In this document: in pieces, positions 1 through 64,000 of the stretch
Numbering within the stretch: the first letter of the stretch is position 1
Layout: the number at the start of each line of letters is the position of its first letter
Assembly: GCF_964204645.1 (NCBI RefSeq)
Contig: NC_134025.1
Location: 25,214,299 to 25,278,298, forward strand
DNA length: 64,000 bases
Direction: 5' to 3'
Source: Tubulanus polymorphus
Taxonomy: Eukaryota > Animalia > Nemertea
Made by a program: the position numbers and the translations under genes
Notes under the pieces: generated by a model
Seen by the model: only the letters and a program-made list of their open reading frames with translations
Told to the model about the DNA's origin: nothing
Databases searched by the model: none

Positions 1-636
<636 letters not shown>

Positions 637-1577
637 AAAATTATCATTCCTTTGTACTGGATTTTTCTATTAACTGCATATGTTGTATGCATAATGCAAA
701 CTAGTCACCTAATAATTCTGTAACTCAACATCATGAGTGCTATCACAGATTAGTGTTGGACCGATTTGGACAACAGTGGGCTCCTTAAGTTTAGAATTAA
801 TTTGAGCCTGCTTTAAATGAATGTATTATCGTCATCGATATCATTGATGGAAGCCTGGTAGGGGTCTATTGGTGTCCGGCTCGTTTGGTGATAAATATCT
901 GTAGGTGACAGGGTTTCTATAAAAACTCTCTCATCAGATTGATACCAATTTCATTAGGAATAATTGATACTTTTTCGATTTATAAAAGTTTAGATTGTGT
1001 ATAGTTTTAGTTGAATTTTATAATAAAAATCTTATCAGTGATAATTTGAATTAAGCATTTTAGGCACAATTGAATTGATTACTAGCCTTTTTTAGATTTC
1101 ACTAAAAGAAAAGAATTTTTGTTTGTCCTCATGAATTTTGATTATCACCTCTAAGTCGGATATGATGCATTATCTACTATATTTGTGATATAATTATGTT
1201 AAATAAAAACTGTTTTATAGAAAATTTACTATTGTTTTTTTAATTGAGTGCGTTGTGGTGCTTATAATTTGACATCCATCATCATGACATAATGACAAAT
1301 GACATAAAGATGAAGTAATTTGGAGGATCATTCAGCAAGACACAAGCTGTTTATTATTAGTAGCAATCATGAATTTAACGCAAGTAACAGGAGCCAATAA
1401 CGTGTCCGTGCATAATTTTCTCGGCTAATTTATTCTCAAAAAGGATTCAATGATTTTATAAGAAAGTAACAATTTGTAAAGACTTGCACTGGTGAGACCA
1501 AAAAATATACTTTGTATAAATAAATTGTGTCGGGCTCGATTGTTGTTTCTGTCGCGCAACATGAAAGGGTTCCGCTT

Positions 1578-1849
1578 TTCCTAGAATGCTACGTCACCGA
1601 TATTCTGACGTCATTGCTTACGTCAGGTTGAAGCATTCTGATTGGTGGTTATTTATTGTCGCGATGTTTATTGGCGTCGAAAATCACGTGCTGTTGCTAA
1701 ATTTAGAAACATGACCTCATCATTCGGTGACTCATTCGGTATATAAGGGACATCGAGAGGTATTCCCTCAAAACGTTCAGGAGAGAATCTCTGTATTTCC
1801 TAGCACTGCGCAACAAAAGCCGACTCGAACCGTACCAGCGCGTGAGTCA
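1578..1849 (+). promoter_or_regulatory. Immediate-early-type promoter of the Fos gene
   Basis: STAT-like TTCCTAGAA 1578-1586; CRE TGACGTCA 1606-1613 flanked by TACGTCA 1590-1596 and TTACGTCA 1618-1625; reverse CCAAT 1641-1645; E-box CACGTG 1685-1690; AP-1 TGACTCA 1728-1734; TATATAAG 1740-1747; AP-1 TGAGTCA 1843-1849. Confidence 0.8.
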
Positions 1850-1919
1850 TCGTTAGGACTTTCCTGACTAAGTCAACTACTGAACCCAATACTCCAACAT
1901 AATATCAGGAACCGTCACG

Positions 1920-3494
1920 ATGTACAGTTCGCAGAGCAACCATCAAGAAATGAGCGATTCGAAATACACGGTCGCTGATATTTTATCGTCTATGGCCAGT
2001 GGTGTAGATCCGTCTCCTACAGCGGTAAGAGCTGCCTATCCCATCTCTTCTTTATTTCAGCGTTGTTACTTAAACATGGCGTCAGTAGTGTGCAGGCATT
2101 TGCCGCTTCTTGCTTATTGCGGTTTAGTCTTGATCACATGACCTAGAGAGATAGAGAGAATCAGACTATTGCCTGATATACAATTACTACAAGTTGGTCT
2201 AATGTTGCATTAGAAAATAATGTATATTACATTTTAATTCCTAATAGGCTAAGCTATAATCTGGCTTTAGCCTAAAGCTAGTTTTTCTGAATTGCTTCAT
2301 TTTGATTTTATTTATTTTGCAGTACACCGCTGCGAGTTACGTATCCGGAATAACGTCTCTGACGACTCCCACACTTACGCCGACAACTCTTTCGAATATT
2401 GAGCAAACATTTTTAGAGCTCCAGTCTGGTCAGAATTTACAAGATCGCCACATGCAAAGTGGGTTCGTACCACCGCATGTAGAGCCTCATGGCGTCAAAC
2501 GTGAACTGAAGAAAGACGATCCAGACTGGTTCCCTTCATCAAGTACCAGTTCGACCAGTTCTACACCAGCGAAAAAGTTTAAAGGTCGAGATTTGTTGAG
2601 AGAAGAAGATATTTATACTCCCGGTTACCTTTCAACCAGTCGTCGACCGCCTAAACGTCAAAAAGATGATGATCTTCAAGGGGTAGGTTTCTTTCGAATA
2701 AGCAAATTGTTGCAAAATGTATTACATTGGATGCAAAGATTTTATGTTGCAATTCCTGTTTTAGTTGCCGGTTGAAGAGAAGGAACGCCGACTTCAGAGA
2801 AGAGAACGAAATAAACTTGCTGCTGCAAAATGCAGACAAAGAAGAGTCGACCATACTAACCAATTAGTTCAGGTAAATTATTTTTCATATGCCTAGAAAA
2901 ATTTGTTTTCGTCACTTAGATATCAAAGTTCAATAGAAAAATGCTGTTCGGACTTGAACTTTAACCAGCGTCTCAACATTGGAATGTGAATGAATTTCAA
3001 CTTTGATCACCAAGAAATGCATGACATCTAAATCATTAACTAACGTTCTGTTCTATTTCTGTGTTCTACAGGAGACAGAAGCTTTGGAAAGTGAAAAATC
3101 TGATTTGGAAAACGAAATACAAGGCCTCCAACAACAGAAAGAGCAGCTAGAATTCCTTCTGCAGGCTCACAAACCGTTGTGTAAAATCACATCGCAAACT
3201 GTTTCAGGTGTTACTATAAAACGCGAAAATGCTGATGAATCTTCTCTGTGTAGCGGTAATATAAACACCCGACCGATGTCGCTGCCTCTGCAAAAAACAA
3301 ACAATGCCGGCGATTTGGGCGTACCAATATCGACGCCATCAAATGGAATATTTTCATTCGGTTTGGACTCGATCGTCGATGGACACACCGGTTTGACACC
3401 GTTGATAACGACGTCTTGCGCCGGTCAACTTACGAAAAACTCCGAGCACATATCGTCGGATCCGTTGAATTCACCGACTTTGATTTCGCTTTAA
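1920..3494 (+). CDS. FOS: Fos-family bZIP transcription factor (kayak/Fra-like), ~331 aa; exons 1920-2024, 2323-2682, 2765-2872, 3072-3494
   Basis: Basic region EEKERRLQRRERNKLAAAKCRQRR; leucine zipper ETEALESEKSDLENEIQGLQQQKEQLEFLLQAH; invertebrate Fos motif TPTLTPTTL; C-terminal SPTLISL; all introns phase 0. Confidence 0.93.
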
Positions 3495-5047
3495 TTAAAA
3501 TCAGTATGAACTGCGTATTTTCGCGCGTTGAAAATACGACTAAACATCCATGATGCATTTCGTTTGATCTCGTCAGAAAACTGGTTGTCGATGTAAGAGC
3601 CTGCCGGGCCAGATGTCAAACATTCGCAAGATCTTTCTGCATTAGCCTTATATATATGAAATTGTTATTATTGAAAAAACAGACTAGTACTCGATGTGCA
3701 ATGACTGAAAAAAACACCAGCTTTTAGATGTATATTTCACAGTTATTAAAATCCTTCAACTGAAAAGTATAGTAAAATCTCAGAAAATGAAGCTGATTTA
3801 GAGAATCAATATCTATAAAATCACAGCGGGTTAGATTTCTATTGCCATCTGGGATTTTGCTTGTGCTTAGTGCTATAGTGTCTTCCAAGATGTAAAATGC
3901 TCTGATATTTCATAAGATTTTCTCTTGATTAACATGATGTATAACATAACGCCAAATGTCATTGTTTATGTGTACATAATCTGCTGAAATATGTATTAAT
4001 GATTTGAGTGAATTGGAAGTTATTTTATAATATCGCATTCAGGTAATTCGAATTTCAAATGATTTTCAATCGGTTCATCAAACCATCAAACTAGTAAAAT
4101 AGCCTGCGAAATGGTATATGCAATTAATTGTGCTTTTTATATCCTCAATTTTTAACACGTCATGAATTTCATCGCGCCGTTGTAGCAATAGAATTTGATT
4201 GTCAAGTAATCAAAAAAATGGGAAAAGCAAACATGTATGATATCTAAGATCATAGATTATTAAGACTTAAAACGTCTGTGCTATGATTTTTGCCTGCACT
4301 GATTTTGATATTTGATGAAAAAACTGTGCTTCCCTTGATTTGTACATAAAGTATATGTATAGGCAATTGTTTTATATACATACATACATATATATATTAT
4401 TTGTTGAGATTTTTTCAATTTTTTTTTCGAAGTCAGTGTATTCGTTGTCTTGTTTAATCTTCTAGAAAGCCGTGTCCTGACATTCTCCCAGGACGACGAA
4501 CAAATCGCAGTATATTTCCAATTTATGCTGGGCATTATAATTGGTATATATGCTGGAGACTAATTGATGTATATGTACATGTATTATTCCTTAGAACTTT
4601 GAGTGTTCATTTACAATGATCACCGCGACAAGATGTATTTTTCATAGGATATTTTATACACATTTATACTGCCATGCTCATTGGTGACATTTTTGTAGGC
4701 GTTCAATCAGAAAACACACTGAAGCATTTTGAAATACAAAAAAACAAAGAAAAAAAATTGTATCATCGCATTTTATTATTGTAATTTATTTTTGCAAGTG
4801 AATGAACTTCTTGCCTTAGCTCATTTGCACATATCTACCGATTCGGTATGTATTTCATAAATGTATGGATATTATGCAATATAGGATTTGTAGCCTAGTG
4901 CATATTTTTGTAATAGAACATTCTGCCATTCCAAAACATGAAGGATAAAAAATCTCATCATCTTTCTTTTTTCTTGCTTCATATTAAGGAAAAAGTTGAA
5001 AAGTTACTGTTACAGCTAGCAAAAAAATTACACGCATCGTACTGATA

Positions 5048-5203
5048 CAGTAACCGCGCCTTACTCGGATAAGGCCAACTCGGATTTTCGACCAACTCGG
5101 GACAAAAACCAAATGATTTTTCTGACTTCTTAATGTATTTTCGATGGATAACTCGCACCAATTTTACCGGTCCCAGTTTGTCCGAGTTTGGTGAGGATTA
5201 CTG
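5048..5203. mobile_element. Tc1/mariner(pogo)-type MITE remnant
   Basis: TA|CAGTAAcc...ACTCGGA at the left end and TCCGAGT...TTACTG|TA at the right end (imperfect TIRs, TA duplication); internal ACTCGG subrepeats. Confidence 0.6.
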
Positions 5204-6696
5204 TATATAATTTCGATTTGAGCCTTTGATCAAATCTTCACTTTCTTCAGGACATCGTACATCAATGTCCCCTAGACTGATATCGATTTCCAATAAAGGC
5301 TTTTCGTAACAAGGAAACTATTCTCCAATTGCAGAGTATTGGGCAACTGACTGTATGATAGCTTTTACGCCCCCATTCTTAATCAATAGAAACTGACTGA
5401 TACTTTTGCTCTCGTACTACTATTAAAAGAGGAATTATGCATTTTTCGATGGATCCATTTTTTGAATATTTACTGCCATTCCTTGTGATATGGATGAAAA
5501 TATCATGATGATGAAATACTGACTATTAAAGCATGCATTTTTTATACCGATACAAATTATTTTTGCATAAGTTTTCTACACACACTACGAGAATTATTTT
5601 TGAAATGGTATGTTCTTTGCTGTATACATATTATAACATATGGACCTATTGTCTATATTTACCCAAACCGCGTATTGTATTGAACACCCACGCTCCATTA
5701 GATTGTACCTGTGCATAGTTAGGATTCCTGTGACGTTTCTTTAACCTTTCAAGACTTTTCCGAGAAACCCTTCAATTTCTGTGGTCTTATTTCGCAATCC
5801 CAAATTTCGATAATGTAAAGTACATCGATATAAATCACGAAATTGATTGTCAATAGCAGTTAAGATTTTCTTTTAATATCATTAGTTTAAGAATTACTTA
5901 AAATTGATTACATTGTGATTAACTTTTTGCCAATAATTTACCTTATTGTGATTTAATGATTATGAATTAGTATATTTATTTCTTGAATAGATTTTATCGG
6001 TTACGTTAGTTTCTGAATATTATGATAAACACGTATTTATAATGAATGTTTAAGTAATGAATATTTCCGGGTGTATAAAATCGGTAGTCTTTCTATTTAT
6101 TGCATGCTTCCTACGACGCTGTTTTTTGAACTCGTATTACTTCCGCCATTACATGAAATAATGTGTGCAACGATGATTGTGTAATAATGCTGGCTCACTA
6201 GAAACCCTCCGATCTTGTGTCTGGTATCATTTTCATATATGTATTATCGTAAAAGAAAGCATCGATCGCGTTCTAGATGCTGGATGTCATTTTATGCAAG
6301 TTTATTACATTATTTTTGTACATATTGATATATATGTATATGTAACACATACATAAATCATACAGTTCATGTCATTTTAATTTAGGCATTTTTGTGAGAA
6401 TAAAGTATTGGAAAATGTAGAACGTTTTTAGTTCCAGTTGTTTCTATAGTTTGGATGGAAATTTGATAGCGGATTGAACATGAGGAGTCTCACTGAAAGT
6501 AGACAAAATACATCAGTATTTTGCAACCCGAAACAGCACCGCACTCGGAAAGGGTTATGCGCCTATTAACTTTTTCGAAGCAAATCGCACGAATTTTCCA
6601 TTAGCACAATACGTGTACACTGCTCATGGAATGAACGACATGCAATATTCAACCGATTGGACCATGTTCTACTAAATCTTGATTGTTTAAGTAAGC

Positions 6697-6941
6697 AAAA
6701 TCCCACACCGAAATGTTTCCTAGAGTCAATAGTTGATTCAATGTTTCGACTTAATCTTAATAGTCATTTCCAGGAGCATTTCCTTGAGCTGTTAATTCAT
6801 TCAACGTTTCGACTATATCCTAATAATCATCTACAGTATTCTTGAAGGTGACTTTATCAGAGTATACAGTCGAAACATTGCATAAACTTTTAACAAAGAA
6901 ACATTTCGGACTTCATTTGCTCATGATTAGTGTGGGATTTT
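6697..6941. repeat. Inverted-repeat element with degenerate hammerhead-like motifs (probable Penelope-like pLTR remnant)
   Basis: Arms AAAATCCCACAC..CGAAATGTTTC..CAATGTTTCGACT and AGTCGAAACATTG..GAAACATTTCGG..GTGTGGGATTTT are reverse complements; the inner unit is also duplicated on the left. Confidence 0.6.
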
Positions 6942-7746
6942 ATACATTATCGTCACAGCAAGGACACTAGTGCTTTCTTGATTGTTAATTTCGAAAAGAA
7001 CCCTGCAGCTCGAAAATCACATAACATTAGTTTACTAACGTTTTGTGCATGCATACGCATTTGTTAGAAAAAGAACTATATGAAAAAATCCCAACTTGCT
7101 AGATATTTTTCCATAACTTACTGGTTTGACACGAACGAAGCTTTTGGCGTAAACAACGATATATATGCGCATTTCGTTTAGTTCGACTTGTTTTTGTTTT
7201 TTTCCACTACGATGTTGAAAAGGTATCAACGATAACGTTGAAATCATTATTTCAAATGCGACTCAAGCAGTTGTTTGGGTCTTGCCAACAAAAATCCCGA
7301 TATAAAATCTCTCGGAAGACCCAAAAGATCGTTATGTATTATAACTCGGTCTAGTTTTTTGATTCTCGATCTGTAAATCAACGGTTTAATTCATGATTTA
7401 AACTATTAAAGCTCGAGGGTGATAATTATCTAGTTCCGAGTGTAGTACTGTAAGGTTGTCGTCACCAAGCGACACGATATACCAGTACAATAAGCGACGC
7501 TTCACTTCAATGATTACATACAGGTCGTTCGACAACATTCGTGACACGCTGTTTTATGTTTCTCGGGGCCCGGTTATAAATGTTTTAATTATTCGCCTGT
7601 AATAGCCAACGCGAAGTCTTGTAAACTATACATATAACGGGAGCGTTTTGAAATGTAATGCGGCGAAGAAGGAAGCGCGTCGGAAGCAACAAGGTGATCA
7701 CAGTCGTTTTAGCGCTCGAGGAGAAGCTTTCGGATTATCAGCTGAA

Positions 7747-7760
7747 GTTGACATAGCAAC
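7747..7760. promoter_or_regulatory. RFX X-box (ciliary gene element)
   Basis: GTTGACATAGCAAC, two mismatches from the palindrome GTTGCCATGGCAAC, about 170 bp upstream of the ATG at 7927. Confidence 0.7.
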
Positions 7761-7926
7761 TAGTGAAGCGATAAGCGAACATTTCCGTACGTAGGCTCGC
7801 GCGATACCAGCAACAACAGGGATATATCGTTTCAATTATTCAAAAGGGATGTTTCCATACGAGTGAACAAGAAGGTTACGTCAGTTTGGCGGTTTTTTTC
7901 TGTGAACATAAGTCCGACCGCAGACG

Positions 7927-10900
7927 ATGTATCAAAACGGAACATTCGCTCCGTGCAACAAGTATTTGGCGCGAAAATGGCACGAACACCAATTGAAGAA
8001 ACACACTCACAGGGTAAGAAGGACAAGTATTTTCAATATTGCGCATATTCTTTTAAGAGCTATAAATATCAGTCACGGGATTCTATATGTCGGGTACATC
8101 TGTCGAATTTTACAATTTGGTAAAAGTATTTGATGATTATTGTGACATATGTCCGGCATCCTATTTTTCTGGCCAGCTGGCCTAAAAAAAACCTTGGACA
8201 TATTTCATTTTCATTGGTACAAGCGTTGTCGTCGTCGTCGTCGTTATATAAGCTATTTTTTGTATTCGCTATGTTATAGCGAGATTGTTTCCTTCAGAAA
8301 TATTCTTCAAGCGGAAAAAGCTATATTTCTAGAAGTCGCTTTGAGCCGGTTTTTCATGCATTTACAATAGTAAAATAGGTTAAATGCTATTGAGCCGTGG
8401 GGTTATAGAGATTAAGGATAAAAATAAGCAATCTTCGGAACAAGCTATCGATGGAATTAAATATTCCCCCATTTTCCATTTCTACTTTTAATACTCATTT
8501 GTTCTTTCTTTCCTGTTTTTCTATACGATATGATCGATAATCTTTGTTTAAGATTCGCCATGTGAAAGGCTCTTTAGACATGAGTCCCCCGAAGCGATAT
8601 CCACATTTAGAAATGAGACTGAAAAAAATTCAGGTAAGACCAGCCGAATTAATACCAGCCGATCAGTACCATACCAGTAGTTACATAGAGCAGATAGTAC
8701 AATATATAAAATAATCACGTAAAGTACTACTGCCAGTAGATCATAATTTATCCAACAGATATTTCAGGCATTTGTTTAATAAGATCATTAATCGATGGTG
8801 AATATACAAACACTGCCGTATTCAATATGGAAATATCAACATTTCATTTGACTATTGCAATCCTGTGGCATAAACCCGGCAAATAATGGTGACATTATAC
8901 ATCGTAAAAACAAATATTGGAATCCAGTCACCAAACGGTATAGTCTATTATGAACAGCCCTGAGTGAATGGAGACATAATAATGTGATGAAAGAGATCCT
9001 CTCATTCGATTCACGACGTAATAAAACCACTAGTAATGAATCTGCATTTTTTTTCTCATAGATGGAAGAAGACAGACAGGCCCTAGTCGAAAAACATAAC
9101 AAGCTACTTTTGCATAAATTGACAGATATAATGAGAAAACCAGCTAGAATTGATCACTGGAATGACTATCAGCAGAAAAGGTAGAAAAGCAAGAATATGA
9201 TAAGTTGAGGATATTGGTGATGGGCGATCTTCCTACCCACACACTCCTCTATTCGTGGTTTCGTGGGGGTCAGTTCGTTGTCCAAATCTCTAAAAATGTT
9301 GAAGTTGAATAACAAGTACATAAGTTGTCCCTCTTTTTTGTCTATCGAAGTCAATGAACGGAATGATTGCTATATGATTAATCACATCAAACATTTTTCT
9401 TCATTTTCCCCGTGTGGAACTAAGTTCATAATTGATAGAGTTCCTAATCAACGCGTAACGAAACGGTGAAAGCACCGATATTGTAATTAAGGACTCCTTG
9501 GTGTTATTTCTGACAACTTTTCTCGTTTTTAGACGACATTCAATTGATGTCCCGGCGTACAGGTAATACAGAATCTCATGTATATACGTATTATACATAC
9601 ACGCCTTCTATACTATTGTATATATCACTTTTTTACATGTATTCACTGCCGCAAAATGTAGCAAATCAACGCTTTTTACTGTTCGACATTATTCATTAAT
9701 ATTTCATTGAAAAGATTTTCGTTATCTGCAAAGCAACTAGTCTATGGGGCAATATTGTTCTTGCTTTTTCTTAATCTGCCTAGCCGCTTTCAATGAACTT
9801 AAGAATTAGTAGAAAATATATCCCTTTCCAAAAACCTTCTTACTGTAGACCCTCGTTAATACGAATCATCTGGCGGGCATCGTATTATCCAAATCTGGAC
9901 TGATATGAATATGTTAGCTGGGACATGCTGGGAATCATCGTAATAAACGAGTTTCGTTTTTAAAAGAATCGTCTTAACGAGGTGCAACTGTACAAATGTA
10001 TGGAATAAATCAGCTTTTGTCACAAATAGATATATTATGAATATCAACAGAAACGCGTGTGGATAGAACTTGCATAATTGCGGAATTCCATACATAATAT
10101 GGTTATTTGATATATTCTTACAGTTTAAACCAACCGGCCAGACAAAAAGCGCTCGAGAAAATTGTTTCCGAAAATCAACGACTTGCCTTTAAATTAGAAA
10201 ATGCGAAACCCATTATCAACAGGAAGGAAATGGTAGGTTTTTTCGTATATTTCAATCGACCCTTAAAAATCCGATATGATGTATGTTACTTTCAGTAGCG
10301 ATACCGTGATGTAGCTATAGCGACGAAGCTATAAATAAGTACTGAATGTGTTTGTCCCCCTGATGTGAAGAGGTTTTTAAAGTGAATGACTTGCTATCGA
10401 AAACATGTCAAACACCGAATTGATTAAAAATCTTTAAGCGTTGAATATGTATCGAGTTTCATTTCGTTTGCAGGAAAAATCTTTTAAAAAACATATGAAA
10501 GTGAAGAGAATGCTTGCAACAGGGGATAAAGACTTCCCTACAACTCACCAGCCAATCAGCTATCACGATTATTGTAACAGAAGGGATGGGAATTACAGCG
10601 ATAGTTGGGAGGTAAAAGAGCATTACAATCTGAAGAGTTTACTGGGGGCAAATTTACTGAATTTTTGCGCGGTGGAAATTATTTTTTTCAAAATTAACAG
10701 CAGATTTGGGGCTTGACATGAACGGTATTAAAAGCGAAATGACTCAATTTGAACATATCACGGTTATTTTTGTTTTACGGTCTATGACGGAAATTCGATC
10801 TTCCATTTTCAAGTTGGAAATTTGATACCAACTACACACAAAAAGAGGAAATTGAACGTGTGAAAGTTGTGCCAACCAGGAAACAGTCATGAATATTTAT

Positions 10901-13900
10901 TCAATCCATGATTCAACCACCGACGAACTGAGCCCAGAATTGTAGTAACTGTATATCCTTGGCAACTAATGCTCGTGGGCAAAATATTGTGAAGTCTAAA
11001 TAGTGGATCTATTTTCAGTCTTTGAGTGAGGATGAAGATGCTGGGAGGCAGAGAACTGATCGTTCACGTTCACCAAGCCCAGTGTCAGAATATGCAGGAT
11101 CTCAAGATCTTAAAACAAAACAGGTAGCAATGACCCGTGTTTCCAGGTTTTTGGAACTTCCTGCTGCTGATTGTGCTAATTCTTTTGATCGTATTTAGGA
11201 TAAGACGGGGACCAATCGAAATGCTAACGTACCGAGGTTTCCTCAAATCAAAGAAAAACCAGCGAAAGCAGTTAAGGTGAGTTTTGATCGAGGCTTAATA
11301 AAAAGCTTAGAAGATTTTTTTCGGAGCTATCGTCTGCCGAGACGCGCGCTATACTGATTTCAGAATTAATGGCGTATTAACCGTTTACAGGACGAGAAGA
11401 AAACGCAAGCTGATTTGGATGCAAAACAGCTATTCAGAGCAGTGAAACATTTAGGTAAGTGCTAGTCGGCAAGAGCGACAAGGAAATGAAGATTGATAGG
11501 TTTATCCATGGACTCTAAAGCAAAACGTCATATTAGAGTCCATGCTTTTTCCAATAAAATGCGTCACGCCGCTGATATATATCCCTTCAACATTTCATAC
11601 AATTATCGTCTTACCCAAATGAAATGAACTGCGGTATACATAACTTTTTCGAGGTATCTATTATATATCACTTTATTATTCTATCGACAGCCGATCCCGA
11701 GGAGACATTACTGAAACACTTTGCCAAACGATCCTACATTCAACGAATGCAGATATCTGACAAGTTTGAATATTTATATGACCTGGTAAGGGAAGTGACA
11801 ATTCCGTATTGTCAAAGCAAAAATGTGTAAGCACACACATATACATTGAAAATCAACTATTGCCTAATAAAATGACACTCGACATTTGATCAATGTTTTT
11901 TTTAGGAATTAGGGGAAGAATTGAAAGAATGTTTAGGAAGTAAATATTTTGCGCTGATAGATGCTTTACTGCAAGAAAGTAACAGTAAATCACATTTGGA
12001 AACAGCAGAAAAGCTGAATACTGCTATTGAGGTCGGTATCTAAATTCTTTTAGAGAATGATCCCTCGAATACTGATACATTTACGATCTTTGTTTCGTGG
12101 TTGTAGACTGAGAAAATTGATGAAGTCATCGGCGTTGTAATAGCAGAAGGGAAACACGATTTATTATCCTTGAAAAATGTGTATAAACGAGGTATGAAAT
12201 ATTTAATTGATTTATGCGTGAGACTGTTTGTTGTTTTCTTCATTCGGAAGTTATTTTTGATGCAGAATTCAAGCACACAGTGGAAGAAGATGTGAAAGAA
12301 TATATCAAAAATGAAGATATCAGAAATCTGTTGTTAGTACTCGTTCAGGTAAAAAGTGCGCATGTAAATAGAAATATATAATATATCTTTATCACTATGA
12401 TATACAAGATCCATTTGGCGAATCCTCGTCTGAATTATATAAAATACTTGATTTGTTGATGAAGTCGTCATGCGGAACATTTTGCAGAAAGACGTAAGCA
12501 GTACCGATCCAGATCCGATCCTTGCTGAGAAAGATGCGAAGGAATTGTATGAGGTAACTTACATATAGTTGTGGCCTGAAAATTAGTCATTCTTAACTTT
12601 ATGTATTTGTAAACATGAAACAATTTTCATACATTTTTAGGGAGATGAGGACTGTTGGTATTCGGAATCTGGCACGTTCTTGAAAGTGGTAAAATTAAGA
12701 AGCTATATGCAAATATTGTTGACCTTTGAAACGTACCAAGATGTAAGTTGGACTTAAGTTCAGTTTCAGTTAGCGGTTGATATTCGTCGATGGTGTTCAA
12801 TAAAACAAAACTATGATTACGCACTTCAGTATTTTGGATTTTCTTTCGGAGTGAAGTTTCGAATTTTAACCCGTATTTGTTTGAATCTTCCAAAAAGGTT
12901 TCCGATGGACACGCGATAGCTGATACAGTGGCCGCTGAATGCTCAGAGGAGTACGCAACAGCCGTCAGCAGTTTAGGTAATACTTCTCCATGAATAGAAA
13001 TATCTGAAATATCTACATTTATGCAAATTCTTCTATTTCTGCTATTTGCATCATTTATCTGGAATGTTATTGTTTATTTACGACAGGAACCCAAATAAAG
13101 GCCAGTAACCATGGTAAAGCCGAAAACTTGTTCAAAGCGGCCAATAAACCAGATGGCGGGAAGCTTTTCATCACCTTACTTTTGCAAGCATCAGAGGTTA
13201 GCAAAATCACTGGTCGAGTACATCCATTCTTTCCAGAAATTATCTGAAACCTATGGTGGCTGATTCGGATTACGCTGATATTTTTCAAACATTAAATAAA
13301 TCTGAAAACAAATTTGATAGCGATAAAACATATTGACACGAGAATAAATATTCCCGAATCAGCCACCATAGAAATTCCCATCTAAAATTTGCATTTCATT
13401 TTAGGGTGATATGCCTGCGGTAAAACAAGCGTATCGCGAGAAGTATAAAGTGGAACTGACCGATACGATAATTGCAACTTTCAAATCACAGCTCGGACGA
13501 ATTTTGATAGAAATTGTTCACAGGTCCGGAAAAACTGCAACTCACAAAAAGGTAATTATAGAAGTTTTTACTTTTTGCGGAAGATTTTATTTGATAACTT
13601 AAAATTTTTCTATTCAGCAGCAGGGTCCGAGAAGACTTGGCGGCATGACTATAAATCCACCTAAACAACAAAAACCGCTAGCAAAACCAAGACAACAGTA
13701 TGCACAAAAAGATCTACACCACCCCCTAAATCAACCAGTTAAAAAGAAATCAAACGCGACAAAAGATGCTAATCGATTGGATGATACGTATGGTGAAGCG
13801 GACACGGCTGTTAGGAGATTTGGTAAATATCGTTTATACATAAACCATGCAGTTGATATATTAATTTTACAGATACGTAGCTGATGACCGCTAATGATGT

Positions 13901-15431
13901 GGTCGAAACGGCGTTGTTTTCAAAATATATATTCTATATAATTTCTACTTCAAATAATTCAAATTTTTCTTTGTGCTTTTTGTTATCATACACTCTTAAC
14001 GCATCCGGTCTATGAAATCTGAAGTTTCTATTTTGATGTTACGTATTTGCCATAGCTGAAAATGAGAAGATAATCGAAGAGACGCCTGAAGAGGAAATAC
14101 CTGATGACGACTGTAAGAGAATATACGATGCGATGCAAGGTCTGGGGATAGATGAAGATATGATTGGAGAAATTCTCACCACGAAAAACTCAAAAGAACG
14201 CATGGAACTTAAAATGATCTACAAAGATAGATACAATCAGGTTTCACTATCACCAAGTTTTATTCATTCAACGTAGATTTTATCATTTCTTACACATTTA
14301 ACTTCTTTCAATATTCATTTCGCTCAGGATTTATTGGAAGACCTGAAAGCTGAACTTCCGAATAATTATGCAGAGTTGCTGACTGGATTACTAACAGAAT
14401 CCGACCGGTATATAATAAAAACTATCCATGATGAATTACGCGATGAGACTCAACTAATTGGAATCCTTTGCTCAAAAACATCCCAAGTAAGTAGACTAAC
14501 CAAAAAAACCTTATTCGAAACTTTGACAATACTTACACCTTTTTCTAAAGCTATCGATGCATTTTCATCATTTCAGAGGTTGAAAGTACTTATCAATAAA
14601 TACAATGAACAATTCAAAACAGATTTACTGAGTGATGTCAATAGAAATTCAAGTAAACTGTTAAGTAGCTTGTTAAGCAGTTGCATAGATTTCGGTGTAA
14701 AGTCTCGGTTTGATGAGGAAAAAGCAGAAAAAGACGCCGAAGAAATTTACGAGGTAAAATTCGAGCTTTATTAGAAGAATGTAAATTTTCATTTCGGTGA
14801 CTCAGGAATGAAACATTATTCCAATCGTCGATTGATTTATCTCCCACGATTTATCGTTTTTTGATTTTCCCCTGATAGGAACTGATGGAGGAAAATGTTG
14901 ATACTATCGCTAAAGTGCTATCCAGTCATAACGCCGAACAAGTAAAGGCGACATCTAACGCTTATGAAAACCTCACTGGCAACAGTATCGCTGATGAATT
15001 AGAAAAGACTTTCAATTCTTCTGAGAAGTCAGCATACGTAACTGTCCGTAAGTTATGCCGTTAAGGCCACAATTCATTTTTTCCTTGACAGATTACGGAA
15101 AAAGCAGCTCATCTATTTTTAGTCGAACTGATCGAAAACCAAAACGATTTCTTCGCCGATCAACTACATAGTGCTATACAGGAAGTTGGAAGCAAGCAAA
15201 GATTTGTACAAACAATAATCCAACACATGGATGTAAGTTAAGAAAAAGTAGTAAATGAAAAATAGTCCTTTCGATTCCTTGACTTGATTGTCACTCGAAT
15301 CTTTTTAGACTGATTTGTCCGCCATCGCAAGAAAATATGAAGAGAAATATGGCGAATCACTGAAGTCAGCAATAGGCGATGAAATAAACGGAGATTACGG
15401 CAAGATGCTGACAAGACTAATACAGAAATAA
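7927..15431 (+). CDS. CFAP97/KIAA1430-domain protein fused to two annexin cores (8 degenerate repeats), ~933 aa, 24 exons
   Basis: Exons 7927-8013, 8553-8633, 9062-9180, 10124-10232, 10474-10611, 11019-11123, 11199-11276, 11391-11454, 11691-11785, 11906-12031, 12107-12191, 12266-12348, 12488-12553, 12641-12742, 12898-12976, 13087-13196, 13405-13551, 13618-13822, 14056-14240, 14328-14486, 14577-14753, 14879-15047, 15123-15232, 15309-15431; all GT-AG and phase-compatible. N-terminus CNKYLARKW..YPHLEMRLKKIQMEEDR..SLNQPARQKALEKIVSENQRL is CFAP97D-like; annexin repeats include DCKRIYDAMQGLGIDEDMIGEILTT..DLLEDLKAEL and YEEKYGESLKSAIGDEINGDYGKMLTRLI; AATAAA at 15761. Confidence 0.82.
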
Positions 15432-16177
15432 CTTTTTGCCAACTCAATCCTGATATACGTTTTATGCTTGACTCAATTCGCTTTTGTACGAATTGTTGCA
15501 ATTCATATGCGCAATTGCGAGTTGCTTGTTATCGGTATAGGATAACACGTTATATTGTAAACAAACAGAAGTGCCAAAGTATAAGAAGATAAGTTTGTGT
15601 CAAAGTTGTTGCATATATTCGTTATACAAGTTTTATTCTAATTTGTTCACCGGACAAGCCTTGTTATGCCAGAGACTGGACCAATATTTTGCTACGCATT
15701 CAGTTTGTAATGTAGTTTTATTTTCATGAAGATCTCAGATGCATAATATGAGATTTCTACAATAAATTGAACTGAAATTTCAGCACATTTTGCAATTAAT
15801 TCATTTTGCTGTTACATCGAGAACATTTGCAAAGTATCAGGTATTTATCAATGTCGATATTATCATGTCACGAACATCATGGACTATGTGAAATGGTTTA
15901 ATTCTGCATTCTGGCAGTATCCTCTCAATTGGCTCTCCTAACCCCAAATACAGTATCCTCTTGTCACTGAACGTCAAGAAAAAAGGAACAACGAACTTAA
16001 ATTTTATATATCATTATAAAATAAGAAGAAATTTTATTCACACTAATTCACCTAAAAGAATAGAAAATATAATAAGCTTATAGATTTTTATGAAAATAAT
16101 TGGAATAATCAAACTGGGTTTTACTAGTTCTCATTAATTTCAAGCACCATTATACGTATGTTACTATGGATTGCAGC

Positions 16178-18221
<2,044 letters not shown>

Positions 18222-19244
18222 TCTTATAGTCCGTTCCTTTCAGTGACAACACTTTCCCGCGTCGTACCTGACTTTTTTTCTGAGGTATTCTAGTTCCTGG
18301 CAAAGTTATCCAGCTCTTATCTCGCGCTATTCCTGGTCATATGACGATAATTTGGGGCCAAGTTCCAAAACACCCAGAGTGAAACGAGCAGCCTGCGCTG
18401 CCGGAAGCGAAACCAGGAAGTAAATTTTCCGGTTAAATCCCATCCAGCATAGCCACAGTACTGTTGGTTCGAGCCCGGTGATATGCAATTTCTAAATTTT
18501 TTATATTCATTATATACAGTAATACATGATATGCGTAAATGATATACAGATTTTTAAATTCATGATATACAGTTAATGATTAGGGCATTTAATATTGGAT
18601 GTTCCATTGAATGTAAGGTACTTTTTCGCTATTTCTATTCATTAGCCGAATCGACCAGAATCACTCAGCCTTCATCATTTTAGTTTTACAACTCACTGAT
18701 TTCGAATACCCGTCGCACCGATCGCTTACTTCAAAAGAGAATCGACTTCATTTATTCAAGCATTCGCAAATAAAAGAGATGCATGTAAGACCGGTAGTTC
18801 TCTGGCTAACGATGTCTCAATCTTGCTAATTAGTCGGCTTAATTTGTAAAATTGACTGCAGTACCGAAACATGCATTAATGTTTTACACCAATACTGATC
18901 CCAGAACACAATTACCAACAACTACTGTTCATTCTGCAATCACTTAGGGTAATAAATATTAATTTAGCTAGATCATCATTCATCGATTGATAATGCCAGT
19001 ACTCGGGTTATTGACGTGGTACCGCATTGAAATCATTGCCTTTCCAGAAGGTAGTGAGGGAGTGATCGCTACCGCAAGAGATTTATTTAACGGTAACTGT
19101 CATCGCAATCAACACGTTTCGCGCAGAAGGTGCTTGACTTTCAAATTATACGCGTAACCAGACGGACGGGGACCTTCGCGAAAGTAGTTTTATTCCTTCT
19201 GATCTCTCTCTGAACTCGCACGACGGACACCTATCAAATCCACG

Positions 19245-22200
19245 ATGTCGGCAATTGAACAAACCGAAGTAGAAACGGAAAAGAGGCGATTGACATTCCA
19301 AAAAAGCTTCAGTTTAGAGGTAATTATTAAAAGTATACATTGCAACGAAGAATTTAAGAAGCAATGTAAATGAAGGCTATAATTATAAGTAAATGCATCA
19401 CTTTTTATAACTTTTCTTTCTATCTTTTCAACATCATTTAAACTTGCTTTTAAGCATTTAAACTTACTGTTTTCATTGTTTTGCAATTCTTGAGCGTGTT
19501 TTGAGTTTTAGTTTTAGAAGTCAGCGCACATTTTTCTCTGCACATTCTCTGTAAAAGCGAACGCGCTAGTTTATATCAGAATTGCTGTTTTAAACGTAAA
19601 CTTGGACGCATAACTATGGAATGAAGCTCTGTTGGCCACAACCTTCACACAAAGCATAATTAAGACGTACAATCTCACAATATTAAATTGACTAAAATAT
19701 TTATTAAAGAATTTATTAAAGATATTTCGGGTGCTTATTACCATCTCTCTTCACTCTAGTGAAATAGATAGAGAGTGAATATGAGATTAGACACGAATCA
19801 CCGCACAATACAAGCTGCAAGTTCAGCTGTAGACATATTTTCGAATAAATTTTTTGTAAAATTACTATTTTGTGATTTTACGCCTTATTACAACATTAAC
19901 ATCGCGGATATTGCGAATTAAGTGATCCCAGAGCGCATTGGCATTCTAATTAATGTTTCAATAAAAAGCGCAGCAATTTATCACTGTTTATGGTGACAAA
20001 AATGTCAGCCAGAATTTATCATTTTAATTCGGCGGATATTTTCCACCGAAAATGTGTACAGTAAAACAACAACCAAAATACACATTGCACGTTTTTACGT
20101 TTTCCACTCAACAAATCATCGGATGAAAGCCACTATTCGAGCTTTCGGTCAACAAATAGAACATATTGTTCCCTTCACGAGACAAAACTACGTTGATTCA
20201 TTTGCCCATTTTGCGGGGGAAAACGGCGCGCGCACTTTTTACGCGTATTCATTTCGCGTTTATACTAAAGATTAATTTCCACGCCGTGGATAGAAATAAC
20301 CATATCGATACGTGGCCATGGTTACACACTATTCAAATCTTCTTAAATCCACTTAAATCTTATGAGTTAAGATTAGAAATAGGATTGATGTGTTGCTTTT
20401 ACGATTATCCGCATTTGTGTATCACATTATGGTGTCAAAAGGCAAATTAAGCCGATACGTAAAATGAAGCTTCCGTCTTCTTAGAGGTACTCAGTTAACT
20501 GCCATATCCCACGATATAGAATGGTGTTCATTGAATATATACATCAACAACTCCCCAAATTCGGTGATAAATTCTATCAAAGGGTGGGCAACAAAAATAG
20601 GTTCATGTAATTCCATCAAAAATACATTAAAAGTTCATGTTGAACATTGGGAATTCCTCAACGCATAAACGTTTTGATACGCATTATCAATATTGTTTCC
20701 ACAACCATTTCAATGGATCTGTGGTTAATTAAGTTGTGGTAGATAGATTAAAAGCATTTTATCATCCTTTCTAATATTCATTACGTTCAATTCGGACAGA
20801 AATTGATGACATACGACGTCGTAAAAAATGTAATCATTTTCGGCTCCACGTGAAGGTATGCTAACGAACAAAATATAAGACCCCATTTTTCATCGATATG
20901 CAGCCCGTGGAGAGACCGACGACAGTTTCCTCCGAATAGAATAAATACCCAGTGACGTTTCGGAAATTAAGTCTCTTGTTATCGACGCACGGACTTCACA
21001 ACTCCCTTCAAGTTCAAACACAGCTCAGCCGGGGTAAACGTGTGACGGCACTGCGTCTAATTAATGCGTGTAATAGCCCAGATAAGAGAAACCATTTACA
21101 ATTTGCGACACCGTCGGCTGTCGTAAAATCGTACGAAATTTAAATGCCTTCGGGTGCGACAATTTTATATGAACGACCGATTAATATCATTAAGGCAGCG
21201 CGAAGAGACGAATATAGCTATGAATTTGTTATTTTCTAAGACTTAAGCTTAATATTCTTAGCCAGATTATCTGTATATTCCTTGATACATCTTTTTACAA
21301 AAGAAAGAAATGAGGGGAAATGGTGGCTTATATTCTTATCAAGTTCCCCATGTGTGTATTGCAAAAGTCTATTGAAGAAGACAACATTGTTTCCAGCTGG
21401 ATTCCAGAATTTAACCGTCTTCGATGACAAATGTAATAAATTCTCGGGTGAAAAGGGTACTTCATTTCAATTTTCCAATAAATTCAACGCGCGTAAACCT
21501 AACAGCAGACCACCTGTTCAGAAATAAATGCCACCGTAGCTTCATATTTCATTAGTAACATTTGAAGTAGAAAACATATTCCGCAAAGACGTTATATCTA
21601 TCTTATGAATCAAGATAAATTTTATAAATGAAAATCTATTTACAATGTAGAGCATTTTCAAATGATTTTTGGTATTACGTGGCTACAGTGATAAGAATTT
21701 GTTTGGTAATCTTGTCTTTCATAAATATCCAGTATCCATGATGTGTTGAAACACATATGACCACAGTTCCTCCACAGCAGGGGAAAGGTTTCCTAAATTT
21801 CCTAAAAGAATCGAAGTTGTTCACCTTTATGTAGAAGTTGTATACATGCGAGTACAGTTTCTCTAATCTGGATTTAACACTCCGCCCTCATCTTACTCCG
21901 CTCGGGCTACTATACGCCTTTTCCGTTTATGGCATTATTGTATTGGAAGTACTAGCAAAATCATTTTAAGATGAACGAATATATCGTCAAGTTCTGTTTG
22001 TTCTGTTTCATAAAGAAATTTGGCTCTGATGAAGCTATAGCAGAAAATCGGCGAGTTTTATTAAGAAGCACGCCGATTTTTCTTATCCCGCTTAACACGA
22101 ATACTTAATGCATTCAAGTATCCGCGCAGAATATCCTGAAGCGAATTCTGTCTAATTAGCGGACGAAAAGGTTTTTTATTATGAGTATAAGTGAGTCGTA

Positions 22201-25200
22201 CTGGTTGCCAAGTCACGGGGAAGAGGGCAAATCTGTTTTCACCTTTATTAATATCCTTTCAATGTCGGTTGGACGAGACGCCGTCTCCATTATATTTACC
22301 AAACCATACAGCAATATCCACTTACTATCCGTCAATTAACTGAAACTTTACGTAACATCGTCTTTTTTCGTTTAAACATTGCCTTCATAATGGATCGTTC
22401 TATCATAAATTATTAAGCTAGAAATCGAATTTTGATAAGATTTTCTTATAAAAAGAACGGAAAACCGCTGCTGAAGTCATCGGTTTTTTTTCGATGAAAA
22501 TGACGGATTAAGCATAGTATAACGGATTCCATCACGACATCAATGTATCCGCGGCTATTGACGAGTGGGATAAGTCTTAACAACTTATACTTTCGACACT
22601 AGTGAACGTTCGGTCATTTGGGAGCGAGTTGAATGATATATTTGCAAGAAGTTAATGGAATCTCAGATATGAGTGTACTCACACTATTTACAGAGCGGGG
22701 TACCATTTGCTTTCCATTTATGCTCTGATAATTGTCAAGAATAAATGATGAAACTATGGTCTCGTGTATGCGGGATGAAAATGCATAGACACGGTGACAA
22801 AATGAGCGTGTTACTGCAAATAACTAGATGGGCTTGTAAATAGTGTTATTTAAGATGTGATATGTATTCGTATCCAATGCTCCTTAGTTATATACACAAT
22901 TCTTACTAATTTAATGAAACAATGTTATGGTTCTTTTATGAACTGCTTTTAAAAGCTATTAATAAGATTTGATAGAGTTAGTTACCAATGAATCGTTTGA
23001 CAAAACAACAACGCGTGTAGATTGGAAAAAAACTTGAATGATATTCAACGGTTTTGCCCATAGCGTTTCACGAATTTTCAATGATAAATGAAAATGTAGA
23101 AATAATAAAAGCCAAAGTTTTAGACTTTATTTTTAAACTATTACAGCATGCTCAGCAATTCAAACACCGAAGTTTGATCGACGATGCAAAACTCGAAACA
23201 GCGTCGAATGTGGAATTCGAAAAATTGGAGCATCTTAGCATGTTCACGAAATCCCCGAGCTTCACGAAATCTCCGACGCTCTCGATATCGGAAGAAGGAT
23301 CTCAATGGCCTCTGCAAACCGAGGACATAGCCGATGACGATATATTCTGGGGCAAGAGTAAAGACGAGGAAATAAAGACGTGTAACTTAGTCGTTGGTCT
23401 CAAGGAGGGAATGCAAGTACTTCTTAAGGTGCTGAAGGAATTCGAGGTAAGATATATGTGACAATTCCATTGGTAAAGCTTTCATGGCGTGGGTGTAGGA
23501 AGATCTGAACACTTGCTTTGACCATAACTGTTTCAATAAGGTATCTATGTTAATCGATGTTACATATTTATACAAATGGAAAACTATTTAATAATTCAAT
23601 ATTGGAATGGCTGTTATATTATCCCCAATCTGAACTAGGCTATGCATTATTGCATGAGCTGATGTGTTAATGACCAGCAAAATATAGTAACTTTTTTCTT
23701 TCCATCTCCTCAACTGTATCGTTTACGCGTTTAATGAAAATTGTTGGCGACATGAATTCGCTTCTAGGCGCATCGAACGAAGGAAGTGACGTCACAAGGA
23801 ATTTCTGATTGCTTGTAGTACATTATTGTGATGGCTGATTGATCGAATCGTAGTTTGCTGGAACAGCAACTTTAATAGAAATAGTATAAATAGAATTTCT
23901 GTGTGACTAGTAAAGCATTTATTCATACCCAACATGAAAGGCCACTTCCATACTTCCGTCCATATTCAGCTATGAGCGTGTAGTACTAAATAGATTATTT
24001 TTCCGATTTAGGACATTAAATTTTTACGTTAATTTATGCTATGGTTTTATATAGATGTATAAATCTATAAGATATAATAAGATCCCGAGCTAATCCTTTA
24101 TAGCTTTCGTTCATTTTCCCGATTTAGATTGATAAAATAGAAAAAAATTAAACAAACGTTTCTTTGACAAATACAAGGTCTACAATTTTAGACTATGAGT
24201 GACAAAAATATTAAAATATATACAAAGTAACATAGCGGCGAATACCGAATATTTTAGCGATGTTTAACGTAGATTTCAACAATCTAATATTTGGAAAGGA
24301 TCGCCCGTCATGTTGTTGAAACCTACGGAATGCAGAATGTTTTTTACGTTTTTCATTCATTCAGAATTTGTAACACGTATGCCGTTAGTGTAAAAGGGTC
24401 CCAAAGCTGATTTGTATAATCCGAATTAATTTCAGTCACCGTCGTACAAGTTACACCACGTGGAATCGAGAAAGTGTCGTGATGACGAACATAATTTCGA
24501 GGTGTTTATCCAGTTTGATTCGACGAAGTCAGATCTGATCGCGCTGTTGAACAAATTGCGTCGAAGTTCGGCATTATCACACGTTACTCTGCTTCCAGAT
24601 TCTGAAACGGAATCAGAAGTACCCAAAGGTAAAGCAGGAGGAGATCTAGATGAAATGAAAAATGATTGCTAACGGGGTTTAATTTGGTTGCTCCATGAAA
24701 TATTTCGTGATACGGCACAATGACCACAGTGAAAGCGATGGTGGTGAATTCGAGCTCCTAAACACTGAGCATTATGAATAAGAATATAACATAATTATGC
24801 AATCATGAAATATGTAGAATAATGGACAACTTTTGATTTTATTTCCATCATAATGTTATTTGAATATTTCCAAATGCCTGAATTTCAGACATAATGTCAT
24901 TGAAATAGAAGTCGTAGTTAACATCATGTCACGTCACACAATAGCGAAAGTTAATCTAGAAATTCCAGTTACATAAACGGCATTCATCAATTATATACTT
25001 ATGAATATTATGCCGTAGATTCGAATGATGGCGTTCATTGTCCACTAATGAAACGTTATTCATTAAAGCTACTACCACATTCATTGTGTGAGACCAGCAT
25101 AAATTGTCAATCACTTCTGATTATGGCGCTTGACGGGAGCATTAGATTTATAGGGATTATAAAAACATCATATAAATAGTCAATAATCGTATCGCTAATG

Positions 25201-27032
25201 TTTCCTTACTGATACATGGAAATATATCATCTACGCCAAGTTTGATTTAGCTAATGGGTGTATTCTTCAATTTGTGTTTTTAGAACATTGGTTTCCAAAA
25301 TACATAGCCGATTTAGACGACTGCGTTCATCTTATTACAAAATTCGAACCGGAACTAGATACAGACCATCCGGTATGTGGCGATGTCTAAGCTCTATGTT
25401 TCGTGTTTTTTTATTTTCTAGTGAACTGATAAAAATGAGTACTCGTTTGAATTCTTATTGCAGGGATTCTGCGATCAAGAATACAGAAAGAGAAGAAAAG
25501 AAATTGCCGACATCGCATTTTGTTACAAATAGTAAGTCAAATTGGGGACACTGTGGCGTTCACTTGGAAGTGCATGAAGTTTTTGGGTAATAGTTATGAT
25601 CCGAATTATCTTCATTTTGTCAATTTCAGTGGGCTTCCAATTCCATCAACTACGTACGCACCAGATGAGATTGATACATGGTATGTGACGTGTATTATGC
25701 ATTGCATAAATATTTCTTACTTTCATTGAAAACTTGCATTTAAAAATATCTCATCATTGCTCTAGGGGACGCGTGTACAGAAAGCTTGTTTCCTTATTTC
25801 CTACCCATGCCTGTAAAGAACATATCGAGGTTTTCGAGCTGTTAGAAAAAGAATGTGGCTACAGCCCAGACAACATTCCGCAATTAGAGACTGTGTCAAA
25901 CTTTCTCAAGAGTAAGTGCCCGATTCTTGACAAATTTAACCCTAATGTCACAGACCGTTTTTCTTTACCTCTTCCCGCTTACTTATTTCAGAAAGAACTG
26001 GATTTCAACTACGTCCGGTTTCGGGATTATTATCAGCCCGAGATTTCTTAGCCAGCCTCGCATTTAGGGTGTTCCAATGTACGCAATATGTGCGCCACAG
26101 TTCTAGGCCATTCCATTCACCAGAACCGTACGTTCAGTAATATCCTTTCTTCAAATGTTTCCAACGAATAGAAATCAACAACATTTCATTCTATCGTCAC
26201 TCATTTTGCAGAGACTGCGTTCATGAATTACTTGGGCATATTCCTCTCTTAGCCGTTCCTAGTTTTGCCGAATTTTCCCAAGAGTTAGGTCTTGCCAGCC
26301 TTGGGGTATCGGACGAGGATATCGAAAAGTTCTCTACCGTAAGTTTATAAAAAAAAGAATATTCCAGCTTTCACGAGGGGTTTTTTCGTCGTTTTGAATT
26401 TCATTCTTGATGATTTCCAGCTGTATTGGTTCACCGTAGAATTCGGCCTCTGTAAACAAAATGGCGAAACACGGGCAATAGGGGCTGGTCTCCTATCATC
26501 GTTTGGTGAACTGGAGCACGCCCTCTCCGGGGTACCGGAAATAAAACCATTCGATCCAGTCACCACAGCAGTCCAAGAATACCAAGATCTCACTTATCAA
26601 CCCATATACTTCCTAGCTGAATCATTTGATTCGATGAAACAAAAGATGAGGTACGTATCTAGGAAGTACACACATGTGTATATAAAAAACATCTTTGTTT
26701 CCTGAGTTGTCTATTGTAAAATAACACATCTATTCCCAAGAATCGGAATATTTAGGATTTGAGTTAATTTTGAATGGATTCTTAGAGATTAGTTACATTG
26801 GTATGCATTTCTTTCTAGGGATTACGCCCAGTCCATCAACCGACCGTTTGAGGTGAGTTACGACCCGTTTACGCAGACGATTACCGTTCTATCGAATGAG
26901 CAGATCATTTCGCAGACGTTGGAAAAACTGCAAAAAGAAACCGGTCATTTGCGAAGAGTGATCGAACGTATGTCTTTGTTGTCACACGACAAAATCGTCG
27001 AAACGCATTCGAAAGTTGTGAATACAACATAA
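19245..27032 (+). CDS. TH: Tyrosine 3-monooxygenase (tyrosine hydroxylase); exon 1 19245-19319, exon 2 23147-23446, exon 3 24436-24628, catalytic exons 25284-27032
   Basis: FQKSFSLE|[18 protein letters not shown] resembles the invertebrate TH N-terminus; ACT domain (LHHVESR); [31 protein letters not shown]; TH-type Asp in YQDLTYQ (26586-26588). Confidence 0.93.
23782..23892 (+). promoter_or_regulatory. Intronic ETS-CRE composite site with a downstream TATA-like box in TH intron 2
   Basis: GGAAGTGACGTCA 23782-23794; TATAAATA 23885-23892. Confidence 0.45.
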
Positions 27033-28448
27033 ACGTAGATTTCTTACGGGCGAAATATCAAATATCATTTGCCAAGAAAAAATCATCCAAGCGTTAAGTG
27101 ATGTATAAAAGAGACAAATTTCAAACCTTCCTCTTTTTTTCTTTTTCTATACCAAATCTATGCGCATTCTGGAGCAATCGACCGAAAGGTAATATAGTTT
27201 TGACCTCACGAGGCTAAACTTTACCAGATTGATAGCTCTAGCGTGCGTAGGTAGCTTATTATCAGTATGATCCGGTCCTGTTTTCAGTTTTCAAGTATTT
27301 TCTCTCAGGAGAAAATGGGTTAGGATTTAGGTAACGGGTTTTTGTTTCCTCGATTTGTTTTTGTAGACAGTTTTATTATGTACATGTATTTCATTTTCAA
27401 AAAAGAAATTCTTTATCATATTAGAAGTACCGTAATATAATCGATCGATATCCCAGTTGTTAAAAAAAACTGCGAACAATTTCAAGTGACTAGTTGGTTG
27501 AAATATACTTTTTTTATTTTCAAAAAGAGTGTTTCATATACTATCAACATAACTTTCGCTGATGAACAAGAGAAGATTACTTATACAAATACGAAATATA
27601 CATGAAACAGTAAATTGTATACCTTTCTGTTAGATCTAGAATTTCAAATGTGTTGATATATACATGTTAAGAACTGTCCTTGTATTAGTTTCATCCATGT
27701 GTAGCAATATAATGCCAAACAATTACTACTGTCCTAGATATTTAATTATCATACGGAATTAGAAAAGAAAAAATACTTCATTAAATGTTAAGCATTGATG
27801 TATCACGTGATAATCATTTGTTCAATAAACAATTACGAAAAATACTCATGGTCAATAATGTTGTTTCTATGGGAATATCTGTCACCAAGACCAACTTTAA
27901 TCGTAACATTCCATCTCCAGAGGCTATGGGGCAATCCGAGAAGAAATGTTGGCTGTCTTAAAAACAACAAAAACAATCCAGAGATTGTGGCGATAGGCAG
28001 GACATGCAGACCACTTGCACGCTACACATTTTTAACACAAGGTGGCATCCTATTGACAGGTTTCTTTAATATTTCCGATGAGCATAGTTACGTATTGCAC
28101 AAAATACATTGCCCGACTTTCCACAGCCATCGATATCACACAAAGCAACCTCGTACTGTAAAACCAATTTAAATGAAATATTCTTGATAACTTGATATTC
28201 CAACAATAGAATTTCATTATTTCAAATACACTTATCCCAAGAAATGTTATTTAAAATTGGATTAAAGTTTATCTACAACACAGAATATACAAGAAAAATG
28301 GGCATAACTCATCATTTTCCGAATACATATACCGGTATACATATATCAGTCTGGCATGCTTGAGATTTGTCATTCATGAATTCCAATGAGGAAGAAATTA
28401 TTACCATGCATAAATATTATCTTACTTCCAAATCATACAATCCATATT

Positions 28449-30644
28449 TCACATTTCAAATGCAAGATAATCTTTCAATTTTGAAGGCAATGTCAATCGT
28501 GAAATATTAGCTTCAATATTTCCACAATTCGTATACATCTGCTGGCGTAGTTTGATTCTCACCAACGCTTGTAAACTCAGCGGTTCTTCCAACGCGACAT
28601 CTACAACCGCAGCTTGAGAATTGTTCACCAATTTCCTGACCTGATTAACGAGACCGCAATTTTTCAGCAATAATAAAACATCTTTTCCGAAGTCTTCGTC
28701 GCACAAAAATCCGAGATCAATACTAACATCAGGATCCAACAGTCCGCATAGTTTCTTTCCGACATGCGTACCTAAATACGGATTATGACGCCAAGAATTT
28801 ACGAGGATATTGAAATTTTCGATAATTCCTGGCAGTTCGGATTGCTTACCGAACTTAACGACCTTTTCGAAAACGATATCGATAAAGTTCATGTAATCGA
28901 GCGAAGTCCATCCGGTTTCAGCGTCGAGTGAGTGAATATCTTTCAGGACGCCGAGCATGTTCGATATTTCGCAAGGCGACGTATCGGGTACGCTGTCGAA
29001 TAAACACTTCACTAAAGGTAGTTCGAATTGACGCCACGCTTTTCCCGCGTATCCAAGATTGAAGAAATCGTAAACATCCGTGATTTCATTTACGTCCTGG
29101 TTAAATATACTGCCTAAGCTATTGTCGGCATTCTTCGTAGGTTCCACTGTGGTGAACCCATCCATGATGACGTGACTGAACTCGTAATGAAAACTTTCAC
29201 CTTCACGAAGCCCGGCTTCGATGATGAGTTTCATTATTTCTACTTGTCTCGATTGGTCGTAGTAATTATCGGCTTTCAAATGTTGGAAAGCGGCCAACAA
29301 CGGAGAATTGTAACCGAATAAATTGAAATCTTTTAAACACGGATCAGCACCTTTCGACAAGAGATACCTTACAACGTCTAAATCACCTTTTGAACACGCG
29401 TTAGATAACGGTGACTGCCCATGACAGTCTAACACATTGATTTTCGCTCCTAGTTCTAAGAGCGTACTGACAATCTGCAAGCTATTTCCTTTCAGTAGAG
29501 TTGCGAAATGTAAAGCAGTTTTCCGATTGCCATCGGCAAAGTTTACATCGACGCCGAGTTGTTGAATATAAAGTACGTTTTCTAATTTTCCACCGATAAC
29601 GGCCGAATGCATCAACGCTTTACCAGTCTGCGCTTTGGCTATCGAAACAATAGTTTGTGGCCAGTAACTTAGCAATAATTCCATCATATGTTTATCGGAA
29701 CTACGAGCGGCTACACTAAACACCGTAGATAACAAATTCATCATCTCTTCACCATCGATGAGCAATGACTCGAGTAGAATTCGAACGATTTCTAGATACC
29801 CGTTCTCAACCGCGTCGCGCACCAACGGAACGATATCAGTGGCCGTTTTCAAAGACTTCGATGGTAAGGCAACTTGAACGATACCTCGATGTCCTAATAT
29901 ACACGCCGTATACAGAAAATTCCTACACAGTTCTCCGGTAATGTTATTCACGAGGAAAACCTTCGCGACATCCGGTTTACACGACGGCCATTTCTGGCAC
30001 ATCAGTTTGATTTGCTCCGTCGGAACGATACCCTTCAGTTTATCATGCGTTAAGATGATTTTGCACAATTCAGCGTTACCAGTTCTATACGCGTGTAACA
30101 ATAATAAACTAAGCGTTGTACGTGGAAAATCGATAGGGTAAGAGCGTTCATTATCGGCTATGAAATGCGCTAAATCACTATTTTGTTGTTCAAATGCAGA
30201 TTTCAGGCACAGAGTCCAATGTAGATCGACTTCATATTCATCAAGAATTGTCAATACATTGATTTCATCATCAGATAATTTGTTAGATTTGCAGCGCATA
30301 ACGCATCGAATTTGATCGTCATGAAAAAGTTGATTTCCGACTGGTGGAACATAGTTCTCCACTAGGCTTAGATGGTTGAACAATAGTCTTAGCATTGACC
30401 AGTGTGATTGGTCAATTGCGAGATTGAGAAGTCTCGACCAATATTCATCATTTGCCGAAAATGATGCGTGCCGCAAAAATGATTCAACGATATCACAATT
30501 TCCTGATCGTACGGCAAAATAAGCCGCAGATTCGCAGTAAGAGTTCAATGGTCGACAGATATCGATTCCAGGCCGAGTTAACAGTTCCCGTACTTTCGTT
30601 ACATCAGATGCCTCCACGGCTAAATAAAGAGCTCCAAGATCCAT
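28449..30644 (-). CDS. Ankyrin-repeat and SOCS-box protein (ASB-like), 731 aa, single coding exon
   Basis: Ankyrin repeats (GVDVNFADGNRKTALHFA, GQSPLSNACSKGDLDVVRYLLSKGAD); C-terminal SOCS box PLSLQALVRIKLR...LPSKLKDYL. Confidence 0.9.
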   Translation of the reverse strand: MDLGALYLAVEASDVTKVRELLTRPGIDICRPLNSYCESAAYFAVRSGNCDIVESFLRHASFSANDEYWSRLLNLAIDQSHWSMLRLLFNHLSLVENYVPPVGNQLFHDDQIRCVMRCKSNKLSDDEINVLTILDEYEVDLHWTLCLKSAFEQQNSDLAHFIADNERSYPIDFPRTTLSLLLLHAYRTGNAELCKIILTHDKLKGIVPTEQIKLMCQKWPSCKPDVAKVFLVNNITGELCRNFLYTACILGHRGIVQVALPSKSLKTATDIVPLVRDAVENGYLEIVRILLESLLIDGEEMMNLLSTVFSVAARSSDKHMMELLLSYWPQTIVSIAKAQTGKALMHSAVIGGKLENVLYIQQLGVDVNFADGNRKTALHFATLLKGNSLQIVSTLLELGAKINVLDCHGQSPLSNACSKGDLDVVRYLLSKGADPCLKDFNLFGYNSPLLAAFQHLKADNYYDQSRQVEIMKLIIEAGLREGESFHYEFSHVIMDGFTTVEPTKNADNSLGSIFNQDVNEITDVYDFFNLGYAGKAWRQFELPLVKCLFDSVPDTSPCEISNMLGVLKDIHSLDAETGWTSLDYMNFIDIVFEKVVKFGKQSELPGIIENFNILVNSWRHNPYLGTHVGKKLCGLLDPDVSIDLGFLCDEDFGKDVLLLLKNCGLVNQVRKLVNNSQAAVVDVALEEPLSLQALVRIKLRQQMYTNCGNIEANISRLTLPSKLKDYLAFEM

Positions 30645-31052
30645 TTAGAATCTGAAATGAACATTGAAAGTAAAATAACTCGATTAGTTTAAGATCGTTT
30701 ACTTTCATTAATTAGTTGAACTAAAATCAACAATATTCATTCATTTCAAAATTACTTGCGAACAATCACAGAAAATAGAAACCAAGGGTGAAGAGAGCAA
30801 CATTTGTGAAATAGCTAACATTTATCAAGCAATCTATCACTTACTAATTAATTGAAAGCTTTTTAATTAAATGTTCAGATTTTTTTGGTGAGCTTTTACA
30901 TCGCAACGACCTTGAGAAATGTCGCGCGCAATAGAATGAGTTTTACCCTGCGTTCTACTAGTGGCGCTGAATGTTCCTATTTCTACTAGTACTACTGTCA
31001 TAGGCGATCAGGACACAGGACACAGAGCTCAACAGGGCAGAACTTCGAGGAG

Positions 31053-34000
31053 ATGGGGCGTAAAGTAACTTTAGCAACATGTTCACTGAACCAGTGGGCT
31101 ATGGACTTTGATGGAAATAAAAGAAGAATTCTGAAAAGTACTGAACAAACAACAAAAGTTTATATCTTTTACCCTCCAGCCCGGCTGAAGTGAATGAGTG
31201 AGAAAGCCACTTACAAAATTACTCATTGATTCACTCTTCGTCACCAATATTTACGCCTTAAAGATAACAACAAGAGCGTTGATATTGTCATATTTTTGGT
31301 ATTGTTTTATAGGCATCGAAGAAGCAAAATTGCAAGGTGCAGCATATCGATTGGGGCCCGAACTAGAAATTACGTAGGTTTGATCCTAGTTAGTTACCTG
31401 ATTAACTTTTCAGGAATCTGACCATTTTTGTACTTTATCTTAGTTTTTATTATCAGGCCTATTGTGGGATTCTCTATGCAATATTATCGCAACACGGATA
31501 CAGTTTTTTTATGAATGGTTAGCATACCTTGTCCCCTCCGACCTGGGCTGATTAAGGCATCATTCATTTATTACGTACGCATAAAATTTGAAATTTTCAA
31601 CCCCCTCTGTATGCAAAATCTACCATTTTTTCGTATACATTAAGCATTACAATACGCAATTGCACTGATCCCTCCCCATCCCCCCCTAATGTGACGTAAT
31701 AAATGAATGACCCCTAAGCTCTGTCGGTCAGGCCTCTGACACTTAATTAATGCTGCTATATTAATTTAGACATGTGGACCTCACTGATGTCAAGTCCTCA
31801 CTGATATGAGTTAAACTTGTTCATGTTTTATAGTGGATACAGTTGTGAAGATCACTTCTTCGAGAATGACACATTTTTCCATTCTTTCCAAGTTCTTGCC
31901 GATCTTGTTAAACACCCATTTTGCCAGGGAATCATGGTAGATGTTGGCATGTAAGCATCCATATTATTTTGGTACCCCAGAAATAAAACTTCTATGAAAT
32001 TTTCAAACACCTTCTATGGTTTCTACTTTATTTATTTATAGGCCTGTTATGCACAAGAATGTTGCCTACAATTGTCGAGTGATATTCTTAAATAAGTAAG
32101 TGTCTTCAGCATTGAAAAATTGAACCTTTTATAAAGCAGAATGTTTGGATTTTTTATGTTCTTTTTGTTACAGAAAGATTTTGCTGATCCGTCCAAAACT
32201 TGCATTAGCAGATGCCGGTAACTATCGAGAGCCACGATGGTTCTGCGGTTGGCAGAAGAGAAAACAGATTGAAGATTTTTATCTTCCCAGAATGATTCAA
32301 GAAATCACTGGACAGGTTAAGTTGCCTTAGCGAAAGAATACAAAATCTTGACTTAGATTGAAAGAAATGTTCTAAACTAAATTTACCCTTGCAGAAAACA
32401 GTCCCATTTGGCGAAGCTGTAATAGCCACAATTGATACTTGTATAGGGGTGGAAACTTGTGAAGAACTTTTTATATCAAGAGGGTAGTACTATGCCTATT
32501 TCAAAGATTATATTGCGCTGTCAATCATTGTTATTTATTATGCTGTTAACGAATTCTGATATATGTTTTGAAATTACACATACAATTCCTCAAGTAATGA
32601 ATTGTGAAAATGTGTAATCCATAAATGAGCCGTGCCTGAATTGATGATGTGCTTTATTGGTGCAACCATCTTGTTCTGGTATATAAAAGGCTATAGCACC
32701 ATTTAACAGTTTTATTTCTATTCTAGTCCACATATTGATATGAGTGCTGATGGAGTTGAGATATTTACGAATGGTAGTGGCAGTCACCATCAACTTCGCA
32801 AACTCAATTATCGAATAGACACTATTACATCTGCTACTGTTAAGGTAGGCAAAATCAGAGATTTCTCCTAAAATATTCATATATTGATATAAGAAGGAAG
32901 AATTTTCGTATTTTCAGTGTGGAGGTATCTATATGTATGCTAACCAGAAGGGCTGTGATGGATCAAGGCTTTATTTTGATGGTTCCTCTAATATCGCGAT
33001 TAATGGTGAATTTGTGGCCCATGGATCGCAATTTTCACTCTCAGAAGTGGTAAATATACAATGCATCTCACATCCTTGTTTGCCAAAAAATGCATCCTTT
33101 GATAATTCATACCGTAATTTGATTTCACATTTTGCTTAGGAAGTTGTAACGGCTGTTGTTGACTTGGAGGATGTTCGAATGTATCGAAATTCAATGCGTG
33201 GACGATCTCTGGAAGTATGTTTGAACGAGTAATTGAATATGAATGAGTGTAGGCCTAGTTGAAATCAGTAGTGTCAGGTTGGAAAATTTGGATATCTGGT
33301 GCTAGTCATGAAAATTTAGTCAAAGAGATCAACATCAAATAAATCTCATTATGTTAATGTGGCTAAACGGTTTATAGGTCTATACTAGTAAGTAGAAAAT
33401 TTATTGTTTTTTTTTCAGGCAACAAAATCAGAGGCCTACCCACGCATCAGGGTTGAATATTCCTTGTCTAATGATGATGATATTGACTTAGCACCAACTG
33501 AGCCTATACAGTGGAACCTTCACACTGCGGAAGAAGAAATTGAGTGAGTAAATGAATGATTCTAGAACACCATCAAATCGTCTATGAAACAGTTAAAAGT
33601 TCAACTATAATGTTTCTTAGAATGGGACCTGCCTGTTGGCTTTGGGATTACATCAGAAGGAGTGGACAAGGCGGATACTTTCTACCACTAAGTGGAGGAA
33701 TCGATAGTTCTAGCTCTGCTTGTATTGTTTCTTCAATGTGTAGACTTGTTTGTGAAGCAGCGCGAAATGGAGGTAAATGATAATATAGTATTGTATTCAT
33801 ATGCCTTTACCTCAGATATGTGATATTGACACTTGAAGTTTTATTGATGATTTTGACTCTTTAGATGAAGATGTGATCGCTGATGCTCAGCGACTGGTTG
33901 GAGATGTGAACTACATTCCGACCGAACCTAAAGAACTAGCCAGTCAACTGTTCACTACTTGCTACATGGGGTCAGCAAATAGTTCCGAGGATACTCGTTC

Positions 34001-36214
34001 AAGAGCATCAGAATTAGCCGAGGAAATCGGTAGTTTTCATATGAACGTCAACATTGATTCGGCAGTGAAGGCAGTTATAGGAATATTTACATTAGCATTC
34101 AATGTTATGCCTAAGTTCAAAGCTCACGGTGGCGGATTACGGGAGAATCTAGCCTTACAGAATGTACAGGTACACTTAATGATTTCTTCGTTTGGCATGC
34201 TTCATATGTGAAGTAGTAAACTGTTCTATGATTTATCTTCTGTTTAGGCCAGAGTTAGAATGATTTTAGCATACCTGTTCGCCCAATTGACATTATGGGC
34301 AAGAGGAAGAGCTGGTGGACTTTTAGTGCTTGGATCTGCGAATGTTGATGAAGGGTATGTAAGTAGAGATTGGCACTATAACTCTTCATGTTGACAATGC
34401 TTAGCCCTAATTCATTATCTAATTGTTCTATGTTTTCAACAGTTTGAGGGGATACATGACAAAATATGACTGTTCTAGTGCTGATATAAATCCTATCGGT
34501 GGCATTAGTAAGACGGATCTTCGAGCATTCATACATCATTGTATTGAGAAATTTGGATTCAAGTCTTTAGAAAGGTTACTTATTAAGTTACCATGTTTAT
34601 CTTTAATTTTGATAGATTCCGATGAAGAAGCTTTTAAATTTCTTAGGTATATGTTTTAGGATATTTGCAGCAACTCCTTCAGCTGAACTAGAACCTCTTG
34701 TTCAAGGACAGGTTGCTCAAACTGATGAAGTAAGTTTATGCTGCCCTCTAGTAAGCAATTTGATAACTATTTTCTCTAGCAGACAAATCACTTACTGGTT
34801 TGTGAAAATTTTGTCAATTTACCACTGTATTTTTATATATCATGAATTAGGATGACATGGGTATGACTTATGAGGAACTTTCAACTTACGGGCGCTTGAG
34901 AAAACAAGCCTGCTGTGGACCCTACAGTATGTTCTGTAAACTCATTCATAAATGGAAACAATTTTCTCCGAAAGAGGTGATTACATGTCGTTAAATAACA
35001 TCAATTTGTTCAAGTTTTTATCCACAAATTTGTAGTCCAAATTAAAAGCAAAAAAATTTCTATTGGTTTGTATTGTTGTTAGGAAAATCTGGTCCTAATC
35101 AGACGCAACACTATCCCGCCACCCCCTCCCATCGCCAAAGTATGTCAGACTGAAGCTAAAAATCAATGGTGACAGATGCCACCGTCATTTTAGATAGAAA
35201 CATTTCACTGAATTAACTTTCGTTTTTGAAATTGGGTACTGAATTTGTATTGGAAATACTGTATGATCTGGCCTGATGCCAGTAACTGATGCTATATCTG
35301 ATTTTATGAATGAAATTTACCAAGACAGGTGTCCAAATCTGAAGCTAAAATTGTCAGTCAATGGGTATATGCTGTAAACAATGATTGGTTCACCCATAAA
35401 AACTGGTATATTTTTGTTTTCTTCAACAGGTGGCGGAGAAAGTCAAGTTTTTCTTCCGAAATTACTCGATTAATCGACATAAAATGACGACGATAACTCC
35501 GGCTTATCATGCCGAATCCTACAGTCCGGATGATAACAGATTTGATCTACGTCAGTTTTTATATAACGTTCGTTGGCCCTGGCAATTCAGAGAGATCGAT
35601 GCCGTGGTACGTTATATCCACAACAAACCCCAGAATTATCGACAAAAAAATCAAAAGCTTGAATGAGAGAAAATGAGTCGTTCTCTGGAAAATTAATTTT
35701 GCCCGATATTTGAAATTTTGAAAATGTATTATGACAACATTCGTCAACAATGAAATTAACGATTTAATAATTATATTTGATCAGATTTGTGAAAGAGAAA
35801 TGATGTTCTATCTTTCTCTTACAGGTCACTAAATTAGAGAATAAAGAGAAAACCACTACGCGTGGATATGTGAAAGAAACAAATATTGAACTCGCTCGAA
35901 AAATGTCACAGCAAAACAATGCGAGCACTGCCGCTCAACAATCGAACCCGACTTCACAAACCTCTATGTCTACGAAGAATTCAGAACCCGTTGGGGTTTT
36001 AGTCGCCAAAGATTTGGCTCTCAAGGAAAATTTGAAACCGCATAAGACAGACAATCAATTCATAAACAATTTCACCACCCGTGGCAGCATGGACAACAAT
36101 ACCTCTATCGAAACTATGGATATGGATGATGCAAACCATGGACTCGAACCTTTACTCGATGCTCCTCGGATTGAAACTTCAAAACGAAGGAAAATGACTT
36201 ATGCGTTCGTTTGA
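31053..36214 (+). CDS. NADSYN1: Glutamine-dependent NAD+ synthetase, multi-exon, with an extended last exon 35825-36214
   Basis: [19 protein letters not shown]; RLGPELEI; nitrilase-family GVETCEEL; [10 protein letters not shown]; [11 protein letters not shown]; [17 protein letters not shown]; [15 protein letters not shown]. Confidence 0.96.
31556..31714. mobile_element. PIF/Harbinger-type MITE in an NADSYN1 intron
   Basis: TIRs GGCATCATTCATTTATTACGT and ACGTAATAAATGAATGACCCC (19/21 match); TAA on both flanks. Confidence 0.8.
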
Positions 36215-37954
36215 TCAAAGGATTCGTTCAATTTCGAGTCCATGGTTGGATTTATGAAGTATTTTGTACTTCAACGTTATACGCTGATCGATTATATTTG
36301 CAGCAGTCAATTATCGAATGAAACCATGTGGTTCAGATTTCTTTTCTTATTGTGTGACATATGTTTATGTTTGTGGGAACATGTGGTAGAGGAGATTCTG
36401 AAAAATCGTTATATTTACAGATTTAGTGTTTAGCATATATGCCAGTATACAGAATTTTTGGTATTAGACTTTTTGTAGATTCAGATTTGTGATTTTCATC
36501 GGAAAACTTGTATTTATACCATCTATAATGTATGAATAAAATTGCGATAAAACATATTATATAAGTTGTATTTTTATTTGCAACCATGGAAGCGGATTCA
36601 TGAAAATTGGAAGTCCAGGGTCCGATTGAAAGAAAAGGCATTACTCTTGATAAAACAACCATGTCAAAGGCCACAAGCGGGGTCCCACCCTAAAAAGATG
36701 CAAATTCCAAGCATGAGTATCAAATTTGCAGGTTTTAACTACATCCGTTTTGACGAAAAGGGTAAACTCTGAGACCGCCCCCTAAATCTGCCCCTATAAA
36801 TAGGTAAACAACATCCTGAGGACTGATGGACCGCGGACTGCGGGTCCAAAAACTAATTGGTACAACTACAGTGTTGTCACATATGTTGCGGATTTACATA
36901 GAACAACCTATCTACATAGATATAACATTCAGCTGTTTTCATTTTAAGCTGATGCTTACATTAGAAATCACAGTCCGCTAACAACAAGTTCAGAGGCGTA
37001 TCTAAACTACGTATTTCGATTAGGAGAGACCGAAAATCTAATTTTGATGACTTGGGAAGAGTCTTCCATTTTACCATAAATCACCCTAAGCTGTCGATAC
37101 ATTTTTAATATGCTGTAATCTCAAATGGAAATTTCTCTTTCCTGAACAGTAAGTCTCTTCACCTTACTGCTATTTGCCCTTGCGTTTCGTTTTCCACACC
37201 AAAAACAACGCAAGTGTGACGGGTTTCAGACTGAGGTCAACGATTCAACCTCATATATCTAATCTGTTATGGTTTTTATTATCTTTTGATAAAAACTTAA
37301 CACAATTATCTATGGTTCGATAAACATGTTTTTGTCTAGGCTACATTAACCATCAAAACAAAATTATCGAAGAAACGTTATCACGGTCTATGAATTGTCT
37401 ACAAATTAATATCCTAGTTAATCTATAATACCGAATGCGTACGAGGATCTTCTACACGATGTAACCGTACACCTCTACCTGGGGCAATTGTCTGCATCAT
37501 CAAAGGAAAGTTCTTGCGCAGTAAAAATTCGAGTAAGTTTCATCGAAAAGATGATACCTCTGTAAGTTCAAGAAAGGTTCTTCCAAGGGCAAAGATGTCT
37601 TACGTATATATCGAAGTTGTATTGTATAACGCGATGAAAAAAATCTTGATAGTCAACAAGTGCCAGTTTTGCTACAAACCCAGCATGCCTTATTCTCAGG
37701 CTATGGTAAATAATACCTTAAAAAACTCCGCCGTAATTCTTTTCTCAAGGCTGTATTGTATGTAACGACTCGAAAATACTGCCATTTTATCGATTCTAAG
37801 AAAACGATTGTTGAGTGATATTGTTATGAATATAAATAATGACGTAAAAACAGGTTTTCAACATAAGAAAGTGGTAGGCAGGTTTACACTGCTGGAAAAA
37901 CTTGCTAATGCTGGCCGGGTAAATTGTAGTTAGTTTCAATCGTTGGACAATGAT

Positions 37955-38030
37955 AAGCTTATATAATCGGATGGCCTTGTGGTTTGCGAATATCCGATCA
38001 TGAAACTTAAGTACAGAGACAGCTTGACTA
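37955..38030 (+). repeat. Short dispersed repeat, copy 1 (related copy at ~63048-63143)
   Basis: TATAATCGGATGGC..TGTGGTTTG.GAA..ATAT.CGATC.TGAAACT..ACAG..TGACTA is shared by both loci. Confidence 0.6.
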
Positions 38031-40847
38031 CAGGGTAAATGCAGAAGACCATATTCAGTAAATACAGCATTTTGTCCTAGCCACTAAAGAATTGTTATTG
38101 CTGAACTGTATTTTTTCATTCTAAAATATTTCTAGCCCATGCGACCAAAACTTATTACTTGATATATACGTTAATAGCACACAGTTGATATAAATCGGTA
38201 GATCACACATGGAGGGCTGTTTATGATAATATATATGCCAAATACATGATAAATCAGGCCTCTTTTGGGCTTATTGATTCTAGATTTATGGGGGACTACA
38301 CATAACTCAGTCCATTGTCATATGGTCCACATCTAAACATACAAATTGACAGCAATTTTATTTGCTGTGTGTGTATACTGTACTTCGTACTACAAAGATA
38401 CAATAAAATGAAATGAAATGTAAACATCCAGGCTGGTATATATACATATAGCTGTAGGAAATTTAAGCGTTTTGATCAATGACTGCAACAGCTGATATAA
38501 CACGCAGTCTCGTTATTACAATAATCAGCTCAGATTATCAGCTGCAACAGATTTTCGTTGGAGTTGGTACTGCCACACTGGTAATTGACCCCAAGATGGA
38601 TAAAACCTCTTTAGTCAATCATGCCTATCCACCTGAGGAGTCAATCCAAATTCAATACCGAGTGAAATATACATCCTCTCCTCCAGAAGCTCAACAAAAA
38701 TTCTTTGAATGACACTTATGACAACTTTGAAATAACGAAAACAATGAAATAGGGTTTTCAAAATATTTTTATTCCATTTGAAACTCAAATTTTGACAAGA
38801 GTTTCTGAAAGAACTCGCATCGCAAAAGAAACAGAGTTCTTTTCAACGTTCCACGTTTTGGAACCACCATTTCAACAAAATGGTATATTCATTTTCAGCA
38901 CCAAAGCGGGGCTTTAGTTTTGCACCATGTTAGTTACTGTAGTCTCCTGACCTACCTCGGACATATACGTGTTTAGACTCACTCACTTAAATTGGTTTGT
39001 TATTACATTATATTACAGACTTAGCCAGAAGTATCAGTGCAATCAACTAGCTAAATCATTAATCTAAATACATTATTTCAGGAGTATTTTGTGTACAAAT
39101 TCCATTGAAATAATAACACTACAGTGACAATACACATGTAATGTAAGGAAGACCCATCTTAAATATAATTTTCAGGGTTAACCTCACTCGACTGATTTTC
39201 AATGCCACAACTTCAATTTACAATGCAATAGCCTCAGTAAGAAATGAACTACTGTTTGAGATATAACATTACTACAACTACATATAAGGTAAAGTATATC
39301 ACATTGCGATCACATTTACAGGGAATGTGATTATTGCCTCATATTATTATTATGATTTTTCATTCAAAATAAAACATTCGGTAAATCAAGTAAGCGAATG
39401 AAAATAGAATAGGTGTGAAATATGATGCAATAGGTTACGAATACCAACTTAGCTTCGCTGTCACGGGTAAAACACAACATATTATGACAGTGAGTTAACA
39501 TGAAAGACACATTTTGATTCTAGAATCATAAGTACCTTCATTTAGCGATTAACAAAATACAAGTTAAAATGTGTAGTTAGCATTACCCCTGACTTTCATT
39601 CTTCATTATGAATTCATACGCAAGTGTAAATGCATGCACAATTTGAAAACTGTTAAATGCCCAAATTAGCTCAGATCGGAATCCCGCTTTTGGACCACAT
39701 ATATTTATCATTTTTCATTTCTTCATACTCGCACATGTTTACCGTATTTACAAAGAGATCCAATTTTGGGATGAAAAAGTACGGAGCATTTTTAATCATA
39801 GCATTACAACGTAATACTATCTTAATTATTGAAGATACATTTGAAATATCAAATTCATATCTTACAATCAGCATTCAAAAGTGAGGTTTTCATTTCCACC
39901 CCAGTGTACATTATAGTAAGCATAGTAAGCATAAGAGAAAGCAATTTCCCTTTGCCCTAGTTTACTTTAAGTGTATATAATCATTTGGATGACCAAAAGC
40001 ATGTATAACAAATTAATACAAATGGAATTGATGATCCAGCGAAGTAAATAATTGTGAAAAAAACTGAAATTTTTTTTAGAAACCAACTATTTCTAACAAA
40101 CAAACGATGATGAAGATAATGACGATGAAACGAATTGTGATGAGGAGATGTAATGATTATAATTGAGGTTATACCCATAGTTCCATTGTGAATAAGGGAA
40201 CATAACATGACAATAGTCAGACGGATGAAACTCTTTATTTCTCCGATCGAGAACTACTGAAATACTTTAAGACTAATATCATAATATGTTGAATACCCAT
40301 ACGTTTATATAATGAATATCTTCTAAATGCAAGAAGCACTTCCATCAGTTAGGACATAATAAATTGATCATTTTCTAGACAGCAGTTGACCTCGATGATG
40401 TTAACAAACAAAATCGGCCCCAAAATTTATATCAGATGTATTTAAAGATACGACAGATTTACAGCCGAATTCACCTAGCAATTTCAAGTACCTTCCAATC
40501 ATGTGTCTGTTTGACCTAGACACGAGTACACAGCCACTAGCGCTATCTCGTTGAACTTATGAATAAGAGTCTATATGTCCATTTAAGGCATATGCACATT
40601 CTCTTGTTTAGACACAGTGTTTAAGAGTCCTATCTCTTTCATGTTATCATGATCGGTCATCTATAATTTGAACTTTTCTCTGCGCAAATCGATGTCAATA
40701 ATGACACGCGCACGCGCGTCATCATTCTGATAAATATGCTTTTCTTGGTCATTCCGCGGTACTTGAAATATACACTCGTGCGACGACTCCGCGAGTCACT
40801 GCTGATCAGACGTATCACGAGAGTTCAGATCTTATCCGATGAGGAGT

Positions 40848-42244
40848 TTACGAATACATTACTTCACCACCCGTATTGCTATTGCTGTCGCTCGTGTAGT
40901 GCGACATGCCTCGTTTCAGTTGTTCGAAAAGAACGAACGTAAGTATGTTCCACGAACCGAGTCTCATGTAATTTGGGACAAATCTGCAAAAACAAAAGTG
41001 ACAATTATTATCAGACGACCACAAAATTGCTAGTCCTTAGTGCAGCGTAGTTTTTTTGTCGATAAACTATACTATTATCGGTCTCTATTTACCCTTTGTA
41101 AAAGGCTGCAAGACCGCCTTCTTTGAACATCTTAAGGGCACAATCAATAGCGCCGTTGTAGACTCCTGGTCCCGAATTCATAAATCTTGTCTTGACAACA
41201 TCTACTGGCGACGCAAAACACGTTGTAATGAAGCCGGCGCAGAATGCGGATGTGAAGTGACAAGGTAAAGTGTCGTGCATTAGGTTTCTGTGTAGAATGA
41301 ATTCTTTAACAAGATCGTAAGACACCAGTTCAGCTGCGTTAACAACTGCATTACGCGTGATGTTCGGGATCGCTCCTTAATGAACAGAAATAAACAAATT
41401 ACAGAAAACATATTTAAAGTATATCTCCAATAGGGACCAGTTGGGAAATCATCTATAAATATCGATATTCAAATATTTCAGCTACCTTTCCACAAGCCTT
41501 TGAGACCTTCCTTTTTGGCAATGCAACGATAGGCATCCATACATCCGGCGTAGCGTTGTTTTCCACCAGGCGCTTGGAATCGCACTTTTACGACATCGGT
41601 AGGTTGAGCGACCACGACTGCCAGGCCGCCAGTGGTAATACCTGCCGCGATTCTTAGTGGGATGTTAGTATGATGGGATGTTTCACCTGAAGTTAAGACG
41701 AGCACAGCATCAAGCACACAGTGTGGAGCATGTTCATCAGGCTTTCTGATCGAGAATTTGGTTGAACTTTTACAGAATTAAATTAAACTCACCTCCGAAC
41801 ACGCTTGAATATGCGCCTTTAACCGTATCATAAAGACCTATTCGAACTGAAGCAAAGCACATTTGCCTCTGAAGACCAGGTACGATACCATTATACAACG
41901 CAAAAAAGCCTTCTTCTTTCGCTATAGTGGCAATTGTACCTAACATGCCACGATATTTCACTTTGGCTGCTGCTGATTCAAGCGCGGCTGCACCATTCTC
42001 AACAGCTACATTGGACACACAGCCCTCTCCTTGGATCTGAAAAAGCAAGGAAATTTCGTTAGTTATACGATGCAAGCAATTCCATAAATATCTGTAAGCG
42101 TCTGTTATAAACACTAACCTGTAGACGAACTTTAGCAACGTCGAGGGGAAACGTAAATAAATCGGCAGTACTGGCAGCAATACCAGCACTGAAAAATTTC
42201 ACAGTTATGGTAGGCTCCTCAGTTAGAGGCTTGAATCCAACCAT
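40848..42244 (-). CDS. UCP2: Mitochondrial uncoupling protein (UCP2/3-like, SLC25), ~329 aa; exons 42244-42119, 42036-41793, 41686-41486, 41375-41093, 40983-40848
   Basis: [22 protein letters not shown]; [16 protein letters not shown]; [12 protein letters not shown]; [14 protein letters not shown]; [18 protein letters not shown]. Confidence 0.93.
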
Positions 42245-43517
42245 TTTGATGTTTTGTACTTAATAACAAATAACTTAAACAATGGGCTTCAAATGGAACT
42301 CGATGGGTATTAAAAATAGATAAATATGACGTAATCTGAAAAGATACAAAATAAAGTTAAAATTAGATCACAGCTGAATTATGGATAGAAATTCAAATCA
42401 TGGTGGCCGAAGTGGCTACGAATATTGTCCATACCTTTCAACTTTGCATAACACTGGCCAGCAGTATTACTATAACGACAGGATACTCTTATTATTCGAA
42501 CAGTTCGTAAAATCCGTAAAACGTTCACTCAATTCAGCGAATACACACTGAGTATCCATATCACAATTACTACTAATAATACTGCGACTAGTCCTTGAGC
42601 ACTGGTTTGATAGGAAACCAACAGATCTGTTACACCGTTGATTCATGCTCCGTTCAGCGGCCATCTATTCTTTCAAACCTATATCGAAATAAAGACCATA
42701 TTACATATACAAAACGCCGGCTAACAATTGATTATTTCCAATGCTAGCGCTTCATTGACCCGATCCCAGTGGTGTTCTACTCGATGGCTGTCAATGTTGC
42801 CATAACTACTAGAACAATGGTTAAAACTGCAGAACGACCAGGTGCCATTGTTCTTATCAATTTATTGACCCCTTCCTGGTGAACCTAACCATTGACATTA
42901 TTACTTGACCATACAGTAGCCAGGCAAACTAGAGGTAGGCCTAACGTTAACATTAGTGATTTATTAATATCAGTTTTCTCAAAAGTCAAGAGGGCGACCT
43001 AACAACATTTCATCAAAAGCAATGTTGCACCAGCATAATATCCACTAATTCTTAGATAAATACTATTTAATACAAACTAAAGTCAACAACTCTACAGTTC
43101 TCATCACCAGCACAAGGTGCCTATATGGCTATATGGCAGCAATTTTTTGAGTACCCAGCCCAGAAAACTTTGAAAATTTGCTATTTTTGTAGGTGGTGAC
43201 TGAAAACATTAGATTGGAAAATACACAAAATAAATTGCAAAATTGAGTTGTTAAGAATGTAGTTGAGGGGCATAAGACACATAGACACATGCTGCATGGG
43301 ATGGGGGATATAGGGAGCAGCTCAGCTGTAACACGTCAATAGTCAATCATCAAGTTACAGATAAATTCATCATTTCAGCTCAAGTATTCGACAATTAACT
43401 TAAATAATAAGTTCTATACGTATTCACAAATATCAAATAAAACTCTAAACGTATTCAACATCAAGCAAAGCGATCAAAAACTTTAAAAAAGTAGCGAAAA
43501 GTTGTGGATTTACGAAC

Positions 43518-43640
43518 CTGATCAATTTGTGGAAAATTTCCGTGAGAATGCGTCACTGAATCGATCAGCTGACGCAATCCGGCCAAGGTTATCATGTGAC
43601 GAGAATGAGTCCCATGATTGGCTCATGGCTATTGACGTCA
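43518..43640 (-). promoter_or_regulatory. Putative proximal promoter and non-coding first exon of UCP
   Basis: CRE TGACGTCA 43633-43640; CCAAT (minus) 43617-43621; half-CREs; Inr-like TCAGT near 43556; donor CAG|GTTCGT near 43518. Confidence 0.5.
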
Positions 43641-46286
43641 TTTCGGGATTTCACTAAGGAATCCCTAATGTCAAAAATAGCGTGGTTGTGGGTCAATTCA
43701 ATACGCAATAGACTAGCGACTATAATCAAATCGTTGGTGGTAGTTTTGAGAATCTGATAGGATTGTGTCAATATCCAATCTTAAAACTATATCATACATA
43801 GAGTCAGATTACTGACAATATGCGCATTATTCCAGATATTTAATTTTCATTTTAGTAGAAAAATTAAATCTGTCAAAATCGATAGTAAAAGACAAAAAGT
43901 CGTCACATCCGACATCCTTTTTAAACGCGGCAACTCTTTTCTTCCATTGCAAAACTATAGATTTTAAATTCATGCAGTCTCTATATATTTATATTTGACA
44001 TTGTCAGAGTCCATTTTGGAACATTTCGACTCGTATCAATACGCTGGCTATAAGTGAGTGTGTGGAAGTCAATTTCCAACAATATAGAAAAGGCTATAAC
44101 CGAGTAGGTAGAGAAAACCCCAGTTTTGGGCCTACGATTGAAAAATAATCATCAAAAGTCTCAATAGACTTACCTCCATGGTTGCATCTTTCTTACTAGC
44201 GAAGTCCCACGATGTGTTGTGACTATAAAAACACAACAGCTGCGCCGACACACCTCCGACATAGGCAAATATACACCAATGAAATTGCTAGAAACGAAGG
44301 CGTGAGCGGTTTTACCTCCGTTGATTGGTCAAACCCCTCGTATCGACGAAGGTCATGGCGACGACTTGGCCACGATCCAAAATCATAAGTTCAAACTTTT
44401 GACTTATTTTACAAAGCTAAGTGAAAAAACACGTGTCATGAACTGTGACAATTTATTAGGATTGCATAGATAATTATTTTCACACAGAAAATACACAAAG
44501 TTTTAATCGATAATTCTCACATATGCGATGCTATAAATTTTTGAATTATCAACTAGAATAGAAGGAAGAATTTTCGTTTTTGAGCAATCATTGATCATCG
44601 GATAGCTTTAAACTGGCAAAAACCTAAAACACTACACGCTGAACAAACCATCTGCCCTTCCCCTCAAAGAAATATAGAGGCTGAGATTTTTTTCTTTTCG
44701 AGAAGAGAAACACGTACATTTGCCACTACAAAAAAAATACAATCTAGAAAGAAAAATGCTTAATTTTCAGAAGAATTGATTAAGGTTAAAGGTTTTGATT
44801 GATAGTCATTGATCGATTTTATATAACAGTCACCAGAAGAATAATAAATATCTGGTATAAACTAAAAACAATACATTTTGTATATTCATCAATAAAATCT
44901 AGCACCATTTATATATAATACATATGTTTTGAATCAAGCCACATTTTTATTTTCATTTTTATTTATAAACAAAGTGAAATCACTATCAGTCACAATTACA
45001 CAGATCTCAAATCAAACCAAATCATACGTTTAAAAGTTACTGAAAAATTAAACCCGTTGCAATTACACTCTAAATAAAGGTCTTTGATTCTATTCAGCTA
45101 GAATTACGAAATCCCCGACACTTGTGGAACATGTCTCACAAAGGTAGACGGAATTAACAAAAATATTTGAAATTTCAAAATTCGAATAGGTGGGAATTTC
45201 CTTGTACATGTATGTGCACTACAAAAGGAGTTAAGTATGTTCTATATGTGAAACATTGCAAAAATCCCATTACTGTAAAGATTGCACAATACTGATAAGA
45301 AAGCAAAATCTCATTACTATACAGATTGCACAACAGTGATCAGAAAGCGAAAGTAAATCGATATAACTGACTTTGATTGATTGATGATTTAAATGGAAGA
45401 AATACTTTGTTAGGAAGACATGCATCAAATGATTCATAGATAGATATCACAACGATTTCATATACATAACCGGTACATACTGTATAATATTTTGTATAAT
45501 GTCATGTAAATCTACTATAATAATATTTACTGTGCTTAACTATAATTTTTTTTGGGCAATCAAATTTGCCATAGCTCACTTATTCTTCTGATTTGATAAG
45601 GTTACTTCTATACTAATCACATAAAATATGAGCGTGGCAACAATCTGATTAATTCAAGATAATATGGAAAAGTCTATTTTCACATGATGGCATACAACTC
45701 GAGTAAAACTTATGACAAGTATAAATTTTGTGTATAATCTCATGTAAATTTACAATAATATCTACTGTGCTTAACTGAATAGTTCGTAAGCCTAAAGACA
45801 CGGAAAAGTCTCATTACGACTCCTTGTGTAAAACTTTTGACAAAATATCATTTTTATAAAAATACACATTGCAATCTATACTGTAATCATTGAGCGATAA
45901 ATCGAATTGAACGTTTTGATTTCATATCATTCTCATTTTAAAGCAAAAACACAGGGCTGGAAATGAGTTCTTTCATTTCAAAGCAATACGTTTGATTTAT
46001 TTATGAGTAATCTCTGATGCAAATCGGTGTCTAATGCAATTTAGATGAGACAATTAACAATATTAAGAGTTTAATATGGTATTGCCCGTATAAAACACAT
46101 GACTAAATTCTAAATCCTCTTGGATCAACAAGAAAAGAAAATACATTAAATAGATTGACTCTGAATGCAAAACCGGTATTTGCAGAAGCGATGACTTCGA
46201 TACGATTTTACTGGCAGTATCAGAGGGCTCATCCTGACTGTTACATTGTTCTGAGACATAGAACGCAGATAGGGAGATCTCATTCG

Positions 46287-49200
46287 TCACACGTCTTTTT
46301 CATTGATTTCCACTTTAATCAACGTATATAATTTTTTGTATTCTGTGGCTACGACTTTGTATTTTAGACTTGATAAACCATCCGTCGAAAAGCGTGTGAA
46401 TGCTCTTTGCAGCAGTGACCATCTAGAACGAAACGGTGATTTAACTCAAATGTGGTATAAAAAAAAGAATGAAATGGAGGGAACAATTATTTCTTTTTTA
46501 TCAATTCAGACGTACTTAATCTTAACCTGACATTCTAAATGAACTCATTCATTTCTCTCTGGTTTTATCTAATCACGTTTAAGATATCAATTGAATTGTT
46601 TATCTAAAGTAAAAGTCATATCATCCATTGTCTTTCAGGTTTAAACAATATATATATTGTTTGCATATATTATATGGATTCTCTGTAAACTGGTGCAAAA
46701 TCACTGTTCCTTCAAATTGGTTCACCTATGTACTTACAGTACATTTCTATTGAGTGCCCACTAATTTAAGGCATGAATGAATAGCATATGACTTTCAGTA
46801 TCATACGACTATTCACCAGTTCAAATAAACGTCACACAACAACAAGTTTGAAATTGTCAACTGGTCAAACGGGGCTTTTGACCCCTGTAAGATGATATGT
46901 ACCTGTCTGACCTGGGTTGGATAGTCAAAGGGAATTTGATCACATAATTTTCTGAGGAACACATGATTTCATGTATTAAAACTCAACTATCATGCCAATA
47001 TGACAGAAATACATTTTCTTGTTGTAACATGAAGTTCCATCTAATTTTAAGTACGTTGCGTACAAGAATGAAAACACAAACAAACCTTTTAGGATTTGCA
47101 ATACCGCCTTTATGAGAAACCATCTTATAACGAGCAATATTGACAGGATATCTTTTTATTTTCAAGCCTGCGTGTTTAACCCTACAAAAAGTTTACCAAA
47201 ATATATGATAAAGAAATGAGGATAGATTAATTTTAGTGCGATTTTTGGCCAACAGTGGCAGCACAATCTACTAATGCTTATAAGCGAGCTCGGTGGTCTA
47301 GTGGTATGATGCTGCTTATTACCTGTAGGCCAAATCATCGTCTTCACCTCCCCATCCCCAATACTTGTTTGAAAATCCATTGATCTTGGAAAAGTGCACC
47401 TTGCTAAGGGTGCATGCTCCCCCGAATATGTCCGTGTAAGGCAGTCTAAAATATGAAATGAAAAGAACAAAAGCAATCAGCTTTGGGTTAATACCTGATG
47501 AATAGAGGGTTTATACCTGGTAAGTCAAAATAATGAGGTTGCTATTGACACATAAATTGTTACATGACTATGTATATTTTCATAAATACCTGTAATTAAA
47601 TTTGTCGATAGCAACTGATAAATGCCGTGGCTGCTCTGGACATGAGTAAATATTACGATCATCTTCAGGAAGAAGATCAACATCATGAAAAACGTAACAT
47701 TGGAAGTCATAGACTTTATTTGCCTCTACGTATCCAATGTTCATCAACATTGCCCGGTTGAATTTAATGCCTGGCATCTGAAAAAGTTGTATACACGTAC
47801 TGTATTCATTTTAATTGAGACATGAAACATGTTTTATATATACAATCCCTAGCAGTTTACACAATTACAAAGTAATGAAATGAAAGTTTTAGCGAATCAA
47901 CAAAATAAGATTTATCATCCATTGCCATTCTATTTGAAAAAGAACGTATTTACACCAGTTACTGCCTTGATATGGGCATTGGTACATTTTTTAAGATCAT
48001 TTGTTATTTACAAATATTTTCATATTTTATACACGTGTATTTTATTGCATAGAAAAATCAGAATGTTTTTCAGAAAGGGATGGTTAGCACTGTACTCACC
48101 TCCTCAATAACAAATATTTGATAATCCAGCTGTTGTTTCTGAAGAAATGGATGCATATGACTAAGAAACATCCGAAGGTGTTCATGGCGATCTCTAAACG
48201 GTATGATTATTGCTACACGATGCCTCGATATACAAGCTGTTGGTTTCCAGTGGCCACCAGGTTGCAACTCTTGATGTTTATTCTCCAAGTCAAGAAAGCT
48301 TGGTTTATCCAATTTGACGCGTATTCTACCAACTACAAACAATGATAACGTACAAAAATATAGCATGCATTAATTGAACTCTGTTGTATAAATGCTCTAA
48401 CGATTTATTTACACTTTTGTCTGGTCCCCATTAATCAAAATTACTAACTTATTCACTGGGAGTAAAGTGATTATATTCATAATAACAGTAAGAAATTCTA
48501 TGGAAATCATTTCAAGGTTCAGGAAAAAATATAATTCTAAGTTCCACGATAATCAGAAAGCCAAAAAGTTAAAATATCGAAACAATAAAATTTATCTTAA
48601 AATCCGAGTTTTCGGTTGTTCAAAAAATAGAAAAAAGTTATCAAGGAATAAAAAGCGAAAAACCAAAAAATTCAGATTTTAAAATGAATTTCATTGTTTC
48701 GATATCTTAACTTTATCGGCATTCTGATTGTGGGACTGTGGCACACCACAAGGTTCTACCTACCGGTAGTCAGGAATAATCATCACTTAGCGAATATAAA
48801 CAAGTTTACGTTAACACATGAATCAGCTTACCTAGATTAGGTGGTAACATTGGACATTGAGAAATACCAGTTGTATTTTCTGCAGGTGACTACAAAGAAA
48901 TTTAATAATTCAATGGCGTTTATAGACAATGCTCTCAAATCATCTTGTTTCCAATACAAAATCCATTGTATACAAATTAACATATTTTCCATAATTCTAA
49001 CAATTTAATAAGCAAGTGGATATTTTGCCAATGCGGCATTATCTTAGTAAACGCTATTTTACCAATGGCTATATATAATAAGATATACTTATAACATATA
49101 ACAATAAAATCATTATATTGGGTTTAGGATTAGGGTTTCGTTAGGGTTAGGGTCTTGAGGGTCCAGAGGGTTAGGATGCGGTTTAGGGTCCGTTTTTTAT

Positions 49201-49980
49201 CCCTAGGGATAGGGCTAGGATAAGGTGAGGTTATATGTAGTTAAAACTTACGGCAGAACAGCAGTGAGCCCGATGGTCCGATGGAAAGACGTTAAACTAG
49301 TAATCTGCTGGTCGGGGTTCGAATCCCGCTCTATGCTCCTATTTTCTCTAACTCTGTTCTCGACACTTTCCTTGAATTTCTTAAGTCGCCCACCTTAGTG
49401 CCAGGCGCGGCGTCAATTAGCCGATCAGAACGTGCCATTGGCAATATAGCGTTAACAGGAATAATGCCACATTGGCAAAATATCACTTGCCATTTAATAA
49501 ACCCACATTTTAACCAATACTATACATGTTATTTTCATAGGAGCCAGTCATAGATAACTTGACTCGCAATATATCTATCATCTTTGACTATGAAATTCCC
49601 CTGACGTACTGAATGCCCCCTGATATTTATCCATAGAGGATACATCAGGTGGCGTAGCCCCTATTTTTAAAGGATAACACCGATATACATACATGTATTG
49701 AAGCCCTGTTCCTCGTCAGATCTTGGGTCACCATTTTTGTACTGTATCCTATGCTGCCATTGAAGTTCCGAAGAGAAGCGTCATTTCGGCCTCGGGAGGT
49801 TTGTTGATTCCAAAACCGATTGATATTCAGGTGCGATGACAAACTAGTGAACGGCGATCGAGTCTTAAATATGAATAGATTTACTCCATACTGCAGAAGT
49901 ATAAGCGTCAGAACGACGATGATAACAAAACGTAATCTCCTTTCATAAAAACAGTTCATGCAGCAACTGAGACCAACCAT
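46287..49980 (-). CDS. GT7 beta-1,4-N-acetylgalactosaminyltransferase (bre-4/B4GALT family), type II membrane protein, 7 coding exons
   Basis: N-terminal TM segment; VAIIIPFRDRHEHL; FNRAMLMNIG; FHDVDLLPEDD; LPYTDIFGG; YWGWGGEDDD; YKMVSH. Confidence 0.92.
49011..49491. mobile_element. Non-autonomous TIR element with TTAGGG-like repeats and a tRNA-derived segment
   Basis: ~57-bp imperfect TIRs (GCAAGTGGATATTTTGCCAATG..CCAATGGC and GCCATTGG..CATTGGCAAAATATCACTTGC); ATTTAATA(A) duplicated at 49003 and 49492. Confidence 0.8.
49267..49337 (+). pseudogene. tRNA-derived (Thr-AGT-like) Pol III cassette or SINE head
   Basis: A-box-like TGGTCCGATGG, loop CTAGTAA and B-box GGTTCGAATCC; stems do not pair properly. 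Confidence 0.6.
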
Positions 49981-52606
49981 TTTTCATCATTCGATGTTCG
50001 ATGAACACTGCAGTTGGACATCAGGTGCAGTGGAATACTGCAAGACAAATTTTCATTACACTATTATGCATTTTAGATATATCGTAGAATGCGTACACAG
50101 CTTGAATTTTTTTAAATTGCATTCACCTGAAAGGTAAATAAAAATGATAACGGCGAACAAATTTACATTTCAAGTGTGCAAATATAATAAGCATTATTAC
50201 AAGAAACTGTTGTTCAATACAGTGTTTTCAAATTTGGGCAAAATTGTACTACACCATTAAATGTATAAAGAAAGAGTTAAATATAAGTCCCACAGTCATG
50301 AAACCGAAAAGTTAGAATTCATCTTTAAAATTCCAAATTTTCATATTTTCACCTACCTGGTATCTATCCTGTACATAACTTTTTTAAAATCATGATCTTA
50401 AGTTAAGAAAGTGGATGGCCTAGTTCACTTAGCATATTGAGAAATTAAACTAGATCGCCAAATCAATAATGATTGGAACAGTTTTCTTACACAGTATAAG
50501 TAAATTTCAGTAAATTAGCTTTTCCGAATCATGTCCTAGACCTCACCCTTCGTACGGCAAAAAGGTCCTTCAAACTGTGTCCAAATATCATGAAAAAAGC
50601 ATGTAAATACATTCCCCTAGTCCCAAATATATATATATGTGTAATCAATCGAAAAGAATACAAATAGGCCCACGAATCTTCATTATACTCCATCCAAGGA
50701 AAAACAGTATTAACAATTATTTAAAGAAACAGGAAATAAAAGTATTTTAAAACATAACATATGTTATTTACAACATACTATTTACATATTACCAGAGGGA
50801 TCTATACACATCCAGACCGAATTTGATAAATTTAGCCAGTTAAAAAGTTGGATTTTTAAAACATCAAATTGTATATAAACTCCCCCTGGTGGGGAGACAA
50901 AAAGCTGGGTTATGCGAGATACATTCTTACTATATTAGCACTTAAAGCAATTTACTATAGGAGACAAAGCGATGGATTGAGGGTTTTTATGCAAGTTACA
51001 ATAACATTGAGGTTGCCAGTCACACGATTAATTGATGCATGTCCGAGGGAGTATACTGGATTAGTACTCATTTCATGATTTTCTTAAATTCTTTAAAACA
51101 AGTTGATAGCAAGAGATAAATGTTGTAACAGCATTGGAAAGGAAATCAATTTCTACCATCTCCTTGCGACGGGCCTATATTGGTAATGACTTATTTAAAA
51201 TGTTTAAGTCTGTATCAAATACACAGCTGATATAGTACTACCGGTATATAAGGCTATTTCCAAATGAAAGCAACCCTAAGTTTGGTGTCAATAGTCCTAC
51301 AATAATGGGTGGCTACGTCGTAACCTAACCATGTACCGGTATGTGATTCGACCCTGGGCTTCACCCAGTCCTTAAAGTGGCCGATTCACAGGCTCCATGT
51401 ACTAAAGAGCTCACGTGAACCACATGGGATGTGATATTGATTTACCACTGACAGTGACACTTTTAGGTTCTCAGTGAACACGCCACACATATAGCTGATA
51501 GCATAGAGATAACCTCAAAATAAACACTAAATTATGAAAAATTACTTTCTTTCATTCCTACAAAAAGAGCACATGCTTAATTTCGATCACATGTATCATT
51601 CATGCTGGTGTGTGTGTGCACTGTATTGTATAGGGAGTTAATGAGGCGTTACACATGACATTAATGACATCACGCCTCATTGGAATGGATTTTATATATA
51701 CTTTATACATTGGATTAACAGATTATCGTGTTTACATTACCTACAACTCTGATACAAGCCCCCTGTAGTAGTAGGTTTTTACAATTTTTTTTTATAGTAG
51801 GCCCTGTCTATGCAGTATTTTTACTTACTAGCTTGATAGGCCACTTTATTTCATCTTGGCACGAGTTTCTCTTTCTTTCACCTGCAGAATATTACTTCCC
51901 ATTTCTCCAAATAAATGTCTTTAATATGGATATTTTAGGGCTTTAATTCAAGAGTTGTATTTTCAATAATCGGCCAAACCGCCCTCTAGCGAGCTTATTT
52001 CATTATCCTATTTACCAAAATAAACAGATGAAATGAATCTATGATACTGGCGGGGCGGGAACGCTGACGACCCTCACTATCGGTTGCAAATTCATGAATC
52101 CGTTATTCCTATTTCCTCAAAAAGTTTTTAAAAAACAAGAAAACGAATCTATTTATCATTTAATCCAGTTTATTTTCATCACTTGGTTTGCATTAAGAAT
52201 TATTAAGCCATCAAGCAAGGGAATTTGTCTCTAAGAGAAAAGTTACGAGATATCCAATTGGACGATTTTGAATATTGATTATAAAGACTGCTTTATGTCA
52301 TCATCGACAAAGATGTCAAAATTTGTGCTAGTTTGTTTATCACAGTAATTCAACCACAGCCTGTATGTAGCCAGGAATTTTCAATTGAAAATGATAATGA
52401 TTTTCTGAATTTATACATTTCAACCGTTCCTCGAAATCAGACTTGCTTACGATATCATAATTAGATATATTGATTAAGATCTAGGGGGTAAAGGAAAATC
52501 ACACAATGCGCACATGCTGAAGCTGAGGGTTTAAGAGCACCTATTCACACACATCTCAATCTTTCATGGTGGGGATTCATATGACCATATGGCGACTATA
52601 TGGTTG

Positions 52607-52965
52607 CCAACTTATCCCGCAAGCTATCTTTTCAGGCATTCAGAGTTTAACACCGACCTATCCCACAGTTATCTATTTCGGCATTCAGATGTTTTATACC
52701 TATACGACCACTATCAATTTAGGGATTAAGACACTCTGTACACCAACATATCACTCCACTGGCTTGTTAGGGAGTGTACACCACCTATCCCACCGCTACG
52801 TATCTGTTTGGGCATTCAGACTTTTTGTACACCAACATATCTGACCACTATCTGTTTCTATCCCAGTTTGGGCAGTCAGATGTTGTTTTATACACCAACC
52901 TATACCTCCACTATCTGTTTGGAGATTTAGATTCAAGGTACACCAACCTATCCCACCACTATCTG
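52607..52965. repeat. Degenerate minisatellite, about 8 units of roughly 40-60 bp
   Basis: Recurring TACACCAACCTATCCCACCACTATCTGTTTGGGCATTCAGA-like unit just downstream of the IAP stop codon. Confidence 0.8.
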
Positions 52966-53054
52966 CTATCTTATTGTGCCTCTACTAAAAGATTCTTCAT
53001 CTATAAGTACCTTAACCCTCGTTTTGGGGTTGCATGTACCGGTAGTTAGTTAAG

Positions 53055-56000
53055 CTAAGACATAAAGGTTCGCACAGTACCACGAATATTAGCTCGACAG
53101 ATAGGACACTTTTTCATAGCTGGGGCACATCCTCGACATGAGACCAAATGGCCACATGGTAGGAAAACTATATCAGCCTTGTTATCCATACAGATCTTAC
53201 ACATCAATTCCTCTTTCAGCTTCCGTATTTCATCATCTGAAAATAGCAAACATTTAAAATGTAAAACCCAGAAATTGAATAGAATTTGAATAATGCTCAT
53301 GTAGTTATACAAACTTTCGTCATCCTTGTGTACGTCTTTTACAACTGTTGTTTCTGCTTTTTCTTTGGAAACTATTAAAATACAATGAATTACATCATAC
53401 GTCATACTACAATACAGGAGCAACGAGGTTACTGTACAATATGTATAAAGGCAAATTATCAAAATACCTTTTCCATGATTCAGTAAATCTCCAGCTTGCA
53501 CACTTCTGTTTGAATCTTCACTACTTCCACCACCTGTTTTGGAATTTTCATTAGCGGTTGAACCTTGAAAGATGGTAAACTTATCAGTTCAAAATATAGA
53601 TAACATCTACAGTTTAACCCATTTATTTTAATCTTTAAGGGAGGACTGATCACTGCATTAACATTATCTAACTTACCGGTATTCTTTTTCGTTTGTTTTG
53701 GACGATCATCTAGTTCCTCTTCAACTCGCTGCTCAAAATATGACACACCTTTTTGCATCACCAATGGTTCCAATTCAAAAAGAGCCTCCAGTAACTGTTG
53801 TGCACTGTTGAAATCATCCCCTGTTAAAAAATTGAGGGAAATTAATCAACCATTGAATAATTTTGCAAAGAATGATATACAAAGTTTCATGGTGCCCAAA
53901 GCATCAGTTGGGTACTGGAGACTCGAATCCTAATTTCTAAACAGTAAATGCATATTAAAAACCAATGACTTACTGGCACTCTGACATACCTGTTTCTCTT
54001 AGCTGTTTACAGAGTACATATTTGACAAGAGCAATGTTGTATCCCATATCTAACACCCGGCGCACGATGGCTCTGTCCAAACGTGCACGGATCTCACGTG
54101 CTTGTACACGAAACACTACGTTAGAATGCTCAGAATGATCTGCAATTTAAAGAATATATTAATAAATAAGCCGTTGCGATGAAAAACCTGAAATACAAAC
54201 TTTCATCAAATGAAGACTCTGCTCTTACCAAGTTCAACCGCAGCATCGGATGCACGATCATTGTTCATGTATGGGAAGATATCTTCATTTTGCTGCGCTG
54301 CTGATGAATCACAGGGTGGAATATCAAGCCCTCCAGAAACAAGATATTCATTCATCTGTTCAAATAAAATTACAATTAAAAAGCTCATCTAAATTCTCTT
54401 CATTATCTAGAGTTAGAAAGGACACTTACTGCTGATGCTTGGTCGCTATATTGATCGAGAACATTTTTTACGAAATCTGTACCTTTTCGCTGATGAAGGA
54501 ATCCACACTGTGGAAACCAACGGCAATGCTCGATCCACGGGTCATCAGTAGGCTCCCAATTTCGAAGTCCTCCGTCACAGAAAAAACAGCGTACGTTATC
54601 AGCGCGACCTGGAAATTGAACAAAAATTCAATTTGATTACTGGGTCAGTAAATTAGAAGATACTGGTATTCGTATATCAGCAGATATGAAGTTTAACCAC
54701 TAACATTGAACTTTGGTGGACAAATAACTGATGAATGCAAACCATTTTATACATGTATATATCTAAAAAACTGGTTATACATGTATCTAAAAGACTGAAA
54801 ACACTTTCCACATACCTGAATAATACAATCCACATTCAACAAGAGCCATCGGTGATTGACTATTAGTCATTGGCCAATTGTGAAATGTCTCCATACGAGC
54901 AGATGGTTGTAAATATTCTGGATGTTTTGGTGTCTCCAGAATGCGGCCAATACGAGGATCTACAGATGACTGAGATCCAGTGCCTCTTGATAATACGCTG
55001 CTAGCGGATCTACCCAGTGATTGCTGAACTATTGCCAACGATTCTGGTTGAGAAACGTTCAGATTTTCATGATCTCTTTTTATGGGAATATTTCCAACAT
55101 CTAGATTAAGAACGAATGGACATGTTGAAAAATGTCGCCTATGTTCAATCATCGCTCGGTCTCCTTTTACCCAATTACGAAGTATGCCACTGCAGAATGC
55201 ACATTTTGTCCTGTCTAAAGAGCCAATGAAATAGAAACCAGCTTTCGCCAGCTCCTCAGAAGTCAAAATGGAGGATTTCGTCCAAGAACTAAACGTTCTC
55301 AAACGAGCTGCTTCAGATTTCATATCTTGTCCTTCAGGATTATTTACCGATGAGGTTTCTTTAACATTCAGTTGCTGAGGTATACTTTTCGCTTTTCCAT
55401 CCTCATCAAATGTATGCGTATAGTATCTAAGGGTAGCACCAGTAACCGAATTTGGAGAAGGCCGCTGTCTCGACTGGCTCAGAGTCGTCTCTCGTGCTTG
55501 ACTGGACAACACTGTTGGCGAAGTTGATGGTTCAGCTTGATTCGAAATAACCAGATTATGTTCAATGCTGTGTAATAAGTCAGGTACGTTATTATCCTGA
55601 GGGATGAATAACACGTCCCGGTTACTTCCGGGCGTAGCTGATCTGAGTTTTTGTAACATCCCGTTCATCTTTTCATTGAATTCATCCATTTGCCGAGGAG
55701 GAGGATCAAACGGGACATTGTCTTCGCAGTGACCGCATACAAAATCACAATCAGGGTAAAAACGCTGATGCGCATCCATCGGTAGCCACCCGGGCTGCCA
55801 GTTCGTGATTTTACCGTGACAACAAAAGCAAACCACCTCATCCATCCATCCACTTGCATAGAAGCCTGCAGCAGCCAGCAGTACTGGCCTGGCAGCTGAA
55901 TGAATGGGCCACTGGGAAAATGATGCCAATCGCACGATTTCTAACTGGTATTTCTCATCTGGTAATAAAGGCGGTCCGTGTACAGATTTCTCAATGAAGG

Positions 56001-56712
56001 TTTCGAAAGTCAACGGATATACAAATATTGAAGTTGCAGGTGGAGTGCATTCAGTACAGAGACTCTTCACAATGGTTTTTCGACGCACCACATCACTGAT
56101 TGGCAGGTTTTTACCATTTTCCTCATCAAACTTTATCCGTCGTCGTTTGATTATTTCCCAAATTTCCTGTTTATCTTGAGTCAACTCAACATCACAGGTC
56201 TTCTGTCGTCTGATCAACTTCTCGCAATCCTCTTTCGAATTGTATTGATAGTTCAGAATTTTCATTAGTAATCCATCATCGTAAACATCATCTTCATCAT
56301 GAGTATTGTCCGTATAGATATCCTCATCACTCTCATCTTCATCAAATACTCTTAACTGAAGTCGTTTTTTAAAGCTAGTTCCTAATTTCTGAAGTTCACT
56401 AGTGCTACTATATGTATTAACTTCAGTTTGAAAGAAAATGATCAGAGAACCAAAACTTGTCAGTAAACTTAACATTCTATGCATTCCTTCATTCATTGAC
56501 ATACGTACAGGATTTACTTCATTAAAGAATGAAAGACCCAGGGAAAGTGGTTTGATACCCCTATACAAGTTTAAAGGCGAAGGCAGTAAACCTATAATAT
56601 GATAATTTCTATTTTTTGTTGAATCAGTTTCTTCAATTGGTTCACATTCCTCAGGTTTCATTCCATCATTTGAACTAGCAGCACCAGTGGGATCTTTTTC
56701 TTTTTCAACCAT
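53055..56712 (-). CDS. Inhibitor of apoptosis protein (3 BIR + UBA-like + RING) with a 1.9-kb first coding exon (56712-54816)
   Basis: BIR1 RLASFSQWP..VVCFCC..HQRFYPDC; BIR2 RLRTFSSW..KCAFC..EHRRHFSTC; BIR3 RMETFHNWP..VRCFFCDGGL..EHCRWFPQC; VRRVLDMGY; RING CKICMD..FLPCGHLVSCRGCA..CPICR..VRTFMS*. Confidence 0.94.
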
Positions 56713-57834
56713 GATGCTGTAAGAATAAATGATATGTTAAGGTTATAATACCCATTACCAAGAGTTCAGAGTAAGGAAAAATTGTAAGCTTAGCTCTGTG
56801 CCAACAAATTCCCTATACAGAAAGAGCACCCAAAATCATTTAACGCAGTTTAACTCAGATAGCCGTACGATGTTATTCATGTATACTGAGTACCTAGGGT
56901 ACTACTCACTAATAGTCAGTGCATGTCAACTAATTAAAAAGATGTTTTCCTGAAATCAGGCCCAGTCTACTAGGTAGTAAAAGGTTCAGTATATTCATTG
57001 AAAAGGGCTTAAAAAGTTTAAGTTTATATAACTTGTTTTGTATAACACAATAGTACAATAGCCTACTGAATACCAGACATTGTTACAGTGGGGAGGCTAG
57101 ATACGTAAGTCTATTTATTTTGGTCAGGTATGAATTTTTTGGTGATATTTCTCTTAATCTTTTGAACACATTAATATAAATGTCCTAAAAAATTTATAGA
57201 AAAAAATAAATAGCTTTTATAGTCACGGTCAGTTGTGGAGAAATGATAGGTAACAGGCTTAAAAGCCGATGGTCTCAAGAGAGTCTGAAACGTTGTGTCT
57301 CTTGATTTCAGAGATTGATAAATAAATTTCGTTATTAACCTTACAAATTTTTAAAAAGAGGGTTTTTTGTGAAACTAAATTAGATTGACAGCTCATTTGA
57401 AAGAACAAAACAGAACAGTACCCACACCTGTTTGATAAGTAAAAGAATCTCCAAAATTACATCGATAAATGTGAAAGCTATAAGGAAAACCCACACTAAT
57501 GATAGAATAAATGTACAGACTACTAGCGCCGCGGCTGGCTATGATACACCCTATTTTGATATTGGCTTGCTTTTGGCCATCCATTGCCATGGCATTAATC
57601 ATTCATACATTTACAAAAAGGGGCACCATAAATTGCTCTTAGGAGATAAGGGACATGTTATATTTGATGTTTACCTATTAAATACTATCTGTATAAGGTT
57701 ATATACATGAGAGAATGTACATTAGCCCCACCTAGTCTCCAAATACTGGCCACTAAAAATGAAACGATTTATTTTTTGTCCATGTCCTTGAATGCTATAT
57801 CATTCGGTGTCGAAGACATCTTCAAATAAATCAA

Positions 57835-60518
57835 ATGCAATCAGGATTTTATTGGTACAACATGGAGGCCGCTGGGCGTAATGAAACTTGTTCGGTTCAA
57901 GATGATTTCGTTATTTGTAACGGTACCTTATTCACACTACCGGAAAGGAAGCTGAATTACACGGATAATTTATTCTGGATATATATCGGGCTATATACAG
58001 GCCTTGTATTGTTTGCAGGTTAGTGTGTAAACCAGGTAAACCTATTTATTTGTTTGCGACGCACTAATTATTCAATTGTCATCGAGATGACATGACGAAA
58101 CTTGTCAATATACTTCACCACCAAACAAATGAATATATACTTTGACCTCATACGATGTCCATAGGTTCTTTAGAGAAAAAACTTTTATCATTGACATTAT
58201 CACTGATTTAGGAATCTAATGAGTGTTTGACCAGTTTCCAGTTAGGGAGAAAATTGACTCGGGCTCTACTAGCCTCTAGACTACATACTCACTCTTGGTT
58301 ACTGTCGTTCCAAGTTAGGGGAACCCGTACATCGTCTGGTATTCAGACTTACTCGATCCTTGTGGGTGGGTTCTAGCTCTGCCAACTGTTTAACAATTGT
58401 CATGATTTTCTGTAATTTACAGGACTTGTATCCGGATTAACGATGGGTCTACTCAGTATTGATACTACAAGTCTAATGGTTTTGAAAGAAAGCGGCACCC
58501 CTAAACAGCAAAAACAAGCAGCTAAGATTCTACCAATAGTACGAAGACATCACTTGTTACTAGTGACATTATTGTTAGCTAACGCAGCTGCTGTCGAAGC
58601 TATGCCTCTATTTTTGGATCGAGTCAGTGATCCAGTCACTGCTATAGTCGTCAGTGTATCTGCAGTTCTCTTATTCGGAGAGTAAGTCTTTGAATATTTT
58701 CTTAGACTTATCATCCTATTTCATTCATAGTGGTTCGATATTTTCAGGCGCTTACAGAATAAACAAAAAAAAAAAATTCCTTTCTCTTTCAGAGTATTTC
58801 CTCAGGCGCTTTGTACAAGATATGGTTTAGCGATAGGTTCTTCATTGACGTGGTAACTAATGCTCCTTATTTTTGAAGTAATGTGTATTTCTAATAAAAG
58901 ATGAAAGTTAAAAGTTTCATGCCTTCATTTGATCCAGGTTGGTGTACCTTTTGATGGCCTTGTTATTTGTGATAGCCTGGCCTTTGTCCAAATTCCTGGA
59001 CTGTCTGCTCGGTAAAGAACATGGGACATTTTTCCGACGCGCTGAGTTAAAGGCTCTCGTTGGACTTCATGGGCCACGCTCGGATGACTCAGAAAGTCCA
59101 ATAGATGGACAGGCTACTGAGCAACTTACTGAAGATGAAGTTTGCATCATAAAGGTAAAAAAAAAAATTACTAAGAAAAGTAAGGCATACCTGAATATCA
59201 CATTGAATAGTTTCTTATAGAAAATATATCTTATTTCAGGGAGCCCTTGATATGAAGTTTAAGACAGTGAAAGATGCTATGGTTTCATTGGACCATGTTT
59301 ATATGGTTGATCTGCAAGATAAGATGGATGGTACAAAGATGGATGAGGTGAAAAATTATCCTTTAGCAAACATGACACACTTTAGTTATATCGTATTGCA
59401 CTTGGTCGATTTGAATCTTCAGAAAACTAAGACATAAATATGAAATAATACTTCCAGATACTGAATAAATCACATTCCCGCGTTCCTGTTTTTGACAGAG
59501 ATCAAAGTAATGTCATTGGAATTTTACTGATTAAATGTCTGATAAAACTGAATCCAGCTGATGAAATTCCGGTATCAACACTAGTCAAGGATCGTAACTT
59601 CTTCAGAGAAGTTCCATTCGTTAAACATACAAAGCCTTTGTTCGATTTACTCAATGAATTCCAAACAGGGAAAAGTAAGTATTGTAGCCTTAAAGATTAT
59701 GATTATTAAATAATGATTAAATTATTAAACATACGGCATGTATAATATTGTAGGCCATCTATCCATTGTAATGCGTGGACCAGAGGAAGGTGAAGTTGAA
59801 ACAGCTTCCGAGGATGGTTCTATTAGAAAATCGGTAAATTTCCATAGCTGGACGGAAAACCTTGCTGATCGTAGATTTATTGAGAAAATATAAATTGTGG
59901 ACTATTGTTTGTGAATAGGCTATATTTCTAGTATCAATCGTTTCAGGAAGTTGTTGGTATAATCACGTTGGAAGATATCATTGAGGAACTGCTGCAAGAA
60001 GAGATAATTGATGAAACTGATATATATGTCGATGTAGCGAGGAAAATTCTCGTAGCTCATGCTATTGGTGCTGGCAAACCTGTAAGCATTCATTATCTCT
60101 ATTCATTAATCAGACTGGAACCAGACTGTTTTGGGAAATATGGTCTAGAATGGCCTTCTATCACAAGATATTGTTTCCACAGTTGTGGGTTAGAGTTAAC
60201 TCTTAGTTCATTTTCAATGTTTTAACTCGGGGTCAAATCTTAACTAACAACTGTGGAACTGGGTCCAGGGAGTCTTCCATACCCTTGACATAGGTACCCT
60301 TCAAATTTTGTTAGTATCTATTAACAACTGAAGATGATTTGAATTCTGAATGATCAAATCATTGAATTGCTATGTATTATCTATTGCAGGTATACCAGCG
60401 ATCAATATCCAGTAAATCAGCCAATCAGCGTCGTTCATACGGTTCAGTTAATACAGATGCGAAAGCTCCATTATTAAGCAATGATGAATTGTCTGACAGT
60501 TCATCTAAAAGTCAATAA
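57835..60518 (+). CDS. DUF21/CNNM transmembrane domain plus CBS-pair metal transporter, ~462 aa, 9 exons
   Basis: [15 protein letters not shown]; [23 protein letters not shown]; LLFGEVFPQALC; [10 protein letters not shown]; HSRVPVF; [10 protein letters not shown]; [22 protein letters not shown]; start codon uncertain (57835 or 57862). Confidence 0.9.
60175..60258. repeat. Short inverted-repeat element (MITE remnant)
   Basis: TTCCACAGTTGT...ACAACTGTGGAA inverted pair in the last intron of the DUF21 gene. Confidence 0.5.
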
Positions 60519-61003
60519 TGGTTGTTTTGTGATATTTAAGAACTTTATACAACCGGTCAGCCGACTAGATTTTTAAGCCAGTCAGTCTGATTAATAGTAA
60601 CATCTATCTTATTTGTATATTAATGCACATTGGCTTCCATGTAAAGTTATCGTATATCCAAGTTTGTATTTTTCATATTCTATAGTTATAGATCTATAGC
60701 TTTGTTCTTCAATTACTCAAAAGAATTGCAAATTTTGAAATAAAATTTATATGCTATACTTACTATTCTTAGTTCTCATGAAACATGCATTCTGAGGTTT
60801 CTTATGCCATTGATCTTACTGAATCAGGAAGTGGCATCTGGGTTTATTACCCAGTATATCCTGGTTCAGACAGTGGTATTTCATGGTATTTGCTGTGTAC
60901 TCTGGATCTGGGGAAACCCAAGTGGACAATTTATGGTCTTATAAGCCTATAAACACAATCTATTTTGTAAGAACTAACCTTCAATTATTCAAAATGAAAT
61001 CTT

Positions 61004-63492
61004 TTATTGACTTATTTGAGATGTTTTCGCTTCATCAAACTGAAGTAAATTCATTTTATCTTTGAAATAATCTTTAAACCAGTTTATGTGATCGATTTTT
61101 TCATCCACGGTAATCCAATAATTTTTTGATAATCCAACACACACTAATTCCATGAAATGCCGCAACGGTCCTTTCTTGGGAAAATCCTGTAAGTGTTTTT
61201 CGAGGAATATATGATCCTTAAAGCTGCATTTTTTCTCTTCATCACGACCTGTAATGAAAATGAAACCTTGTTTTACTGTTTTCCTGGCATCTTATAAACA
61301 GACCAGTAGGATAGACCAGAGTTGTTACATTGATACCCAGCTAGCCGAGTAAATATTCCAACTTTCAGTAAATACTTATTTTAGGAATTTTAAAATCTAC
61401 CATATCATGAAAAGAAGATTGTTGAGTACTGATGGATCATGACAGGCATGGAGACCATAAAACACAATTTGCAGGAGAAAATATGCAAACAAAATAAACA
61501 CCATTTTCCTATGTTTTCCCTGAGAGAAATTCGTTTCCTGTGTTTTCCACAATTGTAGTCTTTCTGGTACTAGCAAGATGGTATACAGTAAAACCATTAC
61601 CTTGATCATTATCTATTGGAAATTTCCATAAGATTCCTTGTCTTGTCCACTGAATCATCTCCTCAAATGCGTTACAAGGAGGTACATCTAGGAGAATTTC
61701 CACTTGTCTTTCTTCAGCTTTATCAAATATCGGATTTGTGGAACCTGTGACAAGTGAAAATCATACTGCATCAAGTAATATTTAAAATAGAAGTAAGGCT
61801 TAAAAAAATGATACCCTGATTTTCGTTTTCAGCTGGGTCATTTGGTAAATCGCAATAAAATGTGTAATCAGTTCATTTCTATAACTGCCGGGTCTGTTAT
61901 GGTTAGCTTGATCACAGTTTACAAAAAGAAGAAATGTACAAGGTAGATACGCGACCAGTCACACTTTTAAGCTCAGCAGAAAGGAAAACGAAGGTATCAA
62001 TTTTTTCAGCCTAAATTAAAATTTATCCCACATGTTCTTCATAGAATTGAATTCGCCAGCTTACCTTCTGTAGGCTTAGCATGGGCAACAGATTCCTCAA
62101 ATATATTTAGACGAGCTCCTTCAAACAATGTTTTCCTGTAACCAAATTCAAGAAATTACAACAGCGTACCTTAAAATTTATCAACACTCATGAACTTGAT
62201 AAGGGGTTAACAACACCTACACCTACACCTACACCTTGACACCTACTTTTGCCCTTTTGATTGTTGTTCCATAATGTTAAACGATTTCTGACTGAGGAAA
62301 CTATCTTTACCTGTGAATGAATACGTTTTCAAAGAAATCTACATATATTCACTTTTCACGGTACAATGAATATCATCATAATACGAAATACGGACCAGAT
62401 TTTTTTACTTCCTTTTCCACTTTCATTCCGGCAAAAAGTGAACTGAAAATATAGGCCTATAATGTGAGTGTTACATTCAATGTAAATCTTAGAATTTGGA
62501 TAACTGTGACGGTTATTAAAAGCTATTGTCCATTGATTATTGATTATACACCTCATGTCTACTGCTTTTTTTTCTTCAGGTTCAGAGTATCTTTGTTTAC
62601 GTTGTTCAGTTTTCTTTGAATGAGCTCGCAACTGCTGTAGTAGATCGGATTCAGTTTGTTCTCTGTTTCCGCCCAATTTTTCTGATACAGATTTCACCGA
62701 ACGCAGTAATTCAGGAGATACATCTATCAGAATTTCTGGTGACCTATGTAAAGAATTATCATCGTATTCGGAGCTTATAACTTCTGAAGAGTCGAATGCA
62801 TTTTCTCCACTTACGATATTCTCAAATCTTCTTTAACCTTTATGCGGTTCTTTGGTTTTGCCAGATCAATTTTAGATCTCTTTTCCTTTTCAGGTTTCTT
62901 ATCGTTGTCATCGTTTGATGATGAACAAAATCGGCGTCCGGTATCATTAATGGGAATTAACGCAGTAGCAGCTCTACAAAATGATAAAATAGCAATTACA
63001 CAATACTCATAGGCCTAAGCCTAGTTAGTTACCTAGACGTTGGTGGTAAACTTTTTATAATCGGATGGCTTATACCAACGTTATATATGTGGTTTGTGAA
63101 AATATGCGATCGTGAAACTAAACCACAGACAGGTTACTGACTAGCCTAAGCCTAGCCCTACATGTAGTTGGATAAAAATATGATTTTGTTCACTTGACGT
63201 TTTGACTGGGTCAGCGAGGACATTTTGGTAGGCCAGGGTTGGAAGAAAACGTTTATTTAACAACCTCACTCGACCGGGTCCGAACTCTGGTTTGAGCGGT
63301 GTATTTTTGAAAGAAAGTTAAATTCATTCAGCGGAAATCATGGATGAGATCGACACCCATATGTATAGTAAATTTATCTCTATTCTACCAGAATTAATGT
63401 GTGCGTACTTACCGAGAGCAACATTCAGCATTCGCCGTGAAAACCTGTTTTAATATCGAACTAGTGCGGCGACACAAGAGAAACGTCGCCAT
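61004..63492 (-). CDS. MRPS31: Mitochondrial small ribosomal subunit protein mS31, multi-exon
   Basis: NAFEEMIQWTRQGILWKFPIDNDQG; HIFLEKHLQDFPKKGPLRHFMELVCVGLSKN..KIDHINWFKDYF; Arg-rich N-terminus resembling a mitochondrial presequence. Confidence 0.9.
61797..62011. mobile_element. PIF/Harbinger-type MITE in an MRPS31 intron
   Basis: Left end GGCTTAAAAAAATGATACC matches the reverse complement of right end GGTATCAATTTTTTCAGCC, with imperfect pairing over about 40 bp; TAA on both flanks. Confidence 0.7.
62213..62246. repeat. (ACACCT)n microsatellite
   Basis: acacctacacctacacctacaccttgacacctac. Confidence 0.75.
63048..63143 (+). repeat. Short dispersed repeat, copy 2 (related to ~37955-38030)
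   Basis: Same ordered motif blocks as copy 1, plus an internal insertion. Confidence 0.6.
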
Positions 63493-63760
63493 GACTGTTT
63501 GAGGATCTCGACCGTCAAGTGCTGCCCCCTGGCGTGATATTCTGCAATCCATATCCGACAAATAGGGAAAGCGATAGCGTCGATCGACCTTGACATGTCA
63601 ACATCTTATAGGCCTGTTTTGGTCGATGGCTAGTGACGTCATCAAGATCGCCTTTTTGTTACTCCCACAGCTAAACAACTCACTTTTAACGGTTAACCGC
63701 TGAATTTGAATTTTCTGTCAAGTGTATTCTTGCTGGCTGTTGATTAAAAGATTGTGAATC

Positions 63761-63826
63761 ATGTTTTCCGAACGTGTTAAGCTTGTCTCCGGACCAGTTG
63801 GTGGGAATATTGGTTTGAAAAAAGAG
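63761..63826 (+). CDS. Possible first exon of an unidentified gene divergent from MRPS31
   Basis: atcATG, 22 codons MFSERVKLVSGPVGGNIGLKKE, then GAG|GTAGAT; CRE at 63634-63641 upstream; no family recognised. Confidence 0.3.
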
Positions 63827-64000
63827 GTAGATTGCAAGATTATAAAAAACTCACTGGGTAACACTGGTGAACGCCGCGAGGATCGTACACGGTGGTGCAG
63901 GCGAGGCGTCGCGACCGCGCGGCGGCAGGGCTTTTTAATTTTGGCTTTTGCCAGTTTTGGAGTCTTGTTATTGCCACCACGGCCACGTTACCACCACACT

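Follow-up and report, generated by a model that had tools for sequence, protein, structure and literature searches.

A CFAP97 domain fused to annexin cores in Tubulanus polymorphus: a candidate link between the axoneme and the ciliary membrane

Introduction

To our knowledge, it is poorly established which molecules connect the doublet microtubules of a motile cilium with the membrane along its shaft. A single polypeptide combining a structurally known doublet anchor with annexin cores would be a direct candidate for such a link, and one was proposed from inspection of a 64,000-nucleotide stretch of the nemertean Tubulanus polymorphus (the window; contig NC_134025.1, positions 25,214,299 to 25,278,298). 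This raised the questions of whether the two domain types truly belong to one gene, whether the arrangement is peculiar to this species, and whether the protein could tether axoneme to membrane.

One gene model

The fused frame predicted in the sequence-only reading was upheld. It comprises 24 exons whose 23 introns are all GT-AG and phase-compatible, giving a 2802-nt frame of 933 amino acids with a single terminal stop, letter-identical to RefSeq isoform X3 (P0003 / XP_074650243.1). Junctions 10611/11019 and 11276/11391, as well as the intron-5 stop, lie where that reading had put them.

7927..15431, + strand: whole coding span, 24 exons, 933 aa, identical to XP_074650243.1
7927-8013, 8553-8633, 9062-9180, 10124-10232, 10474-10611, 11019-11123, 11199-11276, 11391-11454, + strand: exons 1-8
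11691-11785, 11906-12031, 12107-12191, 12266-12348, 12488-12553, 12641-12742, 12898-12976, 13087-13196, + strand: exons 9-16
13405-13551, 13618-13822, 14056-14240, 14328-14486, 14577-14753, 14879-15047, 15123-15232, 15309-15431, + strand: exons 17-24
9533..9562, + strand: alternative 30-nt micro-exon with AG/GT flanks, in 3 of 4 RefSeq isoforms (X1, X2, X4)
10714..10716, + strand: intron-5 TGA stop in frame, with ATTAAA downstream at 10727
15761..15766, + strand: AATAAA, candidate polyadenylation signal
7747..7760, no strand assigned: weak X-box-like (RFX) near-palindrome, ending 167 bp upstream of the ATG

All four RefSeq isoforms of the gene carry the fusion, and with the frame and the sequence identity this bears out one fused gene model. 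The isoforms also revealed features that had been missed, namely the micro-exon, which adds 10 residues within the CFAP97 domain, a tandem acceptor at exon 18, and the skipping of exon 5 in isoform X4. Retention of intron 5 would give a short CFAP97-only isoform ending at the TGA; none was seen among the four RefSeq isoforms. The four sequence runs examined were contigs without splice joints, the pieces of runs X2-X4 extending through introns, and hence are silent on splicing. In run X1, exons, which make up 38% of the gene, hold one of its 24 substitutions and none of its six indels (P=2e-4); by half, the counts were 0/13 for the annexin part (P=9e-5) and 1/11 for the CFAP97 part (P=0.38). 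The X-box-like element is the sole site in the window within two mismatches of an X-box consensus, 13 of 100 shuffles likewise have one, and the degenerate consensus was not enriched (22 sites vs 16.6 expected).

Domains and linkers

Pfam and a whole-core annexin profile agreed on the domain identities and on the order that had been proposed.

7927..10527, + strand: CFAP97/Hemingway (PF13879) domain, residues 1-150 (Pfam, PDB-chain matches, structure model)
10528..11393, + strand: linker 1, residues 151-240, predicted disordered
11394..13524, + strand: annexin core 1, residues 241-549, four repeats, all lacking a canonical type II Ca2+ site
13525..14096, + strand: linker 2, residues 550-640, predicted disordered, Pro/Gln/Lys-rich
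14097..15431, + strand: annexin core 2, four repeats, residues 641-933 (profile, structure model, Foldseek)

Isoform X2 scored 69.3 bits against Hmw_CFAP97 (formerly KIAA1430) over residues 26-130, the curated cut-off being 25.6 bits and the match covering model positions 1-99 of 100; against the Annexin profile it scored 167.9 bits, with six stretches above cut-off. The whole-core profile, built from 52 single-core annexins, matched residues 227-550 (130 bits) and 626-933 (231 bits). The N-terminus matches five PDB chains of the CFAP97 family (8snb_4T, 9v10_Aa, 8otz_Z, 9e2g_4R, 9e78_3r), with E values of 1.7e-21 to 8snb_4T and 1.7e-19 to the CFAP97D1 chain 9v10_Aa. Its N-terminal position and its matches to CFAP97D1 and fish cfap97d2 fit the D branch, a tentative placement by position and match. 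The domain is basic (35 K+R vs 15 D+E) and its helices are predicted to be extended.

Structure prediction folded both four-repeat cores (pLDDT ~90), with linkers below pLDDT 50 and a whole-model pTM of 0.45, so that two disordered linkers of ~90 residues and domains without fixed packing are predicted. The single-sequence fold was unusable (pLDDT 39), and complex prediction for core 1 with the CFAP97 domain scored 0.10. Foldseek aligned the cores to single-core annexins at a target TM of ~0.85, and the ESM Atlas returned low-score annexin clusters only. In core 2, four of the five introns share profile column and phase with core 1 introns. Linker 1 shares two motifs with orthologues, an acidic one spanning the boundary of exons 5 and 6 and, within exon 7, a PKLPKI-like pattern present in 9 of 18 proteins, and it scored 22 bits against an orthologue-only linker profile; linker 2 has a KPL-RP motif common to ambulacrarian and abalone orthologues (6 of 18 proteins) and scored 35 bits, both scores being obtained with composition correction off.

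Degeneration of the Ca2+ sites

The canonical type II site reads G-x-G-T...D/E (motif as given in an excerpt of PMC4863580). At least one such site is present in 50 of 52 ordinary annexins, and none of the eight Tubulanus repeats has a strict one. Two are near-intact, both in core 2, where repeat I is near-canonical (G-L-G-I-D-E, with a Glu cap) and repeat IV is degenerate. The assumption that the protein binds membranes as ordinary annexins do was thus undermined, core 1 being a doubtful membrane binder of this kind and core 2 a weak one. Judged by motif, bilaterian core 1 has lost all canonical sites (intact in 0 of 18, five rows being partial). Sponge and anemone first cores retain sites II and III (5/5 rows), and all five Nematostella cores hold intact sites. 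Among 10 spiralian rows, core 2/3 has one or more intact sites in nine and two to three canonical sites in seven, with up to three canonical sites in core 2 of molluscs and the brachiopod Lingula. The Ca2+-blind core is the only one in echinoderm and hemichordate models, and neither Styela core has an intact site; the function conserved among bilaterians therefore cannot be Ca2+-dependent lipid binding. Noticed post hoc, core 1 repeat IV has Lys or Arg at the position of its acidic cap in 15 of 19 rows, where ordinary annexins keep Asp or Glu (48/52); this would favour a tether, but Tubulanus itself has Thr there, which counts against it.

An animal-wide family

The sequence-only reading had understated the fusion; judged from gene models, it is an animal-wide family and not confined to one species. 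It was found by exhaustive search, the word-index homologue search giving only the protein's own cluster. Both domains occur in 17 of 149 non-self best matches, in eight other phyla from sponge to tunicate, with no vertebrate or ecdysozoan among the carriers in those 149; the same 17 pass both Pfam cut-offs within the 30 matches scanned. The fusion is annotated in sponge, anemone, molluscs, annelids, echinoderms and tunicate, nearly all orthologues being automatic gene models. What is conserved is the CFAP97 domain, a linker and a distinctive first core (22-34% identity to Tubulanus core 1); core number ranges from 1 to 5, so the octad does not stand as the shared architecture. As to novelty, no description of the fusion was found in the searchable literature, leaving aside the atypical-annexin survey PMID 28002020, but its members already stand in RefSeq and UniRef under misleading automatic names ("annexin A6-like" in Tubulanus, "annexin A7-like", "uncharacterized", "DNA ligase 1").

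A 616-aa protein with both domains (P0050), encoded on a 4006-bp Logan contig, is identical at 609 of 616 positions to a sea-cucumber gene model, and the contig is most simply taken as a spliced transcript. The Pecten orthologue has both cores without the CFAP97 domain in 3/3 cluster members and the Bugula model ends after linker 1; fission or split annotation thus occurs. The first cores of bilaterians group together (SH-aLRT 98), and a constraint uniting every first core, those of sponge and anemone among them, scored 43 log-units above a quick free search (p-AU 0.92); one tree of three did not recover the first cores as a single group. [quoted passage not shown]

Taken jointly, these observations allow a broader proposal, offered tentatively and short of being probable: an unnamed family as old as animals may descend from one CFAP97D-annexin fusion before the sponge split. 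Ciliated marine invertebrates would have retained it, and vertebrates and ecdysozoans would have lost it; its products would link doublets to membrane along motile cilia, with a Ca2+ dependence tuned by core gain (1 to 5) and site loss.

Possible function and competing explanations

CFAP97D1 is an outer-surface protein of sperm doublets (PMC11779644, PMC13406575), which makes a tether plausible, and with EFCAB3 and TSSK6 it forms one module external to the seam in mammalian sperm (PMC13066092). By analogy with CFAP97 and CFAP97D1 chains in solved structures, the CFAP97 domain would likely bind the outer surface of ciliary doublets, and the flexible linkers would position the annexin cores in the space beneath the membrane, making an elastic tether. 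Core 1 might bind an acidic surface, whether lipid or tubulin tails, independently of Ca2+; core 2 may bind acidic lipid with Ca2+, likely strongly in molluscs and Lingula, and in Tubulanus weakly, through repeat I only. Ciliary localisation of the Tubulanus protein is probable, and a tether function of this kind has about an even chance. The sperm flagellum had been suggested as a site, and nothing in the analysis points to sperm specifically. The sea-urchin fusion protein has no counterpart among PDB chains, 8snb_4T being another protein, stand-alone and 231 aa long; thus a paralogue may occupy the doublet site. Orthologues exist in tractable models: Nematostella (LOC5516017), sea urchin (XP_030854399.1), Capitella and Styela.

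That the CFAP97 and annexin halves share one transcript is highly probable in our estimation, and a merging by annotation of two adjacent genes (one CFAP97D-like, one a multi-core annexin), or minor read-through only, is very improbable. The stop and ATTAAA of intron 5 and the split Bugula and Pecten models would suit two genes, but intron 5 has ordinary splice scores (donor 10.0, acceptor 4.9 bits), its read-through peptide does not match the linker profile, and linker motifs are conserved across the contested junctions. No Met occurs between residues 146 and 279, so the start of an independent annexin gene would have to lie in a first exon not seen here; moreover, 17 further clusters, drawn from eight phyla and annotated by several pipelines, show the same in-frame fusion with conserved linkers, and all four isoforms here are fused. 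A role elsewhere in the cell, such as on vesicles or cytoplasmic microtubules, with the CFAP97 domain repurposed, is highly unlikely. It would accommodate the Pecten orthologue and the staining of Hemingway, which gave no apparent localisation to mature fly sperm, but CFAP97-family chains are axonemal throughout the literature examined, all 17 named carriers are animals that we take to have motile epithelial cilia, and the weak X-box-like site also speaks for cilia.

Within the cilium, the protein could instead be an axonemal scaffold, the CFAP97 domain anchoring on doublets and the degenerate cores docking tubulin or protein partners. Core 1, the sole annexin core common to all members, is conserved despite having no intact site in bilaterians, an interaction of alpha-14 giardin with tubulin has been reported (excerpt of PMC4863580), and CFAP97D1 carries EFCAB3 and TSSK6. 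We consider this unlikely but deserving of attention: canonical sites persist in most spiralian core 2/3 rows and in every sponge and anemone first-core row, and a compact module would not need such long disordered linkers. Annexins act in membrane repair, and a further reading is a Ca2+-triggered reserve on the axoneme that would engage the membrane upon Ca2+ entry alone, for wound resealing, ectosome shedding or deciliation; we consider this decidedly improbable. The intact sites of molluscs, Lingula and Nematostella favour it, as does the apical-organ enrichment (of candidate counterparts only), but Tubulanus has almost no sites left, and Styela and the ambulacrarian models have none. A standing tether remains our preferred reading.

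Comparison with known systems

CFAP97D1/CFAP97D2 (C17orf105) and CFAP97/Hemingway likewise carry the PF13879 domain, which is N-terminal here. The CFAP97-family PDB chains are stand-alone proteins of 158-231 aa, whereas the Tubulanus protein continues beyond the domain for ~780 aa, through linkers and annexin cores. The TSSK6-CFAP97D1-EFCAB3 module similarly places a CFAP97D domain with a further module outside the doublet (PMC13066092), but its partners are separate proteins, a kinase and EFCAB3; in Tubulanus they are fused annexins.

Vertebrate annexin A6 also has eight repeats in two cores and is the best PDB match by sequence and by fold. Orthology was rejected, however, since the ANXA6 halves (P0025; 1048 bits to 1m9i) group with two other annexins apart from both Tubulanus cores (SH-aLRT 98, in a four-row group that includes one ANXA6). 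The Tubulanus protein differs further in its ~90-residue disordered inter-core linker, its mostly lost Ca2+ sites and its N-terminal CFAP97 domain, and so represents a lineage of multi-core annexins separate from that of ANXA6 and at present obscured by misleading labels. The diplomonad annexins alpha-14 giardin and Spironucleus annexin 3, described in the excerpt of PMC4863580 as lipid-binding proteins at flagellar outer doublets, belong to a different lineage (group E annexins), for which that excerpt mentions no CFAP97 domain; as a functional analogy, they may offer a precedent for annexins around outer doublets.

Gene structure and domain architecture

Splice-site reading of the window resolved the gene into 24 exons separated by 23 introns of 66-943 nt, all GT-AG, and the joined exons gave a 933-aa frame with a single stop, at its end. 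The model agrees letter for letter with RefSeq isoform X3, bearing out the exon structure and frame proposed by the sequence-only reading. Exon 19, used as a search query, retrieved one protein having both PF13879 (Hmw_CFAP97) and PF00191 (Annexin), in a cluster of four Tubulanus polymorphus RefSeq isoforms named 'annexin A6-like'. The fusion is present in all four; what sets the others apart from X3 is a micro-exon of 30 nt (9533-9562), an acceptor at exon 18 moved by one codon, and the omission of exon 5. These XP entries are predicted models; RNA alignments are commonly the basis of alternative XP isoforms. Comparison with a sequence run (run X1, distinct from isoform X1) showed that variants within the gene avoid exons, which make up 38% of the sequence but hold one of the 24 substitutions and none of the 6 indels (P=2e-4); the CFAP97 half by itself was uninformative on exon avoidance. 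Short repeated elements at 9901-9947 (intron 3) and 13330-13373 (intron 16) had raised depth and loose ends in the same comparison.

The proposed order of a CFAP97 domain and two annexin cores was likewise upheld, with Pfam matches on isoform X2 of 69 bits (Hmw_CFAP97) and 168 bits (Annexin). Five PDB chains of the CFAP97 family match the N-terminus, a profile from 52 single-core annexins spans two whole cores, and four of the five introns of core 2 agree with core-1 introns in profile column and phase. An AlphaFold2 model from an 84-sequence alignment (mean pLDDT 76, cores about 90, pTM 0.45), with pLDDT below 50 at residues 151-240 and 552-638, predicts an architecture of beads on a string; Foldseek matches of the model are annexins (target TM about 0.85).

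Other genes read in the window are:

2260-3494, + strand: Fos-like bZIP gene end, by eye, diagnostic Pfam match absent
about 16200-16420, - strand: short-chain dehydrogenase-like exon, convergent with the fusion gene, by eye only
25710-26705, + strand: biopterin-dependent aromatic amino acid hydroxylase exons
28449-30644, - strand: uninterrupted 731-aa ankyrin-repeat and SOCS-box frame in intron-rich surroundings
33837-34211, + strand: NAD synthetase-like exon, by eye, diagnostic Pfam match absent
41770-42198, - strand: mitochondrial carrier exons
53055-56736, - strand: IAP-type gene, two BIR domains in a single 649-aa frame, RING finger downstream
62356-62832, - strand: mitochondrial ribosomal protein S31 exons

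One gene and its relatives

Intron 5 carries an in-frame stop and ATTAAA, so that a short isoform is possible. Against a separate annexin gene, the stretch between residues 146 and 279 is free of Met, and a profile built on the linker in 16 orthologue rows finds a match across exons 5-8 (22 bits with composition correction switched off) and none in the intron-5 read-through peptide. The fusion also recurs in many taxa and, judged from sequence, is real in Tubulanus.

An exhaustive homologue search, considering the best 150 of 2427 matches with one representative per 50% cluster, gave 149 non-self matches; the CFAP97 part was matched in 20 and the annexin cores too in 17, and the same 17, among 30 chosen for scanning, passed both Pfam cut-offs. 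Carriers are the sponge Oscarella and the anemone Nematostella; the molluscs Haliotis, Mytilus, Mya, Solemya, Batillaria, Plakobranchus and Biomphalaria; Lingula, Ridgeia and Capitella; the echinoderms Strongylocentrotus, Anneissia and a Logan protein clustering with Holothuria; and Ptychodera and Styela. In annotated models the fusion is conserved from sponge to tunicate. Vertebrates, arthropods, nematodes and flatworms are absent from the carriers among these best 150 matches, which suggests gene losses. Core number, counted from models several of which are partial, is one in sponge and ambulacrarians, two in Tubulanus, Mytilus, Lingula and Styela, three in Haliotis and five in Nematostella. 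As counter-examples, the CFAP97 domain is missing in all three Pecten cluster members, and the Bugula model ends past linker 1. The Pecten maximus proteins (P0012, P0187, P0188) have orthologous cores 1 and 2 preceded by a long N-terminus in which an 11-residue unit repeats in tandem, possibly reflecting domain replacement or split annotation.

Among other proteins, sole cfap97d2 models (P0013 and its cluster, two Solea species) contain CFAP97 domains in tandem, five or six of them spaced about 101 aa apart; P0015, P0022 and P0068 combine several annexin cores with an Fn3_assoc / CHB_HEX_C_1 domain at the N-terminus; and P0041 has a PH domain followed by eight annexin repeats. The sea-urchin fusion P0026 (XP_030854399.1) bears the RefSeq name 'DNA ligase 1'.

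The fusion had been put forward as undescribed. No description was found in the literature searched, where coverage of subscription journals was limited, and as far as could be searched the family is functionally unstudied; the sequences themselves were already in public databases under automatic names. The abstract of a survey of atypical annexin architectures, Fernandez et al. 2017, reportedly mentions annexins of as many as 20 repeats; the Nematostella protein would be in keeping with this, and the architecture may therefore be listed there.

Phylogeny and calcium sites of the cores

Cores spanning fewer than 180 profile columns were left out of trees and site counts. In a tree built from 33 cores of the fusion family with 29 of the 52 ordinary annexins, a quick search with long branches like the other core trees, a branch of SH-aLRT 98 sets apart the first cores of bilaterians and another (SH-aLRT 99) the later cores of spiralians, the latter including one ungrouped single-core protein. 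With ANXA6 halves added, Haliotis core 3 no longer groups with the later cores, nor does the sponge core with the first cores. Constraining all 23 first-type cores together improved on that quick search (+43 lnL, p-AU 0.92), so that a single origin is not rejected, nor is it proven. The RefSeq label 'annexin A6-like' was rejected as an identity, the ANXA6 halves sitting in a separate four-row group (SH-aLRT 98).

When a Ca2+ site is defined as G-x-G-[TS] together with an acidic cap, one or more are present in 50 of the 52 ordinary annexins. Tubulanus has none of eight, the sites of repeats I and IV in its core 2 being near-intact, and all 18 bilaterian first cores (five rows partial) have none. 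Sites II and III persist in core 1 of the sponge and in Nematostella cores 1-4; of the 10 spiralian later cores, 9 retain 1-3 sites, and core 2 of Styela has none. In a post hoc look at the cap position of repeat IV in core 1, 15 of 19 rows carry Lys/Arg there and Tubulanus carries Thr.

A possible doublet-membrane tether

Published reports place CFAP97D1 with the proteins on the outside of sperm doublets (PMC11779644, PMC13406575) and in one module with EFCAB3 and TSSK6, the last external to the seam (PMC13066092); upon loss, doublets break in mouse sperm (PMC7444823) and fly sensory cilia (PMC10425847). The CFAP97 domain of the fusion protein may clamp onto the doublet exterior, and two linkers of about 90 residues, by arithmetic about 30 nm each at full stretch, would give the cores reach to the membrane, where acidic lipid would be bound Ca2+-dependently by core 2 and Ca2+-independently by core 1. 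We consider such a tether an even proposition. Its weak point is that the sole universally retained core is Ca2+-blind in bilaterians, a feature that a protein or tubulin scaffold would fit equally well.

As to where a tether might act, the sea-urchin fusion protein has no corresponding PDB chain. Chain 8snb_4T, from the doublet of sea-urchin sperm, represents a paralogue that stands alone, and sperm is therefore not the favoured site. In one study, three 'Annexin A' models and a single KIAA1430 model, possibly parts of the fusion gene, are Nematostella apical-organ genes, and a sea-urchin annexin, possibly the fusion too, shows expression in both apical organ and ciliary bands (PMC4300403). 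For the doublet-to-membrane tether, a precedent is provided by diplomonad annexins, located at the outer doublets (PMC4863580).
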